From Bacteroidota bacterium (GTDB taxonomy: Bacteria; Bacteroidota; Bacteroidia; AKYH767-A; 2013-40CM-41-45): 64,000 nt of DNA. The stretch spans positions 512,308-576,307 of the forward strand of contig JADJFC010000002.1 of NCBI GenBank assembly GCA_016708785.1. The letters are read 5' to 3'. The position numbers and the translations under genes were made by a program. Below, piece by piece: positions 1-64,000 of this stretch (positions are counted from its first letter, which is position 1; the number at the start of each line of letters is the position of its first letter). The notes beneath the pieces were generated by a model. It did no database searches, was not told where the DNA came from, and was given only the letters and a program-made list of their open reading frames with translations.

Positions 1-1
1 A

Positions 2-3000
2 GCTATTTTCATGATGGACTATGATGATGGGTTTGTTGCTTACCTGAACGGATACGAAATTGCAAGAGCAAATTTAAATGGTTATCCTCGTCCGGCATGG
101 AATACACTTGCTAGTTCTTCTCATGAAGCTCAACGATATCAAGGTGAACGCTTGATTCGTTTTTCGTAGATCCAACTTTCTTGAAATCAATCTTACGGCA
201 AGGAACAAATGTTCTTTCCGTTGAAACGCATGACGTTTCTGCATCATCAACTGATTTGTCATCAGAACCCTATTTATTTTTTGGAATGATAAATACAGGG
301 TCTACTTATAGTTCTACCCCTTCTTGGTTTCTTTCTCCTTCTGAAGATTACTTCAATGCAAAATTTAAATTGGCAAGAACAGGAGAAACGATCACCTTGT
401 ATAATCCGGGTGGTACAGTGGTCAATCAAGTTATTTGTCCTGCAATAGATATTGATAATTCATATGGAAGAAAACCGGATGGTGGTGTTAGCTTTTGTTA
501 TATGGCAACTCCAACCCCTGGAAACAGTAATAACTCAACGGTATGTTACAATGGATATGGAGGCCCTGTTATTTTCAGTAAGGCAAGCGGATTTTATAGT
601 TCATCACAAAATCTAACTTTATCAAGCCCAATTCCAGGAGCGCAAATACGTTATACTACGAATGGAAATGTGCCAAAACCGACCGATCAATTATACACTA
701 GCCAGATCCATATTACAAGTACAAAGGTAGTCAGAGCAAGAGTGTGTTTGTCAGGGTACTTACCCGGACCAACAATAACAAATACTTTTTAATTAATGAG
801 AATACGCATCTGCCTGTATTTTCTATCGTAACCGACTCATTAAATTTGTGGGATTATAACACAGGTATTTATGTTAAAGGCCCGAATGCTGCATCTGCAT
901 CACCTTACTTCGGTGCAAATTTCTGGAAGATTGGCAGAAACCTGCCTCAGTGGAATTCTTTGACAAAGGGCAAAACTCAATTATTAAATTTGATTCTGAT
1001 ATTAGAAATCTATGGAAATTATTCTCGAGCAAAAGACCAGAAAAGTTTCGAGATCAAATTAAGTGACCGTTATGGAACAAGTGAGATAAACTATCCTTTC
1101 TGGACAGACAAACCCTATGTTGATAAGGTTGAAAAGGTGATTGTACACAATGCCGGTACTGACTGGAATGTCGTTCATTTCCGTGATGGTTTAATGGAAA
1201 GAATTATGAGAAATACATATAGTGGATATCTCTCATCTGAACCTACGATCATGTTTCTTAATGGTGCATATTGGGGAGTCTATAATGTTCGGGAGCATAA
1301 CAACGCTACATGGATAAAAAATAACTACGGACTAGACAAGTCTGAAATTGATCTTTTGGATGAAAGTGGAAGCTCTATTGAAGTTAAAGAGGGAAGTGAT
1401 CTGAGTTTCTGGGATATGTATAACTATGCAACTTCACAAAATGCAAGTACTCAGTCGTACTATGATTATATGAACACTGTTCTGGATTTGAAAAATTATG
1501 CAGATTATTTTATTGCAGAAACTTATTACAATAATGGCGACTGGATAGGTGACTGGACAAATAATATTAAAATGTGGAGACCAAATTCCAGCGGTAGTAA
1601 ATGGAAATATTTATTGATGGATACGGACTACGGATTTGGATTGAAAGGAAGTGTGAACGATAACAGATTATCTATTGCAATCAATCCTGTCGCTTTTTCT
1701 TATTCTTCAGAAATGTTTGATGCAATAACTGACAACCCGACTTTTAAAAGGTACTTCATTAACAGGTATGCTGATTTGATAAATACAATTTATTTACCAT
1801 CAAATGTGCAGGATGAAATTGATCACTTCCAAGATTCAACTGCATTTGATATGGTTGACCATTTTGCAAAATGGGGTAGCAACACCTCAACTTGGCAATC
1901 AAATATCAATTCAATGAAGACATTTGTAAATGCTCGTCCTGATAAAGTTCGCGATCAGATTAAAGCGCAGTTTTCACTTGCAAGTAAAGTAACGCTTACT
2001 TTGAATTGTTCACCTGCAGGTTCAGGCCGAATTGAGATCAATACTATTACACCAACTAGTTTGCCTTGGTCTGGAGTTTACTTCAACGGAAATCCGGTAA
2101 CTCTTACTGCAATCCCTAATCCCGGGTATACATTCGATCATTTCAGATCTAATGTTGTTATCTCATCAAATAATTTTAATCAATCCGTTACCTATAATTT
2201 TACTGCTAATGATGTTATCACCGCATACTTTACCGGCTCTTCTACAAGCGCTCAAGTAACAATCAGTGAACTCAATTATAATTCAGATTCTGCTTCAAAT
2301 GCCGGAGACTGGATTGAATTATGGAATTATGGAAGTACTGCGTTAAACATTTCCGGATGGAAATTAAAAGATGGTCAGGACAATCACGTTTTTGCGTTTC
2401 CTACAGGAACGGTGATTCCTGCAAATGGATATTTAGTTGTTGTTGAAGATTCACTTAAGTTTGAAACTCAATTTCCAAACGTAAACAATAGGATAGGAGA
2501 GCTAGGTTTTAATTTCGGTAATGGCGGTGATGAAATACGATTGTTTAATCATGCAGATGTTCTTCGGCTTTCTTTTACTTACCAGGAGATCTCGCCCTGG
2601 CCATTTGAAGCAGATGGTGGAGGCTATACCTGTGAGTTAGTTAATCGAAATGTCAGTCTGAACGATGGCTCAAACTGGTTCGCCGGATGTCTAGGTGGTT
2701 CACCGGGTCGTGCATATAGTGCTTCTATTTCTACGACTTTGAGTATAAATGGAAATACTACAATTTGTTCAGGTGATAATTCAATTTTGCATGTTACGAG
2801 TGTACCCGGATATACTTATCAATGGCGTAGAAATAATATTTCAATTCCCGGTGCTAATGCTGATTCATTGATTGCTACACAAGCCGGAAATTATACTGTA
2901 TCGGTAAGTGATGCCGGTTGTTCTATTGTAACACCATCTGTAACATTAACAGTTGTGTCTGTTACTGCCGATCCTGTTACAACATCGGCATCTGCATGTG

Positions 3001-6000
3001 GCGCCAGTTCATTAACTCTGACGGCAAGTGCGTCAGATTCAATTTTCTGGTATGATGCACCTAATGGTACAGAGTTGGGAACCGGAGAAACATTTACTAC
3101 TCCGGTAATTTCGAGTACGACAACATATTATGTTAGAAGCAGTAGAAATTGTCCAAGCGGATACGTTACTGCGGTTGCAACAATAACGCCACAGGCAGCA
3201 ACACCATTGGTTAACGATGTATTCCGTTGTGGCCCGGGAACAGTAACACTTACTGCTTCTGACACTGCTACGATTCACTGGTATAATGCACCAATTGGAG
3301 GTGGGCTTTTAGAAACAGGAAGCACTTTTGTTACGAATATTATTCCTCATGATACTGTATTTTATGTTGAAGCCGGTGATTATTGTCCAAGTCAACGTAT
3401 CGAAGTTCATGTTACAATTAATACAACTGATTCACCGACTGCCAGTGATGTTTCAAGATGTGGATCCGGAACATTGACTTTAGATGCTACATCAACTGCA
3501 CCGATATTATGGTTTACATCTGAGTTTGGCGGTTCTTCAGTTGGAAGTGGCGCATCTTGGGTAACTCCAACATTAGCTGCTTCAGATACTTTCTATGCTG
3601 AAGCAAATAGTGGTTGTGCCAGTACGCGAACAAGAGTAATTGCTTTGGTCAACCCGATACCTTCGCCGCCAACTGCTGCAAATGTCAGCATCTGTGGTTC
3701 AGGAACAGTTGATCTGAATGCAATATCGACTGAACAAGTATATTGGTTTACTTCTTCTATTGGTGGTACATTATTAAATACAGGTACTGCTTTTACAACT
3801 CCGGTAATTTCTACGACAACTACATATTATATTGAAGCCGGTTATACATGTCGAAGTACAAGGACTTCAGTTCAGGCAATTGTCTTGCCTTTACCTGCAG
3901 CACCGACTGCTTCTGATGTATCAAGATGTGGTCCGGGATCTGTTGACCTACTTGCAAATTCACCTGAACTTATAACCTGGTATGATGCTCCTGTGGCAGG
4001 AAATTTACTGGGAACAGGCGACACTTACTCTACCCCTTCAATTTCAGTGACAACTCCATTCTACGCTGAAGCAGGTACTACTTGTTTAAGTGCTACACGA
4101 ACAACAGTGAATGCTATTATTGATGCCCCACCTGCTCCTCCAACTGCATCAGATGTTTCCCGTTGCGGAACTGGAGTAGTTACTCTTACTGCTTCCTCAA
4201 GTTTGACGATCTATTGGTACAGTGCTGCAACTGGTGGTTCACCAATTGCTACCGTACCAAGTTTCACGACGCCATCAATTTCAGCAAATACTACTTATTA
4301 TGTAGAAGCAGGTAATACTTGTCGCAGCTCGCGTATTCCTGTGAATGCTATTATTGCATCTCCTCCGGCTCCACCGACTGTTGTGGATGGTTCGCGATGT
4401 GGAACAGGTACTGTGGTTCTTAACGCTTCTTCACCTGAAACAATTAACTGGTTTGCTAATTCAAGTGGTGGTTCTTCACTTGGTACAGGAACAACTTTTA
4501 CAACACCTGTTATCAGTACAACAACAACATATTTTGCAGAAGCAGGTAGTGGATGTAATAGTTCACGTGTAGCTGTTCAGGCAAGTGTTACTGCCGCTCC
4601 GGGTGCGCCTGTTGCACCGGCTGTTTCGCGTTGTGGCACCGGAACTGTTACCCTTTCAGCAACCGGTACTCAAACGATTTATTGGTACAGTGCAGCATCC
4701 GGCGGAACTTTGCTTGCGACTGCTTCATCTTTTACGACTCCTTCAATTTCATCAACTACTACTTATTATGTTGAACAGGGAAATGGAACTTGTCAATCAA
4801 GCCGACTTGCAGTACAAGCTATCGTAAATTCAATTCCGTCTTCTCCGGTCGCTTCAAATGTAAGCCGATGCGGAACCGGAACAGTGACTCTAACAGCAAC
4901 TTCATCTACGACTGTGAATTGGTATTCTGCATCAACCGGTGGAACACTTTTGGGTACCGGATTATCATTCACGACACCTTCAATTTCCACAACTACTAAT
5001 TATTATGCTGAAGCAAATAATGGATGTGCAAGTGCAAGAACATCTGTAAGTGCAATCGTAAATTCAATTCCTGCTCTACCGGTAGCTTCCGATGTAAGCA
5101 GATGCGGAAATGGGACTGTTACTTTAGTTGCTACATCTTCTGAACAATGCTATTGGTATAGTGCTTCAACAGGTGGAACCTTATTGTTTACAGGCTCATC
5201 ATTTACAACACCAAGTATATCATCGACAACAACTTATTATGTTGAAACAGGGAACACTTGCCGAAGCAGCCGCGTTGCTGTCCAGGCTATCATAACTAAT
5301 CAACCTGCAAGTCCTGTTGTTACAGACGGATCAAGATGCGGAAGTGGAACTGTTACTTTAACGGCAACTGCTACTACACAAATTAACTGGTATACTGTTC
5401 CAAGTGGAGGAACTTCAATTGCAACAGGAAATTCATTTACAACACCAAGTATTACATCAACAACAATCTATTATACTGATGCAGGAACAGGCGCAGGCTG
5501 TATAAGCGTTCGTGTTCCTGTAACAGCTACAATAAATTCTATTCCATCTTCGCCATCGGCAAATGATGTTTCACGATGCGGTACAGGAACAGTAACTCTG
5601 ATTGCCACAGGTACACAACAGATCTACTGGTATAGTGCAGCTACGGGAGGTACATTACTATTTACCGGCAGTTCATTTACAACTCCTTCTATTTCGACAA
5701 CTACTACTTATTATGTTGAGCAGGGAAATACTTGCCGAAGTACAAGAATTCCTGTTGATGCAATGATTATTGCACCACCAGTATCTCCAGCTGTAACCGA
5801 TGGTAGTCGTTGTGGTGCCGGTACTGTTGTATTAAATGCAACTTCAACAACACAAATAAACTGGTATACGTCAGCTTCCGGTGGAGCTGCAATTGCTACT
5901 GGAAGTTCATTCACAACTCCTTCAATTTCTGTTACTACTACTTATTATGCAGATGCAGGAACGGGTTGTAATAGCTCACGTGTTCCTGTCGTAGCGACTA

Positions 6001-8597
6001 TAAATTCAATACCATTAAATCCTTTCGCAACAGATGTTTCAAGGTGTGGTCCTGGAGTTGTTAGTTTGACAGCAACTTCAACTGCTCAGATCAGATGGTA
6101 TTCTGCTGCAAGCGGAGGAACATTATTATTTACCGGATCAAATTTCACAACTCCTTCTTTGGCTTCAACTACTACTTATTATGTGGAAGCAAATAACGGT
6201 TGCGCATCTTCTCGTATTCCTGTGCAGGCAATAATTAATTCAATACCGGCTGACCCTACTGTAACCGATGGTTCTCGCTGCGGAACAGGTACTGTTCAAC
6301 TCAGTGCTTCTTCGCCCGTTAGTGTAATCTGGTATGCAAACGCTTCCGGAGGATCTTCAATCGGTACCGGACTTACTTTTACTACTCCCTCAATTTCTAC
6401 TACGACAACATTCTACGCCGAAGCATCAAATGGATGTAGCAGTGCACGTGTCCCTGTAGAAGCAGTTGTAAATATCTTACCAAGTTTACCGGTTGCAAAC
6501 AGTGCTTCATTATGTAATGCCGGATCATTGACATTATCAGCAACTTCAAATGGACCATTATCGTGGTACAGTGCTGCAACAGGTGGAACGTTATTAGGAA
6601 CAGGTGCAACTTTTGTTACTCCTGTCATCTCAGCTACAACTACCTATTATGTAGAAGCTGGCGATGTGTGCAGAACAGCAAGAGTTGCTGTTGATGCTAT
6701 CATCACTACGCCACCAACTGCACCTGTTTTAGTCGATGGTGATCGTTGTGGTACTGGTTCGGTGACTCTTAATGCTACCAGCGCCACTCAAGTGAACTGG
6801 TATTCTTCAGCCAGCGGTGGAACTTTACTAGGAACGGGACTTACTTTCAACACCCCTTCAATCAGTACGACAACTACTTTTTATGCAGAGGCCGGATTAG
6901 GTTGTAATAGTGCAAGAGTTTCTGTCCAGGCAATTGTGAATCCAATTCCTTCTGATCCGATCGCTGTGAGTGGAAACCGCTGCGGAACTGGAAGTATTAC
7001 ATTAACGGCTACATCGCCTGAACAAATTTATTGGTATTCATCACCAACCGGTGGTAGTTCTATGGGTACAGGATCAACATTCAATACTCCTTCGGTCTCT
7101 ACTACAACTACCTTCTATGTTGAGACCGGTGATATTTGCAGAAGTAATAGAGTCGCAGTTGCTGCTGTCGTGAATCCGATTCCTTCTGCACCTGCGACTT
7201 CAGATGTTTCAAGATGTAACAATGGTACAATTACATTGAATGCAGTTTCAAGTGAAACAATTTTCTGGTATGATACACCATCAGGAGGAAATTTATTGTT
7301 TACCGGACCGTCATTTACTACGCCTTCATTATCTGTTTCTACTCCTTATTATGTAGCAACAGGCGATATCTGTATTAGTCCTCGTGTTCAGGTTTATGCA
7401 ATTATTACTAATCCGCCTGCGGATCCGGTTCTTGTCGATGGATTTACTTGCGGTACAGGTTCTGTTATGCTAACCGGAACTGCGTCCATTCAGATCAATT
7501 GGTATGATGCAGCAAGTGGTGGTACTTTACTAGGCATAGGTGATACATTGTTTACTCCAGTGATCTCCTCTAATACGGTATTTTATGCAATTGCCGGTTT
7601 GGGCTGTAACAGTAATGTGGTTTCTGTCAATGCAACTGTAAATTCAATCCCTGCTGATCCAACAACTCAAAATGCTTTTAGTTGTGGTCCGGGTTCAGTA
7701 ACATTAAATGCAACTTCTACCGAACAATTGTATTGGTATGATTCAGCAACAGGTGGTACTTTGCTTTTAACAGGAAGTTCTTTCATCACTCCATCTATCT
7801 TGACAACAACAACCTATTATGTTGAAGCAGGTGATATTTGTAGAAGCAATCGTATTGCAGTAATTGCTTCCATAAATGCAGTATCAGAGATTTCTTCATT
7901 TACGTCATCAAATAGTTGTGGTGAAGGCATAATAACTTTGGAAGCAATTTCATCCGATCCAATAAGTTGGTATGACTCACCAGGTGGTACACTTCTGGGA
8001 ACAGGGAATACTTTTAATACACCTTTGCTTACTGCATCACAGACTTTTTACGCTATTGCCGGTATTGATTGTCCAAGTCCTTTTCAAGCGATTGATGCAA
8101 CAGTTTTTGATCTGCCAGTGGTGGATCTTGGTCCGGATACTTTATATTATCAAACCGGACAGACTGTTATCCTTGATGCAGGTGCAGGATTTGATAGTTA
8201 CTTATGGTCAAATTCGGAGTCGACGCAGCAGATATCGGTGACTATTCCGGGTTTCTATGAAGTTACAGCAACAGATACAAATGGTTGCCTGGGTTCTGAT
8301 ATTGTTTATGTAGATTTCACAAATGCAATTGTTCAGAATGAGTTGAGTCAATTGATTCAAGTATATCCAAATCCGACACATGATAAATTCATTGTTAATT
8401 TGAATAGTAAATCATTCAAAAAATTGTCAATGCGTATTATGAGTGCAGATGGAAGATTAGTGGAGGCGAAAGTTGTCAGTTCTCCTTCCGGAAATTACCA
8501 TGAAGAATTCTCGCTTCAGAAATATTCGGCCGGTGTTTACTTCCTCGAACTACAAAACGAAACTCAGAAAGCAACTGTAAAACTTATTTTACAATAA
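2..8597 (+). CDS. Giant secreted CotH-kinase-like / lamin-tail-domain protein with 22 tandem ~80-aa Ig-like repeats and a T9SS C-terminal sorting domain. The 5' end lies outside the window. The frame is broken twice near the 5' end (T5 runs at 160-164 and 786-790), giving ORF pieces 2-169, 181-792 and 744-8597.
   Basis: Chitobiase/hexosaminidase-C-like segment (GAQIRYTTNGNVPKPTD). CotH-like core (HNAGTDWNVVHFRDGLMERI, AYWGVYNVREHNN, YFINRYADLIN). LTD motif (SAQVTISELNYNSDSASNAGDWIELWNYGSTALNISGWKLKD). 22 repeats of the type SRCGTGTVTLTATS..WYSAASGGTLL..SFTTPSISTTTTYYVE. C-terminus VYPNPTHDKFIVNL...GVYFLELQ matches a Por secretion tail. Adding one T at each T5 run makes a continuous frame (..ERLIRFFVDPTFL.. 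and ..TNTFLINENTHLPVF..). Confidence 0.8.
2960..8100 (+). repeat. In-frame tandem array of 22 copies of a ~240-bp (80-codon) repeat inside the giant CotH/LTD gene
   Basis: Periodic recurrence of the CG.G(T/S)V.L.A.S......WY.A..GG.LL.TG..FTTP.IS.TTTYYVEA...C.S.R..V.A.I unit in the translation. Copies are diverged at the DNA level but keep a conserved Cys pair and the W-Y/TTYY core. Confidence 0.85.
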
Positions 8598-8623
8598 ACA
8601 CTTCAAATATAATTTATAGAAAA

Positions 8624-8655
8624 GGGAAAGCAAAAATGGCTTTCCCTTTTTTTTT
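8624..8655 (+). terminator. Rho-independent terminator of the giant CotH/LTD gene
   Basis: Perfect 8-bp stem GGGAAAGC / GCTTTCCC with a 7-nt loop, followed by a T9 run, 27 bp after the stop. Confidence 0.8.
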
Positions 8656-8700
8656 GACCCTTGACCCTTGACCCTTGACTTTTTTGACTTCTGACTTTTT
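8655..8700. repeat. Heptamer tandem repeat (TTGACCC)x3 continuing as TTGACTT variants, directly after the terminator T-run
   Basis: Direct reading: gacccttgacccttgacccttgacttttttgacttctgacttttt. Confidence 0.7.
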
Positions 8701-8744
8701 ATTTTTGACATGAAAGATTAATTATATGTCTACCTTTACCCGGC

Positions 8745-10504
8745 ATGGTAACAAAAAAAATCGGCATTTGGCGTAGAAGGTATTTTGGAACACGAACTTC
8801 CTTAATGCTTACAAGCGTGGTGATCGGTTTGCTTACTGCCTTATGTGCTGTTGTATTGAAAAACAGTGTTCATTTTATTCAGCAATGGGTTCATCAGATT
8901 TCAATTGCTGAAAATTCACATTATCTTCTTTTTGTTTTTCCAACACTTGGTATACTCCTTACCGTCTTTTATACTCAAGTTTTCAGAAACGGTGATTTGG
9001 GAAGAGGAGTAACCAATATAATTTTTGCTATTTCCAGAAAGTCGAGTTACGTCGAGAAAGATAAATTGTATTCGCAAATGCTCAGTAGTATTCTGACAGT
9101 TGGATTTGGTGGGTCAGCAGGACTTGAAGCACCTATTGCAGCAACCGGTTCAGCGATAGGAAGTAATACAGCAAGGTGGCTGCATTTTAATCTTAAAGAG
9201 CGGACACTGTTGCTCGCTTGCGGTACAGCCGCAGGAATCTCTGCGATTTTCAATGCACCAATTGCCGGAGTTATTTTTGCATTTGAAATTCTTTTGGTGA
9301 ATATGCCCATGCCGGTGATTGTCCCATTACTAATTGCATCTGCATCATCTGCACTGTTATCCAAGTTGATCTATTCCGGACAACCATTTGTGTTGATCAC
9401 CAATTCATGGTCTTCAGATCACCTGGGTTACTATGTTCTTTTTGGAATTATTGCAGCGCTGCTCTCTGTGTATGCAATCAGAATTTACTTTTTTATTGGT
9501 GATTTGTTTTATGGGAAAAAGCAGGTATATCTGAAAGCAATCATTGGTGGATTATTTTTGGGTGCACTAATTTTTTTATTTCCTCCACTTTATGGTGAAG
9601 GTTATGATAGTGTACTAAACCTTTTACACAAGGAATCTACTGCACTGATTTCTGATTCAGCATTCATTCCAAATGCCGGAGCATGGACTGTTGTTGTTTT
9701 TGCAATTGCACTCATGCTATTGAAAGTTGTCGCAACTTCATTGACCGTTGGGGCAGGAGGGAATGGTGGTATGTTTGGCTCTTCGCTCTTTACCGGAGCT
9801 ATGTGCGGATATGCATTTTCGCATTCAGTCAATTTGCTAGGATTAGCACATTTAGATGAAGTCAATTTTACAGTAATTGGGATGGCTGCAATGATGAGTG
9901 GAATTATTCATTCGCCGCTGACAGCAATATTTTTAATTGCAGAGATCACCGGCGGCTATGCCTTGTTTGTTCCTCTGATGGTTGTTGTATCAATAGCATA
10001 TCTTGTTTCAGGTATTTTGAACCATTCTCTGTCTACACAAAAAAACTTGCGCTGAAAGGTGATCTGATCACCACTGATAAAGACAAATTGGTTCTTGCAA
10101 AAATGAATCTTCAGGATTATCTGGAAACTGATTTTATTCCAGTGAATGAAAATGATACACTTGCAGACTTGATCCATGCTATCGAAAATTCAAAGAGAAA
10201 TATTTTTCCTGTGGTGAATGAAGAAAACAAACTGGTTGGTGAAATCCTACTTGATAATGTACGCCATGTTATGTTCTCCAAAGAACTTTATGACAAAACA
10301 TTCATAAAAGATCTTATGATCACTCCCGCAGCAATCGTAGATGTAAATGACAGTATGGAAAAAGTTCTGAAGCTATTTGACGAAACCAATCTGTGGAACC
10401 TCCCTGTAACCGATAAAGGCAAGTATGTCGGTTTTGTTTCCAAATCAAAAATATTTACACAGTATAGGCATCATTTGATTAAGGATGCTGTTGTGCCGGC
10501 TTAA
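8745..10504 (+). CDS. Voltage-gated ClC-family chloride channel with a C-terminal CBS-domain pair. The frame is broken at the A7 run 10039-10045 (ORF pieces 8745-10055 and 10088-10504).
   Basis: ClC signatures (GFGGSAGLEAPIAATGSAIGS, GVIFAFEI, multiple TM helices). Downstream frame encodes a CBS pair (IFPVVNEENKLVGEILLDNV, NLWNLPVTDKGKYVGFVSKSKI). Reading through the A-run with one extra A gives ..STQKKLALKGDLITTDKDKLVLAKMNLQDYLE.., a continuous protein of about 586 aa. Confidence 0.8.
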
Positions 10505-10511
10505 TTGAGTT

Positions 10512-10609
10512 AAAGGTCAAAGGTCAAAGTTAGCTTCGTAGTCACCTACGAAGCCAAACCTTTGACCTTTGACCTTTGACCTTTAACCTTTAACCTTTGA
10601 CCTTTGACC
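10512..10609. terminator. Bidirectional terminator. A 9-bp hairpin (GCTTCGTAG tcac CTACGAAGC) is flanked on the left by (TCAAAGG)2 and on the right by (CCTTTGA)7 heptamer repeats, forming an extended palindrome between convergent genes.
   Basis: Direct reading. The left and right heptamers are reverse complements of each other. The right array runs up to the lpdA stop codon at 10609-10611. Confidence 0.7.
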
Positions 10610-11997
10610 TACAAGTGTATGCACTCCCCATACGCCTCAGCCACTGCCTCCATGATCGCTTCACTCATAGTCGGGTGAGGGTGGATGGTCTTAATAATTT
10701 CGTGACCTGTTGTTTCTAATTTACGGGCAGCAACAACCTCTGCTACTAGCTCAGTAACATTTGCACCTATCATGTGCGCTCCCAGCCATTCGCCATATTT
10801 AGCATCGAAAATTACTTTTACAAAACCATCTGCATTACCACCGGCTTTTGCTTTACCACTTGCTGAGAATGGAAACTTTCCAATTTTAATTTCATAACCT
10901 GCTTCTTTCGCTGCTTTCTCTGTGTAACCAACAGATGCAATTTCCGGAGAACAATAAGTACATCCCGGAACATTTTTATAGTCAATCGGTTCAACATGCA
11001 TACCTGCAATTTTTTCTATACACGTAATAGCTTCATGAGAAGCAACGTGAGCGAGTGCAGGAGTATTCAGTACATCTCCAATCGCGAAGTAACCCGGCAT
11101 ATTTGTCTGATACCATTCGTTGACAAGAATTTTTCCTTTGTCTGTAATGATACCAACTTCTTCCAAACCTATATTTTCAATATTTGAAGAAATACCTACT
11201 GCTGAAAGTACAACATCACACTCCAATATCTCTTCGCCTTTTTTACTTTTCACTTTTACTTTACATCCTGCTCCTGATGTGTCTACACTTTCAACTGTTG
11301 ACTCGAGCATGATCTCTATTCCTGATTTCTTGAATGAACGGGCAAGTTGCTTTGATACATCTTCGTCTTCGATTGGAACAATATTTGGCATAAATTCTAC
11401 GATCGTTACCTTGGTACCAATTGAATGATAGAAATATGCAAACTCAACGCCGATTGCGCCTGAACCTACAACCACAATTGACTTTGGTTGCTTTTCAAGA
11501 TTCATCGCTTCACGATAACCAATCACTTTTTTACCGTCTTGTTTTAAGTTCGGTAATTCACGTGAACGCGCTCCTGTAGCTATAATGATATTTTTTGCTT
11601 CGTAAGTTTGAGTCTTTCCCGCACTGTCTTTTACTTCGATCTTACGTCCACTTTTTAATGTGCCATAACCGGAGATCACATCGATCTTGTTTTTCTTTAA
11701 CAAAAAAGTAACTCCTTTGCTCATTGCGTCGGCTACACCACGGCTTCGTTTTATCATCGATGGGAAATCAGCTTCAACACCGGTAGTTTTTATTCCATAG
11801 TCCTGAGCATGCATCAAATATTCAAAAACCTGTGCGCTTTTTAATAATGCTTTCGTCGGGATGCATCCCCAATTTAAACAAACTCCACCTAACTCCGATT
11901 TCTCAACAATTGCTGTTTTCATTCCTAATTGCGCCGCACGAATTGCTGCTACATAACCACCGGGACCACTGCCCAAAACAATAAGATCGTAATTCAT
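10609..11997 (-). CDS. lpdA: Dihydrolipoyl dehydrogenase (E3 component)
   Basis: N-terminal FAD fingerprint MNYDLIVLGSGPGGYVAAIRAAQLG, redox-active disulfide GGVCLNWGCIPTKALL, 462 aa. Confidence 0.95.
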   Translation of the reverse strand: MNYDLIVLGSGPGGYVAAIRAAQLGMKTAIVEKSELGGVCLNWGCIPTKALLKSAQVFEYLMHAQDYGIKTTGVEADFPSMIKRSRGVADAMSKGVTFLLKKNKIDVISGYGTLKSGRKIEVKDSAGKTQTYEAKNIIIATGARSRELPNLKQDGKKVIGYREAMNLEKQPKSIVVVGSGAIGVEFAYFYHSIGTKVTIVEFMPNIVPIEDEDVSKQLARSFKKSGIEIMLESTVESVDTSGAGCKVKVKSKKGEEILECDVVLSAVGISSNIENIGLEEVGIITDKGKILVNEWYQTNMPGYFAIGDVLNTPALAHVASHEAITCIEKIAGMHVEPIDYKNVPGCTYCSPEIASVGYTEKAAKEAGYEIKIGKFPFSASGKAKAGGNADGFVKVIFDAKYGEWLGAHMIGANVTELVAEVVAARKLETTGHEIIKTIHPHPTMSEAIMEAVAEAYGECIHL

Positions 11998-12256
11998 AAT
12001 TTTCAGAATTTGTGCGAAGGTAATTACATTTTTGTTATTTAGAAGGCGTTTTTTTTGCGAATAGGTATTCGTAAGTTATTGCAATATAAGATGTTATAAC
12101 GTCATGGTTTTGGATGAAATGGAATTTGCGTTTGAATCAAAAATTTAGAATCAGAATTGATGACTACTTCATTCTGATTCGGAGGGTGAAAGTGCCATAA
12201 AAATGTTGAATTCTTCAGCATGACTTACGTAAAATGCAAGGGTATTATTTATAAAA

Positions 12257-14013
12257 TTGCATATGGCCATTTTATATAAATTATCTGCATCAAATCCGAT
12301 TTCTCATTTTGTAGAAATTGAAATGCATATTACAAATATCGATAGCTCCGAAGTAACTTTTCAATTGCCTAGTTGGAGACCGGGTCGATATGAAATTGCG
12401 AATTTTGCTCGCAATCTTAGGAAATGGAAAGCCTACAACAATAAGAACGAAGTGCTGGCCTTCCGAAAAATCAATAAAGATAATTGGAGTGTTTCAACTG
12501 ATGGAGCAAATGAATTGATCATAAAATACGAATACTATTGTGCACAATTGGATGCAGGTGCTTGCTGGGTCGATGATGAACAAATCTACATCAACCCCGT
12601 TCATTGTTTCATGTTTATTCCGGAAAGAATTCATGAAGAATGTGTTCTTGAATTGTCCATTCCTTCGAATTACAGAATCGCTTCTTCATTGCAAAAGTCA
12701 GGCGAAAAAAGATTGTTAGCAGAAGATTTTGATGAATTGGTGGACAGTCCTTTTATCGCAAGTCCTACGTTGCAGGTAAAATCATATGAAGCCGGTGAAG
12801 TGAATTTTTCAATCGCAATTCAAGGCGATTCTCAACCTGATTGGCTGAGAATACTTGCAGACTTCAAAGCGTTCTCTGAAAAACAAATTGAGATCATGGG
12901 AAGTTTTCCTGTGGAAGACTATATCTTTTTAGTGCAAGTGCTGCCGAATCGTTTTTATCACGGTGTTGAACATCTTCGTTCTACTGTATTAGCACTTGGA
13001 CCGGGTTCTCAACTGATGAACGATGCATTGTATACCGATTTCATTGGTGTTGCTTCACATGAATTATTTCATGCATGGAATATTAAAACCATTCGCCCGA
13101 TTGAAATGATGCCTTATGATTATACAAAGGAAAATTATTCTCAATTAGGATATGTCTATGAAGGGGTAACTACATATTACGGTGATCAAATTCTAGCACG
13201 TGCAGATGTGTATTCTATCGATCAGTTTTTTGTTGAATTAAATATTCGTTTGCAAAAGCATTTTGATAATCCGGGCCGTTTTAATATGTCTGTTGCTGAC
13301 AGTAGTTTCGATACATGGCTTGACGGTTATGTGCCGGAGTGCCTGGAAGAAAAACATCCATCTACGACGAAGGAAGTTTGATCGCATTGATGACTGATCT
13401 GTTGATCCGAAAAAATACCGATCACAAATCATCACTCGATACTGTTATGCAAAATCTGTATAACGATTTCGGCAAAAAAATGCGCGGGTATACTGACCAC
13501 GATTATATTTCTCTCGTCAGTCATTGTGCTGGTGTTTCTATGGCTGACTTCTTTATTGACTTTGTTTACGGTACTGAAGACGATACTCCTTTATTAGAAG
13601 AAACTCTTGGCTATGCAGGTCTGGAACTTCACCAATATTCTTCGGCAATTGAATGTGAACGATTCTTCGGATTTAAAGTTATTGAAGATAGTCGATCTAC
13701 AAAAGTGACGGCTATCTTTCCTGAATCTCCGTCATTTAAAGCCGGTCTTGGAAAAGACGATGAGATTGTCGCTGTGAACGAGAAAAAAGTTGAAGAGAAT
13801 CTCCAGGAATTGCTATTCCTAAGTAGGGGAGAAAGATTAATTCTCACTGTACTTACTCCAATGAAACGTCTGAAAGATATTGCAATTGAAGGTGATTCTA
13901 AAGAGTATTATCCAAAATATGCAATTATAAAAAATATTAATGCAGATCAGGATCAACAACGGTTTTTTAAATCGTGGTTGGGAAAAGATTTTGACGAATC
14001 AAAAAGTCTATGA
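12257..14013 (+). CDS. M61-family (glycyl aminopeptidase-like) zinc metallopeptidase with a C-terminal PDZ domain. One frame break at about 13335-13338 (ORF pieces 12257-13381 and 13339-14013).
   Basis: HELFHAWN zinc motif and M61-type N-terminal domain. The downstream piece has a PDZ-like segment (FGFKVIEDSRSTKVTAIFPESPSFKAGLGKDDEIVAVN). Inserting one G in ccgga gives ..DGYVPGVPGRKTSIYDEGSL.. in frame. Confidence 0.75.
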
Positions 14014-14387
14014 AAAGAATAATCAAAACATCAAATGCGCCTGCACCTATCGGGCCTTATAATCAGGCAGTGGAAGTGAACGGAACGTTATATGTCTCCG
14101 GACAAATTGCCATCAATCCAGCCGATGGCCAATTGGTTATGTTGAATATCATTCGGGAAGCAACGCAAGTAATGGAAAATATTTCAGCAATCCTGAAAGA
14201 GGCCGGCTATACTTTTAGTGATATCGTGAAGACAACAATTTTCCTTAATGAGATGAATAATTTTGCAACCATCAATGATGTCTATGCAAATTACTTCACT
14301 GACAATTTTCCTGCTCGTGAAACTGTAGAGGTTTCCGGACTTCCTAAAAATGTCAATGTGGAGATTTCTGTTATTGCTGTAAAATAA
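14010..14387 (+). CDS. ridA: RidA/YjgF-family reactive-intermediate deaminase
   Basis: 125 aa; SNAPAPIGPYNQAVEVNGTLYVSGQI...TTIFL motif set typical of RidA. Confidence 0.85.
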   Translation: MKRIIKTSNAPAPIGPYNQAVEVNGTLYVSGQIAINPADGQLVMLNIIREATQVMENISAILKEAGYTFSDIVKTTIFLNEMNNFATINDVYANYFTDNFPARETVEVSGLPKNVNVEISVIAVK

Positions 14388-14892
14388 AAACCGAAGTGCC
14401 CCTCTAATTGGATTGCAAAGATTTGGGAAGATGTACCCAGCAACGGAAGAGGGTATATATTTTGCATCGGATTCAATGTAAAACAGTTGACAGGGAAATA
14501 TCGAAACTGCATTCTCGGAAGGGATAGTAGCGATATAGTAAGAATTCTTGGCAAGAAATATGGTTTGATGGCTCCCCTATGCTATGACTCTGCGAGGCAT
14601 TTTATGAACCTTAAAGTCGCAATGGAGTATATCATTCAAACACCTTTACGTGACGGATCTTCTCAAGGCTTATGTGGTTACTCACTTGTGATTGCAATTG
14701 ACTCTTTAAATAAAGTACGTTGTTTAACACTTCAGGATTTTAATTGTGTTGTTTTTAAAAAACACAATGGGAAAAATTTTATTTTTTTTTTTAAATTTTG
14801 TTTTTTTAAAATAAGTTTGCATGGAATTTCCAAAATATTAGTGAATTTAAAAATAGCATACTAATTATATTTAGTAAATTTTTTGTATTATC

Positions 14893-15486
14893 ATGGACAA
14901 ACTGAAAACAAATGCTTTGAAAATTCTTCTTCTCGATAATTACGATTCATTTACATTCAATCTTTTTCATTACCTGAATAAATTTGAATCAGATGTAGTT
15001 GTAAAACGAAATGATGAGATTGAATTAAAAGAAGTCGAAGCTTTTGATCGTATCGTTTTTTCTCCCGGCCCGGGTTTGCCAAAAGATGCCGGTAGTATGA
15101 TTGAAATTATCCGAAAGTTTTCTTCTGAAAAAAAAATGTTGGGAATTTGTCTGGGTATGCAGGCTATTTCTGAAGCTTTTGGTGGAAAACTTTATAATCT
15201 GCCAACGGTCCATCATGGTGTGGCTTTACCAACCAATATTGTCGATTCGAATGAGCCTTTGTTTTCCGGACTTCCTATAAGATTTAAAACCGGTCGTTAT
15301 CATTCCTGGTGCGTCGATAAAAATGATTTGCCGGCATGTCTTCGAATTACTGCTCTTGATAACAACGGTGAAATCATGGCCTTAAGTCATGAAAATCAGC
15401 TAATAAAAGGAGTTCAATTCCATCCGGAGTCAATTCTTACAGAATGGGGTAATGAATTGATATATAATTGGTTGTATAAATGTTGA
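14893..15486 (+). CDS. Class-I glutamine amidotransferase, anthranilate/aminodeoxychorismate synthase component II type
   Basis: ILLLDNYDSFTFNLFHYL, catalytic Cys in ICLGMQAI, HPESILTE near the C-terminus; 197 aa. Confidence 0.8.
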   Translation: MDKLKTNALKILLLDNYDSFTFNLFHYLNKFESDVVVKRNDEIELKEVEAFDRIVFSPGPGLPKDAGSMIEIIRKFSSEKKMLGICLGMQAISEAFGGKLYNLPTVHHGVALPTNIVDSNEPLFSGLPIRFKTGRYHSWCVDKNDLPACLRITALDNNGEIMALSHENQLIKGVQFHPESILTEWGNELIYNWLYKC

Positions 15487-15541
15487 TACAATAACATTTT
15501 GCGCTTTTTGAACGTATGTATGTGAATCTATTTTTACATAC

Positions 15542-17992
15542 ATGATAGTAATAAAATTCGGCGGCACTTCTGTCGCTAATGCACAACGCATCGAAGGTCT
15601 CGCTTCGATCGTAAATGATCTAAAACGAAAGCATAAAAAAATCGGTGTTGTCGTTTCTGCCTTAGGTGGAGTAACAGATGAATTGATAAAAATGAGTCGT
15701 CTCGCTGCAAAACAAGACGATGAATATATCTCAGTTTTCAGAGAGATCCGCGAACGTCATGTTAAAACAGTCCGCGAACTCGGCATGCATCGTGATAAAT
15801 CACTACATGATTTCTTAGAAAGTACGTTTGCTGAATTACATGATATTCTTCACGGAGTTTATTTAGTCCGTGAACTTTCGCCTAGAACATTGGATTTCCT
15901 AAGCGGACACGGTGAAGTTCTTTCTGCAAACATCATTGCTCACTATTTCAAATCGCAGAAAATGAGCGCAGCATTTTTAGATGCTCGCACGGTTGTAAAA
16001 ACAGATGAGAATTTCGGCTCTGCTCGTGTTGATTTCAGTGTGACCAATAGAAATATCCGTGAACATTTTAAAAAGTCGAAAAGCATAGAAGTCATTACCG
16101 GATTTGTCGCTTCAACCAATAAAAATGAAATGACAACATTAGGTCGTGGCGGTTCAGATTATACTGCTGCTATTTTTGGAGCTGCATTGGATGCTACACA
16201 AATTCAGATCTGGACGGATGTTGATGGAGTAATGACTGCCGATCCACGTAAAGTGAAAAAGGCGTTTTCTATTTCAGCTATGACCTATGAAGAGGCAATG
16301 GAAATGTCGCATTTTGGTGCAAAGGTTATTCATCCACCGACAATTCAACCGGCATTGGATAAGAAAATTCCGCTGGTGATCAAAAACACTTTTAAGCCGG
16401 AACATCCCGGAACATTTATATCGACACAATCATCTGACCCTGAATTTCTGATCAAAGGAATTTCATCGATCGACAATATTTCACTGCTAACAATGCAAGG
16501 TAGCGGTATGGTTGGTGTTGCCGGAATTTCTGCGCGATTGTTCAACTCATTATCACAAGCGAAAGTAAATGTGATCATGATCACGCAAGGTTCGTCTGAG
16601 CATACGATCAGTTTCGCCGTTAAGCCTGAAGATTCCATTCGTGCGCAGCAAGCCATTGAAGATTCATTTCTTCTTGAGATCCGTGCTCGAATGATTCAAA
16701 AGCCAAAAGTTGAAAATAATCTTTCCATCGTTGCTGTCATAGGCGAAAACATGAGAAATACTCCTGGTGTTTCCGGACGATTGTTCCAGGCACTTGGTAA
16801 AAATGGTATCAGCGTTGTCGCTACTGCTCAAGGATCGTCAGAATTAAATATCTCTACTGTCATTCATCGTCATGATCTTGACAAAGCTTTGAACTCACTG
16901 CATCAGGCATTTTTCTTGTCCGATGTGAAAACGCTTTCTGTATTTCTTGTGGGAACAGGTCTGATCGGAAAAACTTTAATAAAGCAAATTGCAAAACATA
17001 AAGAATATCTGAAAGCTTCACGATCACTGGAAATATCTATAGCAGGAATTTCTAATTCTCGTAAAATGATCTTTGATGCAGACGGAATTTCATTGAATCG
17101 TTATGCAGAAAATCTTGACAAAGGTGAACCGGCAGACATGGTTCAATTCGTTCAGGCAATGATTGGAATGAATTTGCCTCAATCTATTTTCGTCGATTGT
17201 ACTTCAAATGAAATTGTCGTAAAGCACTACGCTGAAATTATGGAGAACAGTATTTCTATTGTTACTCCGAATAAAATTGCGAATAGCGAATCGTATAAAA
17301 ATTATCAAAACCTTCGATCCATTGCAAAAAAGCGAAACGTACGTTTCCTTTATGAAACGAATGTAGGAGCAGGGTTACCTGTTATTAATACCCTTACCGA
17401 CTTACTAAATAGCGGTGATGAAATTCGCCGAATCGAAGCTGTCTTAAGCGGAACACTTTCATTTATCTTTAATAACTTTAATGAAGGAATTGAGTTTAGT
17501 GACATCGTTAAACAAGCCCAGGAAAAAGGATTTACCGAACCTGATCCACGTGTTGACCTTAGCGGTAAAGATGTTGCCCGAAAATTATTAATTCTGGCCC
17601 GTGAAACTGGAATGAAAATAGAAATGAAGGACATTCAGATCGAAGGAATTCTTCCTGCATCTTGCCTGAAAGCCGCTTCGGTTCCGGCATTCTTCGTCGA
17701 ATTGAAAAAGAATAATCATTTGTTCGAAGCAAGAAGAGCAAAAGCAGCAAAAGCAAATAAAGTATTGCGATTCATTGCAAGTTTAGATAAAGGTAAAGCA
17801 AAGATCAGCCTACAAGAAGTTGACTCTTCACATCCTTTCTACAATTTATCAGGCAGCGATAACATCATTTCATTTACCACAGAAAGATATACTGATCGTC
17901 CATTAGTAGTAAAAGGCCCCGGGGCAGGAGCAGAGGTTACAGCAGCCGGAGTGTTTGCAGAGATCATCAGTATTAGTAAATATTTTGAATAA
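15542..17992 (+). CDS. thrA: Bifunctional aspartokinase / homoserine dehydrogenase
   Basis: 816 aa; aspartokinase N-terminus MIVIKFGGTSVANAQRIEGL, ACT region, homoserine dehydrogenase C-terminal half (LVGTGLIGKTL...). Confidence 0.95.
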   Translation: MIVIKFGGTSVANAQRIEGLASIVNDLKRKHKKIGVVVSALGGVTDELIKMSRLAAKQDDEYISVFREIRERHVKTVRELGMHRDKSLHDFLESTFAELHDILHGVYLVRELSPRTLDFLSGHGEVLSANIIAHYFKSQKMSAAFLDARTVVKTDENFGSARVDFSVTNRNIREHFKKSKSIEVITGFVASTNKNEMTTLGRGGSDYTAAIFGAALDATQIQIWTDVDGVMTADPRKVKKAFSISAMTYEEAMEMSHFGAKVIHPPTIQPALDKKIPLVIKNTFKPEHPGTFISTQSSDPEFLIKGISSIDNISLLTMQGSGMVGVAGISARLFNSLSQAKVNVIMITQGSSEHTISFAVKPEDSIRAQQAIEDSFLLEIRARMIQKPKVENNLSIVAVIGENMRNTPGVSGRLFQALGKNGISVVATAQGSSELNISTVIHRHDLDKALNSLHQAFFLSDVKTLSVFLVGTGLIGKTLIKQIAKHKEYLKASRSLEISIAGISNSRKMIFDADGISLNRYAENLDKGEPADMVQFVQAMIGMNLPQSIFVDCTSNEIVVKHYAEIMENSISIVTPNKIANSESYKNYQNLRSIAKKRNVRFLYETNVGAGLPVINTLTDLLNSGDEIRRIEAVLSGTLSFIFNNFNEGIEFSDIVKQAQEKGFTEPDPRVDLSGKDVARKLLILARETGMKIEMKDIQIEGILPASCLKAASVPAFFVELKKNNHLFEARRAKAAKANKVLRFIASLDKGKAKISLQEVDSSHPFYNLSGSDNIISFTTERYTDRPLVVKGPGAGAEVTAAGVFAEIISISKYFE

Positions 17993-17997
17993 TAATT

Positions 17998-18945
17998 ATG
18001 GCAAAGAAATTTGAAAATAGTATCAATGTGTTTGCTCCGGCAACGGTTGCAAATCTTGCATGTGGTTTTGATGTCATGGGACTGGCAATTGATTCTCCTG
18101 GCGATGAAGTTCATGTTGAATTCAATCGCAACAAAGAAATTCGCATTCGTAAGATCTCCGGCGATGGTGGGAAACTCTCGCTCGATCCCCAAAAGAATAC
18201 AGCTGCAGTTTCCATTCAATCATTGATCGACGATTTGCATATCGATCAGGGATTTGATATTTACATCAAGAAAAAAATGCCGCTTGGTAGTGGATTAGGA
18301 TCAAGTGCCGCAAGTTCAGTAGCCGGAGTTTTTGCTGCAAATGAACTACTCGGTCGTCCTTATTCCCGACGTGAATTGGTTCCGTTTGCTATGGAAGGCG
18401 AACGAATTGCATGTGGCTCTGCTCATGCTGACAATGTTGCTCCGTCAATGATGGGAGGAATTGTTTTGATCCGTTCGTATTCTCCACTAGACATTATTTC
18501 ACTTCCTGCTCCGAAAAATCTGATGATCGTTGTTGTGCATCCGCAAGTGGAAGTGCTGACAAAAGATTCCCGTGCTGTTCTTCCTAGGAAAATTGATATG
18601 TCAACCGGAATTGCGCAATGGGCAAATACTGCAGCACTGACTGCGGGATTATATAGCAATGATTTCGATCTGATCGCACGCTCCGTAGTAGATCATGTTG
18701 CTGAACCATTCCGTGCTTCATTGATCCCGCATTTTGAAGACGTAAAAAGCGCAGCGCTTTTCTCAGGAGCCTTAGCGTGTAGCATCAGCGGCTCCGGACC
18801 TTCAATTTTCGCATTTGCTGAAGGTAAAAAAGCAGCCAAAGAAATTGCATACGGAATGCAAATGCAATTCAAAAAGAATAAAATAAAGAATACTGCCTAT
18901 ATCTCTTCTGTAAATACGAAGGGCGTAATTAAATTGAAAGCATAA
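17998..18945 (+). CDS. thrB: Homoserine kinase
   Basis: GHMP kinase motif PLGSGLGSSAASSVAG; N-terminal PATVANLACGFDVMGLAI; operon position between thrA and thrC. Confidence 0.9.
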   Translation: MAKKFENSINVFAPATVANLACGFDVMGLAIDSPGDEVHVEFNRNKEIRIRKISGDGGKLSLDPQKNTAAVSIQSLIDDLHIDQGFDIYIKKKMPLGSGLGSSAASSVAGVFAANELLGRPYSRRELVPFAMEGERIACGSAHADNVAPSMMGGIVLIRSYSPLDIISLPAPKNLMIVVVHPQVEVLTKDSRAVLPRKIDMSTGIAQWANTAALTAGLYSNDFDLIARSVVDHVAEPFRASLIPHFEDVKSAALFSGALACSISGSGPSIFAFAEGKKAAKEIAYGMQMQFKKNKIKNTAYISSVNTKGVIKLKA

Positions 18946-18955
18946 CATCATTCCC

Positions 18956-20257
18956 GTGAAATATTTTTCTACTAAAAATAAAATTGTTGCATATAGTCTT
19001 GAAGAGGCTGTGTTAATGAGTTTACCTCCTGACAATGGTTTGTTCATGCCGGAGAAGATCCCTCAGCTTCGTCCTGAATTCATCGCTAATCTCAAGAATG
19101 AGAATGTTGCATCAATTGGTTATGAAATTAGCAAGACATTACTTGGCGATGATATTCCTCATGATGTCTTGAAAAAGATCTGCAACGAAGCATTCAGTTT
19201 TCCTGTTAACGTTGTGAATGTCCATAACAACACCTATGTATGTGAATTGTTTCACGGACCAACTCTTGCATTTAAAGATTTTGGTGCGCGGTTTATGTCG
19301 CGTGTTATGTCGTATCTGAATCGCAAGCATACTACGCCTTTAACCATTCTTGTCGCTACATCAGGTGATACCGGTGGAGCAGTAGCTGATGGATTTCATA
19401 ATGTAGAAGGTATCGAAGTATACATCCTTTATCCGTCAGGTGGCGTAAGTGAATTGCAGGAAAAACAATTGACTACCTATGGAAATAACATCCATGCTAT
19501 TGAAGTAAAAGGAACGTTTGATGATTGCCAGCATTTAGTTAAGCAAGCATTTCTTGATCCGAAGTTGAATGATGTCTACAGACTTGCTTCTGCAAATAGT
19601 ATCAATATCGCCCGATTGATTCCCCAGACAGTTTATTATTTCGAAGCATTCAGAAAATTGGCTTCGAAAGAAAATGTTGTCTTCGTAGTGCCAAGCGGAA
19701 ATTTTGGAAATCTTACTGCAGGATTGATCGCTCGTAAAATGGGTTTACCGGTTGAACATTTTGTCGCGGCAACAAATATCAACAATGTTGTTCCTGAATA
19801 TTTAAGTAAAGGTGAATATACACCACGTCCAAGTCAGGCTACAATTTCAAATGCAATGGATGTCGGTAATCCGAGTAACTTTCCACGTATGATAGAACTG
19901 TTTGGCAACAGCTGGACAGACATGAAAAGTTCTATCAACGGATATAGTTTTTCTGATGATGAAACAAAAGAGATCATGAAAGATGTCTATGAAAAATTCG
20001 GTTACATTCTTGATCCTCATGGAGCAGTTGCTTATCTTGGTTGGTTAGCATATCAAATAGAAAATCCTGATAGCATCGGAGTAATTTTAGAGACAGCTCA
20101 CCCTGCAAAATTCGGTGATAGTGTAGAGAAGGCTCTTGGTCGCAAGATCGACATCCCTGAAGCTTTGGAATGCTTGAGAAACAAAAAGAAAGTAGCTGAT
20201 TTTATACAAGCTGATTATGAAGAGTTTAAGGCCTTTTTGTTAGCTAAAAAACGCTAA
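18956..20257 (+). CDS. thrC: Threonine synthase
   Basis: PLP-lysine region FHGPTLAFKDFGARFM; 433 aa; follows thrB. Confidence 0.9.
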   Translation: MKYFSTKNKIVAYSLEEAVLMSLPPDNGLFMPEKIPQLRPEFIANLKNENVASIGYEISKTLLGDDIPHDVLKKICNEAFSFPVNVVNVHNNTYVCELFHGPTLAFKDFGARFMSRVMSYLNRKHTTPLTILVATSGDTGGAVADGFHNVEGIEVYILYPSGGVSELQEKQLTTYGNNIHAIEVKGTFDDCQHLVKQAFLDPKLNDVYRLASANSINIARLIPQTVYYFEAFRKLASKENVVFVVPSGNFGNLTAGLIARKMGLPVEHFVAATNINNVVPEYLSKGEYTPRPSQATISNAMDVGNPSNFPRMIELFGNSWTDMKSSINGYSFSDDETKEIMKDVYEKFGYILDPHGAVAYLGWLAYQIENPDSIGVILETAHPAKFGDSVEKALGRKIDIPEALECLRNKKKVADFIQADYEEFKAFLLAKKR

Positions 20258-20301
20258 TACCATTTCTGTTTAAATCGAAAAATGGTGTAAATTGCCCCTG
20301 T

Positions 20302-21249
20302 ATGGGAGAAAATATACCTTCGAATAGAAATGAGTCTGTTGTTTGCGTTGGCGCATCATTAGTTGATCTGACATTCAGATGTGATGCAACGCCTGTTTTA
20401 AATACTTCCAATCCCGCGACAATGCATCGCAGTCCGGGTGGCGTTGTGAGAAATATTGCGCATCATTTATCACTCCTCAATATTCCTGTTGAACTCATAA
20501 CTGTTCTCGGCGATGATCCCGATGGGCATTGGTTATCTAAGCAGTGTACGGACATTGGTATTTCCATGAAAGGTACTGTCTGGCTCGATAAACCAACAGG
20601 AACGTTTGCTTCGATTGCAACGCCTGCAGGCGATCTTCACATCGGTGCAGTAAGTTCGGAAACGGACGTAATGTTGAACACCGATTTTTTGCAAAGTCGT
20701 TCGGAGATAATTTTGAATGCTTCTGTAGTTGTTGCAGATTGTAATTTGTCAGTGAATGCTTTAAAATGGCTGATCAAATTCTGCAATGAGAACGATGTAC
20801 CATTGATTATAGAAACTGTTTCTGTGCCAAAAGCATCACGATTAAGAGATGCTTTACCAGGAAAACTATTGCTAGTAAAACCAAATCGTGAAGAGCTTGC
20901 CGTATTTGAGCATGATGCTCACGTTACACCTGAAGAAAAAATTGCTCACCTGCACATGCTTGGATTCAAAAATGTATGGCTGAGTCGTGGTGCTGATGGA
21001 TCTTTGTTTTCAGATGGAAATACTATTTCATCTATTCCTGCTCCTCGTGTTCATGTGAAAGATGTGAATGGTGCCGGTGATGCATTACTGGCAGGATGGA
21101 TCTGGGCTTGGCTTCAGGATAAATCGGTGAAAGACTGTATTATGTACGGACAGTCTGCAGCATCCTGTTTACTTGAAGTTTTCGGTGCGATCAGAAATGA
21201 TCTTTCACCTGCATTGTTAGAAGAAAAACTTTCATTACAACAAAAATGA
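20302..21249 (+). CDS. psuK: PfkB-family carbohydrate kinase, probably pseudouridine kinase. Its stop overlaps the psuG start.
   Basis: Ribokinase-like fold signatures (GGVVRNIAHHLSLLN, NGAGDALLAGW) and a 4-nt overlap with the pseudouridine-5'-phosphate glycosidase gene. Confidence 0.6.
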   Translation: MGENIPSNRNESVVCVGASLVDLTFRCDATPVLNTSNPATMHRSPGGVVRNIAHHLSLLNIPVELITVLGDDPDGHWLSKQCTDIGISMKGTVWLDKPTGTFASIATPAGDLHIGAVSSETDVMLNTDFLQSRSEIILNASVVVADCNLSVNALKWLIKFCNENDVPLIIETVSVPKASRLRDALPGKLLLVKPNREELAVFEHDAHVTPEEKIAHLHMLGFKNVWLSRGADGSLFSDGNTISSIPAPRVHVKDVNGAGDALLAGWIWAWLQDKSVKDCIMYGQSAASCLLEVFGAIRNDLSPALLEEKLSLQQK

Positions 21250-22151
21250 GTTTCCCTCTCCATTTCTCAGCAGAAGTAAAAGCAGCAATTGAAAATAAAA
21301 AACCAATTGTCGCACTTGAGTCTACGATCATTTCTCATGGGATGCCTTATCCGAAGAATGTTGCCACTGCACGCGAAGTAGAAAAGATCGTTCGTGCCAA
21401 TGGTGCAATACCTGCAACAATTGCAATTCTCAATGGAAACATTCACGTCGGTCTCGATGATGATCAAATGGAATTATTGGGCAATTCAAAAGGCGTATGG
21501 AAAGTTAGTTTGCGTGATTTACCATATGTCGTTTCACAAAAATTAAATGGCGCAACAACAGTAGCAGCCACCATGCGAATAGCATCCTTGGCCGGAATAA
21601 AAATATTTGTCACCGGTGGAATAGGAGGAGTGCATCGCGGAGCAGAAACAACAATGGACATTTCTGCTGACCTCACAGAAATGGCTCAGACAAATGTTGC
21701 AGTAGTTTCCGCCGGTGTAAAATCAATTCTCGATATTGGACTCACCTTAGAATATTTAGAAACACTCGGCGTGCCGGTTGTTACATTCGGTAGTCCGGAT
21801 TTCCCAAGTTTCTATTCACGCAAAAGCGGTTTCGCGACACCGTTACAATTAAATACTCCCAAAGACATCGCTGCACTTTTAGAAGCAAAATGGGAAATGG
21901 GATTAAATGGATCGGTGATGATTGCAAATCCAATTCCAGCCGATAAAGAATATCCTTTTGAAAAAATGGAAGGATTTATTCAATCTGCCTTGAAGGCTGC
22001 CGATGATAAAAACATAACCGGTAAGGAAACAACGCCATTCATTTTGAAATTTATTGCAGATGCTACAGGTGGAGAAAGTTTGGAGTCGAATATTGCATTG
22101 GTGTTTAATAATGCGGTGTTGGGTGCGAGGATTGCTGTCGCACTAAACTAA
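21246..22151 (+). CDS. psuG: Pseudouridine-5'-phosphate glycosidase
   Basis: 301 aa; ESTIISHGMPYPKNVATAREVEKIVRANGAIPATIAILNG and GGIGGVHRGAE motifs characteristic of PsuG (IndA family). Confidence 0.85.
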   Translation: MSFPLHFSAEVKAAIENKKPIVALESTIISHGMPYPKNVATAREVEKIVRANGAIPATIAILNGNIHVGLDDDQMELLGNSKGVWKVSLRDLPYVVSQKLNGATTVAATMRIASLAGIKIFVTGGIGGVHRGAETTMDISADLTEMAQTNVAVVSAGVKSILDIGLTLEYLETLGVPVVTFGSPDFPSFYSRKSGFATPLQLNTPKDIAALLEAKWEMGLNGSVMIANPIPADKEYPFEKMEGFIQSALKAADDKNITGKETTPFILKFIADATGGESLESNIALVFNNAVLGARIAVALN

Positions 22152-22295
22152 AATTCCGATAATCGTAAATGTCACTTTCTTTGTGTTTTTCTCCCGCTGA
22201 TCTCGCTGATTTTGCGCAGATAAAAGGAAGATTCTTAAATTCAAAGTTGGTAGTGTTTTTCAACTCTTATTTTATTGTTTGCAGCGTTGCCAGCA

Positions 22296-22361
22296 GTCGA
22301 AGATTTACCTGAAGCTAGGCGGAATTTTAAAATTCCGCCTAGCTTCAGGTAAATCTTCGAC
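22296..22361. repeat. Perfect 66-bp palindrome (33-bp arms, no spacer) between psuG and ssrA
   Basis: GTCGAAGATTTACCTGAAGCTAGGCGGAATTTT | AAAATTCCGCCTAGCTTCAGGTAAATCTTCGAC, read directly; no mismatches. Confidence 0.9.
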
Positions 22362-22425
22362 AAGTAATATGCAAACCTACAAACCAATAAAATTCCTTAC
22401 CTTTGACGCACTAACTAATTAACCT

Positions 22426-22790
22426 GGGGCTGCCCGGATTTGACAGCGGGTGAAATTGGTATGTAAGCATGTCGAGGGTCGGGAGTAAGCCTCGTAAAAC
22501 ACGGTTCCCAAATGCCTAAATGGCAACAACAATTACGCGTTAGCCGCTTAATCAGAAGATTAATCCGCTTTCTACCTTTTGAGAACCTGTTCACCCGTTT
22601 TCATGATTAAGGTATCGTATGGTGAATGCTCTCTGATGATGTTTCCTGCATCAGGTCTAAGATTCAAGGAAAATACGTTGGATGATAGCGCGTGTTTAGC
22701 AGTCATTCCGCCGACAATCAATAAACACTAAACATGTAGAAAGCGTATTGATTGCTTGTCTGGACGAGGGTTCAACTCCCTCCAGCTCCA
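22426..22790 (+). ncRNA. ssrA: tmRNA (transfer-messenger RNA)
   Basis: 5' GGGGCTG...GATTTGACAGCGGG tRNA-like start. Internal tag ORF GGC AAC AAC AAT TAC GCG TTA GCC GCT TAA = (A)GNNNYALAA* at 22522-22551. 3' T-arm and acceptor GGACGAGGGTTCAACTCCCTCCAGCTCCA pairs with the 5' end; the CCA is not encoded. Confidence 0.85.
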
Positions 22791-22825
22791 CAAAACCCCG
22801 CAGGGGATTTGAACTTTAATCTTAA

Positions 22826-22878
22826 ACCTAAACTTAAACTTCCTTTCAAAGAAGTGTTGGTTTAGGTTTTTTTGTTTA
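22826..22878 (+). terminator. Hairpin plus T-run downstream of ssrA
   Basis: AAACCTAAAC ... GTTTAGGTTT followed by T7. Confidence 0.45.
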
Positions 22879-22910
22879 TGTTAAAGTTTAAGCAACGTCT
22901 ACGCAAATCA

Positions 22911-25900
22911 TTATTCACCATTCGTTACAACAACAAGCTTAGCCTGAAGTCCCGTTTCCTCTCTTACAAAATAAACCCCTTTGGCAAGTTGAGAAACATT
23001 CAACTCTTTAGTCGTTTGTTCTGCTAATACTTCTTTGCCGGTGATGTCATAAACGGTCACTCGATAAAAATCATTCATGTAGACTTTTCCATCGACCGAT
23101 GGATTAGGATAAAGCATTAGTTGCCCATTCTGACTTGAAAAATCCAATTCAAACATTGCTGTCAACGTTAGATCACTTGTCATGTTAACGGATATCGTTG
23201 AACTAGTCGAACTGATTTCTTCCCATCTCACAAATTTGTAGCCGGGTTTTGCAATTGCAGTCAGTGTCACGGGTACGTTTTCAAAGTATGTTCCTGTCCA
23301 TGGATAAACATGATCACTCACTCCGGGCAGAGTAGAGGAAATGAAAAGTGAATTAACAATAATATTTCCGTGCGACATGTCGTCAACGTTGGCATGTAAC
23401 AAATGTGTTCCACTCAAATTAAATTGAGATTTTACATGTGCTCGTTGAAAATCTACTCTGACTCTGGCAAAAATTCTTAACTCTTCAATGTTGTCATACC
23501 ATTTCTGCATATTGTCAGGAGTTCTCCAACGTCCGATGTGGCGCGGCATTTCAGGTTCTATTGCCGCTGCGATCTCATCAATTCTATCCAACATTCTTTG
23601 CGTGTCAAAAGAACTGTTCATCAGATCAGCATACCTTGAAATAAATTGTTGTTTGAATTCCGAATTGATAAGTAATCTTTTGAAAATTGAATCGCTCATT
23701 TCAGTGATTATGAAATTGAGATTGTTGAAATCAGGGTCGTAAAATCCACCATCAAAATCACTCGCCATAAATCTCCATCGACCATCTTGGCCTTCCTTGA
23801 CATATGATCCCGGATGACCATTGCGCATTTTCCAATACGATTGATTGTGATTTATATTTCTTTTGTTTGTGAATGCTGTTGCAGACCAGTAGTCAATAAG
23901 ATTGCTGATGTCTAAGTGATCAGTAACGTAATTGTAATTTGATTGAATGGTTAGATCATTTTGACCTATAAAATTTTTTAGTGCTATGAAACTCGCTTCT
24001 TCGCCCGCTTGACCTGTGATAAGTTGATATTGACCGTCAAGATTATCTTCCATCATAATAAGACTATCACGATTGATTCCATAATTTTTTTGAATTCCCC
24101 AAGCGTCATTTAATTCCCTGATGTTGTGAATTCCCCAGTATTCTCCATTCACAAATGCAACAGTTGGAGCATATGCCTGGTATTTTAAATCCAAATGATC
24201 AAATAACGATTGAACAAGGCCGTCACGACACATTGTATTTCCCGGAATTCCCCATTCATTTCCATTGTTACGAAGAATAATTCGTTTGAATTCATCCAGT
24301 GTTTCTTGTGTACCCGGCTTTTTTAGACTTTTAAAGAAATTGTAATTAAAGTTGTTTTCTAAATCATATTCACTTCTTGCATAAACTGTCAATGCTTTTT
24401 GCCCGAGATTTCTTATCCATTCACCTCTTGTTCTTATCCCGATCTCTTGTGAAAGTACTTGTTGTCCGTTAGGTTTAAAGAATTCAAAATTCGCAGGTCG
24501 CTCTGATTTTAAACCCGACAATTCATAATTTCCGGTGAATGCATTTCCATTGAACGTTGCTCCGGGAATATAAATTCCTGTATAGAAATTGAAAAGATTC
24601 TCAGGATCAGTAACAAGCGAAATAACAGGGATTTTAAATTTATCTTCAATATCTGAATCAATAAAGTAGGTCGATGTTACAATGTTTCCTAATCCTTGTC
24701 CCGGTGTGTAAACTCTCGAACGCAAAACTCCGGCCTTGATCAATGTTGTATTCGGAGTCCTGTAGAAATTATGCATTGGACCATTCAATGTTATTGGCGC
24801 TGATCGTATGTATGAATAAGGTTGATGTGGAAAATCAGATGCAGTAATATTCAATTCCGGCTGGCCCACAGGAATTGAATCTTCTTCAAAATGTATCGGT
24901 GACGAATAGACGAAAGAACGATCTGTCGGATCAGAACCATCAAGCGTATAATAGATTACACTTCCAGGAGGTGCAGTGATGCTGACGTCGATGGGAGTTT
25001 GATAAAAACCGGAAAGACGTGAATATAATGGCAATTGTGTTGTATCGCCATTCGGTAAAATTGAAAAAGACAATAAGTTTCTTGACTGATGTGTTGTATC
25101 ATTGTGATCAATTACTTTAATGAATGAACGTGTTGAGTAAATATTTGGAACTGTCCAGGTGAAAGATTCATCTGTTGCCAAAACATTCGATGCCAACTGT
25201 TGCCAGTTTACTCCGCCATCATCGGAAAATTGAAGATCTACAGATTGAATTGAACTTCCTGCTGACCAATAAATATTAATCGTTGAATCTCCTTTGTATT
25301 TCATAAAAGCTTGCGGATGGCCTAAGATCAGATCCGATGTCGGTACAGGAATTCCTCCTACAGGGAAAATTGCTCCGAGATCTTCTCCGTTAATTCCTTT
25401 TCCGCGTAATGGAGAGATAGGACTGAGCTGAAAATTATCTGAACTTGCATCAACAAAAAATGGATCCAGTGAATAATTATTAGCTACCGTATCTACAATA
25501 TTCTCTTGTAAATTAGAGTAGGAGAGTTCTAATGTTGCATCAGTTGACAATGAAAATGATCCATTTTGATTTTCCCAGAAAATATTGTTGTACGCAACTG
25601 CATGTCCACCTCCAAGTCCTGTATTCTTTTCATAGACTTCAATTCCATATCCGCAGTCATAGATTGTGTTATTATAAATAGTTGCAATGGAACTGTCTTT
25701 TACTGCAATGCCTGATCCTGCACGGTAAATTAAAGTTCCTGTTACCACAACATCAAGCGCCCCTTCACCAATAGAAATTCCATTGTCGCTAAAGTTGTAG
25801 ATCTTGCAATTTTCTACACGTGCTCGTGAACCTGGGGGCATAAAGTCAACTTTTCCAAAATCGATTCCATCGATATTGAATCCCTTACCATTTCGTACAG

Positions 25901-26513
25901 TAGTGTTTCGTATAATTGTTCCGGCAGGAACATTATCGAAGTCAATGCCATCGGCAGTTGTGAATTCGAACAGGCAATTTTCAACCAATGCAACTGTCCT
26001 CACAATATTGATTTCATAATAGTCGCTGACCTGCGTACTATTTACATAAATTGAATTCGCATCTATTACGAAGAGGATTGGATTATCACCCTGATTATAA
26101 TCGTGAAGTTTGCAATATTGAATATTTCCAATTCCACCATTCGATACTTTGATCTGACCACCTTCTACATCGGTGTATGACATTTCAATAACTGATCCCG
26201 GTTGTGATGCATGAAAATTGTACCAATAAGTTCCAGGTACTGCAGCTGAAATCGAAACAGGTGATGCGTCACTGCCTTGAATTCTGATCACCGAATTTGA
26301 ATCAGCGGTAACTGAAATTCCGGGATTCAATTTGACCACCGATCCTGCCTGAATCGTCAACGTTTTGCCGGTTAAAACCTGAACATTCCTGTCCAGCAAA
26401 ACTGTACCTGACCAAGTTGTATCTTGGGTCACTAATAACTTTGGTGTCGCCTTTGAAGTTAGACAAAGACATAATAAAATAGGGAAAATTAACTTAAAAC
26501 AGCACTTTAGCAT
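22911..26513 (-). CDS. Secreted CotH-kinase-like protein with an N-terminal parallel beta-helix region and a T9SS C-terminal sorting domain
   Basis: 1200 aa; signal peptide MLKCCFKLIFPILLCLCLTSKA. CotH-like segments (FISRYADLMNSSFDTQRMLDRIDEIAAAIEPEMPRHIGRW, YWGIHNIRELNDAWGI) parallel those of the 2-8597 gene. C-terminal LMLYPNPSVDGKVYM...GVYFVRE matches a Por secretion tail. Confidence 0.8.
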   Translation of the reverse strand: MLKCCFKLIFPILLCLCLTSKATPKLLVTQDTTWSGTVLLDRNVQVLTGKTLTIQAGSVVKLNPGISVTADSNSVIRIQGSDASPVSISAAVPGTYWYNFHASQPGSVIEMSYTDVEGGQIKVSNGGIGNIQYCKLHDYNQGDNPILFVIDANSIYVNSTQVSDYYEINIVRTVALVENCLFEFTTADGIDFDNVPAGTIIRNTTVRNGKGFNIDGIDFGKVDFMPPGSRARVENCKIYNFSDNGISIGEGALDVVVTGTLIYRAGSGIAVKDSSIATIYNNTIYDCGYGIEVYEKNTGLGGGHAVAYNNIFWENQNGSFSLSTDATLELSYSNLQENIVDTVANNYSLDPFFVDASSDNFQLSPISPLRGKGINGEDLGAIFPVGGIPVPTSDLILGHPQAFMKYKGDSTINIYWSAGSSIQSVDLQFSDDGGVNWQQLASNVLATDESFTWTVPNIYSTRSFIKVIDHNDTTHQSRNLLSFSILPNGDTTQLPLYSRLSGFYQTPIDVSITAPPGSVIYYTLDGSDPTDRSFVYSSPIHFEEDSIPVGQPELNITASDFPHQPYSYIRSAPITLNGPMHNFYRTPNTTLIKAGVLRSRVYTPGQGLGNIVTSTYFIDSDIEDKFKIPVISLVTDPENLFNFYTGIYIPGATFNGNAFTGNYELSGLKSERPANFEFFKPNGQQVLSQEIGIRTRGEWIRNLGQKALTVYARSEYDLENNFNYNFFKSLKKPGTQETLDEFKRIILRNNGNEWGIPGNTMCRDGLVQSLFDHLDLKYQAYAPTVAFVNGEYWGIHNIRELNDAWGIQKNYGINRDSLIMMEDNLDGQYQLITGQAGEEASFIALKNFIGQNDLTIQSNYNYVTDHLDISNLIDYWSATAFTNKRNINHNQSYWKMRNGHPGSYVKEGQDGRWRFMASDFDGGFYDPDFNNLNFIITEMSDSIFKRLLINSEFKQQFISRYADLMNSSFDTQRMLDRIDEIAAAIEPEMPRHIGRWRTPDNMQKWYDNIEELRIFARVRVDFQRAHVKSQFNLSGTHLLHANVDDMSHGNIIVNSLFISSTLPGVSDHVYPWTGTYFENVPVTLTAIAKPGYKFVRWEEISSTSSTISVNMTSDLTLTAMFELDFSSQNGQLMLYPNPSVDGKVYMNDFYRVTVYDITGKEVLAEQTTKELNVSQLAKGVYFVREETGLQAKLVVVTNGE

Positions 26514-26666
26514 CTTAAACAGGGGTCGGTTAGGGAGACCAATTTAAGATGTTATCCCATACGAGTCAAGTTTAAGTGGTGATGTTGCTAAGGTTAAGGT
26601 TGTGTTACGTATACTAATTATTCGAAATTAGCGAAAAACACATATCTTAACCACCTCAATTTTGAA

Positions 26667-29600
26667 TTGATTCATAGAATGAAATTAATACCCCAGTCGC
26701 CTAAAAAAGCACTTAAAGCTTTTCTGAAACAAAAACCATTAAGAAGTGAAATTGACCTTTTTAAGGCTAATCTCATTATTCTTCTCGATAAAATTAATGT
26801 AATCGAAAAACGCCCTAAAGACGAAAGCGAAGAGCATCTGAAAAATGACCTTCGGGACTTTTTGCGAGATACGTATTACAAAGAATCAAATGCTATCAAT
26901 ACGAAAGACAAAAAGGATCTTGTCATCCATTTAGGAAAAACTACAGATAGTGAAGTGGGAGTGATCATAGAAGCAAAACGTCCGACGAATATCGGTGAAA
27001 TGATTTCTGCTGATAATCCCAATAAAAAAGCCCTGCACGAACTCATTTTGTATTATCTCGATGAAAGAAATAGTGCGGGAAACAATCAGCTGAAACAGTT
27101 GGTAATGACAAATGTCAACGAATGGTATATTATTGATGCCAATTTCTTCGACAAACATATTTACCGAAATGCTCAGATCAAAAATTGTATGAAACGAAAG
27201 TCAATGACAAAAAAGACAATCCTTTCTTTTATGGAAGAAATTGCAAAAATTATCTCCAAACTTGATGTTGAAATCCCTTGCGTTTATTTTGATATTCGCG
27301 AATACGATACTATTTTAAGAAATAATAAGAAAGAAGATGATCGCCAGCTAAGTGCTTTACTGAAAATTCTTTCGCCACAGCATTTGCTCAAAATTGCTAC
27401 GCCAAATGACAGTAATACACTAGATGAAAAATTCTATAAGGAATTACTTCACATCATTGGACTGGAAGAAGCAAAAGAAGGCGGTAAAAATATTATTCGT
27501 CGCAAAAAAGATAATCGTAATGCTGCATCATTAATTGAATCGACAATTGAAGCACTCCTGACCGACGATCCATTTCATCGGATTCCTGATCTTTCCATCT
27601 ATGGCGATACGAAAGAAGAAAGAGCATTCAATGTTTCGCTTGAATTGTGCATTACCTGGATCAATAGAATTCTTTTCCTCAAATTGCTCGAAGGACAATT
27701 GATCACATACCATCAAGGCAATAAGGATTATCGATTTTTAAATACAGAAACCATTCACGACTTTGATGAGCTCTTCAAATTGTTCCATAAAGTTTTGGCT
27801 GTAAATGTTGGCGATAGAAGTGAGGCTGTTAAGTCGAAATACAGTCGCGTTCCTTATCTGAATAGTTCGTTGTTTGAAATAAGTGAACTGGAAGATCAGA
27901 CCATTAAAATTAATGCGGTTGACAACAGCGGACAATTGGAACTTATTAGTACAACAATTTTAAAGGCTGTAAAAAGTAAATCCAATAAACTTCAGCCGCT
28001 CGATTATTTGTTTCAATTTCTCGATGCATACGATTTCGCAAGTGAAGGAACTGAAGATGTTCAGGAAGATAATAAAACCATTATAAATGCTTCTGTACTT
28101 GGAAAAGTATTCGAAAAGATAAACGGATATAAAGACGGATCCATTTTTACGCCTGCATTTATAACAATGTATATGTGTAAACAGTCAATTCGTTTGGCTG
28201 TTGTGGAGAAATTCAATGAAACTCTTTCGAAGAAAGATGAAAAACTGTTCGATAAATTTGATGATGTAAAGAACTACACTTCCCGCTTATTCAAAACGCA
28301 GGAGATTCTAAAGGCAAATGAAATTATTAATTCATTGCGTATTTGTGATCCCGCTGTTGGTTCCGGACACTTTTTAGTTTCTTCTTTGAATGAGATCATC
28401 AGTATAAAAGCAGAACTTGGAATTCTTGCAGATGAATCAGGAAACAGTATCAGCGGTTATGAGATCGAAATTGTTAATGATGAATTGATCATTACTGATC
28501 CGAAAAGTAGCATTCTCGAATATAAATTGCAGAATGGAAAACCGTTGAGCAAAGAAATTCAACGACTTCAAAAAGCGCTCTTCCATGAAAAGCAAACGAT
28601 CATTGAAAGTTGTTTGTTTGGAGTTGACATCAATCCTAATTCTGTGAAGATCTGTCGTCTTCGTTTATGGATTGAACTGTTGAAGAATGCATACTATAGA
28701 GAAGAAAGCGGTTTCACAGAACTTGAAACTCTTCCCAATATCGACATCAATATAAAATGCGGAAATAGTTTGCTCAGTCGTTTTGCTTTGGATTCTGACC
28801 TGAGCAAAGCTTTAAAGAGCATTAAGTACGACATCAAAGCCTATCGTGGTTTTGTAAGCGATTACAAGAACGAAAAGAGCCGCGATGTAAAACGCGGATT
28901 ACAAAGATCATCGACAGCATCAAAAGCGATTTCAGAACAGAGATCAGTCGCGACGATCCGAAGCAAATTAAATTGAGTAAACTCGGTGGCGAATTATTTA
29001 CCTTACTCAACCAAAGCCAGATCTTCGAACTTACTCCCAAAGAAAAGAAAGCTCAGAAAGACAAAAAGGAAAAGCTCGAAGCCGAAATAAAAAAACTCAC
29101 TGCTGAAGTCGAAGAAATAAAAAGTAATGCCATTTATAAGAATGCCTTTGAATGGCGGTTTGAATTTCCGGAGGTGTTGGGGAATGATGGGGAGTTTGTG
29201 GGGTTTGATTTGGTGATAGGGAATCCGCCGTATATACAATTGCAAAGTATGGGTAATGATGCTGAAGTACTTTCTCATGCGTTGTATAAAACATTTGCTA
29301 GAACTGGAGACATTTATTCACTTTTCTATGAAAGGGGAAATAGTATCCTGAAAAATGATGGTTATCTGTCTTTTATTACGTCTAATAAATGGATGAGAGC
29401 GGATTACGGGAAAATACAAGAAAGTTCATTTGTGAATTCACTAATCCTTTGTTATAAAGACTTTGGAATGGTTTTGGTTTTTGAAAATGCGACAGTTTTG
29501 AGTAATATTTTAATGTTTAAATCTAAACCAACAAAAGCTCTTAGCAGTACGAATTCCAGATTCATTTGATTTAAAATCGTCGTTGGAAGATTACTATGCT

Positions 29601-30196
29601 GAAAATTTGGTTCCTGTTGTAATTAGTGAAAATGCATGGCTCATACAAGATAAGGAAGTTCAAAAATTAAGCAAAGGGGCTTTGGCGTGGGACGATTTAT
29701 GGACAAACGGTTTGATGATGCATTTGTGATAGATGGAGCAAAACGAAGTGAGCTAATTATGAAGGATTCAAAGAGTGCAGAAATTATCAAACCTTTATTG
29801 AGGGGAAGAGACATCCAAAAGTACCATGCTGATTATAATGACTTATGGTTACTCTTTATACCATGGCATTTTCCTCTACATAAAGATAAATCAATTCAAG
29901 GCGCATCTACAATAGCTGAAACTGAATTTCAAAGGCAGTATCCTGCAATCTATGATCACCTTCTTGGTTTTAAAGAAAAACTTAGTGCCAGAAATAAAGC
30001 TGAAACTGGTATCAGATACGAGTGGTATTGCCTACAGCGTTTTGGATCTAACTATTTTGAAGATTTTGAAAAGGAGAAAATCATTTACCCGAATATGACG
30101 AAATTTTTACCGTTTGTCTTTGATAAAGGGTCGTTTTATACTAACCAAAATGTTTTATTATTACAGGTGAACACTGTGGCAGCTTTCAAATTCTAA
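26667..30196 (+). CDS. Type IIG/IIL restriction-modification fusion enzyme (Eco57I/MmeI-like), about 1176 aa if contiguous. Currently split into three ORFs (26667-28976, 28973-29569, 29687-30196) by at least three frame breaks.
   Basis: N-terminal PD-(D/E)xK nuclease signature (DLVIHLGK...VIIEAKRP). N6-adenine methyltransferase motif I DPAVGSGHFLVSSL and motif IV VIGNPPYIQLQSM. C-terminal Eco57I/TaqI-like specificity region (KPLLRGRDIQKYH). The 29570-29686 gap translates in a third frame as IPDSFDLKSSLEDYYAENLVPVVISENAWLIQDKEVQKLSKGALAWDDLW, bridging the pieces. Confidence 0.75.
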
Positions 30197-30645
30197 GTTT
30201 AGTAGTTTCGCTACGTTAAAAAGTGTCAGACACGGAAGATTTTTGAATTAGTGGAAACTAAAGATGAAACGAGAAGAAGATACGAAAAGAGTTCTTTATT
30301 GAACAGAAATTGCTTCATTTCGAGTTATCAGAAGAGAATTGAATAAATAATGCAGAATATTAAAATGGTAAATTATTGTAATTTTCGAACTGATGAGATT
30401 GTAAACGTAATTCTTTTATTTGGCGCATTTTTTGCTCTTTTTAAACTCATTATTTCAATGCTTTTGAACTGGAGGCTGGTTTTGCCCCCCCGGGATAAAA
30501 CACTTTTCGTAATTCAGGCTCGGAAATTATCTTTAAAACAAAATTTAAAAAGACTGGAATTGAAAAGGCGGTGAGATACGAAAGTTGTTCCCTGTTATTA
30601 TAAAGGTTTGTCGTTAGTATAAAACGCCGTTTTAAATGACTTTAT

Positions 30646-31268
30646 TTGTGGCAAAAGATGGTCATAGCATATATTAGAGTAAGTACTGAAAAGCAGAATA
30701 CGGAAAATCAAAAATTTGAAATTGAGAAATACTGCAAAGTGAATGGAATTGTTGTCGAAAAATGGGTCGAAGAAAAAATTAGTGGCTTAAAAAAAATGAA
30801 AGAAAGAATGTTAGGTGGTTTGTTGAGTAAGTTAAAGAAGATGATTTATTAATTATTTCTGAATTATCAAGATTGGGTAGAAACTTGATGGGAATAATGA
30901 AAATTCTTCATGATTGTATGGAAAATGATATTCGTGTAGTTGCGATTAAAGAAGGTTATGTGCTTGGAAATAATATTAATTCAAAGGTATTAGCATTTGC
31001 ATTTGGACTTTCAGCAGAAATTGAAAGAAATTTAATATCACAAAGAACAAAGGAAGCATTAGCAAGAAGAAAAGAAGAGGGTGTTATTTTAGGAAGACCC
31101 AAAGGAAGTAAAACTAAAATACATAAATTAAAGGACAGAGAAGAAATAATTATTATGTTGGTTGGGAAAGGAAAATCTTTTACTTATATTGCTAAAAGAA
31201 TGTCAGTGCATAGGACAACAATATCCAATTATTTGAAGGAAAGAAAATTAAGCCCCCGAAGAAATTAA
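30646..31268 (+). CDS. Small serine recombinase (resolvase/invertase family) with a C-terminal HTH. One frame break at the AAA run 30834-30836 (ORF pieces 30646-30852 and 30873-31268).
   Basis: Catalytic-Ser motif IAYIRVSTEKQ. The downstream piece continues DDLLIISELSRLGRNLMGIMKIL...RTKEALARRKEEGVILGRPKG and an HTH (SFTYIAKRMSVHRTTISNYL). One extra A restores the frame (..LSKLKEDDLLII..). Confidence 0.8.
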
Positions 31269-31563
31269 AATCGTTGAAGGGAAATAAGAATTTAATCCAT
31301 GGCATTCATCAAGTATGATTTTGTTTATTAATTGACAAAGAAAGGAATGCGGTAGCAAAGGTAGAGGATAAGATTGTGTAGTATTTTTGTTTTCCGTTAA
31401 CTGGTGAACAGTCTTAATTTTGTGGACAGTTGTAGACTAAAACCAACTGTAATTTTTCAAATTGATTATTAATTCTATTTAAAGAGGGGAATTTCAACAT
31501 TTTAGGATTAATGGACACACATATTTTCACTTTTGATTATCTTTGAACTTTACAAGATAAATC

Positions 31564-32028
31564 ATGAACCTAAAGGATAAATTAAAGAAAGAGATTCAAT
31601 CCAACGAAAATTCAAAAGTCGATTGGGAAAAGCGGAAATCTGAGTGGATAAATTCTGTGAATGAACTAAATGAAATGATTATTGAGTGGTTTAGTGATTA
31701 CAAAGCAGAAGGCCTTTTGGATTTTAAATTTTCTGAAAAAGAGAATACTGAAGAGTATATTGGTAATTACAAAGTAAATATTCTGCATTTGTGTTTTACA
31801 ACAGGCAAGGAAATTGTAATTGAACCTATTGGTACATTGATAATTGGTGCATGGGCGAGATTTGATGTTTATGCCAGGGGATATAATTCCGGCAAATATT
31901 TTATTTTAAGATATAAAGAGGAATCAGGAGAATTTACATGGCATATTTCTAATCCACAGAATAGGAGAGATGTGCAGGTTTTATCTAAAGAAGTTTTAGA
32001 ATCTATATTTGAAAAATGGTTGAGTTAA
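31564..32028 (+). CDS. Hypothetical 154-aa protein with no recognisable motifs. Its stop overlaps the start of the downstream HEPN gene by 13 nt.
   Basis: Clean ORF in the low-GC island; translational coupling with the next gene. Confidence 0.5.
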   Translation: MNLKDKLKKEIQSNENSKVDWEKRKSEWINSVNELNEMIIEWFSDYKAEGLLDFKFSEKENTEEYIGNYKVNILHLCFTTGKEIVIEPIGTLIIGAWARFDVYARGYNSGKYFILRYKEESGEFTWHISNPQNRRDVQVLSKEVLESIFEKWLS

Positions 32029-32564
32029 ACTCGGATAGACTAACTGAGTCTTATCTAAATTTTATAGCAATTAAGGAATCACTAGCATACGTTCAAAAGA
32101 ATCATTCAGAAGAAATGATGATGCATTTCTGAATAAATTGGATTTCCGTATGTTAATCAGTCAATTAAAGACCGCAAAGCATTCGTGAATTCAAAAATGG
32201 AGGAAATGGTTAATTCTATGGATGAATTAATTGTTCTTGGTTTGGTGTCTGACTTCGAAAAAATCGTTTTCGATAGACTTGAAATGCCAGTGGTGAAATA
32301 TCGAAAATTGTAAAAGAAAAGTATAAAGGTGTGCCTTTCAATAAATTTTCCCTTGATTTTGTTAAGACTGCAAAAGAAATAGATAAATTATCTGTTATTA
32401 AATCTATTATTTCTCCTAAACTTCCTGCAGAGCTAGTGGAAAAATTTGCTGAAGTCGTGGAATTCCGGAACAGACTTGCGCACGGAAAAAGATTTGGGAA
32501 ACAATCAATGTTGACTTATGATGAAATTGCGCAGACTTTAGATGATGTGTTGAATTTTATTTAA
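32016..32564 (+). CDS. HEPN-superfamily protein (about 182 aa reconstructed) carrying an Rx4H motif. Three single-A deletions at AAA runs (32113-15, 32176-78, 32296-98) split it; only 32331-32564 is called in the ORF track.
   Basis: C-terminal FRNRLAHG (R-x4-H). Reconstructed as MVELNSDRLTESYLNFIAIKESLAYVQKNHSEE-NDDAFLNKLDFRMLISQLKTAK-AFVNSKMEEMVNSMDELIVLGLVSDFEKIVFDRLEMPVVK-ISKIVKEKYKGVPFNKFSLDFVK...; each junction is fixed by adding one A. Confidence 0.55.
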
Positions 32565-32745
32565 ACTAAAGGATTCGGATGAAGCAATTTAATTTCGCTA
32601 TGGCATCATAGATTTTATCAGAAAATTGCATTTATGTGTGATTTTTTTTATAGAAGATGAAGATTTTAAAGTAATCGCTAAAAGCAAAAGATTTCCAACC
32701 TTTAAATAGAAACTAGAAAAAGATAATATTGTTTTTAAACTTCAA

Positions 32746-33066
32746 ATGGTTGGATCAGATAACATATTAGGTTTGATTTTGTTGATATACTTTAAAGAGG
32801 AAAAATTTATCAAAATTAACTTAATTCAATCATCGAAAGAAAACGTTGGTAATAAGAAATTATATGACAGGATAGCCGGATGTCTCATTTCTTATGCTTG
32901 CAGGCTTTCGTTTGTTGCAGGATATGGAGGTTGCGTTGCTCTGCAACCTAAAACAGTAATTGCTAAACATTATATTGATAAGTATCAATTTAAAATAGGC
33001 GGTAAGAATTTGTACATAGAATTAGTTGATGCAGAAAATTTAATTGAAGAGTATCTAAATAACTGA
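32746..33066 (+). CDS. Hypothetical 106-aa protein, possibly a RelE/HigB-fold toxin and upstream partner of the HTH gene
   Basis: Size, and a C-terminal ..QPKTVIAKHYIDKYQFKIGGKNLYIEL.. segment that weakly recalls RelE/HigB. Separated by 4 bp from the next gene. An in-frame TAG lies 45 nt upstream with open frame before it. Confidence 0.35.
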   Translation: MVGSDNILGLILLIYFKEEKFIKINLIQSSKENVGNKKLYDRIAGCLISYACRLSFVAGYGGCVALQPKTVIAKHYIDKYQFKIGGKNLYIELVDAENLIEEYLNN

Positions 33067-33070
33067 GAAA

Positions 33071-33577
33071 ATGAAAACTAGAAAGAAACAAATAAAAGTT
33101 AAAGTTAAGGGTACTGAAATTTTGCCTAGCCAATTATCTGCGAAGCAACAAAAGGAAGCTGATAAAGAGTTTTCAAATTTTCGCTTGAACCAGTTAGGTA
33201 AGATGACTGAAAAGGAAAAGGTTTATTCTCGAATTTTGCAAATAAAGTACACGATGGAAGAATATTTTAAGAGCGATACTTATGATGCTAAATATTCATT
33301 TAGTCACTTTTTAAGAGAATATATACATTCTATTAACAAAAAAGATAATGAATTCTCTAAAGAAATAAGTTTACATTTTACGCAGCTAAGTCGAATTCTA
33401 AATAATAAAGAAGAGCCCGGCAAAAAGATATTTGTTAGGTTAGAATTGCATTCTAATAATTGGATCCCTGCTTTATATTGGTATCGTGTTTTAGAAAAGA
33501 AAAGAGAATTGGAAATTATTAATGATAAAAGTTTGAGGTCGGCCGAAAAGAAGAGAGTAAAATCTGTAATTGCATAA
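33071..33577 (+). CDS. XRE-family HTH protein (HigA-like antitoxin-type) with an N-terminal extension
   Basis: FSKEISLHFTQLSRILNNKEEPGKKIFVRLELHSNNWIPALYWYRV resembles the HigA/XRE HTH plus the following 'efW..lq' segment. Confidence 0.5.
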   Translation: MKTRKKQIKVKVKGTEILPSQLSAKQQKEADKEFSNFRLNQLGKMTEKEKVYSRILQIKYTMEEYFKSDTYDAKYSFSHFLREYIHSINKKDNEFSKEISLHFTQLSRILNNKEEPGKKIFVRLELHSNNWIPALYWYRVLEKKRELEIINDKSLRSAEKKRVKSVIA

Positions 33578-33686
33578 GAAATGTAGCATGGAAACAACAT
33601 CCTTAAGGTGTAGCCTAGCTGATAAAAGTTGGGGAAGTAGCCTGCGGACTACATCCCCAACTTTTATAGTTATTCGTGATTATTTT

Positions 33687-36600
33687 TCACTGTTTCACAA
33701 CCTTCCAAGTCTTCCTCCAATTCTCCCCTTTAATATTCACCAGATAAATCCCGGCTGCCAAATCTGAAACTCTAACTTGTTTAATTAAAATTCCTGCCTT
33801 CACGAAAATATCCTGAACCAGAATTTGTCCTAGTGCATCCATAACCTGAACAGAGATTTTTTCTGTGCCTGCGAAATCAAAAGCAATGTTGAGCAACTCA
33901 CTTGAGATCGGATTCGGATAGATACGAATTTGCTCTGTAGCAGAAATGTCGTTCACTCCAACCATAAATTGATAATACGATACTGAATGAATACAACCTG
34001 AGATTTGATCAGTGATCACTACCGTATAAAATCCGGTGTGATCCGGTGTAATAGTATTGGTAGTTCCACCAAATGGAACTCCATTGTAGGTCCACGAATA
34101 AAGATATTGTAGTCCTGTTGGTGTTGCAATCAGATCCGGCGCTGAATAATTGATCTCCGGATTTATATCAGTCAAGTTCACGGGTATCGAAGTTGAATTG
34201 GTGCAACCTGAAGCATCTGTAATTGTTACACTATAAGTTCCTGCTGTATCAACAGAGATGCATGATTGAGTTGTACTGTCATTCCACAAATAAGATGTGT
34301 AACCGGAAGTCGCACAAAGAATTCCAACTTCTCCCTGACATAGTTCCGTCTGACCTGCTATTAAAACAGGAGGTAAGCTATTGAAGACAACAACATGCGT
34401 GTCATTTCCAACACAACCTACTGCATCATGAATTGTAACAGAATAATTTCCGTTTGAATTCACGCTTATACATTCTGTGGTTTCTCCTGTATTCCATGTG
34501 TAGTCAACATAGCCGGATGGAACACAAAGTTCCAAAGGTACTCCCGGACATGGTGCATGTGTTCCTGAGATCACCGTTGTTATACTTGAGGAGAAAGTTA
34601 CAGGTAGAGAGCTACTTGCTGTACAACCATTGCCATCGGTAATTGTTACCGTATATGTTCCTGAAGAATTTACATTGATACATCTGGTCGTATTTCCTGT
34701 TGACCATTGATATAATGCACTTCCTGTTGGTGCACATAATTGTCCAACTGCACCCAGACATAATGAATTCGGTCCTGAGATAGTGGCATTCAATTGTGAG
34801 AAAATAGTAAGACCTTTTGATCCTGTCGCTGTACATCCATTTGCATTGGTAACAGTAACTGAATAAATTCCACTGGTGTTTGCGTTGATACAACGGGTCG
34901 TTTGTCCGTTTGACCAAAGATATTGATAGTTAGTTCCAGATGGTGCGCACAACTGCGGATTGCTATTGTAACATGCAGTTGAAGGTCCTGTGATCGCTGC
35001 AGAGAATGCAGGATATGCTGTAAATACTTTTGATGCACTTCCTGTACAACCTGATCCGTCAGTCACGGTTACTGTATAGGTGCCCGAAGTTGTTGGGCTA
35101 ATACATTGTGCTGTTGATCCGTTTGACCATAAAGTTGTTCCTGCCGCTGAAGCACAAAGTTGTGCAGTTTGTCCGGGACAAACACCGGCAGGACCGGTAA
35201 TAGTTAGGTTGAGACTTGCACCAACAGTCAACGTGTGACTTGCACTTCCTGTGCAACCATTTGCATCGGTTAGCTGAACGATATAAGTTCCATCAATAGA
35301 TTTACTGATGCATTGTGTTGTTTCTCCACTTGACCAGAGGTAAGTAGTAAATCCGGAAGGAGCACATAATTGGGCTACTGATCCAAAGCAAACATTTGTC
35401 GGACCGGTTATAACTGCCGGCGTTATTGCATAACTTGAAAGTACATGAGAAGCTGTGCTTTTACATCCATTTCCTCCTGTTACTGTTACTACATAATTTC
35501 CTGAATCAACAACATTGATACAAGATATAGTAGCTCCATTCGACCATAAAAATGTTCCACCAGAAGTAACAGCACATAATTGTACGGTTGTTCCGGGACA
35601 AGCAATTGATGACCCGGTGATAGAAGCAGTAGGATTTGGTAGAATAGTTATAGAGTGAGACGAACTTGAGGTACATCCATTGGCATCTGTTCCTGTTACA
35701 ATGTATGAGCCTGTGGTCAATGGCGCTAAGCATTGAGTAGTTTCACCCGACGACCAGGCATATGATGAATAACCACCTGCTGCACATAACTGCGGAAATG
35801 AATTTGCGCAACCTGATGCAGGTCCTGTGACTGACATTGCAGCTGCAGTATTTACTGTTACTGCTTTCGAATTTGTTGCCGTACATCCGCCGGCATCCGA
35901 AACACTGACAGTATATGTTCCGGTTGAAGCAGGAGAGATGCATTGAGTAGTCGCACCATTGGACCATAAGTATGTACTAAAGCCGGCATCACCACAAATC
36001 TGTGTGCCACTTCCGGAACACATTGTTGCCGGACCGGTTATAGCAACTGAAATGCTACTTCCAAATGTAACAGTATGTGAATCGGACGATGTACATCCAT
36101 TGGCATCTGTAATCGTAACTGTATATGAATTTGTGCTCGCTGAATTGATGCATTGAGTAGTTGCGCCGGTTGACCATAGGTATGAAGATGAACCTGCATT
36201 ACCACAGATCTGCACTGTATTTCCTGTACATCCTGTTGTTGGTCCTGTTATAAGAGCAGTTGGATTTGTATTAACTGTGATCGTATGACTATCTGTTGCT
36301 GTACATCCGATTGCATCAGAAACTGTAACTGTATATGATCCGCTGGATGCTGGATTAATACATTGTGTTGTTGCTTGTTGACCAAAAATAGGCTGATGCG
36401 CCAACTGTTGCACACAATTGCGGATTGGTTGATGCACAGGCTGTCGTTGGTCCGGTAATAGTTGTAGTAAGATTACAAGGATCAGTTGCACAAATACTGA
36501 ATGCACCAAAATCATCATTGCCAACATCCCACATTCTGATCCATACTGTCGCACCCGGAGTTAATCCGGAAACGATCTGAGCATATGGCATTGATGGTGT

Positions 36601-38205
36601 TGTTGAATTGCCTCCTGCATAGCAATTAAATAGTGTCAAGGAAGAGCAAGTTCCTGTATAAACAGCCATTCCCATATCGGTTAGATCTCCTGCAAAAGAA
36701 TTAATGTATAATTTTCCTGAAGCGGGAACTACTGCAGAGAACCATACATCACCATCACCATTGCCGTCACACAAAGTTGCCGGAACTGTAGAATTAGTTG
36801 CTCCTGTGTTATTTGATACAGTTGCACTACAAGAAGTACCAACGGTAAGAACGGTTGCTGAACAAGGATCATCATTTGCAATTCCCGGTGCACTGCAAGG
36901 TGTTAGACAAGAAGAGGTATTAATTCTACTTAGAATGAGTGCCAGCGGTTGTGGTCCAAATCCGAGAGCCAGATTTATTCCATTCCCACCTGAAAGATGG
37001 CAATAGCTCATGATGGTTCCTTTAACAGGTATTACGGCCTGAGCACACCCGCCCGGACTGGAAGGATAACCTGAGGCTGGGCCGCAACCGTCAATTGCTG
37101 TGTTGTTTCCATTCCAAACACAATCATGCGTATGCTCTGATCCAAAATTGTGGCCTTGTTCATGAGAAACAACTTCAACTGTCCAGGAATACGTTGGTAC
37201 ACTGTTGTAATTTGCACTGATGCCGCTGTAGCCCATTCTGTAACTTGTGGAACCATCACAAAGTACATCGAGCCATGCAACACCACCGCCACCTCCGTAG
37301 CCAATAAGATGTGCAAGATCTCCTGTGAATGAAGTTCTGTTTGTTCCAAATTGATCGAGGTAATCTCCAGACGATGGTCCGATGTATGGGTCAACCGTAT
37401 TCCAGATAAAAAGCGACTCCAGATTTACAGTGATTCCATCATTATTATACAATGTCGAAACCTGATTGAATAGTCCGTTGATATATGTACTAACGAGGCC
37501 GATCGACCCTTTGTCTGTATAAATATCCTGATCAGTTTCCCAAGACAAGTTTGCACAATTAACCGAAGAAGTATTATTATTACCACCAATGCGATTATTA
37601 TTTTTTAATTTTTTAATGTCCTCAGTTGTCCCACAAACAAATGGATTAGTTGCAGTAAGATCTTTATCATTGTAAAAGATATGAGTGTTCTGATTGTCAT
37701 TTTTTAATTTACCTAAATTAAAATTTCCACGTTCATCGCAGATCAATCCCATGACTTCATTTTCATAAATAGAAATTGCTGCAAATGAATTGTTCTTGTT
37801 TTCGATCATACCGCGATAGTTTACCGCTTTAGCAGGAACTGCTATCGAATTATCACTTACGGTGATTTTAAAATTTGATGTATAAATTTCTTTCTCGTAA
37901 AGCAAAACGGTAATTGTTCCATTGGAATTTGGATCAGGCAGTTTTAGTCGAAGAAACTTTGGTTTTTCGGCAACGATCTTTTTCAGTTGAGTTTCCGTAG
38001 GCTTCAATAGTTTGAAGGCTGAGACCGTGTTGTTCAACTCCAGTGATACAGATTGTACGCTTGAGAAAATCGATTGATCAGCTTTTTGGAATTTATTTTG
38101 TCCCGAATACTGATTGACCAATTTAGAGATCTCACCGCTTCTGGCAGTAAAGCCAGATGCAATTAGAAAAATGAATAGTAGAGCTTTTAGGTGTGTTTTA
38201 ATCAT
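33687..38205 (-). CDS. Secreted metzincin-type zinc metalloprotease fused to 11 tandem ~73-aa Ig-like repeats (Y(L/A)WS.G.TTQCI...TYTVTVTD.NGC) and a T9SS C-terminal sorting domain. One frame break near the A5 run 36384-36388 (ORF pieces 36355-38352 and 33687-36554).
   Basis: HEQGHNFGSEH is an exact HExxHxxGxxH metzincin signature. Probable start MIKTHLKALLFIFLIASGFTA at 38205 (signal peptide). C-terminal IRIYPNPISSELLNIAF...GIYLVNIKGE matches a Por secretion tail. The C-terminus of the upstream ORF (..LCATVGASAYFW) runs straight into the first repeat of the downstream ORF (..QQATTQCINPASSGSYTVTV). Confidence 0.8.
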
Positions 38206-38378
38206 TGGTTTTATTGTGGTTAAACGACGTGGGAGAGTCGTGGAATTATAGGCTACAAAGTTAAAATTGTTAAGCGATAAATGAAAGGTTATTCGAATCA
38301 GTTTCCCCCAAATAAAAAGGCCTTTCCGAAGAAAGGCCCCTGTCATAAACAAACGTTAATTATATGTCTTTTTGAGTC

Positions 38379-38882
38379 TTAATTCAGGCTCGGATCATCC
38401 GGAAAATTGGCCAGGATAGCATATTGGCTTCCCATCGTTTTCAGGACTTCGCCCCATAACTCTTCAGGGTGTTCAGAAAATGCAAAGTCTTTCTGACAAT
38501 TAGAGATCAACCATGTATGCCCTTTTAATTCTTCTGTCAACTGTTGAGGTTCCCAACCACTATACCCTGCAAAAAATCGAATGTCATTCTTGGTCACTTG
38601 ATGGGTGTCGATCAGAAGTTTTAACATCTCCAAATCCCCACCCCAGAAAATTCCGGGTAAGATCTCCTTACTACCTTCCAATTTTTGACCAAGAGTATGC
38701 AGAAAGTGAATAGTGTCTGTTTGAACAGGACCGCCAAAATAGAGCGGTGCATCAAAAGGAGGGAAGTCTTCCAATGCATCATTCAGATGCATGTCTGTTG
38801 GCTTGTTAAGTATAAATCCAACGGTGCCTTCTTCACTATGTTCACCAAGAAGAATGACCGCTCTTTTAAAATATGAATCCAA
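38379..38882 (-). CDS. yqgE: YqgE/AlgH-family (UPF0301) protein
   Basis: 167 aa; RAVILLGEHSEEGTVGFILNKPTD. Confidence 0.85.
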   Translation of the reverse strand: MDSYFKRAVILLGEHSEEGTVGFILNKPTDMHLNDALEDFPPFDAPLYFGGPVQTDTIHFLHTLGQKLEGSKEILPGIFWGGDLEMLKLLIDTHQVTKNDIRFFAGYSGWEPQQLTEELKGHTWLISNCQKDFAFSEHPEELWGEVLKTMGSQYAILANFPDDPSLN

Positions 38883-39221
38883 TAAAATGGTTCAGAGATT
38901 AATATTCTGCCAACTTCCGGATCTAGATGTACTGCTTTTCGTCTCATGTGTTTGTATTTAAGTAAGCAATTAGTGTGGGTTAATTGATTCCGGTCAGATT
39001 GTCGTCGCAGAACATGATCTATTTTACCCCTATTTAGTCGTGGTGTTCAGACAGAAACTCCGGAAAACTTACAAACATGAATCCAAAAACCGGGATTTCT
39101 GTCAAAAGGATAGATTTCTAAAAAGGCTGGAATTGGCTTAAAATCAAAGCGTGTTTAGGTTTTTCGCCCATTTATTGGTGTTTAGAAGTCAATCGTCACC
39201 GTTTCTCTCCATATTTTTGCG

Positions 39222-39893
39222 ATGTTTGTACTTGCTATTATGAAAAAACTAAAAGACGAAATATTCAACTTACGGGTTGATTTTGCTATTGGATCTCTTG
39301 ATGAGAAAATGATCAGTTCTGACCCTTTTCGGCAGTTCAATAAATGGATGGAAAATGCTCTTGCCGCAAAGGTACTTGAACCTACTGCTATGACGCTGTC
39401 AACGGCTACGAAAAAAGGTATCGTTGGCTCGCGTATAGTTCTACTTCGTGACTTGGATAAAAAAGGATTTAACTTCTTTACGAATTATAACAGTGCAAAA
39501 GGTCGGGAGATGAAAGAGAATAAGAACGTTTCTTTGAATTTCTTTTGGCCGGAATTGCAACGACAAGTACGTATTACGGGTGTCATTGAAAAGTTGCCTG
39601 AAAAAGCCTCGGAAAAATATTTCGCTTCGCGACCTCGCGAAAGCCAGATAGGTGCATGGGCCTCTAATCAAAGCGAAGTTTTAACCAATCGCCAGGAACT
39701 GGAAAGTAGAGTGGAAAAACTCTTCATTGAATTTGATGGAAAAAAAGTACCTCGTCCAAAACATTGGGGCGGATACCGTGTTAAACCTACACAAATAGAA
39801 TTCTGGCAAGGTAGACAAAGCCGACTTCATGATCGATTTCTCTTCAAAAAGTCACGAACCGGAAAATGGACAATGTCACGACTAAACCCTTGA
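39222..39893 (+). CDS. pdxH: Pyridoxamine 5'-phosphate oxidase. The true start is probably the MKKLKDE.. codon at 39240.
   Basis: RIVLLRDLDKKGFNFFTNYNSAKGREM, SRPRESQIGAWASNQS, WGGYRVKPTQIEFWQGRQSRLHDR. Confidence 0.9.
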   Translation: MFVLAIMKKLKDEIFNLRVDFAIGSLDEKMISSDPFRQFNKWMENALAAKVLEPTAMTLSTATKKGIVGSRIVLLRDLDKKGFNFFTNYNSAKGREMKENKNVSLNFFWPELQRQVRITGVIEKLPEKASEKYFASRPRESQIGAWASNQSEVLTNRQELESRVEKLFIEFDGKKVPRPKHWGGYRVKPTQIEFWQGRQSRLHDRFLFKKSRTGKWTMSRLNP

Positions 39894-40004
39894 TTAAATT
39901 AATAATGAATCCCGATAGCAATCGGGATTCATTATTAATAGTTAATTAAAATTTACCGAAGCCTTTTCCGTCTACCTATAAGTAACCAATTCCCAAAAAG
40001 TTTT

Positions 40005-41258
40005 ATGTCCATCCGTATCCTTATTTTTGCTGTTATATTATTTCTAATTGACCTTTACGTCTTTCAGGGAGTAAAATTGTTGATTCAGAATAAAAGTGTC
40101 ATTACCCAAAGGATTGTTTTTTGGGTGTATTGGTCTATAACGGCATTGACAATCTTTACCATTTTCCTTGGACAATGGATTGATTGGCATACCTGGCCCA
40201 AAGCATTACGGGTCTATATATTTGCAATGATCTTTATTGTCAGTCTTTCGAAGATCATTGTTACTATATTTATGTTGTTGGACGATGTCATTCGCTTGTT
40301 CCGTTTTGCATTTGGTTGGATCGCTATAAAATTCTCTTCATCATATGAAGCGAGTGAAAGTTTCAGAGTGTCACGCCTTGATTTTCTGGTGAAGACCGGA
40401 TTTATCCTTAGTGCAATTCCGTTTTTCTCATTGATCTACGGAATGGTGAAAGGCGCTTACAACTATCAGATCCATCGAAGAAATATTGCTTTTAAAGATC
40501 TTCCTGAACCTTTCCACGGAATGAAGATCGTTCAGATCTCTGATCTGCATACAGGAAGTTTTAATACAACTGAACATCTTGCTAAAGCTGTTGAATTGAT
40601 CATGAATGAAAAACCGGATGTGATCTTTTTTACCGGTGATCTGGTGAATGATATTCATACAGAAGCTCTACCGTTCAAAGAAATATTCCAAAGATTATCT
40701 GCTCCGCATGGTGTGTTTTCCATTCTTGGAAATCATGATTATGGCGATTACTATAATTGGCCAAACATTGAAAGTAAAAATGAAAACCTTGAAAAACTAA
40801 AAGCATTTCATGGTGAAGTAGGATGGACACTTATGTTGAATGAACATACCTACCTTGAAAAGGATGGAGCAAAGATCGGTTTGATCGGAGTGGAAAATTA
40901 TTCGGGCAAGAAAAATTTCTCTCGTTATGGCGATATGCAAAAAGCAACGGAAAATTATGAAGTGCAAGGTGTGAATATTCTTCTTTCACATGATCCATCA
41001 CATTGGAATACGCAGATCACAAATGAATATCGGTATGTCGATCTTACTTTGTCCGGACATACTCACGGAATGCAATTCGGTATTGAGATCCCCGGCTTCA
41101 AATGGAGCCCTGTTCAATACATGTATAAACAATGGGCTGACCTTTATGAACAGGAACATCAGAAATTATATGTGAACAGAGGTTTAGGTTTTCTCGGATA
41201 TCCGGGCAGAGTTGGTATCTTGCCGGAAATTTCCGTTTTCAATTTAACCAAAGCCTGA
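40005..41258 (+). CDS. Membrane-anchored calcineurin-like metallophosphoesterase
   Basis: N-terminal TM helices followed by IVQISDLHTGS, FTGDLVND, GNHDY, LSGHTHGMQ phosphoesterase motifs. Confidence 0.8.
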   Translation: MSIRILIFAVILFLIDLYVFQGVKLLIQNKSVITQRIVFWVYWSITALTIFTIFLGQWIDWHTWPKALRVYIFAMIFIVSLSKIIVTIFMLLDDVIRLFRFAFGWIAIKFSSSYEASESFRVSRLDFLVKTGFILSAIPFFSLIYGMVKGAYNYQIHRRNIAFKDLPEPFHGMKIVQISDLHTGSFNTTEHLAKAVELIMNEKPDVIFFTGDLVNDIHTEALPFKEIFQRLSAPHGVFSILGNHDYGDYYNWPNIESKNENLEKLKAFHGEVGWTLMLNEHTYLEKDGAKIGLIGVENYSGKKNFSRYGDMQKATENYEVQGVNILLSHDPSHWNTQITNEYRYVDLTLSGHTHGMQFGIEIPGFKWSPVQYMYKQWADLYEQEHQKLYVNRGLGFLGYPGRVGILPEISVFNLTKA

Positions 41259-41259
41259 A

Positions 41260-42015
41260 ATGCTCTCTAAGAATCGTATCAAAGAAGTAACTGCTCTTCA
41301 CAATAAAAAATTCCGTAATCTGGAAAATGTCTTTATTGTAGAAGGTGAAAAGGTGGTCGGTGATCTTTTGCTTTCAGGCTGGAAAGTGCTCACCATATTT
41401 GCTACGCCTGACTATATCAATCGTAATCGCTTATCAGGGGAAATTTCTTGTGAAGTTTGTACAGAGGATGAGATGTCGAAGATCACTGCTCTCACAACAG
41501 CTTCTCCTGTCCTCGCAGTTGTGGAAATGCCACCAACAGATGTCGAAGTGAATATGCAGAGTGGTTTGAAATTAGTTTTAGATAATGTGAAAGATCCAGG
41601 AAATTTCGGTGCACTTTGTAGAATTGCAGATTGGTTTGGAATCGATGAAATAATTTGTTCGAATGATTCTGTCGATTGCTTCAATCCAAAAGTTGTTCAG
41701 AGCTCAATGGGTTCGCTTTTTCATTTGAAAGTTGTGTATAAAGACCTCACTGAATTATTCAGAGATAACCTTGCACAGAATAAATTGCCGGTCTATGGTA
41801 CACTGATGGATGGCGAAAATATTTTTACTGCCGAACTTTCTCAATCCGGATTTATCGTTTTAGGAAATGAATCAAATGGTATTTCACTTGAAGTAGAAAA
41901 GTACATCACAAAAGCGCTTACGATTCCAATTTTTTCCAATGCCAAAAATGGCTTGCCGGATTCGTTGAATGTTTCTGTGGCGGCGGGGATTGTGTGTGCG
42001 CAATTCCGAAAGTGA
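41260..42015 (+). CDS. TrmH/SpoU-family RNA 2'-O-methyltransferase
   Basis: LVLDNVKDPGNFGALCRIADWFGIDEIIC and a C-terminal SPOUT knot region (IPIFSNAKNGLPDSLNVSVAAGIV). Confidence 0.8.
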   Translation: MLSKNRIKEVTALHNKKFRNLENVFIVEGEKVVGDLLLSGWKVLTIFATPDYINRNRLSGEISCEVCTEDEMSKITALTTASPVLAVVEMPPTDVEVNMQSGLKLVLDNVKDPGNFGALCRIADWFGIDEIICSNDSVDCFNPKVVQSSMGSLFHLKVVYKDLTELFRDNLAQNKLPVYGTLMDGENIFTAELSQSGFIVLGNESNGISLEVEKYITKALTIPIFSNAKNGLPDSLNVSVAAGIVCAQFRK

Positions 42016-42029
42016 TAAATCAAAAAAGT

Positions 42030-42134
42030 ATCTCTGCGGATTTTCTGCGTACTCTGCGTAAATCTGCGGGAAATAATTCACGCAGTATTTTTCTCCCGCA
42101 GATTTACGCAGAGTACGCAGAAAATCCGCAGATT
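42030..42134. repeat. 105-bp palindromic element: 38-40-bp perfect inverted arms (CCCGCAGATTTACGCAGAGTACGCAGAAAATCCGCAGA) around a ~24-bp spacer, each arm holding four CTGCG direct repeats. A second imperfect palindrome lies at about 42185-42262.
   Basis: Direct reading; lies between the convergent trmH-like and FAD-protein genes. Confidence 0.85.
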
Positions 42135-42276
42135 TTTTATTAATCTTTAAAGGAAGATGATTGAGTTAAATAGATTTTTGTAAATGTTGGAGTTTGAGTT
42201 TGTGGTGTGAAGTGTGGGGAGTTACTTGCTACACACTCCACACTCCAACTCAAACTGAACAAACCATCCAATAAAA

Positions 42277-43848
42277 CTAATTTCCCGCAGCAACCGCACA
42301 ATTCTCCCCATCCATCGCCGCCGAAACAATCCCTCCTGCATACCCTGCACCTTCACCACATGGATAAAGTCCAACGATCTCCGGATGCTGTAAGGTCTCC
42401 GGATCGCGCGGAATACGAACTGGTGATGATGTTCGCGATTCTGTTGCTACCAGAATTGCTTCATTCGTGTAATAGGGTTTCATCTTTTTACCAAAGGCTT
42501 TCAATGCTTCTTTCAATGCTGTTGAAACAACAGAAGGAAGAACGTCAGTCAGATCAACAGATGTAGTTCCGGGATGATATGAATTCACCGGCAAACTTGA
42601 CGACACTTTTCCATTCACAAAATCAATCAGTCGTTGTCCGGGAGCTTTCAGATTCCCTTCGCCATATTTGAATGCGCGTTGTTCAACTTCCTGCTGATAA
42701 CGTAATGCAGCCAGATTTCCTGATGCCGCGAATCGTTCGTAATCTTTCGGCTCTATACTTACAACTATTCCGGAATTCGCAAACGGATTATTTCGTTTCG
42801 AAGGTGACCAACCATTCACTACAATTTCTCCCGGTGCAGTTGCAGCCGGTGCAATAATTCCACCCGGACACATACAAAATGAATACACTCCGCGTTTGTC
42901 GTGCTGATGGGTGAGTGAGTAGGAGGCAGGAGGCAAAAATGAACTTCGTACATCACAATGATATTGTACTTTGTCAATGACTTCCTGCGGATGTTCTATT
43001 CGTACTCCTAATGCAAAAGGTTTTGCATCAATTCTTATTTTTCTTTTTTCGAGTAACTCGTAGATGTCACGTGCAGAGTGACCTGTTGCTAGAATTACTT
43101 TCTCACAGCTTCTTTCAAATATTTCATTGCTGTTTAAATTTTTTAAAAGAAGCGCTTTGATCTTATTTGCATTCAGAATAATATCTTCCAAGCGTGTCTC
43201 AAACAATATTTCTCCACCTGCATCTACGATCGTTTTGCGAATAGCTTCTACTAATTGCGGAAGTTTATTAGTTCCTATATGCGGATGAGCATCGATTCGG
43301 ATATCCGGATCAGCGCCATGTTCAATGAGAATGTCGAGGATGCGATTGATATCGCCACGCTTGTTGGAGCGTGTATATAGTTTTCCGTCACTATATGTTC
43401 CCGCACCACCTTCGCCGAAACAATAATTCGAATCACCGTTTACAATTCCTTCGCGATTGATCATTGCAAGATCTCTGCGACGTCGCTGGACATCTTTTCC
43501 ACGTTCGATCACCACCGGTTTTATCCCGGCTTCAATTAGTTTCAAAGCTGCAAACATTCCGGCAGGACCAAAGCCAATGATAAATACTTCTTTGGATTTA
43601 GAAACGTCTTTGGTAAATTGAAACTTTGAAGTGTTGGATGATTTGCTTTCCGGAAGTTCATCCACAAAAACTTCTACCATCATTCGAATCTTCACCGTTC
43701 GTCCTCTGGCATCGATGGATCGTTTCAGCAGTCGAATGTCTTTGATTCGATCTTGTGTCACATTCAAAAGTTGTGACGCCTGCTGCAACTGTTTGCTTTG
43801 ATCTGCTGCCTCTTCCGGGAGAAGGACCAGCTCTAGTTGCTTTATCAT
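42277..43848 (-). CDS. FAD-dependent oxidoreductase of the uncharacterised COG2509-like family
   Basis: 523 aa; Rossmann dinucleotide motif VFIIGFGPAGMFAALKL. Confidence 0.7.
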   Translation of the reverse strand: MIKQLELVLLPEEAADQSKQLQQASQLLNVTQDRIKDIRLLKRSIDARGRTVKIRMMVEVFVDELPESKSSNTSKFQFTKDVSKSKEVFIIGFGPAGMFAALKLIEAGIKPVVIERGKDVQRRRRDLAMINREGIVNGDSNYCFGEGGAGTYSDGKLYTRSNKRGDINRILDILIEHGADPDIRIDAHPHIGTNKLPQLVEAIRKTIVDAGGEILFETRLEDIILNANKIKALLLKNLNSNEIFERSCEKVILATGHSARDIYELLEKRKIRIDAKPFALGVRIEHPQEVIDKVQYHCDVRSSFLPPASYSLTHQHDKRGVYSFCMCPGGIIAPAATAPGEIVVNGWSPSKRNNPFANSGIVVSIEPKDYERFAASGNLAALRYQQEVEQRAFKYGEGNLKAPGQRLIDFVNGKVSSSLPVNSYHPGTTSVDLTDVLPSVVSTALKEALKAFGKKMKPYYTNEAILVATESRTSSPVRIPRDPETLQHPEIVGLYPCGEGAGYAGGIVSAAMDGENCAVAAGN

Positions 43849-43866
43849 TGTATTTGTTATATTTTT

Positions 43867-44319
43867 TTAAAACAATCTTTTATCCCAAAAATAATCTTTG
43901 CTTCTAATTAGCTTTACTTTTTTAGAAAACTCAGGATGCTCTGTATTTATAATGTAATTGTATTCATTTGTAATGACTGCAGATGGGATCTTGAGTACCA
44001 GTGATCTTTTGGAATTGTACTATTCACTTCCAATTTGTTGCAGAGTAGAATAAGATTTTATGGATCGCCAGTTTTTTGGTAAGTTTTTAATTAATATTTG
44101 ATCAAATAAATTCTCTTCATCTGCAAGAAAAATTACCATTACAGCAAATTCATTTTTAGGTACTATTTCTTTTCGGTGAATAATTAATTCAAGTGTTGAT
44201 AATGATCTGGAAGAGTCTGTATAAATCACAGATTCCCCATCTTTATTCCAACGGTTGGCTTTCCCTGAAGAAGAGAGTTTTGTCGAAAATTTCTTTGTTG
44301 AAATTCTAAATGTTTCCAT
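43867..44319 (-). pseudogene. RES-domain toxin gene (150 codons) interrupted by an in-frame TAG at 44020-44022
   Basis: The 99-aa ORF 44020-44319 (..RWNKDGESVIYTDSSRSLSTLE..) continues in the same frame past the TAG as YNSKRSLVLKIPSAVITNEYNYIINTEHPEFSKKVKLIRSKDYFWDKRLF*. The TAG sits where RES proteins carry a Trp (..IGSE[W]YNSKRSLVLKIPSAV), so TGG to TAG is the likely change. Confidence 0.65.
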
Positions 44320-44741
44320 TAAACATTGTCTCCGTATTCCATTGCAGTTAACCGGTCATCTATAAATTTTATTCCACTAAACGTTTTTAAATTCTTTCCG
44401 GGAGATTCGTTATCGAAGTAAAAATTTTCAGTTTTTAACCAATTTTTAAATTCAATATCAGAACCAAAGACATTTATTCCATGTTTAAACAGGGCAATCA
44501 AAGCAACAGTGTGCTCTTGAAGTCTGTCGCTCAATTGTTTTCCACTCGACTTGTAACTTCTGAATGTTTTGACATTCAGATCAAGGATTCCCGAAATTTC
44601 AATGTCATTCAGATTAGAATAATTTTTAAATGCAGCGAAGTATTTATAGGTGATTTCCCACGTATTTAAATATTCCTGAACTAAAATCAAATCGACACAT
44701 TTAGGAATTTTGTCTAAAAACGAAACTGATTTTGTTGCCAT
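44319..44741 (-). CDS. DUF2384-type (MbcA/ParS/Xre-like) antitoxin partner of the RES toxin
   Basis: 140 aa; C-terminal FGSDIEFKNWLKTENFYFDNESPGKNLKTFSGIKFIDDRL matches the RES-antitoxin C-terminal domain pattern. Its stop overlaps the RES start. Confidence 0.6.
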   Translation of the reverse strand: MATKSVSFLDKIPKCVDLILVQEYLNTWEITYKYFAAFKNYSNLNDIEISGILDLNVKTFRSYKSSGKQLSDRLQEHTVALIALFKHGINVFGSDIEFKNWLKTENFYFDNESPGKNLKTFSGIKFIDDRLTAMEYGDNV

Positions 44742-44815
44742 CTTTCTTTCAAAGAGTTAAATTATATAGATAGGTAAAATTACTTTTAAACTCAAGTAAA
44801 ATTACCCTTGTATTT

Positions 44816-46324
44816 TTATTTGATTATAACAAATTTATCTTTCTTATCTAAATTATTTGAAGAGTTGATTTGATAGGAATAAATTCCTGGTGGTAGTTCA
44901 ATTAATGAAACAGTCGTCAACATTTGCTGATCAGGGAGTTCAACGCATCTTACAAGCTCGCCTATCGAATTAAAGATCCGGAGTTTGGATTTATTAAATA
45001 GTTCGTTCGAATAAACTGTGATTTCGTTTGATGTTGGATTTGGATAAACTGTAAATGCTATTTTGATGATTTCATTTACTTTATTTGTGAGTGTATCGCA
45101 AGCACTCCCCACCACCGGACCTAAGTCATACTCCGGATTATTGGGAAGGCCCCAATAGGTTCTTTTCCCTCCGAGGTAAAAACTAAATGGCTGAAAGTCG
45201 CAGGCTAAACCTAGAGAATCAGGAAAATTCACAACCCCTAAATTTTGATTGATGTAATTATACATCGAATCTGCATACGGATAATTTAATGCATTCGACG
45301 GAATGTATGCTTGTGCATAATAGATCTTCCCATCCGGACCTCGTCTCACTGCACCTGCATCTGTAGGAACATAACGGGTACTGTCAAGTGTATCACATGA
45401 TGCAGCAATATCAGATGCGGTTAAATCAAATTGAAGGAGGTAATTGTAATCGCCGAAATTTCCTCCAAAGCTGTTGTAGGTTAAATAAAAAACATTTCCA
45501 TTGGCCGAATAGGCACCTTCATTAAATAATCGGGTGTAGTTTGAAAATTGTTGCGAAAAAATAATTCTATTCAGTGTAATAATACCGCTACATCTGTCAA
45601 AATCATATTCAGCCATTAATCCACTAGCATTAATATTAATAAATTTATTGTACGATGGATGCCAGATAATTTTCTGAAAGTCAGTATCTTTTCCTATACC
45701 GAAAGTTTGAACAATCGGTGCACAAACACTATCTGGAGTAATGAGGTAGACATAATACCTATCAATATTTCCGGTTGGATTAGAACTGAACTTACCAATC
45801 AACCACCAGTCCCGTCCATTCCCATGCTTTACCGCTGTCAGACAATCAGCACCACGGTACGCTCCAATCGGCACATTTTTTCTTACAACATCTCCTAGGC
45901 CGCCATTGAGATTCATGTCCATTAAGGCGTAGTAAGTTGTGTCGATTGCGCCAGCATCTCCAAGATAAAAGTTATAATATTCATGGTTGGATTCGGGTTT
46001 AGGAACTATCAGATTGTCGTTGTACAAGCCCCAGCCTTGTAACAAGGTACAATTAGGCATCACAGTATGATTTGCTGATAGAATTTTAGTTAATGCATAG
46101 GACACATAACTGAAAGAGTAAAACACCAAATTACCTGAAGAGTCACTGATACTCGAACACCCCCCCCTACCATCCATACCGGTTGAAATAGGAACAGGAT
46201 TGTTTAGGTTTCTAAAATCGATGCCAGCGCTGTCGCCAAAGCACCAGATGCTGTTACGGTTTTGAGCAGAAACATCTTGTTTGAAAATTAATAATACTGC
46301 GAGGAGAAGGAGTAATTGTTTCAT
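44816..46324 (-). CDS. Secreted protein of unknown function with a T9SS C-terminal sorting domain
   Basis: Signal peptide MKQLLLLLAVLLIFKQDVSAQ; C-terminus TVYPNPTSNEITVYSNELFN...GIYSYQINSS matches a Por secretion tail. Confidence 0.7.
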   Translation of the reverse strand: MKQLLLLLAVLLIFKQDVSAQNRNSIWCFGDSAGIDFRNLNNPVPISTGMDGRGGCSSISDSSGNLVFYSFSYVSYALTKILSANHTVMPNCTLLQGWGLYNDNLIVPKPESNHEYYNFYLGDAGAIDTTYYALMDMNLNGGLGDVVRKNVPIGAYRGADCLTAVKHGNGRDWWLIGKFSSNPTGNIDRYYVYLITPDSVCAPIVQTFGIGKDTDFQKIIWHPSYNKFININASGLMAEYDFDRCSGIITLNRIIFSQQFSNYTRLFNEGAYSANGNVFYLTYNSFGGNFGDYNYLLQFDLTASDIAASCDTLDSTRYVPTDAGAVRRGPDGKIYYAQAYIPSNALNYPYADSMYNYINQNLGVVNFPDSLGLACDFQPFSFYLGGKRTYWGLPNNPEYDLGPVVGSACDTLTNKVNEIIKIAFTVYPNPTSNEITVYSNELFNKSKLRIFNSIGELVRCVELPDQQMLTTVSLIELPPGIYSYQINSSNNLDKKDKFVIIK

Positions 46325-46332
46325 AGCAATAG

Positions 46333-46365
46333 AAAAGCAGGCAAGATTTTATCTTGCCTGCTTTG
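46333..46365 (-). terminator. Rho-independent terminator of the giant 46369-52628 gene
   Basis: Perfect 13-bp stem AAGCAGGCAAGAT / ATCTTGCCTGCTT with a TTT loop; on the minus strand it is followed by TTTTCT. Confidence 0.65.
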
Positions 46366-46368
46366 AGT

Positions 46369-49300
46369 TTATTTTATTAAAACTAATTTATCAGTTTTTA
46401 CTAAACCATTGGATGTGATAACTTGATATGAATAAATACCTGACTGCAATTCGATTAGTGAGAAGGTTTGTAGCGTTTGAAAGTCATTTAATATAACGTG
46501 AGTAACAAGAACTCCAGTAGAATTATAAATTTTGAATTCAGAATTCAAAAATGGCTGATTGGAGAAGATTGTGATTTCATTCGAAGTTGGGTTCGGGTAA
46601 ACTACTACTGAGTTGATTACAGACTTAACCGCTTTTGGACGATTCGATTTTCTGTATTGAGGCAATTGATCGTGAACATCTATTCTCAACATTGCTCTCG
46701 CCATATATACTGCCTCTCCACCATAAAACGGATGTTGCAAAGCGACAGCTGTTACTAATGCAATGGTGTCAGAATCCATGTCTAAGTCAACATCATAGCC
46801 CATTGCTATTAAGCCGGAAATAAATTTATTGTTTTCATCAATGGAGTTAAGATTCTGCATTGAATTCAATTTGCTGATTGCTTCCTGAATTTCTTTAACA
46901 GACAAAGACGCTTTGATGTCTTCAAACTTTCCAATATTTGTTTGAGCAATCAAGTTATACTTTAACTGATAAAGCATATCGGTCGGATAACCTAAATTTA
47001 AAACCGTAGGATTGTCTTTGGCCTGCTTGTAGAAGAAGGCTTTATCTCCGTGAGCATATTCAACTGAATCTACTTCTGTTTCGCTGCTGTCACCTACCGC
47101 TTTGCCAAATGCTTCTTTTCTCTTTTCATCGTCAATGAAACTGGTTGGTGTTGTACAACCAGACAAAGTCAATAGGCAAGGTCGAGGGGAAACCATGAAG
47201 CCCGCCGGAATCGGAGCAAATTCTGGATCATATGGTGCATCTGAATAAAGCCATCTGAAAGCTGATTGATTGTAAAGCCCATCTACTTTATTGTCGATGT
47301 TGTCTTTCCAACGGTTGTTCCAAGTAGTGCTTAAATCATGGTCATAGTTTGGATTAAATATAGCAACACCCTGATCAGTCATCCTGTTATTCGGGTTTTG
47401 GTCGTCTAAAAATACACCGTTATAGCAATTGTCCATGAGGTTACAATACAGATTGTCGTTTGTACAATCATCAAAAACATTAAATCCTGCTGCAAAATTG
47501 CGAATGGTATTTTCTTCAAAAATGCATTTAAAACTACGAGCCACAGCAATGCCTTTTTGGTTTTGTAATAAGTCTCTGGAAATGGAACCTGAAACAAATG
47601 GACCACTCCACAAGACAGTATTAACGATAACTTTTACATTATTACTATTCTGGACCCAAATGCCATAATGATCAATAGTAGTTTGATCAAACGGAATTTG
47701 AGAGTTATAAGTATTTCCGTCGATCGCCATAGATCCATTAGAATTTAAAAAATGAATACCAATGGCACTGTTCAAAATTGAATTAGTAGATACCTTAACG
47801 GGGGTAAACTGCGGAACTTTGTTGCGAACATCAATCGAAGTATTCCCATATGAAATTAAATCTAATCCATAAGTTAGTCCGGGATTAAAATAATTATTAG
47901 CAACAATATGATTTTCCGGACAACACAGATCTCCCGGATCAGGGAAAATTGCATCGTAGATTTCTATTCCATTGTAAAAATTCTTTACTACATTATTATT
48001 GGAAACACTTTCGCGGATATTGGTCAATGAAATTCCACGATAGCAATTATTCAAATTATTATGATAGGAATTTACTTTTTCAACACCATTGCACTGTACT
48101 CCCCAGCCTGCATTGGAAAACGTATTGAATTCATTGCTTCCGGAGCCACCAACAATAATAATATTTCCGTCTTTTTCTATTTCCTGCTCCTTTGCCACGA
48201 ATTGCACATGATCTACCTTCTTGAGGATTAAAATCATTGTGAAATACAAACAGACTGCTATAATTAGCATTGATTCCAACAGCACCTTTCAAAAATGAGT
48301 TGGTATTTCGTGCAGCATCTCCAATTACAAGATCAGTTACATTGTCGAGTTGAATATGAGCTCTTGTAATTTGATTAACATGTGGCGCTTTAGAAATAGG
48401 AGAAGAACAGTCAAATGTATTTCCATATATTGTAGTTTGAATCAAAGGGAAAGATCCATTTGAAAGTGAAATATCATAGTAGTTTTTATCAAACCTAGAA
48501 CCCGTAACAATAATTCTATTACCATTAGCTGATGAAATTGCAGAAATAGCATCTTGAATAAGTGAATTGTTACTAACAATTACAACTCCACCCGAGTTTA
48601 TTATTCCGCCCCACATATCTCCACAGCCATAGAGCCACGAAGTTATATTTGGCAAACCTACCTTGTCAGTTATTGTAAAAAATTTTCCGGTTTGTACTGT
48701 TATTGTCACTCCACTTCCAATTGCTAAAGTACAACCTTTCAGAGTAACGTTTTTAGTTATATTCAAATTTGAATTTAAATTGTATTGGCCTGTTAATTCA
48801 AAAGGTGTAACAAGATTATCAATAATTGTCTGCGTTAGATCTGTTGAATAATTTCCACAACAAGCCATATTCATTGCAGAGAAGTTGTATTGAGCAGATG
48901 CTGTACACTGATTAGCGTCTGTTACTATAACTGAGTAAGTTTGAGGGATACTTGCATTAATACATGGTGTAATTTCCAAAGAGCTGGTCCAAGAATAAGC
49001 GGAGAAGTTCTGTGGATTAGTACAAAGTTGGGCACCTGTACAATTTGAGGATGGAGTGTTTATTGAAACTGTTGGGTTCTGATTTTTTGTGAAGGAAATT
49101 GTATTTGAAACAACGGGCAATCCTGAAACGCAACTTGCATTAGATAAAATTATGCACGTGATAGGATTCGTTCCAAATGGAATTACAGACGAAGAAAGCG
49201 TTGAGTTTGTACCTATAGTAGTTGCACCAGATTTCCATTGATAAGTTGGATTCGGGACATTAGTTGTAGCAGTCAAAACACTTGTGGCCGCACTACAAGT

Positions 49301-52300
49301 AGGATTTGTACCTGTTGTTAACGCTATAGATGCATTCGCTGTAATGTTAGAATTTACAGTTGCAGTACTTGACAACGTAAAAGTGCAGCCGTTATAGTCT
49401 GTTACCGTATTTAGGGTATAGGTACCAACGGAAGGTTGAACAAAAGTGTAAACACTGTTTGGACAATTAATGGTTTGATTCGATCCATTATTATAATTCA
49501 CTATCCACGGGTTTGTGCCTGACAAATTCAACAATAAATTGGCTCCAGAGCAAATAGTACTAGTGCTAAAAAATGCGTTTACAGGTTGTGGGTTATTTAA
49601 AGTAACTGAAGAATTAACCTGACATCCTTTATTGTCAGTCACAGTTACCTGATAATTTCCAGACGGCAAACCGCTAATTGTGGCAGTTGAAAAAGCATTG
49701 GACCACAAGTAAGTGTAAGGTGTAGTTCCTCCATATACATTTGCAGTCGCACTTCCATTCGTATTGTTATTGCAAAGTGGGTCTGAAGAAGTGGTGTAGG
49801 TATGTAGTGCAGTCGGTTCAGAAATGGTTACACTCGAAGTACCTGTGCAGCCATTAATATCAGTTACTGTAACAAGGTATGAACCAGCAATTAGGTTACT
49901 TGCTGTTTGCGTGTTTTGAATGGGATTTGAGTTCCAATTGTAAGAAAATGGGCCAGTTCCACCGCTAGGAATAGCAGTAGCTGTACCAGAAGGACCACTA
50001 TTGCATAGAACATTTGTTGATGTAGTTGAAATAGTCAAGGCTGAATTCAGAGAAACTGATGTACTCAATGTACAATTGCTTCCACCAACCTGAGTAACAA
50101 CTACCGAATAAATTCCAGAAGCTAGATTTGAAATAGAAGAAGTATTTGCGGAATTTGACCATAAATATGTGTATGTAGTACCCCCACTTGGATTCATGGT
50201 CAAAGAGATTTGCCCAGTATTTGCTCCTTGGCAGTTTGGTTGAATAGCAGAAATATTTGAAATGTAAAATCCATAAGGAAAACTATTTGAAGTCCGGCAA
50301 TTAGTTCCTAGAGATACTATTACTCTATACTGTCCGTATGTGTTTATTGTAATTTGTTGCGTAGTGGCTCCGGCAAGGACATTCCACAACCCGGCGACTG
50401 GGTCAAATAGAAGCCATTGGAAGCTATAATTTCCATTTGAATTATCAATTGTGTTTTCTTCAATGATCGCGTTTCCTCCATTACAGGCATCGCCACTAAA
50501 AAATGCAATTGAAGGTTTAGACATTGTAGTGTATTTCGCTATACGTGAACAGCCATTTCCTTGATCAATTTCAACTGAATATGTTCCGGATCCAACAGTA
50601 ATTGTATTAGCATTAGAACCATCATTCCAGGTATAGGTACTTCCCGATGAAGGAACTAATGTAACATTTGAAGTTGAAGAGCTACAATTGGACGCAATTG
50701 AGGCAGGTGGATTACTTTTAATGTCTACTGAGACAAGTGCAGAATTTCCTGCACAACTACCTGTCGACTTAGAATAAAAATATTGATTCAAGCCTACTTC
50801 AGTTGGATGAAAGTTAGATCCTGAACCAACAACAATATTTGGATTAGCAACTTTATACCAAGTCAATGTGCCCGAAACATTTCCGGCCAATACTATTGGT
50901 TGATTTTCGCAAACCTCATAAACAGAACCATTCATTATATAATCGCCAATCACCTCGATATTTAGGCCGGAATTTGTTGTCCATATTTTTTTGGAAAAGG
51001 AATATGAATAGTTGCAATTTCCATCTGCATTTGGGTAATTTTAATTAAAGTTAATGTATCAGTATAAGGGTTATTAGTAGATGAAGTATTGAGGTCATAG
51101 CCGGGTAAACACAGATTAGTTCCAGCATTTCCTGATTGATATGAAATTGCATAATCGTTTGATGTACCAGTTGTACAAGAAAGATTTCTAATTGGAGTTT
51201 GCAAATCACCAATTGCATTTATAAGAGTAAAATTATATTGCAATCCTTCTTCTAATGGTCCCTGGTAATTTATATCTATTGGTACGGTTGTACTCGTTGT
51301 GCATTTTGGGGCATCATTCGTATAGAAAAGAGCGGGGTGATCTAACTGTCCAAGCATCATACTTGAAGTGAACCACTGAGTAGCTCCCGGTTTTACAATA
51401 TTCTCTTCAACAGATGATAAATTAGCGTCACCATGTGTCGCACCAGGTGTTCTCCAATCATTATAATACAATCTTTCGGCACTAAACAAATTGTGTATAT
51501 AGTTTGGGTTTGTTGTTGAAAATGGGGCAGATGAAACTTCCGTAAACCATTTTCCAAAAAAGTCGCCATCACCATGGTAATAGGTGGCATCCTCAGCACT
51601 GAAAATCGGTCTAACATTAGAAGCGTTTTTATTGCTTGATTGGCGAAATAAATTTAATCGTGAATTATAGAGTGGATATGTAAAAGAAACATCAGGGTAA
51701 TGCAAATAAGTATGTAAAAGTAATCGATCAACCATCGGAGAAGTATTTGTTCCATCAATAAAATTTGCTACCAATGGAACTTGGTTTCCTGCATCTTTAT
51801 TGGCATCCGAATCATACAAATATCCTAAATAAATTTCAGATTTTACTCCTGAAGCTATTGCAATAGTTTTTAGCATGGGTAAATATTCAGTACTAATCTT
51901 ATTCCATTTCCCGGTTATAGATGTTATTCCATCGCCATCATTTGTGCGATTCCAGAATTCGTATTCCATATTTAAGACATCAAAGTCAGGGCAATGTCCT
52001 TGAGTGGTTGAAATAGAATTTCGACGATAAATTCCTATTGCGAAACGGAATAGTTGTTGTGTATAAAAAAGAGGATCCGTTGTTGTTATTGATGCTGATT
52101 CAATTGCATTTATTAACATCGCATTATTCCCAAGAAGTGCTTTTTCAGCAACGGTTAAGGTGAATGATAATACTGTGAAATTGGAACTGTAGCTTACCAA
52201 ATCTTGAAATGATGAACTTGTAAATCCAACCGCACCAAAACTATTTATACAATAATTGTTCTTGGCTTCGGTCATGAAATTGCATAATCGATCATTCAAG

Positions 52301-52628
52301 TAATTGTATAGTGACGGATTATTTGCTAATAAATCACCATTAGTTAAATTTCTCATATCATACAGAGTAAGATATGTTATTCTATTTTCCTTGCAAAAAT
52401 TTAATAATTCAATCTCTTTTTCAAAAACACCATCTGCAGGGTTTTTGTCAACCCCTAATATTGACAAGTTAGGGTCTAACTGAGATTTTCCTGCTGCATC
52501 AATGTAGAGGGTAATAAATTTGTCAACATACATGCCTCTAGGTTGATCAGCTAACTGTGAATAGACAGTGATAGCTAAAAATTGCAAGAACAAAAAACTG
52601 GCAGAATTAAATGGTATTTTTTTTTCAT
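46369..52628 (-). CDS. Giant (~2086 aa) T9SS cargo protein. N-terminal ~540-aa domain of unknown function, then SprB-type and Ig-like repeats, a right-handed parallel beta-helix and a T9SS sorting domain. Three frame breaks: A9/T9 run 52617-52625 at the start, T7 run 50979-50985, and one within 48131-48285. ORF pieces are 50962-52593, 48131-50953 and 46369-48285.
   Basis: Adding one A to the A9 run gives MKKKIPFNSASFLFLQFLAITVYSQLADQ (signal peptide). Adding one A at 50979-85 joins ..IHIPFPKK to IWTTNSGLNIEVIGDYIMNGS... SprB repeat (GGTTPYTYLWSNAFSTATISGLPSGNYQVTVTDNKGC). C-terminus VVYPNPTSNEITIFSNQPFL...GIYSYQVITSN matches a Por secretion tail. Confidence 0.75.
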
Positions 52629-52948
52629 TGTAAGAAGTTTTAAGGTTTAACGATTTAATTTTAAACTAAGGAAATCCTTTATAACATTTGTCAAGATAGT
52701 AATTTTTTAGTAAATAATTAATCTCTATTTAAAATTTAATTTAAGAATTTTAGAGAAGTATAATTTGTAAAAATATTCATAGAAGAGTCATCTATTTTGA
52801 GAATAGAAAGTGGTATGGAAGAAAAAAGCTGATTTATCTAATTTTGGTTACTTTGTTAAAAATTTGGGGTCATGTTGAAATATAGATATTGGTATTATAA
52901 AAATGCCCAAAAGTGCGAAATAAAAAGCTCTTTAGATTTATTTTCTCC

Positions 52949-53683
52949 TTACTCAAACGTCAACGACACCGTAAACGTCCTCGAATAAAGTGCTTCAATC
53001 GGACTGGAGAAAATAGTATTCTGAGGAACAATCAGGTTTTTCAAACCTGTAAACATTTTTATTTCAGGCGAGAATTTAAAATACGACATGTAAAAATCAA
53101 AACCTAAACCAATTTCATATCCGTAATCGTTTCTTGAAAGTTTTATAATATCCGGATCTTCAAGTTTCACCTTTGCTTGTGAAACCATATCTATACCATA
53201 TTTAAATCCACCTAAAACATACACACGATAATTGTCAACACGCTTTGATTTATATTTAAGCTCTAATGGGAACTCCAGATAAGTAGATTCTACAACCTTT
53301 GTTTTAGAAATGGGAATGCTATCGCTATAAAGTAAATTATAGTCCAGGTTTCTTTGAGCAAATGAAAGAGTTGGTAAGAACCGAAGATCAAAATACTCAC
53401 CTAATCTTAAGTTACTCAAGATGGTCAGGTTCAAACCTGCGGAGGCACTCGATTCAATACTGTAAACAGAATCCAGCAAGTTGAAATTTTCAACTTTCTT
53501 AACTAAAAATTTTGCTGAATTAAATCCTAATGCGAAACCAAAATGTAATTTCTGTTGATCATACTTAGGTAGATTGATCGGTCGATTCGCTAATTGCGCT
53601 TTTGAAATAAAAGGCAAAAGAAAGACCAGTGCAGTGAAAAGATATTTGATTTTAGTATTCAAGTAAAGATTATTTTTTTGCAA
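52949..53683 (-). CDS. PorT/SprT-like outer-membrane beta-barrel protein (T9SS-associated), adjacent to ubiE
   Basis: 244 aa; signal peptide; alternating hydrophobic beta-strand pattern ending in ..FTVSLTFE (terminal aromatic). Size and genomic context typical of PorT-family genes in Bacteroidota. Confidence 0.5.
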   Translation of the reverse strand: MQKNNLYLNTKIKYLFTALVFLLPFISKAQLANRPINLPKYDQQKLHFGFALGFNSAKFLVKKVENFNLLDSVYSIESSASAGLNLTILSNLRLGEYFDLRFLPTLSFAQRNLDYNLLYSDSIPISKTKVVESTYLEFPLELKYKSKRVDNYRVYVLGGFKYGIDMVSQAKVKLEDPDIIKLSRNDYGYEIGLGFDFYMSYFKFSPEIKMFTGLKNLIVPQNTIFSSPIEALYSRTFTVSLTFE

Positions 53684-54401
53684 GATAAATGGTGGCTACA
53701 CCAAATGTCATGGGTATGAACTTAGTTTCTTTGAATCCTGCTTTTTTCAAGATTGCAATAAAATTTTCTCCGTATGGGAATGCGCTAACCGATTCGTGAA
53801 GATAGGCATAGGCCGCATCGTCTTTGGAAATTGCTTTACCGATCCTTGGAGTGATCTTAGAAGAGTAGAAGGTGTATAATGTACGTATGAGTTTGTTGCT
53901 TGGTTGCGAAAATTCGAGGATCATGGCAGTACCACCAACTTTTGTTACACGGTGAATTTCCTTGATTCCTTTCTCTAAATTCTGAAAATTTCGAACACCA
54001 AAGGAAACGGTAACAGCATCAAATTTATTGTCTTCAAAGATCAAAGCTTCTGAATCACCCTCTAAAAGCTCAATTTTATCTGTTAAATTTCTCTTTTTTA
54101 TCTTTTCCCGGCCAATTGCAAGCATGTCAGTCGAAATATCGACTCCGTAGATCTTTTCCGGATTCAATTTCATTGCTTCCAATGCAAGGTCAGCAGTCCC
54201 TGTGGCAATGTCGAGAATCAGCTTAGGATTTTCTTTTTTAAGTAAATTGATTGCCTTACTTCTCCAGTATCTATCGGTTCCAAACGATAAAAAGTGGTTC
54301 AAAAAATCATACCTCCAAGCGATGTTATTAAACATCTTTGCGATCTGCGTCTTCTTTTCAAGTGACGAATCTTTATATGGAGTAATATTTTCTAAACTCA
54401 T
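53670..54401 (-). CDS. ubiE: Demethylmenaquinone / ubiquinone C-methyltransferase
   Basis: 243 aa; KTQIAKMFNNIAWRYDFLNHFLSFGTDRYWR and SAM-binding LDIATGTADL. Confidence 0.9.
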   Translation of the reverse strand: MSLENITPYKDSSLEKKTQIAKMFNNIAWRYDFLNHFLSFGTDRYWRSKAINLLKKENPKLILDIATGTADLALEAMKLNPEKIYGVDISTDMLAIGREKIKKRNLTDKIELLEGDSEALIFEDNKFDAVTVSFGVRNFQNLEKGIKEIHRVTKVGGTAMILEFSQPSNKLIRTLYTFYSSKITPRIGKAISKDDAAYAYLHESVSAFPYGENFIAILKKAGFKETKFIPMTFGVATIYLAKK

Positions 54402-55396
54402 TTTAATTTTAATCTTTTTGCTTCATCAAGTAGTTGTTGCTTTTCTATCGGAACAACTCCAACTTTTTCACACACAAGTCCGCCGGCAAGATTTGACAAA
54501 GTTGCCAATGTTTGCGTATCTATATCCAGAGCTAAGCACAAAGCGGCTACACTGATCACAGTATCTCCCGCTCCCGAAACGTCTGCAATTGTTCTGATAT
54601 GAGCAGGAAGAAGTTTTTCTTCTTTCTCATCTACATAGAAAATTCCTTTTTCTGAAAGGGTGATCAAGGCTGTGTCAATCTTATTGTCGTTGCAAAGTTT
54701 GTTTACTGCTTTGCTAATGTCTTCAATTTTGTTTTTGTCAAGATCAATTTTCATCCCTTCTCTGAGTTCTTTCAGATTCGGTTTGAAGAGAGTCACATTC
54801 TTATAATGATTGAAATTCTTTTTCTTAGGATCTACAGCAATTGGAATTCCTTTCTGACGCGCTAATTTTACTACTGATTCAATCAATGATTTTCCAATTA
54901 CACCTTTGTCATAATCCTCAAACACAATAACATCGATTTTCTTTTTCGCAATGATCATTGTGATTCTGTTGAGCAATTGCTTTCTATCACTCGGTGTCAA
55001 ATCGTCTTCCTGCTCCTCGTCAACACGTAGCATCTGGTGATTGTTTCCTATGACACGTGTTTTTACTGTTGTGATTCTTTCTGTACTTTGAAAAATTCCA
55101 TCGGCACTCAGATCTATCTGTTTTAGTAATTCAATAAAGGATCTTCCATTAATGTCGTTCCCGATTACTGAACATAAGATCGGAGTTGCTCCAAGCGCTT
55201 TGATATTGATTGCAACATTTGCTGCTCCGCCTAATCTGCTTTCTTTCTTCTGAATACTTGCTATCGGTACAGGTGCTTCGGGAGAGATACGCTCCACTTT
55301 TCCCCATAGATAATTATCGAGCATAACATCTCCGATAACTAATACGCTTAGTTTTTCAAAAGCAGAAAATATTTCACTGATGGATCTATGTTTCAC
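54398..55396 (-). CDS. rfaE: D-glycero-beta-D-manno-heptose-7-phosphate kinase (RfaE/HldE domain I, PfkB family)
   Basis: LVIGDVMLDNYLWGKVERISPEAPVPI; C-terminal DVSGAGDTV ribokinase-like motif. Confidence 0.8.
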   Translation of the reverse strand: MKHRSISEIFSAFEKLSVLVIGDVMLDNYLWGKVERISPEAPVPIASIQKKESRLGGAANVAINIKALGATPILCSVIGNDINGRSFIELLKQIDLSADGIFQSTERITTVKTRVIGNNHQMLRVDEEQEDDLTPSDRKQLLNRITMIIAKKKIDVIVFEDYDKGVIGKSLIESVVKLARQKGIPIAVDPKKKNFNHYKNVTLFKPNLKELREGMKIDLDKNKIEDISKAVNKLCNDNKIDTALITLSEKGIFYVDEKEEKLLPAHIRTIADVSGAGDTVISVAALCLALDIDTQTLATLSNLAGGLVCEKVGVVPIEKQQLLDEAKRLKLK

Positions 55397-55415
55397 AGCA
55401 ATGGACTTTGTTACT

Positions 55416-56657
55416 TTATTTTAATTTGGCTAATGCCTCTTTTATTCTTTTAATGGCTTCAATCAATTTTTCATCGGCCGCAGCATAAGAGAAACGAAGA
55501 CAGTTGGGGGCGCCGAATGCTTCTCCGGTAACCAGACTCACATGACCTTTATGCAAAAGATACATACAAAGATCTGTAGAGTTGTTGATCACTGCATCGC
55601 CATCTTTTTTTCCGAAATAATAACTGATATCAGGAAAAACATAGAAAGCTCCTTTCGGCTCATTAATGATCCATCCCGGAATGTCTTTCATTAAGTTTAA
55701 AACGAGATCTCTTCGTCGACGAAATGCTTCCTGCATGTCGAGCGTAGGTTTGTTCGACTCATTCAGTGCTGCTTCTGCAGCCTTCTGTGCAATTGAACTC
55801 GCAGCTGAAGTAATTTGTCCCTGCATTTTGTCGCATGCTTCAGCAATAATTTTCGGAGCGCCAATATAACCGATTCTCCAGCCTGTCATTGCATAACCTT
55901 TGGAAACACCATTGACAATCACTACTTGATCTTTGATAAATGGAAATTGGGCAATGCTCTGATGCCCGTCTATGAAATTGATGTGTTCGTAGATCTCATC
56001 AGACAAAATGATTATACGGGGATGCTTTACAAGAACCTCAGCTAACGCTTTCAATTCGTCTTTTGTATAAACAGTTCCTGTTGGATTACATGGTGACGAG
56101 AAGATAAACATCTTCGTCTTGGGTGTAATGGCTGCTTCCAGTTGTGCCGGAGTAATTTTGAAATCGTCTTTAATTGTTGTTGTAACTGAAACAGTTTTCC
56201 CTTCCGCTAATTTTACAATTTCAATATAGCTAACCCAAAACGGCATTGGAATTATCACTTCATCACCTTTGTCGACGATGCTCAAGACAACATTTGCTAT
56301 ACTTTGTTTTGCGCCTGTTGAAACGATGACCTGATCAGGCCGATAGTCCAGATTATTTTCTCGCTTGAATTTGTCCGAAATCGCTTTTCGCAATTCTGCA
56401 TAACCGGCTATTGGTGGATAAAATGTATAGCCATCGTCAATCGCCTTTTTGGCAGCAGTACGAATGTGTACAGGAGTAACGAAATCGGGCTCGCCGAGTG
56501 AAAGGTTGATCACATCAACTCCTTGAGCAGAAAGTTCACGGCTTAATTTCGACATGCCAATTGTCTGACTTTCAGACAATGATAACACGCGGTGGGATAA
56601 GGTTTGCTGTTCCATATTTGAGGGTGCAAACCTACGGGATTCCCTGCGAATAGCCAA
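55416..56657 (-). CDS. aspC: Aspartate / aromatic aminotransferase (class I PLP-dependent)
   Basis: 413 aa; NLSLGEPDFVTPVHIRTAAKKAIDDGYTFYPPIAGYAELRKAI, SKGYAMTGWRIGY (PLP lysine). Confidence 0.85.
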   Translation of the reverse strand: MAIRRESRRFAPSNMEQQTLSHRVLSLSESQTIGMSKLSRELSAQGVDVINLSLGEPDFVTPVHIRTAAKKAIDDGYTFYPPIAGYAELRKAISDKFKRENNLDYRPDQVIVSTGAKQSIANVVLSIVDKGDEVIIPMPFWVSYIEIVKLAEGKTVSVTTTIKDDFKITPAQLEAAITPKTKMFIFSSPCNPTGTVYTKDELKALAEVLVKHPRIIILSDEIYEHINFIDGHQSIAQFPFIKDQVVIVNGVSKGYAMTGWRIGYIGAPKIIAEACDKMQGQITSAASSIAQKAAEAALNESNKPTLDMQEAFRRRRDLVLNLMKDIPGWIINEPKGAFYVFPDISYYFGKKDGDAVINNSTDLCMYLLHKGHVSLVTGEAFGAPNCLRFSYAAADEKLIEAIKRIKEALAKLK

Positions 56658-56858
56658 GTTTGAACTGTCTCCGTGTCCATTATAAAGCAGTGAATTACAA
56701 CGTTCTAAGAGAAGGGTGGAGAATTGGCAGTTTTTAGCTCTTTATTTTGGCAGAAAACCGTTGTTGGCATGGAATTCGACCATTGGCAAATCAATTGACA
56801 TAGGTTTCAGAATACATTTTTCTGTCACATTGTCGTTCACTATATTCGTATCAGAAAT

Positions 56859-59342
56859 ATGTTTTCAGAAAATTCAGATAACTTGAACCCACTACATTTA
56901 GCCAATATCATCGACGATGATACAGAGTTCATCCCTTTGCTTTCGCAAGAAGACGAAGACCAAATGAACAAACAGGATATTCCTGAAGTACTTTCAATTT
57001 TACCATTACGAAATACTGTATTGTTTCCCGGTGTTGTAATTCCAATTACTGTCGGTAGAGATAAATCAATCAACCTGATAAAAGATGCTTACAAAGGTGA
57101 TAAGATCATCGGTGTTGTTGCACAACGTGATCAGGCAATTGAAGATCCAACTTATCCGGACCTCAATCAATTCGGAACCGTAGCGCAAGTGATCAAAATG
57201 TTGCGTATGCCTGATGGAAATACAACGATCATCATCCAGGGTAAGCGACGTTTTAAACTCGATGAATGTGTTCAAACAGAACCATACATCCGATGTAAGA
57301 TCGTTCCATTTCCTGAGAAGTCGGCGAATACGGCTGATAAAGAATTCATGGCTATCGTCGGTTCTTTGAAAGATCTTGCATTGCAGATCATTCAGCATTC
57401 TCCAAATATTCCAGCGGATGCAGGATTTGCAATTCGTAATATTGAGAGTCATTCATTCCTGATCAATTTCATTTGTTCAAATATGAATCTTGATGTTTCT
57501 AAAAAGCAAGAGCTTTTGGAAATCGAAGATCATAAGGAAAGAGCCAATCGTGTTCTTGAATATCTAAGTAAAGAACTTCAAATGCTTGAACTGAAAAATC
57601 AGATTCAAAGCAAAGTTCGTACTGATATCGATAAACAACAACGAGAATATTTTTTGAACCAACAACTTCGTACTATTCAGGAAGAGTTGGGTGGAAATAC
57701 TCCCGATCGTGAAGTTGCAGAATTGAAAGAACGTGCAAAGACGAAGAAGTGGACGAAAGCAGTTGAAGAAACATTCAAGAAAGAATCGGAACGATTGTCA
57801 AGAATGAATCCTGCCGCAGCTGAGTATTCTGTTATCCTGAATTATCTTGAATTGCTTTTAGATCTTCCCTGGGGAGAATTCACGAATGATAATTTCGATC
57901 TGAAGCATGCTCAAAAAGTGCTGGACAAAGATCACTACGGACTGGAAAAAGTAAAAGCACGGATACTTGAATATCTTGCTGTATTGAAATTGAAAAGAGA
58001 TATGAAATCTCCGATCATGTGCCTTTACGGCCCTCCCGGTGTTGGTAAAACATCGTTAGGTAAATCGATTGCTAAAGCCCTTGGAAGAAAATATGTTCGT
58101 ATGTCACTCGGTGGATTACGCGATGAAGCGGAAATCCGTGGTCATCGTAAAACATACATTGGTGCAATGCCTGGACGTATTATTCAAAACCTGAAGAAAG
58201 CTAAATCATCGAATCCGATTTTTGTATTGGATGAGATTGATAAATTGGGAAATGATTTTCATGGCGATCCTTCATCTGCATTACTCGAAGTATTAGATCC
58301 TGAACAAAACAATACGTTCTACGACAATTATGTTGAGATCGATTACGATCTTTCGAATGTATTATTCATTGCTACTGCAAATTCATTGAGCAGAGTGCAA
58401 CCTGCCTTGCTTGACAGAATGGAGATCATTGAGATAAACGGGTATACGATAGAAGAAAAAGTTCAGATTGCAATCAAACATCTTGTGCCAAAACAACTGG
58501 AAGCACACGGACTAAAGAAAGAGCACATTAAACTTTCTCCGAAAATAATTGAATACATGATCGATCGCTATTCACGTGAATCCGGTGTTCGTGGTTTGGA
58601 GAAAAAAATTGCTTCTCTTGTAAGAGGTATTGCAAAGAAAGTTGCAATGGAAGAAAAGTATGATCCTGTTATTACTGAAGAAGATGTTATCAAAATACTT
58701 GGCGGCGCAATTTATCAGGCTGATAAATATCAAGGCAATGATGTTGCAGGAGTAGTAACAGGTCTGGCCTGGACTTCTGTAGGTGGCGATATTTTATTCG
58801 TTGAAACTTCGATAAGCAAAGGCAAAGGTAAGCTCACGATCACCGGAAACCTTGGTGATGTAATGAAAGAATCAGCGGTAATTGCACTTGCATATCTTAA
58901 AGCCCACAGTGATCAATTGAAACTCGACTACAGGATCTTCGAACAGTGGGACATACATATTCACGTTCCTGAAGGCGCAACTCCAAAGGATGGTCCTTCA
59001 GCCGGTATTACAATGTTGACATCACTTGCTTCTGCTTTTACACAACGAAAAGTAAAAGGGCAGTTAGCAATGACAGGGGAAATTACATTACGTGGCAAAG
59101 TACTTCCTGTTGGTGGAATAAAAGAAAAAATTCTTGCTGCTAAAAGAGCAGGAATAAAAGACATCATACTTTCGAAAGACAATAAGAAAGATATCGATGA
59201 AATTAAAAAGGACTACATCAAGGATATGAAATTCCATTATGTAAGCGAAATGATCGAGGTGGTCAATCTTGCATTACTGAAAGAGAAGGTGAAAAATCCA
59301 ATTGATGTAAAATATTTCCCTGAAGAAAAAAGTTCTAAATAA
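56859..59342 (+). CDS. lon: ATP-dependent Lon protease
   Basis: 827 aa; Walker A CLYGPPGVGKTSLGKSIA; protease domain with catalytic Ser in PKDGPSAGITM. Confidence 0.95.
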   Translation: MFSENSDNLNPLHLANIIDDDTEFIPLLSQEDEDQMNKQDIPEVLSILPLRNTVLFPGVVIPITVGRDKSINLIKDAYKGDKIIGVVAQRDQAIEDPTYPDLNQFGTVAQVIKMLRMPDGNTTIIIQGKRRFKLDECVQTEPYIRCKIVPFPEKSANTADKEFMAIVGSLKDLALQIIQHSPNIPADAGFAIRNIESHSFLINFICSNMNLDVSKKQELLEIEDHKERANRVLEYLSKELQMLELKNQIQSKVRTDIDKQQREYFLNQQLRTIQEELGGNTPDREVAELKERAKTKKWTKAVEETFKKESERLSRMNPAAAEYSVILNYLELLLDLPWGEFTNDNFDLKHAQKVLDKDHYGLEKVKARILEYLAVLKLKRDMKSPIMCLYGPPGVGKTSLGKSIAKALGRKYVRMSLGGLRDEAEIRGHRKTYIGAMPGRIIQNLKKAKSSNPIFVLDEIDKLGNDFHGDPSSALLEVLDPEQNNTFYDNYVEIDYDLSNVLFIATANSLSRVQPALLDRMEIIEINGYTIEEKVQIAIKHLVPKQLEAHGLKKEHIKLSPKIIEYMIDRYSRESGVRGLEKKIASLVRGIAKKVAMEEKYDPVITEEDVIKILGGAIYQADKYQGNDVAGVVTGLAWTSVGGDILFVETSISKGKGKLTITGNLGDVMKESAVIALAYLKAHSDQLKLDYRIFEQWDIHIHVPEGATPKDGPSAGITMLTSLASAFTQRKVKGQLAMTGEITLRGKVLPVGGIKEKILAAKRAGIKDIILSKDNKKDIDEIKKDYIKDMKFHYVSEMIEVVNLALLKEKVKNPIDVKYFPEEKSSK

Positions 59343-59357
59343 TGTCAAATAAAATTC

Positions 59358-59388
59358 AAGCCGGTCAAATTGAGATCGGCTTTTTTTA
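59358..59388 (+). terminator. Rho-independent terminator of lon
   Basis: AAGCCGGTC aaattga GATCGGCTT followed by T7. Confidence 0.6.
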
Positions 59389-59404
59389 ATACATATATTT
59401 TAAA

Positions 59405-60082
59405 TTGGAGAAAATGAATTCTGAAAACCATCGCATTGCAGTCATTGCCGGGTCTACCGGATTAGTTGGACATGAATTACTGCAACTTTTGCAAAATGAT
59501 TCGACCTATGATAAAGTTTATTGTCTCGTCCGGAAGAGTAGCAATTTGAAACACCCGAGAGTAACAGAATTAGTAATTGATTTTGATCGGATTCCTGAAT
59601 CTCTTTCTGAGATTAAATCTGTTGACGATATTTATTGCTGTCTGGGCACTACGATCAAAACTGTCGGTGGATCGAAAGAAGCATTCCGTAAAGTAGATCA
59701 CGATTATCCTCTTGCACTGGCAAAGTGGGGTGAAAGTATGAATGCAAAAAAACTATTAGTCATCTCTGCAATGGGAGCAGATGCGAATTCTTCAATTTTC
59801 TATAATAAAACAAAAGGCGAAATGGAGAATGATATTTCGAAATTGAAAATTGAATCGATAACATTTTTCAGACCATCACTTCTTATTGGTGACAGAAAAG
59901 AAAATCGCCCGGGAGAGAAAATTGGAATTGCGATTGCCAAAGCACTGTCTTTTTTATTCATTGGGCCACTTAAAAACTACAAAGGCATACATGTCGCCAA
60001 AGTAGCAGCCGCTATGCTGAGGGCTTCGAAACAACAGGTGAGTGGGATGGCAATAGTTTTGTCAGGGGAAATGAACATTTAA
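59405..60082 (+). CDS. NAD(P)H-binding Rossmann-fold protein (atypical SDR / NmrA-like)
   Basis: IAVIAGSTGLVGHELLQLL N-terminal dinucleotide-binding motif; 225 aa. Confidence 0.65.
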   Translation: MEKMNSENHRIAVIAGSTGLVGHELLQLLQNDSTYDKVYCLVRKSSNLKHPRVTELVIDFDRIPESLSEIKSVDDIYCCLGTTIKTVGGSKEAFRKVDHDYPLALAKWGESMNAKKLLVISAMGADANSSIFYNKTKGEMENDISKLKIESITFFRPSLLIGDRKENRPGEKIGIAIAKALSFLFIGPLKNYKGIHVAKVAAAMLRASKQQVSGMAIVLSGEMNI

Positions 60083-60090
60083 CTAATAAC

Positions 60091-60165
60091 GAATATCTAA
60101 TATCTAATAACTGATAACGGCGGCAATCAAAAGATTACCGCCGTTATTCGTTATTCGTTATTAGT
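60091..60165. terminator. Bidirectional terminator. A ~15-bp hairpin (ATAACGGCGGCAATC aaaa GATTACCGCCGTTAT) has arms extended by TAATAAC / GTTATTC heptamer-like repeats.
   Basis: Direct reading between the convergent oxidoreductase and rho genes. Confidence 0.65.
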
Positions 60166-60170
60166 TAGAT

Positions 60171-61960
60171 TTACGCATTCATCGAGACTAAAAACTCCTC
60201 ATTCGACTTAGTTCCGCGAATTCTGTCAAGCATAAATTCCATTGCTTCCAAAGGATTCATATCTGCAAGGTGATTTCTCAAGATCCACATACGTTGAAGC
60301 ATTTCTTTGTCAAGTAGCATGTCTTCACGACGAGTACTCGATGCAACAAGATCGATAGCAGGGAAGAGGCGCTTGTTGGAAATTTTACGATCCAATTGAA
60401 GTTCCATGTTTCCTGTTCCTTTGAATTCTTCGAAGATAACTTCGTCCATTCTTGAACCTGTATCGATCAATGCTGTTGCAATGATCGTTAAACTTCCACC
60501 ATTTTCAATTTTACGAGCTGATCCAAAGAATCTCTTTGGTTTGTGAAGTGCATTCGCTTCTACACCACCGGAAAGTACTTTTCCACTTGCAGGAGCAACT
60601 GTATTATATGCACGAGCAAGACGAGTAATTGAATCCAAAAGGATAACAACATCATGTCCGCACTCAACAAGGCGTTTTGCTTTTTCTAATACGATGTTGG
60701 CAATTTTTACGTGTCTTTCTGCAGGCTCATCAAATGTCGATGCAACTACTTCAGCTTTTACGCTACGTGCCATGTCTGTAACCTCTTCCGGACGCTCATC
60801 GATCAATAGAATGATCATGTACACTTCCGGATGGTTTGCTGCAATTGCATTGGCAACATCTTTCAATAACATTGTCTTACCTGTTTTCGGCTGGGCAACG
60901 ATCAATCCACGTTGTCCTTTTCCAATCGGAGCAAACATGTCCATGATTCGAGTAGAATAATTTGACTTGTCGCCACTAAGGTTTAATTTCTGATATGGGA
61001 ACAGTGGAGTAAGGTAATCGAAATGGATACGATCACGAACGATAGCCGGATCCAGTCCATTGATAAATTCAACTTTTACGAATGGGAAATATTTTCGCCT
61101 TCACGTGGAGGACGAACATAACCTCTTACCGTATCACCGGTTTTCAATCCGTATAATTTGATCTGTTGTTGGTTTACATACACATCATCAGGAGAAGTCA
61201 AGTAATTAAAGTCACTTGAACGTAAGAAGCCAAATCCATCAGGCATGATCTCCAAAACTCCATCAACTGCAATCAGTGTATCCGGATCAATAGGAGCTTC
61301 AGGAGTAACGTTGTCACGTCGCTGTTGTTGCTGACGGAAATTGTTACCGGTATTGCCGAAAGAATTTCCAGGATTCGATGGAAGATTATTGAATTGAGTT
61401 TGTGCAGGCTGCATTTGTTGTTGAGCCGGACGACTTTCAAATTCATTGCGCATTTGTTGCGGGCGATGAACCGGTTCGTTTCGTTCAGCAGGATCAGAAA
61501 CAACTGATGGAGCTGTAGCCTGAGGTGTTGGCGTCTGGCGAATCGGTGGAGTCTTCACACTTGGCTCGAGAACGATTGGTGCTTTTTTAAGTTCAGAATC
61601 CTCCAGAGGAGATACACGTTTACGCTTAAGTCTTCCACCTGACTGATCTTCTTCAGCATTGTTTTTTGCAGCGACAACTTTTTCAGTTGGAGCAGGAGCA
61701 GATTTCGTTTCAGCTTTTTCCGGCTTCTCGACCTTATCAGCTTTCTCAATCTTTTCCGGTTTAGTGTTTTTTGCCGGTGACTTTGCTGTTAAAGCGTCAC
61801 GAATGTTTTTCGATTCTTCAGGATGCAAAGCTTGCTGATCTAAAATTTTGTAAATCAATTCCTGCTTACGAAATTCATCGTAGTTGGGAAGGTTCATCAG
61901 TCTTGCAATCTCTTTTAACTCACTTACGAGTTTGTCATTTAATTCAAGTATATCGTACAT
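60171..61960 (-). CDS. rho: Transcription termination factor Rho with a long Q/N/P-rich N-terminal insertion. The frame is broken at 61092-61095 (ORF pieces 61076-61960 and 60171-60944).
   Basis: N-terminus [23 protein letters not shown]; RNA-binding domain [22 protein letters not shown]; ATPase core [18 protein letters not shown]. Adding one A in GAAAAT on the coding strand gives ..[59 protein letters not shown].., continuous. Confidence 0.9.
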
Positions 61961-62310
61961 GAAAAATTATTGGTTTAAAAATTCCGTCATAATTGACGGT
62001 GAATTGTTGGTTGTTTGGGGATTTTTTAATGCAGTTATAGCACAATAAATAATGAAGATTTGCCTGGTTTATCAAGCGTAATTTTCGATAAGTTGAAGGG
62101 GAAATTCCGGATCGGATAAATAAAAAATCCAGTGCGGGTTTGAATTTCGATACAATAATAAGCCATTTATACATATCATGCAATCATTTTTGCAACTTTT
62201 TTTACATAAATGTTGATTATTTGATCTTTAATGGTTCTTTTTCGAATTATGTCCTTTTTTCGAAGGTATTTCTTTAATTTGCAGCTTCTATTTCATTAAT
62301 TCTATATCAT

Positions 62311-62762
62311 TATGATTCAAAGAGTCCAATCACTTTTTCTGCTAGGTGCAGTTATACTATGTGTAATTTTAATGTATGTCCCGATCTATGAACTTGTGCC
62401 TCTTAATGATTCGATGACACTGGCAGCCGGACAAGCTGCCAATACAAAGTTTACCATTTTTTAATAGTGCGATTCTGGCAATAATGAATGGCGCAATTGG
62501 AGTACTGGCTCTTATATCAATCTTCATGTATAAGAATCGTAACTTGCAAATTCGTGCTACTAATCTCGCTTTGTTAATAAATTGCGGCTTGATCGGACTA
62601 CTCTTTTTCTCTGCTGATTCTATGTCGACTACATTTCAATCTAAAGTACATTATTTATACGGTAGTTACCTTCCGGTGATAATTGCAATCTTCCTCTTTT
62701 TGGCAATACGTTTCATTAAACGGGATGATGCACTTGTGCGCTCGGCGGACCGCTTGCGGTAA
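62311..62762 (+). CDS. Small multi-pass membrane protein. A frame break at the T6 run 62459-62464 joins ORF 62311-62463 to 62484-62762.
   Basis: Hydrophobic helices (LFLLGAVILCVILMYV, GAIGVLALISIFMY, LINCGLIGLLFF, LPVIIAIFLFLAI); removing one T fuses the two frames. Confidence 0.45.
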
Positions 62763-62904
62763 TTAATAATTAATAATCATTACTGTCCTATAAAACTCAT
62801 TTCATAGGGCATTAAATTCTAGCTGCAAGTTCTTGATTTCAATTTTTCTTTTTTTGGTTGATACCTGAAGGTTCTAGCGCAACAAAATCTATCTTAGTTG
62901 CACC

Positions 62905-63795
62905 ATGAATAAATACAAACGTTTATCCTTAGAGGAACGAGCTAAAATTGAAGTATTACGTGATTCTGGTTATACTTTAACAGAGATCGCCTGGAAAATA
63001 GGCCGTCATAAAAGCACGATATCAAGAGAATTGATTTCCAAAATCCTACCAGGCAGAAAAGGTCAGTTCAACAGATTTTACAAAAAGACATAACTTATTT
63101 GCAAATGAAAAGTATCTTGAACTTGATCTTCTAAAAAGAATTGGTCTCGAAACAAATACCACGTTGAAGAATATCAAGAAAACAGGGAACCAAATATATA
63201 TTTTTAATGAAAACACTTGCGGCAGAAGAAAAAGTTTAGGCACAAACGTAAGACTACTGAAGACCGCAGAGGTAAATTACCTGATACAATCAGTATCGAT
63301 GAACGACCACAGGAAGTGATGGATCGAACGATCGCTGGACATTGGGAAGGATTTGCTTATGGGTAAACAATGTAAATCGGCTATAGGAACAATTGTTGAG
63401 CGTAAGACCAGAGCTGTTATTTTAGTAAAGATCAAGGAAAGGAGCGCTACTTCAGTAAGAAAGGCGTTTGAGAGAGAACTTCGGACTCTTCCTTTGCAAA
63501 TGAGATTAAGTATGACCTATGATCAAGGAACAGAAATGGCCGAGCATGCTTTTACAAAAACACTAAAATGAAAGTATACTTTTGTCATCCGGCATCCCCT
63601 TGGGAACGAGGTACAAATGAAAACACGAACATGTTGTTACGTGATTATTTTCCACGGGGAAAAGACTTTAGCACAGTAACAAGAAAAGAATTGAAAAGAG
63701 TTCAGAGAGAACTTAATGAAAGAATCAGAAAAGGTCTGAAATGGGAAACGCCATTAGAACTATTTAAAAAAGAAATATTGGACACTTGTAAATGA
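62905..63795 (+). mobile_element. IS30-family transposase gene split into at least 4 frame segments (62905-63093, ~63190-63350, 63353-63571, 63568-63795). Element ends not identified.
   Basis: N-terminal HTH (LSLEERAKIEVLRDSGYTLTEIAWKIGRHKSTISREL) and DDE domain segments (LPDTISIDERPQEVMDRTIAGHWEGDLLMGKQCKSAIGTIVERKTRAVILVKI; FCHPASPWERGTNENTNMLLRDYFPRG) typical of IS30. Confidence 0.7.
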
Positions 63796-64000
63796 GTATA
63801 TTTAAGGCATGAACCAGGGAAAGAAGATTACCCTCTGATTCACGCTACGGTTATTCTCTATAGTTGTCTCCAGCAACCAGAGTCCGCTTCATAACAATCA
63901 AATGTAAACAAAATATTCGTCCCAAACAAACTTCAAAAGCTCCAAAAAAAGAAACAAAAAAGGGCGCCAACGCGCACCAAATCATTTGAAACTTCGATTA

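Follow-up and report, generated by a model that had tools for sequence, protein, structure and literature searches.

The intergenic heptamer arrays described here are a Bacteroidota case of the heptanucleotide repeats long known from bacteria, and not a new lineage-specific family of terminators. They lie in the window, the whole 64,000-nucleotide stretch of DNA that was analysed, where GC-rich stem-loops closely 3' of stop codons at three principal sites are accompanied by tandem units of seven bases. With moderate confidence, these structures are explained as stem-loops at gene ends, flanked by heptanucleotide SSRs of the STRR or long-SSR type and probably acting as bidirectional terminators or as insulators that separate convergent genes. 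Two details are added to the known heptamer repeats: the GC hairpin cores between the arms, and the co-variation of the arms at one orthologous site.

Architecture of the arrays in the window

Site 2 occupies the space between an ORF with a CBS domain, which stops at 10504, and lpdA, whose stop codon lies at 10609-10611 on the minus strand (Table 1). Site 3 lies between the gene of an NAD-binding protein (59405..60082), at whose stop codon the left arm begins, and rho, with the right arm stopping just short of the rho stop codon (60171, minus strand). As the preliminary description had proposed, the left and right arrays at both sites are reverse-complementary and extend the core into a long composite stem. 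The RNA folds span -40 to -51 kcal/mol over both strands (-45.9/-50.8 kcal/mol at site 2 and -39.7/-42.8 kcal/mol at site 3, each with z ~ -9 to -10), and at neither site is any of 200 shuffles as stable.

Site 1 follows the gene at 744..8597, which encodes a T9SS cargo protein of 2617 aa with Ig_7 and Por_Secre_tail domains, and precedes the CLC channel gene, which starts at 8745. Judged from its sequence, the hairpin with its T-run looks like the canonical intrinsic terminator of the cargo gene; a simple terminator scan did not detect this hairpin, in our opinion because the stem runs into the T-run. The three regions of the preliminary description are thus confirmed, with period-7 arrays and hairpins at all three sites; at site 1 the array is found on the 3' side of the hairpin only. 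The TTGAC/GTCAA element ascribed to the heptamers is present at sites 1 and 2 but not at site 3. When rotated, the site 1 unit reads CCCTTGA, one base off the site 2 unit CCTTTGA. A U-run right after the stem is seen at site 1 (T9) and at the palindrome of site 4a (T6), and sites 2 and 3 have U-rich heptamers only, without a plain U-run. The window also contains apparent frameshifts, with split CLC/CBS genes and a split rho.

Table 1 Positions of hairpins and heptamer arrays in the window.
Feature	Positions	Strand	Basis or remark
Site 1 hairpin, AAAGGGAAAGC-loop-GCTTTCCCTTT, with T-run (T9)	8620..8655	+	sequence; fold gives a 14-bp stem
Site 1 array, (TTGACCC)3.7 at 8654-8679, degenerate TTGAC-containing units to 8709	8654..8709	+	TRF
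Site 2 left arm, (AAAGGTC)2.6	10512..10529	+	sequence, TRF, exact-run scan
Site 2 core hairpin, GCTTCGTAG-TCAC-CTACGAAGC	10533..10554	.	unchanged in all strains sampled
Site 2 right arm, (CCTTTGA/CCTTTAA)7.6	10558..10610	+	TRF; adjoins the lpdA stop codon
Extra site, hairpin downstream of the tmRNA gene, hexamer arms TTAAAC / GTTTAG	22808..22892	.	convergent intergenic region
Extra site 4a, 39-bp perfect-stem palindrome, arms of ~10-nt CTGCG-containing repeats, flanked by A6/T6	42033..42132	.	convergent intergenic region 42016-42276
Extra site 4b, imperfect hairpin, 7-nt periodic arms (GGAGTTT GAGTTT... / ACACACT CCACACT CCAACTC)	42186..42262	.	intergenic region 42016-42276; fold
Site 3 left arm, imperfect TAACTAA/TAATATC/TAACTGA units x5.6	60080..60118	+	sequence, TRF
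Site 3 core GC hairpin, ACGGCGGCAATC-AAAA-GATTACCGCCGT	60117..60144	.	sequence, fold
Site 3 right arm, (GTTATTC/GTTATTA)3.7	60142..60167	+	sequence, TRF
Minor site, (TAATTAA)2.6 from the stop codon of 62484..62762, then an 8-bp hairpin	62760..62811	+	

A period of seven dominates the tandem repeats of the window. Exact period-7 runs number 8, against 0-2 for each of the other periods from 4 to 15, and 100 dinucleotide shuffles of the window yield a mean of 0.09 such runs and a maximum of 1. All window arrays lie outside long ORFs and in 3' intergenic regions, which bears out their reported association with gene 3' ends. Three of the four intergenic regions with exact period-7 arrays are convergent, compared with 5 of 29 in the window (P ~0.01), and long hairpins occur in all five convergent intergenic regions. 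The hairpins that the arrays surround are placed where terminators are expected, as had been suggested. The search for other instances brought up the extra and minor sites of Table 1 as well as arrays in relatives of the organism. Among the extra sites, the palindrome 4a folds at -75.8 kcal/mol (z -14.6) and is 100% identical in 9 assemblies.

An Rfam 15 scan of the window at the gathering score gave the tmRNA at 22426-22793 as its sole match and none at the arrays, and exact-protein look-ups for 59405-60082, 56859-59342 and 62484-62762 returned no match. A role of the units in providing a stop codon in each of the three frames was considered and dropped, as sites 2 and 3 disagree on this point. 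The units do not fit the GTTRRRY of integron attC sites, and any likeness to CRISPR was set aside given that the arrays are without spacer structure.

Array length varies between strains on a constant core

The organism is a Bacteroidota species occurring in many activated-sludge assemblies, and the same arrays are present in independent short-read and long-read assemblies (NCBI, ENA, JGI, Logan). Between strains, the arrays lengthen or shorten by 7-base steps, with the hairpin core constant. In the right arm of site 2, the window has 7 units and five assemblies have 8 (2+4+2); a diverged 8-unit form is found in three further assemblies and an arm of only 4 units in one. The core and left arm of this site are nearly constant among strains while the right arm resizes. 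At site 1 the copy number of the array is 3 or 4, so that the copy-number variation looked for in the preliminary description is found across assemblies at both sites. Site 3 is identical in the single other assembly found. Given this resizing in 7-nt steps on a fixed core, the arrays act as hypervariable SSRs on a stable hairpin. Replication slippage would be the probable source of the changes in length.

The unit turns over at the lpdA site of sister species

The clade keeps arrays at the site 3' of lpdA, and both the unit and the core change between species. With the LpdA of the window, which has GTCAAAG arrays after lpdA, as the reference, the locus with 94% LpdA identity (L300) carries (GTGAAAA)3.9, a 22-nt core and ~17 TCACTTT/CCTCTTT units. 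At 92% identity (L298), (GTTCAAA)3.4 touches its inverted array and is followed by a separate A7-stem-T7 terminator, and at 90% (L292) ~7 TTCTGAA-like units are followed by an A7-GCGAAG hairpin-T7 and then by inverted units. Two unrelated arrays (GTGAATG and TACTTTA) and no hairpin are seen at 86% (L293), and a plain terminator at 83% (L296). One close relative has no arrays within the 21 kb sampled around lpdA. The regions 3' of lpdA in the relatives fold at -43 to -58 kcal/mol; ORFs of the fetched loci were called crudely, by longest ORF.

Both arms of each locus remain mutually complementary. Between the two arms of one locus, 12-14 of 14 bases match, against a mean of 8.8 of 14 with the arms of other loci, and the arms therefore co-vary while the unit turns over. 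Compared over 6 species and more than 10 strains, the orthologous sites have changed in place in unit and in length, and neither filled and empty sites nor target-site duplications are seen. Selection for a long stem may keep the arms complementary, as may copying from one arm to the other with the hairpin as template, or expansion of both arms from complementary seeds at the stem base.

The hairpin architecture with heptamer arms is present again in relatives of this organism, and the units recur within genomes. One unit is shared by two separate loci in each of the window, L292, L293 and L217 (partial genomes sampled), the reused units being ATTTAGA in L292, GTATAAG and GGGACGA in L293, and GGTCAAA in L217. 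The site 2 core also recurs: it is found with GGTCAAA/TTTGACC arms after an MFS transporter gene in L205, and in L244 a degenerate version of core and arms lies between unrelated genes. No more than three non-orthologous copies of this core are seen, across different contigs. These two observations, the reuse of units at separate loci of one genome and the site 2 core with arms beside unrelated genes, go beyond plain slippage and count against the explanation favoured here.

Arm orientation and predicted termination

The left arm appears usually to be rich in A and the right one in T, and a transcript from either side would thus end in a stem followed by U-rich sequence, like those of bidirectional intrinsic terminators. 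An A-rich left arm is seen in 16 of 22 pairs not chosen for orientation. Canonical A-tract/T-tract terminators occupy equivalent slots at site 4a of the window and in L292 and L298. The position of the structures, the orientation of their arms and these canonical terminators together suggest a role in termination. Several observations count against it. Some arrays of the relatives lie within operons or in divergent intergenic regions, and in broad sets the arrays are only modestly enriched in convergent over divergent intergenic regions (odds ratio 3.1, P 0.02). Sites 2 and 3 are without a plain U-run; of the metagenome examples listed, ~10% have a T-run beyond the arrays, compared with 5% of controls, and across phyla heptamer arrays stand beside perfect hairpins in 4.7% of cases, compared with 2.5% at random positions.

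Distribution across phyla and metagenomes

The preliminary description had taken the arrays for a lineage-specific family. At least 116 stretches contain (CCYTTGA)3 arrays. Their sources are Cyanobacteria, Bacteroidota, Acidobacteriota, Geobacter, Nitrospirota and others, and Nostocales, the classic hosts of STRR, are prominent among the matches listed; Nostoc, Calothrix, Rivularia and Tolypothrix carry CCYTTGA arrays. The inverted form, sought in metagenomes as AAGGTCAAAGGT-N6-36-ACCTTTGACCTT, is found in at least 120 stretches that fall into at least 86 flank clusters, on contigs with a GC content of 0.33-0.71 and with mostly unrelated cores. Since CCYTTGA arrays occur in many phyla and the inverted form at no fewer than 86 loci, the family is not lineage-specific, and the units of the sister species differ as well.

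The flanks sampled from array-bearing genomes, 850 kb in all, contain 100 period-7 runs and at most 18 of any other period, and the period-7 units are diverse. Among the matches listed, 15% of the cores of at least 14 nt have a stem of their own of at least 6 bp, compared with 1% of shuffled cores. Some structures are conserved at orthologous sites over 80-85% DNA identity, one of them between putative dnaK and dnaJ genes. A 'AAGGTCAAAGGTCGAAAGTC...' palindrome is found in several flank clusters of contigs with ~0.5 GC, and L217 has two near-identical copies of its structure 6 kb apart. In viral contigs, CCTTTGA arrays occupy 14 stretches, against 16, 2 and 1 for composition-matched permuted heptamers; as one permuted control is as frequent as CCTTTGA itself, CCTTTGA does not look special there.

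Alternative explanations

The recurrence of units and of the site 2 core is unexplained by slippage and keeps two other readings alive. A dispersed palindrome, mobile in the manner of REP/BIME or MITE elements, its core and arms copied as a unit to new intergenic sites by a trans-acting transposase or by recombination, is unlikely but retains a real chance. It would account for the site 2 core, GCTTCGTAG-N4-CTACGAAGC, at the non-orthologous locus of L205 with its arms and in degenerate form in L244, for the palindrome shared by several flank clusters and for the few units reused within each genome. The cores nevertheless differ in nearly all of the independent loci (at least 86), the units differ among the window sites and among sister species at the lpdA site, and the arms vary independently by unit steps, as is typical of SSRs. 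Neither a target-site duplication nor an empty site is seen in the 6 species and more than 10 strains, and no transposase is found among the six window proteins scanned. Both copies of L217, which also point to mobility, follow genes with identical 3' end sequence, and segmental duplication would explain them as well. Alternatively, the arrays may be periodic binding sites of an oligomeric RNA- or DNA-binding protein that would modulate the hairpin, termination or mRNA stability, with the unit co-evolving with its binder, which is an improbable reading. HutP reads NAG triplets at 7-nt spacing, and the genome-specific unit families at separate loci and the arrays retained at orthologous sites over 80-85% DNA identity (apparent dnaK/dnaJ) are consistent with such sites. 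For Nostoc, a partner that binds the heptamers has been proposed (bioRxiv 10.1101/2022.06.06.494920), as have post-transcriptional regulators for the TAACTGA repeats (PMC4679880). Against this reading, no candidate protein emerged, the units differ among the sites of one genome, the copy number is free to vary between strains, and permuted heptamer arrays are as common as those of CCTTTGA in viral contigs (16 versus 14 stretches).

The preliminary description had also seen half of a -35-like box in the heptamers, and TTGAC-containing arrays acting as promoter elements, with a -35-like box for the downstream gene, would be very improbable. TTGAC lies within the units of sites 1 and 2, and the site 1 array stands upstream of the CLC gene and is followed by a TAnnTTTG-like motif, TATTTTTG, at 8700-8707. 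The promoter scan, however, gave no sigma-70-like site (a TTGACA-like box 16-18 nt upstream of a TATAAT-like one) overlapping 8598-8744 or 10505-10610, which leaves the -35 idea without support. Housekeeping promoters of Bacteroidota have TTTG at -33 and TAnnTTTG at -7 instead, site 2 lies between two stop codons and thus has no gene to drive, and TTGAC is absent from sites 3 and 4 and from the arrays of sister species. TTGAC resembles a -35 box only incidentally. The probability that chance or faulty assembly produced the arrays is negligible: the apparent frameshifts (split CLC/CBS, rho) suggest an error-prone assembly, but the arrays recur in independent short- and long-read assemblies, and the strain alleles, together with 8 runs against 0.09 in shuffles, effectively refute it.

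Relation to known repeats

The gene-end stem-loops with heptanucleotide SSR flanks share features with several known systems. Like the STRR of Cyanobacteria and the long SSRs of prokaryotes, the arrays consist of tandem 7-nt intergenic units with a dominant period of 7 and lengths that vary between close relatives, and CCYTTGA itself is arrayed in Nostoc, Calothrix, Rivularia and Tolypothrix; a small set of units per genome may be a further likeness. They differ in their host, an uncultured Bacteroidota species of activated sludge, and in that many arrays form inverted pairs around a hairpin at a gene 3' end. To our knowledge, arms that co-evolve at a single orthologous site have not been reported for STRR. 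Calothrix was the source of the STRR heptamers described in 1990 (Mazel 1990, as cited in PMC4692102). Among long SSRs, heptamers form the most abundant class, and slippage has been put forward as a hypothesis (Mrazek 2007, as cited in PMC4679880 and PMC4692102).

The GGGAATC heptamers of Xanthomonas are 89-93% intergenic, with a mean distance of 28 nt from the end of the preceding ORF (Rehm et al. 2015, PMC4692102). Convergent ORFs flank 16% of them and divergent ORFs 7-8%, and 70-75 inverted pairs are able to form stem-loops; their lengths vary among related species and their function is unknown (PMC4692102). Sites 2 and 3 and their relatives resemble them in having inverted arrays of one unit, close together and capable of forming a stem-loop. 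The Xanthomonas units are G-rich and form G-quadruplexes, whereas CCTTTGA, TTGACCC and GTTATTC have no G-tracts, and a separate GC hairpin core often lies between the arms here. Direct TAACTGA repeats are known from Beggiatoaceae, Cyanobacteria and five Bacteroidetes (MacGregor 2015, PMC4679880). Heptamer arrays, indels in 7-nt steps and a Bacteroidetes host are common to both, and the units of site 3 (TAACTAA, and TAACTGA itself at 60109-60115) fall in the TAACTGA sequence family. The repeats of Beggiatoaceae, in contrast, stand mostly just upstream of start codons in forward orientation, and those of site 3 surround a hairpin between two stop codons.

With bidirectional intrinsic terminators, the sites share a GC-rich stem between convergent genes and A-rich 5' and T-rich 3' flanks that lengthen the stem, but periodic heptamer arrays replace the plain A/U runs at the putative terminators of sites 2 and 3. 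Like REP/BIME elements, they are imperfect palindromes in 3' intergenic regions, and some copies of core and arms lie at non-orthologous sites (L205, L244). Unlike them, the arms are tandem arrays that vary by unit steps, and the cores are mostly unrelated between loci.

Implications

Heptamer repeats, on record in bacteria since 1990, make up the commonest class of long SSRs, and their origin and function are still not established. A bolder proposal, that gene-end hairpins are continually rebuilt from inverted heptamer arrays with both arms switching unit together, in this clade and perhaps across phyla, is rather unlikely. If true, it would imply a dedicated hairpin-templated mechanism that generates or homogenises repeats, or a periodic stem read by a conserved factor. 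The structures would then form a distinct class of terminators with periodic arms and would offer a handle on the origin and function of the bacterial heptamer repeats.

For annotation, the lesson is that TTGAC-like motifs inside such arrays are not promoters. The species is abundant in activated sludge and is represented by many public assemblies, which provide natural alleles differing only in array length. In conclusion, the strain alleles, the sister species and the relative without arrays in the 21 kb around lpdA make up a practical comparative system for slippage, arm co-evolution and effects on termination.

Genes and other structured elements in the window

The gene calls accompanying the repeats are collected in the table below. 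The CLC channel and the CBS domain occupy separate ORFs (436 and 138 aa) at 8745-10504, and together they form a single 586-aa gene in other assemblies of the same species, which makes a frameshift or an assembly error in the window probable near 10055-10088. The gene for the transcription termination factor Rho, lying directly upstream of the repeat-flanked hairpin at 60080-60167 (site 3), is likewise divided into two ORFs, probably by another frameshift.

Coordinates of annotated features in the window
Feature	Position	Strand	Remarks
tmRNA gene	22426-22793	+	Rfam match, 147.5 bits
RES-domain and Xre_MbcA_ParS_C gene pair	~44021-44741	minus	gene calls of matching loci L119-L126
Rho N-terminal ORF	within 60171-61960	minus	294 aa, long low-complexity insertion
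Rho ATPase ORF	within 60171-61960	minus	257 aa

The tmRNA encodes the tag peptide GNNNYALAA, and the arms of the hairpin 3' of its gene consist of TTAAAC hexamer repeats. The palindrome at 42033-42132 is built from CTGCG units of ~10 nt each, folds into a 39-bp perfect stem (-75.8 kcal/mol), and is identical in 9 assemblies; for a terminator its length is unusually great. The RES-domain pair looks like a toxin-antitoxin module.

Inverted GGTCAAA arrays in other genomes

In the GC-rich acidobacterial genome of a Vicinamibacterales MAG (locus L073, 4837-4967), inverted GGTCAAA/TTTGACC arrays enclose a core of four tandem copies of a 14-mer, GGTACCTGACACCT. In four metagenomic loci with a GC content of ~0.5 (L140, L215, L162 and L238), an inverted GGTCAAA-type hairpin stands immediately 5' of the start codon of what looks like dnaJ (MSNRDYYE...). 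This hairpin is maintained over 80-85% DNA identity, and one of its arms shows an indel of 7 nt.

Array density among close relatives

At the expected position of the thrB-thrA junction, the relative L292 carries a 220-nt repeat complex (3390-3610) composed of ~15 GTTGCGA/GTTACGG units, a 43-nt core and ~10 AACTTAC units, the two arrays having no mutual complementarity. In the window the matching gap measures 5 nt, and in L293 it measures 40 nt. Period-7 arrays are absent from the whole 21-kb locus of L296, whose LpdA identity is 83%, while in L292 and L293, both sister species, an equal length holds 5-7 exact period-7 runs. Close relatives seem to have sharply different array densities.

Follow-up and report, generated by a model that had tools for sequence, protein, structure and literature searches.

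Among the predicted targets of programmed DNA inversion, genes with Type II restriction-modification (RM)/Eco57I domains are enriched, as are Mpi-family invertases among the neighbours of such targets, and representative loci have been confirmed by long reads (PMC9881135). Here, we analysed a stretch of 64,000 nucleotides from a Bacteroidota bacterium (the window, to which all positions refer), for which an initial annotation had proposed an accessory island immediately downstream of the tmRNA gene ssrA. This gene is a well-known hot-spot for islands. With good confidence, we interpret the locus as a 7-kb AT-rich defence/addiction islet between conserved T9SS-cargo genes, with a probable tail-inversion switch in its RM gene and with frame breaks that are mostly consensus errors.

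Extent of the islet and its conserved flanks

The tmRNA gene (22426..22791, + strand) was identified by ARAGORN, with the tag peptide GNNNYALAA, and by Rfam (RF00023, 147.5 bits). It is 96% identical in a sister-species contig (L002), whose psuG product shares 93% amino acid identity with that of the window. Synteny comparison showed that L002 keeps the order thr-psuG-ssrA-CotH-metzincin-AlgH without the window's positions of about 26663-33670. It is collinear with 15994-26607 and 33682-38639, and 7.07 kb are replaced by about 105 bp that run from upstream of CotH to the stop of the metzincin gene. The accessory islet (26663..33670, about 7.0 kb) has boundaries accurate to a few tens of bases. 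Its GC content of 0.330 is below that of all other 7-kb windows of the 64 kb (0.351-0.416, mean 0.384), and GC3 is 0.24-0.30 against 0.30-0.38, so that the AT-richness noted in the initial annotation is borne out.

Since L002 retains the CotH and metzincin genes around the missing 7.0 kb, both are conserved flanks. The left one (22911..26513, - strand) lies outside the islet and codes for a T9SS cargo protein of 1200 aa with the Pfam domains CotH, Beta_helix and Por_Secre_tail. As annotated, it is a second CotH-T9SS protein, the other CotH domain of the window lying at 783-2135. Its GC of 0.38 is that of the background, and its orthologue in L002 (1201 aa) is syntenic, directly after ssrA. The right flank (33687..38352, - strand) codes for a reprolysin-type (M12B) metalloprotease (Pfam) with Ig-like repeats and a T9SS C-terminal domain; the T9SS metzincin expected after the small genes is thus present, and AlgH/YqgE comes next. 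Despite its split in the window it is one gene, found as a single, syntenic 1543-aa ORF in L002. Between the islet and the metzincin stop there is a hairpin (33622..33667; inverted repeat I13, 19-bp stem, 95% complementary, 8-nt loop) that looks like a terminator.

Position of the islet relative to ssrA

The initial annotation had asked whether the 22.9-38.3 kb block between ssrA and yqgE is absent from related genomes. About 7.0 kb of it are indeed missing in L002, but CotH and the metzincin are retained there, and the 22.9-26.5 kb directly downstream of ssrA, taken for accessory DNA, hold a conserved, syntenic gene. An island targeted to ssrA would extend over 22.8-33.6 or 22.8-38.3 kb and would have entered at the 3' end of the tmRNA gene before losing both the integrase and the distal att repeat. 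The block lies 4-11 kb from that end, is AT-rich and is composed of defence genes, and the general reputation of ssrA as a hot-spot speaks for the idea. However, it is already contradicted by L002, in which CotH, of background GC in the window, also follows ssrA, and metzincin and AlgH are syntenic, so that ssrA-CotH-metzincin-AlgH are contiguous. The 3.9 kb that separate the start of the islet from the 3' end of the tmRNA gene include the conserved 3.6-kb CotH gene. A search of the whole window for copies of the 3' end of ssrA, with up to 3 mismatches allowed, found none, short-word blastn over the window gave no match above chance, the scanned main ORFs of 22.9-38.9 kb contained no integrase domain (Pfam), and the islet ends carry no terminal repeats of any kind. 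The annotation had itself reported neither a tyrosine integrase nor an ssrA 3'-end direct repeat, and was right in both respects. We give integration at ssrA hardly any credence. The nearness of the islet to this gene is a coincidence; what stands of the proposal is that the interval holds accessory, AT-rich DNA with no integrase, an ordinary defence islet that is smaller than proposed and unattached to ssrA.

The islet might also be ancestral to the genus and have been deleted in the L002 lineage. Synteny alone fits an insertion here and a deletion there equally; one islet-free relative (L002) was found, and no outgroup keeps the ssrA-CotH synteny. The conspecific contigs, which come from independent assemblies and carry the islet with intact genes, were all found via its proteins and are therefore islet-bearing by selection. 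Against an ancestral origin stand the deviating composition, the occurrence of each module alone in unrelated genomic contexts, and the replacement of RM alleles within the species (see below), and we regard this origin as quite unlikely. The islet lacks recognisable ends and encodes no mobility function for itself. Most simply, it would be a mosaic that arrived by horizontal transfer and was incorporated through homologous or illegitimate recombination.

The p154-HEPN and GNAT-HTH pairs

The islet consists of three self-contained modules of putative defence or addiction type, of which two are pairs of small genes. The first is the coupled cassette of an uncharacterised and a HEPN gene that the initial annotation had described. 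The upstream gene, p154 (31564..32028, + strand, 154 aa), belongs to no family in Pfam, PADLOC, NCBIfam or PHROG and has no recognisable fold, but has 782 representative homologues at E<=1e-3. It always precedes the HEPN gene (32016..32564, + strand, 183 aa in clean contigs), with which it overlaps by 13 nt. The HEPN protein carries the Rx4H motif as RNRLAH and gives weak matches to Pfam HEPN_RiboL-PSP and HEPN_MAE_28990, and its homologues have precomputed PF18735 assignments. In the window, 1-nt gaps at 32095, 32136 and 32282 cost it the N-terminal half, while the gene is intact in L082 and L169. Counterparts of p154 that are 58-61% identical to it lie upstream of the HEPN gene in five unrelated contexts; in four of them the pair, with an overlap of 12-13 nt, stands between housekeeping genes, and in the fifth (L164) the genes are adjacent and non-overlapping. 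In a further locus (L106) the pair adjoins an RM homologue. It travels as an autonomous cassette, and p154 and the HEPN RNase-type protein are probably a toxin-antitoxin or abortive-infection pair.

The second pair had been called HigBA-like. Two small genes are present, but the HigBA identity was rejected, as the toxin candidate has a GNAT fold and not a RelE/HigB fold. This protein (32650..33066, + strand, 156 aa in clean contigs) was modelled with a pLDDT of 88.9 and matched GNATs in Foldseek with probability 1.00, including the toxins TacT, AtaT and GmvT; its database source names it N-acetyltransferase. The window's copy lacks the start and some 18 codons at its 5' end, owing to a deletion of about 120 bp at ~32647 that has microhomology at its ends. 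The HTH protein (33071..33577, + strand, 168 aa), encoded 4 nt downstream, has no Pfam match; in PHROG it matched an HTH DNA-binding protein (7.4e-6) and a 'plasmid antitoxin with HTH domain' (0.004), which makes it a candidate antitoxin or regulator. The two probably form a toxin-antitoxin-like pair in which the gene for the toxin comes first.

The RM gene, its two alleles and the serine recombinase

The third module is a Type IIG RM gene (26667..30360, + strand, 3' end approximate; PADLOC REase_MTase_IIG PDLC03612, 592 bits). Its Pfam domains, nuclease-like DUF7149/DUF7814, an Eco57I/MmeI gamma-class N6-adenine methyltransferase with the motif NPPY at ~29225 and a TaqI_C recognition domain, agree with the initial annotation. 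The window shows it as at least 3 separate ORFs (26667-28976, 28973-29569 and 29687-30196), its true extent reaching ~30360; the breaks were mapped against L091 and L082. The gene is likewise split in L001, another MAG.

The species carries two RM alleles, one fixed and one invertase-bearing. The fixed allele is one ORF of 1257 aa in the conspecific L082 and a called gene of 1253 aa in L167 and L168. Homology of the window to L001, L082 and L167 ends at 29235 and resumes at 31255, and the intervening allele-specific cartridge (29236..31254, + strand, 2019 bp) takes the place of 1172 bp in the fixed allele. In the window's allele, this 2-kb cartridge has supplanted the methyltransferase C-part and TaqI_C with different versions of both, and it also carries two alternative tails together with the invertase gene. 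Behind it, a relic of the fixed-allele C-terminus (31255..31287, + strand) overlaps the invertase stop; it consists of the last 10 codons and stop of that allele (PEEIKIVEGK*) and agrees exactly with the end of the 1257-aa RM protein of L082.

The small serine recombinase reported earlier was confirmed by Pfam (Resolvase, HTH_38) and is an Mpi-family DNA invertase of 203 aa (30658..31268, + strand; NCBIfam NF009949). One A missing at ~30840 divides it into two ORFs in the window (30646-30852 and 30873-31268), scoring 80.6 and 186 bits, whereas the intact copy of the conspecific L169 reaches 299.3 bits against a family cut-off of 272. It is also intact (203 aa) in L170, and a 123-aa partial copy opens the L172 contig. 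The suggestion that this enzyme had built the island did not hold. The conspecific L001, L082/L168 and L167 carry the islet without a recombinase, and the invertase therefore did not build it; the recombinase-less gene order is also seen in L171 and L175.

The invertase stands instead within an inverted-repeat switch at the RM 3' end. The left core CGTTTTATACTAAC (30132..30145, + strand), which falls on the RM gene's FYTN codons, pairs with its reverse complement at 30613..30626 (- strand), within arms of 50-61 nt (30124-30184 and 30574-30634). An exact inverted repeat of 14 nt was reached in none of 300 shuffles; 13 nt were reached. The putative invertible segment (30146..30612), whose consensus is badly collapsed, holds two convergent alternative C-terminal tails. 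By their translations, tail A runs on the + strand to ~30360 and tail B on the - strand from 30612 down to ~30366; in the clean conspecific L169, tail B is open for 114 codons without a start, next to the end of tail A. The first ~55 residues of the two tails are about 70% alike, and it is chiefly the last ~70 that set them apart. As this divergence lies past most of the TaqI_C profile, a swap need not change DNA specificity. The orientation of the segment was identical in every covering contig (window, L169 and L170).

Both cultured Bacteroidota and other metagenome loci show the same geometry. In L091, the tails are intact (125-131 codons), exact cores of 16-18 nt occupy the same codons, and an Mpi-type invertase is encoded alongside; L084 matches it in tails and cores, with the first 27 recombinase codons before its contig ends. 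A variant locus has exact repeats of 38 nt and swaps about 200 aa of TaqI_C, and the module also occurs in the complete genomes of Chryseobacterium indologenes and Spirosoma linguale. The recombinase could be read differently, as a resolvase or transposase remnant (e.g. Tn3-like or IS607-like) that delivered the cartridge or the islet, the repeats being coding homology to a dead duplicate that never inverts. Weak secondary matches to IS607 transposase and Ccr recombinases would fit, as would arms in the window just 70-78% identical outside the 14-nt core and a cartridge that is an insertion/replacement relative to the fixed allele, with the old C-terminus left as a relic. However, the best family is the Mpi master invertase, over its curated cut-off, and neither transposase nor terminal inverted repeats surround the cartridge. 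A promoterless second tail stays open for 114-129 codons in L084, L091 and L169, which are independent loci, three loci have their exact cores at the same codons, and the gene-pseudogene-invertase layout is found across genera, with class representatives validated by long reads (PMC9881135). We consider a remnant very unlikely; most likely, judging from these sequences, the small recombinase flips the RM tail.

Broken reading frames in the islet

Wherever independent same-species contigs cover them, the genes broken in the window are intact; the RM segment 29236-30266 is outside this coverage. Intact copies of p154, the HEPN gene (183 aa) and the 156- and 168-aa genes were all found. Compared with L169, 104/104 gap positions are bases missing from the window, 100 of them within 30267-30660, and the next 2 kb show six substitutions and four 1-nt gaps. 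The merging of reads of both orientations would most readily account for the extreme collapse in the invertible segment.

If the islet were truly decaying in this strain, RM, invertase, HEPN and GNAT would be pseudogenes and their functions lost. The islet has about 20 times the density of frame breaks seen elsewhere in the window, and compared with L001 there is no indel in housekeeping or CotH coding sequence over 14.9-26.5 kb. The GNAT-start deletion is no homopolymer artefact, and the split RM gene of L001 comes from another assembly. Against this, with one exception (an extra G at 27233), each indel relative to L169 and L082 is a base that the window lacks, usually within a run of A/T. 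L169 has intact genes at ~99.5% identity outside the collapsed segment, 1-nt gaps counted, and two conserved flanking genes, the M61 peptidase gene (at 13334) and the metzincin gene, are split as well. A loss of 27% of bases over 390 bp with few substitutions is also unlike pseudogene decay. Decay is thus unlikely, and most broken genes of the window are probably assembly consensus errors, although the frameshifts at 29400-29700 and the ~120-bp deletion at ~32647, which have no homopolymer explanation, may be real. The age ascribed to the island in the initial annotation is accordingly weakly supported.

Comparison with programmed inversions

The cartridge brings two convergent alternative C-terminal tails of ~115-130 aa, bounded by inverted repeats and adjoined by an invertase gene. 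In the mechanism we propose, the invertase would flip the segment of ~0.5-0.7 kb between the repeats, and the constant RM body would be completed by tail A or tail B. A clonal population would then contain two isoforms of the enzyme, which presumably differ in the targets that they recognise. If this is true, the RM switch is a gene-altering programmed inversion. Its geometry in the window agrees with that of the gene-altering programmed inversions reported for Type II RM enzymes (Milman et al. 2023), and the tail-flipping switch is most likely of this already described kind.

The accessory segment is bounded by conserved genes and does not begin at ssrA

The tmRNA gene (ssrA) lies at 22426-22791 on the forward strand, where the initial annotation had placed it, and was called both by ARAGORN (tag GNNNYALAA) and by Rfam (RF00023, 147.5 bits). 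When species-representative genomes were scanned with the psuG product, one close relative was obtained, the sister-species locus L002 (psuG 93% identical at the amino acid level). The two loci align over the thr genes and psuG (L002 1-6197, window 15994-22138, 85% identity), the tmRNA gene (6797-7212, 22373-22794, 96%), the CotH gene (7416-11074, 22951-26607, 74%), the protease gene (11180-15741, 33682-38232, 77%) and AlgH (15876-16204, 38310-38639, 85%). Between the CotH and protease genes, positions 26608-33681 of the window are replaced in L002 by about 105 bp. Because L002 is collinear on either side and the flanking orthologues are intact there (CotH of 1201 aa, protease as a single ORF of 1543 aa), the accessory segment, called the islet here, measures about 7.0 kb (~26663-33670 with the junctions aligned). 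Its conserved left flank encodes a CotH/beta-helix T9SS protein (22911-26513) and its conserved right flank a reprolysin-type T9SS protease (33687-38352), followed by AlgH/YqgE (38379-38882); all three are on the reverse strand and were identified as ORFs with Pfam matches. The suggestion that a block of 22.9-38.3 kb might be absent from relatives holds for ~26663-33670, which is missing in L002, and fails for the CotH, protease and AlgH genes, which are present there.

The AT-richness claimed for this region is real: the GC content of 26663-33670 is 0.330, the lowest of any 7-kb window in the 64 kb, all others lying between 0.351 and 0.416. Two more GC dips, at 44001-45000 (0.304) and 52001-53000 (0.298), are as low as the islet. 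When both ends of the islet were searched for repeats, direct or inverted, in the clean sequence of the same-species contig L082, only chance 7-mers appeared. None of 23 more distant relatives scanned (psuG at most 73% identical) has a tmRNA gene near psuG, so relatives beyond L002 are uninformative and the call of an insertion here rather than a deletion in L002 is based on composition and content, not on phylogeny. Being absent from a relative (a single islet-free one), deviant in composition and equipped with defence and addiction genes, the islet is a genomic (defence) island in the broad sense. Between its last gene and the convergent protease gene there is a hairpin with a 19-bp stem and an 8-nt loop (33622-33667), which resembles a bidirectional terminator; in L002 the corresponding position is taken by a different hairpin.

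Integration at the ssrA 3' end had been proposed. The segment absent from L002 starts at ~26608-26663, 3.8-3.9 kb past the tmRNA end (22791). The ssrA 3'-end 22-mer had no second match in the window at up to 3 mismatches in a pattern search, and a short-word blastn query of 140 nt, made up of the terminal 90 nt of ssrA and the next 50 nt, returned chance 9-12-mers only, in agreement with the initial statement that no direct repeat of this end is present. The description as integrase-less also stands, since the scan of the main ORFs from 22.9 to 38.9 kb yielded no integrase domain; the sole recombinase in that interval, encoded mid-islet, is an Mpi-type invertase of 203 aa, which is absent from the other allele described below. 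Accessory, AT-rich defence genes a few kb from the tmRNA 3' end do recall islands and prophages integrated at ssrA. Unlike those, the locus has neither an integrase nor a duplicated ssrA 3' end, and a conserved 3.6-kb gene (CotH, syntenic in L002 and of background GC, 0.38) separates ssrA from the indel. The islet is not an ssrA island. For genome scanning, proximity to ssrA and AT-richness are insufficient for such a call, as one syntenic relative shifted the boundary by 3.9 kb and took away the proposed mechanism. The psuG-ssrA spacer contains a perfect hairpin with a 31-bp stem (22296-22361; RNA fold -62.5 kcal/mol, z = -13.6), which is likewise found in the conspecific locus L001 and could be a terminator or a REP-like or MITE-like element.

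Nor did the serine recombinase build the islet, as had been considered, because the islet also exists without it in three same-species contigs (L001, L082 and L167). No close match of any part of the islet was found on known plasmids or phages (distant blastn hits were methyltransferase-motif matches on plasmids, none in phages), and neither a mobility gene nor an end structure was found in it. The simplest account would be that the islet was acquired through recombination at a permissive intergenic site, with later exchange of modules. Overall, the initial observation was largely right and its interpretation partly so, and an accessory, integrase-less island does exist; its attribution to ssrA and to the recombinase has to be abandoned.

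Intact gene copies reveal assembly errors in the window

The gene list of the region was mostly confirmed by ORFs together with Pfam, PADLOC and NCBIfam scans. Besides the Type IIG restriction-modification (RM) gene, the islet contains a small serine recombinase gene (30646-31268; ORF, Pfam and NCBIfam), p154, an unknown gene of 154 aa (31564-32028; ORF), a HEPN fragment (32331-32564; ORF and Pfam) and two small ORFs, a p156 remnant (32746-33066) and p168 (33071-33577). In the window, the RM gene is broken into at least three pieces and the recombinase gene into two, HEPN is devoid of its N-terminal half, the ORF at 32746 lacks a start, and the protease gene is split. Same-species contigs of ~99% identity were recovered, namely L001 (a second MAG), L082 (= L168), L167 and L169-L176. 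All islet genes are intact in L082: RM is one ORF of 1257 aa ending ...LTPEEIKIVEGK, p154 (154 aa) has a 13-nt overlap with HEPN (183 aa), and p168 (168 aa) starts 4 nt past p156 (156 aa).

Compared with the clean contigs, the window is one base short at each of 27180, 28903, 30840, 32095, 32136 and 32282, in most cases within a run of A, carries an additional G at 27233 and lacks ~120 bp at ~32647. The M61 peptidase gene (12257-14013), intact in L001, is split in the window by a C-run difference at 13334, and the metalloprotease gene of the right flank, a single ORF in L002, is split near 36355-36554. Taken together, the splits in large and conserved genes point to indel errors in the window assembly and, in view of the bases missing with respect to clean contigs, most frame breaks in the window are probably errors in the assembly consensus. 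Two exceptions may be real, the deletion of ~120 bp and the breaks at 29400-29700, a stretch without clean-contig cover. Overlapping ORFs on the same strand also occur at 8709-10501 and 46372-52665.

The Type IIG gene occurs as two alleles

The intact RM protein of L082 has the Pfam domains DUF7149, DUF7814, Eco57I (137 bits) and TaqI_C that characterise a Type IIG enzyme; the first 769 aa match the PADLOC model REase_MTase_IIG with 592 bits, and the gamma-class N6-adenine methyltransferase motif NPPY is visible in the translation. It is thus predicted to be a single-chain Type IIG enzyme composed of a nuclease region, a methyltransferase and a recognition domain.

In L001, L082 and L167, similarity to the window extends as far as 29235, shortly after the NPPY motif, and is restored at 31255; between these breakpoints they have 1172 bp versus 2019 bp in the window. 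Their RM gene ends within the shared right flank, and its last codons (PEEIKIVEGK and stop, 31255-31287) persist in the window as a relic that overlaps the recombinase stop, which suggests that the window allele arose by replacement. From 30267 rightwards, L169 and L170 have this allele with an intact 203-aa recombinase, and L172 starts inside the recombinase gene, at 30897.

Judging from its sequence, the recombinase is a serine DNA invertase of the Mpi family. The L169 copy, which spans the whole 203-aa gene, scores 299.3 bits with NCBIfam NF009949 ('master DNA invertase Mpi family', cut-off 272) over profile positions 1-199/203, and it displays the N-terminal catalytic-serine motif YIRVSTEKQ and a C-terminal HTH_38. 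The window copy, which differs from it only by the base missing at 30840, is split and scores 80.6 and 186 bits.

A putative switch at the 3' end of the RM gene

In the window allele, the C-terminal tail of RM is encoded a second time, on the minus strand and upstream of the invertase gene. In L169 this spare tail is open over 114 codons without a start (FYTNDKTFIITGNNLSYLTAFFNS...NNLTHF, then stop) and convergent with the RM gene end. Inverted-repeat arms (I1) at 30124-30184 and 30574-30634 share a 14-nt exact core, CGTTTTATACTAAC, located on FYTN codons, and none of 300 shuffles reached this length. Another inverted repeat, I2 (29964-29996 / 30510-30542), was discarded as chance since it is not nested with the I1 arms. 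A long target, a short inverted partial copy, overlapping inverted repeats and an adjacent recombinase are the geometric features of gene-altering programmed inversion as defined in PMC9881135. This putative invertase-driven switch on a Type IIG enzyme, of a class described in 2023, is the most interesting element of the islet.

The window assembly provides an indirect hint that inversion may take place. Of 104 bases missing with respect to L169, 100 lie in 30267-30660, where they amount to 27% of the bases, all of them deletions, with few substitutions; in the 2 kb after 30660 there are six substitutions and four 1-nt gaps. Such a collapse would be expected if reads of both orientations had been merged into one consensus, and hints at inversion without proving it. 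A mixture of the two RM alleles would instead have damaged the entire 2-kb block. A further indirect hint, again not proof, is that L169 and L170, which come from different samples, both end at 30267/30268, within the segment and ~90-100 nt before the end of the plus-strand tail; this break could be a branch of the assembly graph due to population heterogeneity left of that position. A protein search with RM carrying the alternative tail gave no direct evidence of inversion, because the only high-identity match was the window's own fragment. Invertible segments can show up as locally collapsed consensus in long-read MAGs, and such a collapse may perhaps be a usable signal for finding them.

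The 2-kb block, with recognition domain, spare inverted tail and Mpi invertase, might be a portable 'switch cartridge', a reading to which we give about one chance in four. Allelic replacement, with crossovers at the conserved NPPY region and at the last codons of the gene, would then make a fixed Type IIG enzyme phase-variable, and fixed and switchable alleles would be kept side by side in one natural population.

Two small two-gene cassettes accompany the RM gene

The putative HEPN protein has the Rx4H motif RNRLAH. Its Pfam scores stay below gathering (PF18735, 21.4 bits for the window fragment vs 28.4; PF18737, 17.8 for the intact L082 protein vs 26.8). Its family is small, with 38 clusters found, and several homologues have precomputed PF18735 and are named RiboL-PSP-HEPN by JGI. 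Homologues of p154 with 155-161 aa and 58-59% identity, also overlapping HEPN by 13 nt, are present in L162 (an Arcicella MAG), L165 (a metagenome contig) and the short contigs L163 and L166, while in locus L164 a 154-aa homologue (61% identity) lies just upstream of HEPN with no overlap. Distant homologues of both genes (30% and 28% identity) are located directly upstream of a 61%-identical RM homologue in another locus (L106:1289-2280). A role as RM accessory was rejected as a rule, since the pair adjoins RM in L106 but stands alone among housekeeping genes in L162, L164 and L165.

The p154 family is of moderate size and comprises 782 representatives at E<=1e-3. p154 belongs to no family in Pfam, PADLOC, NCBIfam or PHROG, its single-sequence model (pLDDT 60) had no Foldseek match better than E=1, and its fused relatives have no annotated domain. 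A resemblance to Photorhabdus propeller lectins was considered spurious, as the PDB-sequence profile search matched short stretches, none significant alone. The Rx4H motif and the tightly coupled small partner are shared with HEPN toxin modules; in contrast to these, p154 could be placed in no family and is not an MNT nucleotidyltransferase. We infer that p154 and HEPN form a putative autonomous toxin-antitoxin or abortive-infection cassette.

The second pair had been described as HigBA-like. Its upstream protein, p156, named N-acetyltransferase by one source, has a GNAT fold and not that of RelE/HigB, and only the toxin-first order and the HTH partner recall HigBA. A p156 model from a 12-sequence alignment (pLDDT 88.9) matched GNAT structures in Foldseek with probability 1.00, with TacT, AtaT and GmvT among the top matches (TM 0.52-0.6); it superposes on these tRNA-acetylating toxins as well as on other GNATs. 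p168 matched HTH families of PHROG (7.4e-6) and 'plasmid antitoxin with HTH domain' (0.004). Neither protein gave anything significant against PDB sequences. The predicted GNAT fold and the HTH partner make p156-p168 a candidate toxin-antitoxin-like pair with the toxin gene first, distinct from HigBA. As in TacAT, AtaRT and GmvAT, a GNAT is coupled to a small DNA-binding protein, here encoded 4 nt downstream. Known GNAT systems have an upstream antitoxin of the RHH type (RHH/DUF1778), whereas here the candidate toxin comes first and the partner is HTH, not RHH. Neither p154-HEPN nor p156-p168 matches a PADLOC model. Both are recurring, unstudied cassettes and candidates for toxin-antitoxin or anti-phage modules.

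Relatives of the switch and comparison with known inversion systems

Of the 80 metagenome loci with a homologue of the RM body, four (L084, L091, L128 and L156) have a convergent spare tail directly past the RM stop. A full Mpi-type invertase gene adjoins it in L091 and L156; L084 retains the first 27 codons before the contig end, and the L128 contig ends before the invertase position. Exact cores of 18 nt (L084) and 16 nt (L091) occupy the same codons as in the window, and both tails are open in these two loci (125-131 codons). In L156 a 38-nt exact repeat lies further upstream, and ~200 residues are exchanged, with TaqI_C profile positions 38-118. In the window allele and in L084 and L091, the exchange would be confined to the final ~115-130 residues, most of which lie past the TaqI_C core; under the switch-cartridge reading it could therefore toggle, e.g., cleavage competence or oligomerisation rather than sequence specificity. 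The convergent tails overlap on opposite strands by ~95-105 nt in L084 (13774-13879) and L091 (6519-6612), so that this stretch of DNA codes in both orientations.

Relatives of the window recognition domain (57-61% identical) go under the annotation of short, free-standing 'TaqI_C' proteins. Where they occur in the complete Chryseobacterium indologenes (CP050961.1 = L177) and Spirosoma linguale (CP001769.1) genomes, they are the spare inverted cassette, which adjoins an RM gene and a ~200-aa resolvase and has ~300-nt inverted repeats. The architecture of target, inverted copy and recombinase is thus recorded for the relatives L084, L091, L156, L177 and L178. In L177 (4349-7726), RM is called as two ORFs (876 and 241 aa) just ahead of the inverted cassette, which may reflect a frameshift or a state midway through inversion.

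Invertible segments with serine invertases are known from the G segment of phage Mu (Gin), C of P1 (Cin) and P of e14 (Pin), systems with a Fis-dependent enhancer within the invertase gene. Common to these and the window allele are a constant N-terminal coding part outside the segment, two convergent C-terminal parts inside it and a small serine invertase gene directly outside one repeat; the target there is a tail-fibre gene and here an RM enzyme, and the recombinase here is of the Mpi subfamily. In Type I RM systems, inversion recombinases are usually of the tyrosine type. Type I hsdS shufflons and phase-variable Type I RM systems, such as those of S. pneumoniae (SpnD39III) and Bacteroides fragilis (PMC7672463, PMC7641763), resemble the putative switch in combining site-specific inversion with an expressed and a silent specificity part, and inversion yields a population with several methylation or restriction specificities. 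Their target is a separate S subunit, whereas here the C-terminus of a single-chain Type IIG enzyme would be recoded by a serine invertase.

The closest counterparts are the RM inversions reported by Milman, Yelin and Kishony (NAR 2023, PMC9881135), who found Eco57I-domain and Type II RM genes enriched among predicted programmed-inversion targets and Mpi-family invertases enriched as their neighbours, and confirmed eleven Type II RM loci with long reads. The window shares with them a long RM gene of Eco57I/TaqI_C type whose 3' end recurs directly behind it as a short, inverted, partial copy lacking a promoter, inverted repeats across both copies and an adjoining ~200-aa Mpi-family serine recombinase. 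It differs in that the N-terminal body carries DUF7149/DUF7814, the gene is solitary, without a PLD-SNF2 or DUF1016 partner, and the exact core, as in L084 and L091, is only 14-18 nt, compared with repeats of ~300 nt where the recognition domain starts in the loci of cultured genomes; inversion in the window is predicted from the sequence. Furuta et al. (NAR 2010, PMC2853133) reported allelism of Type IIG recognition domains, with the RM body and both flanks shared and the C-terminal recognition region differing between close genomes, as is the case here. Unlike in those alleles, one allele here adds an invertase and a second tail, and the relic of the old C-terminus marks the replacement. The locus is a probable environmental addition, from activated-sludge Bacteroidota, to the Type IIG enzymes recoded by Mpi-type invertases, and a modest one in that a fixed and a putatively switchable allele coexist within one species with the replacement scar still visible.

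What the first reader, a model, noticed from the sequence alone, without database searches (positions are those of the whole stretch)
31564..32564. Translationally coupled unknown protein + HEPN (Rx4H) protein: candidate novel toxin-antitoxin or abortive-infection pair
A 154-aa protein with no recognisable motif overlaps by 13 nt a ~182-aa protein whose C-terminus carries a HEPN-type FRNRLAHG motif. HEPN RNase toxins are normally paired with an upstream MNT nucleotidyltransferase antitoxin, but the upstream partner here shows no GS...DxD nucleotidyltransferase signature. The partner could therefore be a new antitoxin or accessory type. The pair sits in a defense-type island between a serine recombinase and a HigBA-like pair. 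The HEPN gene is interrupted three times at AAA runs, consistent with the window-wide homopolymer errors, although toxin decay cannot be excluded.
Basis: partly seen in the sequence, partly recalled or inferred. Interest (0 to 1): 0.7.

Follow-up and report, generated by a model that had tools for sequence, protein, structure and literature searches.

The report
HEPN RNase with unknown conserved partner
Two overlapping genes, a HEPN-type RNase and an uncharacterised partner protein just upstream of it, form a self-contained cassette that recurs across several bacterial phyla and on small Klebsiella plasmids. It is most likely a toxin-antitoxin or abortive-infection pair whose partner protein has not been described.

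Summary
A 154-aa ORF (31564-32028) overlaps by 13 nt a HEPN gene (32016-32564) carrying FRNRLAHG (Rx4H).

The three frameshifts are single-base deletions found only in this window. At least seven other assemblies of the same species encode an intact 183-aa protein, and the window carries about one small deletion per 300 bp. They are sequencing errors, not toxin decay.

The partner is not an MNT:
- It has no Pfam, NCBIfam, PADLOC, PHROGs or PDB-sequence hit.
- It belongs to an unnamed superfamily of about 1,550 50%-identity clusters.

In 11 of 12 lineages examined, a member sits directly upstream of an Rx4H protein. These include Klebsiella 3.7-4.7 kb ColE1-type plasmids. Flanking genes vary, and a Bacteroidota -7 promoter box precedes most Bacteroidota copies.

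Best reading: an autonomous TA/Abi-like cassette, with a HEPN RNase toxin and a new protein partner that probably neutralises it. Toxicity and neutralisation are untested. The "HigBA-like" neighbours have no support.

The parts
31538..31545 (+). Putative Bacteroidota -7 promoter box, TATCTTTG (consensus TAnnTTTG), 26 nt upstream of the ORF154 start codon
   Evidence: The same motif lies 24-29 nt upstream of the start codon in 7 of the 9 Bacteroidota-type loci checked. That the consensus is a promoter element comes from established knowledge of Bacteroides promoters. It is a motif match only, not shown to be functional.
31564..32028 (+). ORF154: 154-aa partner protein and putative neutralising or regulatory subunit. 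Alpha/7-beta/alpha sandwich. Member of an unnamed superfamily.
32016..32028 (+). 13-nt overlap (ATGGTTGAGTTAA) between the ORF154 stop and the HEPN start. Implies translational coupling.
   Evidence: The identical 13-nt overlap geometry is present in all 19 related loci.
32016..32564 (+). HEPN-domain gene (183 aa once corrected), the predicted RNase toxin. In the window it is broken by three single-base deletions, after 32094, 32135 and 32281.
32466..32483 (+). Codons for the Rx4H catalytic motif: R152-N153-R154-L155-A156-H157
   Evidence: R152, N153 and H157 are invariant in 32 family members. Codon positions were read directly from the sequence.

Best explanation
The two genes form an autonomous, horizontally mobile two-gene cassette of the toxin-antitoxin / abortive-infection kind.

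Shown here:
- The genes are always adjacent in the same order, and usually overlap.
- They diverge together.
- The cassette sits in unrelated genomic contexts and on small plasmids.
- The downstream protein is a HEPN-fold protein with an invariant Rx4H motif.
- The upstream protein is a non-enzymatic-looking alpha/beta sandwich of a large unannotated superfamily.

Inferred:
- The pair is transcribed from its own promoter and co-translated through the 13-nt overlap.
- The HEPN protein dimerises, as HEPN RNases do, to form a metal-independent RNase site that cuts cellular or phage RNA and stops translation.
- The upstream protein binds the HEPN protein directly and keeps it inactive.
- Phage infection, or loss of the cassette, removes or displaces the partner and releases the RNase.

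In this window the HEPN gene only looks broken, because of sequencing errors.
For: HEPN identity:
- Family-level Pfam hits to PF18737 and PF18735.
- Invariant R152/N153/H157.

Cassette behaviour:
- Same order and same 13-nt overlap in 19 of 19 related loci.
- Pairwise distances of the two proteins correlate across 15 pairs (Mantel r 0.61, p 2e-4).
- Flanking genes differ between genomes.
- A TAnnTTTG box lies 24-29 nt upstream of the start in 7 of 9 loci.

Generality:
- In 11 of 12 lineages of the partner superfamily examined, an Rx4H protein of about 175-192 aa follows directly.
- These include Klebsiella ColRNAI-type 3.7-4.7 kb plasmids and an IncFIB plasmid, and an island holding a type I R-M and AAA_21 ATPase genes.
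- The one exception is a solo partner gene (L035). This fits the usual TA pattern of orphan antitoxins.

Charge pattern:
- In the distant pairs the upstream protein is acidic (pI 4.7-5.7) and the downstream protein is basic (pI 8.6-9.8).

No sign of an RNA antitoxin:
- No Rfam match and no upstream repeats.

Errors, not decay:
- The three deletions are window-specific.
- Against the closest strain the window has 31 small deletions but only 36 substitutions in 9.6 kb.
Against: - No experiment or complex model shows that the two proteins interact, that the HEPN protein is toxic, or that the partner neutralises it.
- The partner has no DNA-binding domain, so the usual type II autoregulation is not evident.
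- Within the window's own family the charge asymmetry is weak (median pI 5.95 against 6.76).
- The partner's invariant polar residues (E63, Y69, R99, D101) could mark a ligand-binding or catalytic site rather than a protein interface.
- No hit in PADLOC, so there is no link to any validated defence system.
- The window's own HEPN protein scores below Pfam's gathering cut-off (18 against 26.8 bits). The family assignment rests on its relatives and on the fold.
Confidence: 0.55

Rival explanations
1. Sensor-effector abortive-infection pair rather than a classical antitoxin. The upstream protein recognises a phage component with its exposed beta-sheet and activates or recruits the HEPN RNase. The RNase is inactive by itself.
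For: - Invariant surface-type residues are conserved down to about 25% identity, which suits a recognition site.
- One locus (L036) has two diverged tandem partner genes before a single HEPN gene, as expected for diversifying sensors.
- The cassette occurs in or next to R-M and defence genes in the window and in L031.
Against: - The upstream-then-overlapping gene order and the acidic/basic charge pattern are typical of neutralising antitoxins.
- A solo partner gene exists, but no solo HEPN was seen among the lineages examined.
- Carriage on 3.7-4.7 kb plasmids fits addiction as well as defence.
Confidence: 0.2
2. Enzymatic (type VII-like) antitoxin. The upstream protein chemically modifies the HEPN protein, or a small molecule, to control the RNase. 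This would be analogous to MntA AMPylating HepT.
For: - A near-invariant EPxGxxxxGxxGRxD motif plus E63 and Y69 across the superfamily is stronger conservation than many purely steric antitoxins show.
- HEPN toxins are known to be controlled this way (PMC7641770, listed).
Against: - No similarity to any enzyme family by sequence.
- The closest folds are non-enzymatic: frataxin, type III secretion chaperones, Mediator subunits.
- There is no nucleotide-binding signature.
Confidence: 0.07
3. A non-toxic cellular function: a HEPN RNA-processing or RNA-binding protein with an accessory subunit. Alternatively, a true frataxin/CyaY-like iron-handling protein that merely neighbours a HEPN gene.
For: - Some HEPN proteins are housekeeping or non-catalytic (PMC3710099).
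Against: - Distribution is patchy. Only 4 of 185,579 species-representative genomes carry the close family.
- Genomic context is variable, and the cassette is plasmid-borne in Klebsiella.
- No frataxin Pfam hit, and only 11-19% identity to frataxins.
- No link to isc/suf genes in any locus.
- The catalytic Rx4H is invariant.
Confidence: 0.08
4. In this genome the HEPN gene is a truly decayed pseudogene (an inactivated toxin), not a sequencing artefact.
For: - Three frameshifts fall in a 190-bp stretch of the toxin gene, while the partner gene is intact.
- One of the three deletions is not in a homopolymer.
Against: - All three deletions are unique to the window. At least seven other assemblies at 98-99.6% identity are intact.
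- Small deletions are spread through the whole region at about 1 per 300 bp and also break the R-M and resolvase genes.
Confidence: 0.04

Closest known systems
RiboL-PSP-HEPN / MAE_28990-MAE_18760-like HEPN families (Pfam PF18735, PF18737; Anantharaman et al. 2013, PMC3710099)
   Same: - C-terminal Rx4H motif with the polar residue after the Arg (RNxxxH).
- All-helical HEPN fold.
- 29 of 32 family members hit PF18737 and 18 of 32 hit PF18735.
- Predicted toxin role in conflict systems.
   Different: - The described contexts are fusion to endoRNase L-PSP, operons with ParB or DNA methylase, or with a ParA/Soj ATPase. None of these is present here.
- The window protein itself is below the Pfam gathering score.
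- The partner family found here is not mentioned in that survey.
Type VII HepT-MntA (HEPN-MNT) toxin-antitoxin systems
   Same: - Two-gene dyad with the partner gene upstream of, and coupled to, a small HEPN RNase.
   Different: - The partner is not a nucleotidyltransferase by sequence or by fold.
- The HepT NCBIfam model scores 14.6 bits against a cut-off of 60.
- The HEPN protein is larger (183 aa against about 120-140).
RnlA-RnlB / LsoA-LsoB (HEPN toxin with a small non-MNT protein antitoxin; anti-phage TA)
   Same: A HEPN RNase held in check by a small protein that has no DNA-binding domain and blocks it directly (PMC8266594, listed). This is the best functional analogy for the proposed mechanism.
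   Different: - RnlA is a three-domain protein, and from my own knowledge its antitoxin gene lies downstream.
- No sequence relationship.
- RnlB did not appear among the fold matches of ORF154.
Frataxin / CyaY fold
   Different: - 11-19% identity and no Pfam frataxin hit.
- ORF154 has an extra long N-terminal helical hairpin and seven strands.
- No Fe-S cluster gene context.
- This is resemblance of fold only, not family membership.
AbiD/AbiF-type single-protein HEPN abortive-infection systems
   Same: The RiboL-PSP HEPN family is described as distantly related to AbiF/AbiD. A sporadic, mobile, defence-type distribution is shared.
   Different: - Those are single proteins. In Clostridioides difficile, AbiF is reported to be controlled by an RNA (title).
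- Here a conserved protein partner is present, and no RNA element was found.
- No PADLOC AbiD/AbiF hit.

Membership tests
HEPN superfamily | Rx4-6H motif with a polar residue after Arg, near the C-terminus | tested here: met
   R152-N153-R-L-A-H157. R152, N153 and H157 are invariant in 32 homologues. The codons are 32466-32483.
HEPN superfamily | All-alpha helical-bundle fold resembling solved HEPN domains | tested here: met
RiboL-PSP-HEPN (PF18735) / MAE_28990-like HEPN (PF18737) | Significant match to the family profile | tested here: inconclusive
   The window protein scores only 18 bits on PF18737, against a cut-off of 26.8. Relatives reach E 7.8e-6 on PF18737 (29 of 32) and 1.4e-8 on PF18735 (18 of 32). 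It cannot be assigned to one of the two families.
RiboL-PSP-HEPN (PF18735) | Fusion to, or operon with, endoRNase L-PSP or ParB | tested here: not met
   No L-PSP or ParB domain in the pair or in its neighbours in any locus.
Type VII HepT-MntA TA system | Upstream partner is a minimal nucleotidyltransferase (GS...DxD) | tested here: not met
   No NTP-transferase hit in Pfam, NCBIfam or PADLOC. The fold is a frataxin-like sandwich.
Type VII HepT-MntA TA system | Toxin matches the HepT equivalog model | tested here: not met
   NF047751 scores 14.6 bits against a cut-off of 60.
Type II-like toxin-antitoxin module | Conserved two-gene operon with the smaller partner gene upstream and coupled to the toxin gene, moving as a unit | tested here: met
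   19 of 19 loci share the 13-nt overlap. 11 of 12 lineages of the superfamily keep the arrangement. The two proteins co-diverge. Flanks vary. The pair is plasmid-borne in Klebsiella.
Type II-like toxin-antitoxin module | Toxin inhibits growth, and the antitoxin neutralises it by direct binding | not testable with these tools
   Needs expression and rescue experiments, or a complex prediction. No multimer prediction tool was available.
Type II-like toxin-antitoxin module | Antitoxin carries a DNA-binding domain for autoregulation | tested here: not met
   No HTH, RHH or AbrB hit. The fold search gives no DNA-binding fold. This feature is not universal among type II systems; RnlB, for example, lacks it.
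Abortive-infection / phage defence system | Protects against phage | not testable with these tools
   No PADLOC match for either protein or for their distant relatives. The only support is context: an R-M system and a recombinase lie next to the pair in the window, and L031 is a defence island.
Frataxin/CyaY family | Sequence membership (PF01491), not just fold | tested here: not met
   No Pfam hit at E<=1 or among 28 relatives at E<=0.1. A PDB sequence-profile search finds no frataxin.

The most novel reading that the evidence does not exclude
The ORF154-like proteins define a large, phylum-spanning and so far unnamed superfamily of dedicated HEPN-RNase partners. It comprises about 1,550 clusters at 50% identity, in Bacteroidota, Bacillota, Pseudomonadota and Desulfobacterota-type MAGs.

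Together with two very different Rx4H protein families, one of them (the 'RHWLAHGRYW' type) also absent from Pfam, they would constitute a new, widespread class of HEPN toxin-antitoxin or anti-phage system. Control would rest on a conserved E/Y/R/D site on a frataxin-like sheet, which differs from both MNT-type AMPylation and RnlB-type blocking.
Probability: 0.45. Interest if true: 0.7.

Novelty: new variant of a known kind. Interest (0 to 1): 0.6.

Why it matters
HEPN RNases are among the commonest toxins in bacterial conflict systems. Well-understood regulators include the MNT nucleotidyltransferases, RnlB/LsoB, and the cyclic-nucleotide sensor domains of CRISPR-associated HEPN effectors.

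A third, abundant protein partner with a different fold would add a new way of controlling a HEPN RNase. It would also give a name and a role to about 1,550 clusters of 'hypothetical proteins'.

Relatives of the pair sit on 3.7-4.7 kb ColE1-type plasmids of clinical Klebsiella. This makes the idea cheap to test for toxicity and rescue, plasmid stability and phage resistance. It may also help explain how these cryptic plasmids persist.

For the genome scan itself, the practical result is that the apparent toxin decay is an assembly artefact.

Tried and rejected
Divergent MNT partner: rejected.
- No family hit.
- The fold is a frataxin-like sandwich.

L-PSP/RidA partner, as the Pfam family name 'RiboL-PSP' would suggest: rejected. 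No PF01042 hit, and the paper describes a fusion that is not present here.

True frataxin: rejected as membership. The similarity is fold only.

RNA antitoxin or type III-like control: no support.
- No Rfam match at E<=1 in 30000-34000.
- No tandem repeats upstream.

Operator palindromes and sigma-70 promoters or terminators around the pair: nothing beyond chance in this AT-rich DNA.

Known defence systems: no PADLOC hit beyond weak noise, whether for the window proteins or for distant pairs.

Phage origin: no support.
- No PHROGs hit.
- No tblastn hit of a relative (P0221) in 50,697 phage records.
- No BFVD structural match at E<=0.001.

Solved structures by sequence: none for either protein.

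Homology between the two partner Rx4H families (A2 and A4): hhalign aligns only the Rx4H helix (probability 10%, E 0.003). A common origin of the two families is not shown, and the HEPN fold of the 'RHWLAHGRYW' family is inferred from the motif only.

Searches that could not be run:
- The afdb50 fold library was unavailable.

Literature: searches for RiboL-PSP, HEPN with frataxin, the Klebsiella protein accessions, and recent HEPN toxin papers found no description of this partner family. The library lacks most subscription journals, so absence is not proof.

'HigBA-like' downstream pair: no Pfam hit for either ORF.

Full report
**What is in the sequence**

- Window 31564-32028 (+) is an intact ATG-started ORF of 154 aa, here called ORF154.
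- A second gene starts at ATG 32016, inside the last 13 nt of ORF154 (ATGGTTGAGTTAA), and ends at 32564.
- As it stands in the window, the second gene is split across four frame segments.
- Its C-terminal part reads ...VVEFRNRLAHGKRFG..., so R152-x4-H157 is encoded at 32466-32483.

**The frameshifts are sequencing errors**

ORF154's exact protein sequence occurs on many public contigs of the same species, Bacteroidia/Bacteroidota MAGs from several samples. I aligned the window with eight of these loci. The HEPN gene differs by three single-base deletions that only the window has:

| Position | Change | Context |
|---|---|---|
| after 32094 | A missing | A run, AAAA instead of AAAAA |
| after 32135 | C missing | AATA[C]AAT, not a homopolymer |
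| after 32281 | A missing | A run, AAA instead of AAAA |

- Putting the three bases back gives a 183-aa protein identical to the one encoded in L004. It is within a few substitutions of those in L003 and L005-L007. L013 and L014 also encode intact 183-aa proteins.
- Against the closest strain (L004) the window has 36 substitutions but 31 one- or two-base deletions and 3 insertions in 9.6 kb. About half of these sit in homopolymers.
- The neighbouring R-M and resolvase genes are fragmented in the same way.
- This is the pattern of an unpolished, deletion-prone assembly. It is not selective decay of the toxin gene.

**The downstream protein is a HEPN protein**

- The window protein alone gives only sub-threshold Pfam hits: PF18737 at 18 bits against a cut-off of 26.8.
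- Its family is clearer. There are 38 homologues, almost all exactly 183 aa.
- Of 32 aligned members, 29 hit PF18737 (MAE_28990/MAE_18760-like HEPN, best E 7.8e-6) and 18 hit PF18735 (RiboL-PSP-HEPN, best E 1.4e-8).
- R152, N153, H157 and the following G-K-R-F are invariant.
- The AlphaFold2 model is confident (pLDDT 88.1) and all-helical.
- It is not a HepT equivalog: NF047751 scores 14.6 bits against 60.
- It lacks the contexts described for the RiboL-PSP family, namely L-PSP fusion or a ParB operon.

**The upstream protein is not an MNT**

- ORF154 has no hit in Pfam, NCBIfam, PADLOC, PHROGs or PDB sequences. Its 28 close relatives have no Pfam hit either.
- Every source calls these proteins hypothetical.
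- The model is confident (pLDDT 86.5, pTM 0.78). It has a long N-terminal helical hairpin, seven antiparallel strands and a C-terminal helix.
- I treat this as fold resemblance only, because no frataxin sequence signal exists.
- No nucleotidyltransferase or DNA-binding fold appears among the matches.

**The partner belongs to a large unnamed superfamily**

- A profile of the close family, searched against 1.84 billion cluster representatives, finds 1,552 proteins at E<=1e-3 and 708 at E<=1e-10. Most are 150-190 aa.
- Across 135 representatives sharing only 23-47% identity with ORF154, these positions stay nearly invariant: W28, E63, G67, Y69, P88, G98, R99, D101 and W126 (G95 lies just below 90% in this 135-sequence set and at or above 90% in the 90-sequence alignment). 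The window protein has Ala at position 98.
- They form an EExxGxY hairpin and an EPxGxxxxGxxGRxD motif.
- Named source organisms include Geobacillus, Parageobacillus, Klebsiella, Methylococcales, Candidatus Magnetomoraceae, Chitinophaga, Flavobacterium and Arcicella.

**The pairing is conserved**

Within the close family:
- In all 19 related loci fetched, the HEPN gene follows ORF154 with the same 13-nt overlap.
- Distances between the two proteins correlate over 15 pairs (Mantel r 0.61, permutation p 2e-4). The partner diverges slightly faster, with a mean distance of 0.36 against 0.30.
- The flanking genes are unrelated from genome to genome: lipoproteins, gcvP/nrdA, miaA and glycosyltransferases, guaA and others.
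- A match to the Bacteroidota -7 promoter box TAnnTTTG lies 24-29 nt upstream of the start codon in 7 of 9 loci. In the window it is at 31538-31545.
- The pair therefore behaves as a self-contained, mobile transcription unit.
- The close family is rare. It is present in 4 of 185,579 species-representative genomes, all Bacteroidota.

Across the superfamily, 11 of the 12 lineages I could inspect (the window's own family is one of them) have an Rx4H protein of about 175-192 aa directly downstream. It overlaps, or lies within 10 nt, in every case except the proximal paralog in L036.

| Downstream Rx4H type | Loci |
|---|---|
| Same type as the window (RNRxxHGxRF) | L023, L032, L036 |
| Second type, invariant RHWLAHGRYW, no Pfam match | L021, L024, L028 (Parageobacillus), L030 (Magnetomoraceae), L031, L033, Klebsiella plasmids |

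- L036 carries two tandem partner paralogs before one HEPN gene.
- The exception, L035, is a solo partner gene.
- In Klebsiella the pair (WP_064279389 or WP_044525166, with WP_040173808) sits on non-mobilizable ColRNAI-type plasmids of 3.7-4.7 kb. These carry little else besides rop and an HTH gene. It is also on IncFIB plasmids.
- In these distant pairs the upstream protein is acidic (pI 4.7-5.7) and the downstream protein basic (pI 8.6-9.8).
- The two Rx4H families align with each other only over the catalytic helix (hhalign E 0.003, probability 10%). For the second family, HEPN status is inferred from the motif alone.

**How it most likely works**

Shown:
- A conserved, co-diverging, mobile two-gene unit.
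- The partner gene comes first and is coupled to the second gene by the overlap.
- The downstream protein has a HEPN fold and an invariant catalytic motif.
- The partner is a non-enzymatic-looking sandwich with a strongly conserved polar patch.
- No RNA element or repeat array was found.

Inferred, from established knowledge of HEPN RNases and of TA/Abi modules:
- The HEPN protein dimerises into a metal-independent RNase that arrests translation.
- The partner binds it and keeps it silent.
- Phage infection, or loss of the cassette, frees it.

The closest functional analogy is RnlA-RnlB. The closest architectural analogy is HepT-MntA.

I put about 0.55 on the neutralising-partner version. The rivals are:

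| Rival | Weight |
|---|---|
| Sensor/activator version | 0.2 |
| Enzymatic antitoxin | 0.07 |
| Non-conflict cellular role | 0.08 |
| Real pseudogenisation in this strain | 0.04 |

**Context in the window**

- Upstream lie a type IIG R-M gene (Eco57I/MmeI-type, 26667-30196, fragmented by the same indel errors) and a serine recombinase (30646-31268).
- The recombinase is confirmed on the intact allele: Resolvase at E 6.7e-33 plus HTH_38.
- GC content is 0.31-0.32 at 30-34 kb, against about 0.36-0.43 in the adjacent 2-kb windows. This is consistent with an acquired island.
- The cassette is not tied to this island elsewhere.

**Novelty and limits**

- I found no description of the partner family or of this pairing in the family libraries or in the searchable literature.
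- The 2013 HEPN survey lists other partners for the related HEPN families.
- One lead could not be tested. That survey mentions a beta-rich 'MAE_18760-NTD1' domain fused to some HEPN proteins, and it could be related to ORF154.
- Fold libraries of predicted structures (afdb50) were unavailable. No complex prediction could be run.
- I classify the finding as a new variant of a known kind: a HEPN two-gene toxin module with a new and widespread partner.

Noticed in passing
window ~32647/32648 (downstream of the HEPN stop); L005:2730-2857: The window lacks a 128-bp stretch that is present in L001, L003 and L005. The missing piece holds the start (ATGGAAGTT...) of the next gene. In the other assemblies that gene reads MEVDILPIEDEDFKVIAKSKRFPTFK-TAG-KLEKDNIVFKLQ-MVGSD.... 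So there is an in-frame TAG 13 codons before the 106-aa ORF at window 32746-33066. This could be a pseudogene, a mis-called start, or read-through.
   Followed up: partly
window 29235-31255; L001:6520-7692: One assembly of the same species (L001, GCA_963851495) lacks the serine recombinase and the 77-aa ORF. It has about 1.17 kb of different sequence at the 3' end of the type IIG R-M gene, giving a 1253-aa product instead of 1278 aa. This suggests a strain-variable specificity/recombinase segment.
   Followed up: partly
window 26667-31268: The Eco57I/MmeI-type R-M gene and the resolvase gene are each split into several ORFs by small deletions. Relative to L004 the window also lacks stretches of roughly 80 and 115 nt around 30175-30218 and within 30218-31600. 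Assembly quality in this low-GC island is poor.
   Followed up: partly
window 32746-33066 and 33071-33577: This downstream ORF pair (106 aa and 168 aa, separated by 4 nt) is conserved in the same-species loci but has no Pfam hit. The 168-aa protein has an HTH-looking segment by eye only. Function unknown; the 'HigBA-like' label is not supported.
   Followed up: partly
P0128 (L034:704-1939) and P0198: Two relatives of ORF154 are C-terminal domains of 411-aa and 496-aa proteins. Each has an unknown N-terminal domain of about 160 aa and a long Ala/Lys/Pro-rich, histone-H1-like linker. The contig is too short to show a downstream gene.
   Followed up: no
L036:2501-4144: A three-gene variant: two diverged tandem copies of the partner gene (165 and 166 aa), followed by one overlapping HEPN gene (192 aa, YRNRISHGKRFG).
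   Followed up: partly
L026 (NZ_CP092518.1, 4655 bp): 1261-1656 and 629-871: The small Klebsiella ColRNAI plasmids carrying the distant pair hold two further hypothetical genes (131 aa and 80 aa). These travel with the pair onto an IncFIB plasmid, L027. They may be part of the same mobile unit.
   Followed up: no
L010:1326-2454 (minus strand): In the Flavobacterium MAG, the cassette lies next to an overlapping HTH (96 aa) plus 285-aa gene pair. By arrangement this looks like another TA- or defence-type module. It was not analysed.
   Followed up: no

Follow-up and report, generated by a model that had tools for sequence, protein, structure and literature searches.

The toxins of the RES family include NADase, NAD+ phosphorylase and protein ADP-ribosyltransferase enzymes (PMC7758455, PMC6436930). 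The best solved relative of the toxin described here, both by sequence (residues 21–149) and by fold, is found in the ParST pair of Sphingobium sp. YBL2 (PDB 6D0H), whose toxin ParT ADP-ribosylates Prs (PMC7758455). The Xre–RES pair of P. putida (6GW6, 9R35) and MbcTA of M. tuberculosis (6FKG) have the same RES fold and the same antitoxin domain, PF09722. The P. putida RES protein is an NADase, MbcT is an NAD+ phosphorylase, and both are farther from the toxin described here than ParT. P. putida Xre–RES represses its own promoter through repeats (PMC12204516). Degraded type II loci provide a second point of comparison: surveys describe most orphan antitoxins as remnants of degraded canonical systems, and a possible anti-addiction role, protection against incoming toxins, has been proposed (PMC7354431).

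We analysed a RES/Xre pair in a window of Bacteroidota DNA (the whole 64,000-nucleotide stretch under study). The antitoxin gene comes first, as it does in ParST, and ParT has a Trp that aligns with codon 100 of the toxin gene. However, identity is only ∼ 30%, the present toxin stops short at codon 100, and the antitoxin falls below the cut-off of the NCBIfam family NF049845, Xre_ParS_antitoxin (72.3 bits vs 90; E = 3e-20, profile positions 2–109 of 112). Judged by its sequence, the antitoxin is a diverged relative of this curated subfamily. The conserved repeat pair upstream of the genes resembles the autoregulatory promoter repeats of P. putida Xre–RES (PMC12204516). The locus differs from both Xre–RES and MbcTA in that its repeats are two direct copies of a near-palindrome, a putative operator, and in that the toxin is a pseudogene. 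With degraded type II loci and orphan antitoxins it shares the loss of the toxin and the retention of the antitoxin, a recognised fate that the original prediction had already described as a typical decay path for type II systems. Compared with other degraded loci, the decay is at a very early stage (one nonsense codon, no further lesions), the allele is found in all sampled strains, and intact orthologues occupy the same site in sister lineages. We read the locus, from sequence comparison, as a chromosomal RES/Xre (ParST-like) type II operon in which the toxin was recently pseudogenised by a TGG to TAG change and the antitoxin was retained, and we put the probability of this reading at about 0.87.

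Anatomy and family of the pair

The genes and the sequence elements of the locus are as follows.
44319..44741, minus strand: antitoxin gene, 140 codons, intact, with ATG at 44741 and TAA at 44321..44319
44020..44319, minus strand: 5′ part of the toxin gene, with ATG at 44319..44317, 99 sense codons and the premature TAG
44022..44020, minus strand: amber codon TAG, toxin codon 100 (the plus strand reads CTA)
43867..44019, minus strand: 3′ remnant of the toxin gene, 50 codons in frame with the original TAA at 43869..43867; untranslated
44768..44807, minus strand: operator/promoter-like block upstream of the antitoxin gene, GGGTAATTTTACTTG-N8-AGTAATTTTACCTATCT
44805..44796 and 44783..44774, minus strand: GTAATTTTAC twice, as direct repeats whose starts are 22 nt apart

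Sequence and translation agree with all coordinates of the pair in the original prediction, and also with its description of the toxin gene as a single 150-codon frame except for the TAG at 44020–44022. Indeed, minus-strand translation from 44319 to 43861 contains a single internal stop, codon 100, in the context ...LQQIGSE(stop)YNSKRSLVLKIPSAV.... Base 44319 is the last base of the antitoxin stop codon and also the first base of the toxin ATG, giving a one-base overlap. The layout is that of a type II operon, with small, adjacent, co-oriented and translationally coupled genes and a putative operator upstream. A gene for a 523-aa FAD-dependent protein lies 18 nt downstream of the pair; no terminator-like site was found between them, and an Rfam scan of 41900–45000 gave no RNA family in the toxin–antitoxin region. 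The 256-aa and 523-aa genes are convergent, and a long inverted repeat lies between them at 42033–42132. It has 44-nt arms with 95% complementarity and a 12-nt spacing, TCTGCG units are abundant in it, and its only Rfam matches are sub-threshold generic hairpins (miRNA-precursor).

The original prediction of a RES toxin paired with a DUF2384 antitoxin (the domain is now called Xre_MbcA_ParS_C) is supported by Pfam and NCBIfam matches to both proteins. The C-terminal toxin-binding domain of the antitoxin matches Pfam PF09722 over residues 89–137 (33.3 bits, cut-off 24.5). Residues 21–112 align weakly (E = 0.027) with the NatR antitoxin (8qnl_A), helix-turn-helix included, and no Pfam helix-turn-helix matched the antitoxin at E ≤ 0.01. 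A helix-turn-helix around residues 40–65 is probable on this alignment. A scan of genome contigs yielded the orthologous locus L012 (from a Bacteroidota MAG, JANOBV010000318.1) and more distant relatives, but not the species of the window itself. The antitoxin is 91% identical to the L012 orthologue (pN 0.041, pS 0.67), it has the same length and C-terminus as its homologues, and the motif RLTAMEYGDNV is common to distant homologues. By these measures the antitoxin is intact, as had been proposed.

The block upstream of the antitoxin gene, GGTAATTTTACTTG-N8-GGTAATTTTACCTATCT, is kept in six loci in which the surrounding sequence has diverged. Each copy of GTAATTTTAC sits within the near-palindrome GGTAAnnTTACC. 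This 10-mer has only two sites in the 64-kb window, both of them in the block, against 0.21 expected. The GGTAATTTTACC repeats are candidate antitoxin-binding sites and, by analogy with P. putida Xre–RES (PMC12204516), the block is probably an operator bound by the antitoxin.

Translated through the stop, the toxin matches Pfam RES (PF08808) with 53.6 bits (cut-off 23.2, profile positions 11–157 of 157) and NCBIfam NF049844, Res_ParT_toxin, with 119.7 bits (cut-off 110, positions 1–147 of 147). The 99-aa ORF alone scores 25.1 bits against Pfam RES (positions 11–109 of 157), and the codons after the stop contribute the remaining 28.5 bits. Since these codons extend the match, their homology to RES is real and the domain continues past codon 99. 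The closest solved structure by sequence is ParT (6d0h, E = 1.3e-15); VPA0770 and P. putida RES come next. Residues R23, R38 and E44 are invariant in the homologues and are all encoded in the 5′ ORF; Ser113 is nearly invariant and is encoded only 3′ of the TAG. The R-E-S signature of MbcT is R47-E69-S126 (PMC6436930), and we match the toxin Arg to the MbcT signature Arg by order only, not by direct alignment. The fold was examined by proxy, using the AlphaFold model of an intact homologue, P0001, which is 81% identical (pLDDT 92.3). The model has the ADP-ribosyltransferase-like fold and is most similar to ParT (TM 0.83), then to VPA0770, P. putida RES (0.80) and MbcT (0.77).

Codon 100 and the truncated toxin

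Position 100 is Trp in 120/120 of the best full-length homologues from a search of 5.8 billion proteins. The aligned residue is likewise Trp in ParT, and it is Phe in VPA0770. GAATGGTAC of L012 aligns with GAATAGTAC of the window, and the corresponding codons are GAA TGG TAC vs GAA TAG TAC, a single G-to-A transition that turns TGG into TAG. The original prediction placed an amber codon at a conserved Trp and attributed it to a substitution rather than a homopolymer indel; the homologues and the single change relative to L012 agree with it on both points. We estimate from the 38% G+C of the window that a random 50-codon stretch would be free of stops with a chance of ∼ 3%, and the segment after the stop has 86% amino acid identity to L012, far beyond chance. 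An uninterrupted frame for the complete RES domain is absent from the window and from all eleven conspecific loci. Because the TAG is present in all of them, we assign the gene as a pseudogene of the RES family and not as a functional member.

In the P0001 model, Trp100 is located near the end of helix 87–103. Translation would end after residue 99, with loss of the end of this helix and of the strand that carries Ser113. Mapped onto the model, the stop removes strands 108–112 (with Ser113), 120–125 and 135–142 together with a short helix. The ADP-ribosyltransferase-like fold forms one compact domain with eight core strands, three of which are missing from the 99-aa product. We infer from the model that the truncated product could not form an NAD+-binding enzyme. 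In MbcT, the Ser of the R-E-S motif is dispensable for toxicity and Arg27, Arg47 and Tyr58 are essential (PMC6436930). The case for inactivation consequently rests on the loss of a third of the fold and not on Ser113. Separate expression of the C-terminal fragment was considered and rejected, since the 3′ remnant offers no ATG or GTG start in its frame and a TTG only at codon 149; no minus-strand ORF of at least 30 aa is listed within the remnant. The original prediction spoke of a disarmed NAD+-degrading toxin. With a third of the fold missing, the toxin is probably disarmed; NAD+ degradation is a plausible chemistry for the ancestral toxin, whose nearest relative, ParT, is a protein ADP-ribosyltransferase.

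Alternatively, a function other than toxicity could have preserved the 99-aa fragment, which might, for instance, help the antitoxin to assemble into a DNA-binding repressor. Such a role would be in line with P. putida, where neither Xre alone nor a 2:2 complex represses and the 4:2 Xre–RES complex does (PMC12204516), and with the intact state of the 5′ ORF, of its translational coupling to the antitoxin and of the upstream repeats. However, a compact domain that lacks three of eight strands is unlikely to fold, and two conserved sites in the fragment have undergone radical change, G35D (Gly in 118/120) and S64F (Ser in 87%). We consider this role improbable and prefer the reading of the fragment as the product of a pseudogene.

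Age of the stop and decoding of TAG

In two loci, L012 and L025, the 150-aa toxin is intact and has Trp100, and the pair directly precedes the same 523-aa FAD-dependent gene as in the window, whose product is 96% (L012) and 97.5% (L025) identical to that of the window. With intact pairs at the same site, the module must already have been there in the common ancestor, and loss of the toxin is confined to the lineage of the window. In comparisons between these lineages the codons after the stop have pN values of 0.062–0.079 (0.077 against L012) vs pS values of 0.53–0.90; synonymous sites are near saturation (pS 0.5–0.9). Three-taxon estimates of nonsynonymous branch length were obtained for two parts of the gene.
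Toxin codons 101–150: window 0.018, L012 0.060, L025 0.044
Whole toxin: window 0.046, L012 0.039, L025 0.055
The codons after the stop thus still look selected, with no excess change on the window lineage. A remnant that has almost always been under purifying selection points to a nonsense mutation that is recent relative to the lineage splits.

The window toxin has radical replacements at conserved sites, E141K in addition to G35D and S64F, and it deviates at 5 of 65 highly conserved columns (the stop counted; mean 1.6). Parsimony places 14 changes on the window branch vs nine on the L012 branch, a difference that is not significant. Long-standing relaxed selection on the toxin is not claimed, since the branch lengths show no acceleration and the parsimony difference is not significant. 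Among the window, L012, L025 and L023, pS is higher in the toxin and antitoxin genes (43870–44741; 0.54–0.90) than in the 523-aa gene (0.35–0.47), a contrast that might stem from different codon usage or from an exchange of alleles within the module.

Perfect preservation of the remnant would also be predicted if the TAG were read through, constitutively at a low level or conditionally, and the gene encoded a gated full-length toxin instead of being a pseudogene. The frame is indeed fully kept across the 50 codons that follow the stop, and on the window branch these show no excess of change. In the conditional variant, a TAG-reassigning phage would supply an amber-suppressor tRNA, and Bacteroidota are known to be infected by phages with suppressor tRNAs in which TAG stands for Gln (bioRxiv 10.1101/2021.08.26.457843; PMC9523058). 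However, the preservation is equally explained by a recent mutation, and several observations argue against read-through. Other genes in the window use TAG as an ordinary terminator: it ends two of the 34 long ORFs, including that of the adjacent downstream gene at 42277, and the frames split by TAG (7) are not in excess of those split by TAA (18) or TGA (23). ARAGORN found no tRNA gene, suppressor included, in the 64-kb window. Since Trp100 is invariant (120/120), Gln inserted by a suppressor may not give an active enzyme. Only one truncated cluster occurs among the 120 best homologues, so gating is not recurrent in the family. Finally, the base after the stop is T, which favours efficient termination in E. 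coli. We give read-through little credence. Reassignment of TAG was rejected, given its use as a normal terminator, the lack of an excess of TAG-split frames and the lack of a suppressor tRNA in the window. The sole RNA gene that ARAGORN found there is a tmRNA (22426–22791, tag peptide GNNNYALAA). An in-frame TAA occurs elsewhere in the window at 14385–14387 (plus strand), between stop-free stretches of 130 and 158 codons; the two stretches may belong to neighbouring genes or to a further interrupted gene.

In its most specific form, the argument would make the amber codon a gate, the full-length toxin with Gln100 being made only when a phage delivers an amber-suppressor tRNA. We regard this as very improbable; if it were true, the gated locus would be an abortive-infection sensor against alternative-code phages. 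A recently pseudogenised toxin remains our preferred reading.

Spread of the allele and its meaning

The exact 99-aa product is present on 75 contigs and in 168 data blocks of independent public assemblies, which come from NCBI (GCA_020051655.1, GCA_963851495.1, GCA_018063425.1), JGI and ENA; the contigs bear MEGAHIT-style and SPAdes-style names. Ten fetched loci (L002–L011) match the window at every base of the pair; locally they depart from it at one base alone, in the run of A that immediately follows the final TAA. Among the ten are L004 and L007, strains that diverge from the window elsewhere. A separate contig, L001, has the same TAG and one further amino acid change. No 150-aa protein of more than 81% identity was found among the database representatives in the 5.8-billion-protein search, and no assembly of the species shows TGG at 44020–44022. 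Two scans of a metagenome-contig collection, one for either allele (TAG or TGG) and one for a flanking 31-mer, gave no match, which reflects the absence of the species from that collection, given that the first pattern does match JGI-derived loci. The intact orthologous toxin of L012 is 84% identical to the window toxin. The original prediction called the stop codon probably real; we find that it is real and that every genome sampled from this uncultured Bacteroidia species carries it. That the TAG is a mistake of sequencing or assembly and the gene in truth intact is effectively excluded: although the window carries probable assembly noise (five one-base homopolymer differences from L002), the TAG is a substitution and not a homopolymer indel, the same allele recurs across different samples and assemblers in the ten loci, 75 contigs and 168 blocks and on the separate contig L001 with its extra amino acid change, and the protein database contains no intact allele.

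The window differs from L002 by a 2-nt indel and, at five homopolymers, by one base in run length. Indel sites are at 48176, 51043 and 52598, and also at 38888, 43869 and 36375. The first three split a 2086-aa SprB/Por_Secre_tail gene (46369–52665) into three overlapping ORFs. This gene is intact in L002, L003, L005, L006, L008 and L010, and its splitting looks like long-read assembly noise, not biology. In L004 and L007, a divergent segment (∼ 34067–43250, 87.6–96.6% identity) has its boundary inside the 523-aa gene at ∼ 43250, ∼ 600 nt from the pair, and looks like a recombination tract. That the pair varies little was rejected as a special feature, because the flanking 6 kb are equally invariant across strains.

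Since the sampled strains are nearly clonal at the locus, they give no power to show that the 3′ remnant is now neutral. As judged from the sequence comparisons, the stop is recent relative to the split from the sister lineages, yet older than the spread of the sampled strains. We propose that a G-to-A transition at the invariant Trp100 codon ended translation of the toxin and would have left the antitoxin gene, the one-base overlap and the upstream repeats intact. With these three elements intact, the cell probably still makes an orphan antitoxin. This antitoxin may be retained for protection against incoming homologous toxins or for gene regulation, or it may simply not yet have decayed.

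The finding is an ordinary one and leaves the understanding of toxin–antitoxin systems unchanged. It provides a clean, well-dated example of a RES/Xre module at the first step of decay, reached by one nonsense codon in an uncultured Bacteroidia species that has been widely sampled, and it gives annotators a firm reason to prefer ‘pseudogene fragment’ over ‘hypothetical protein’ for the 99-aa ORF. The window and its intact orthologues also form a natural TAG/TGG allele pair for work on the toxicity and chemistry of the poorly studied ParT-like RES branch of the Bacteroidota.
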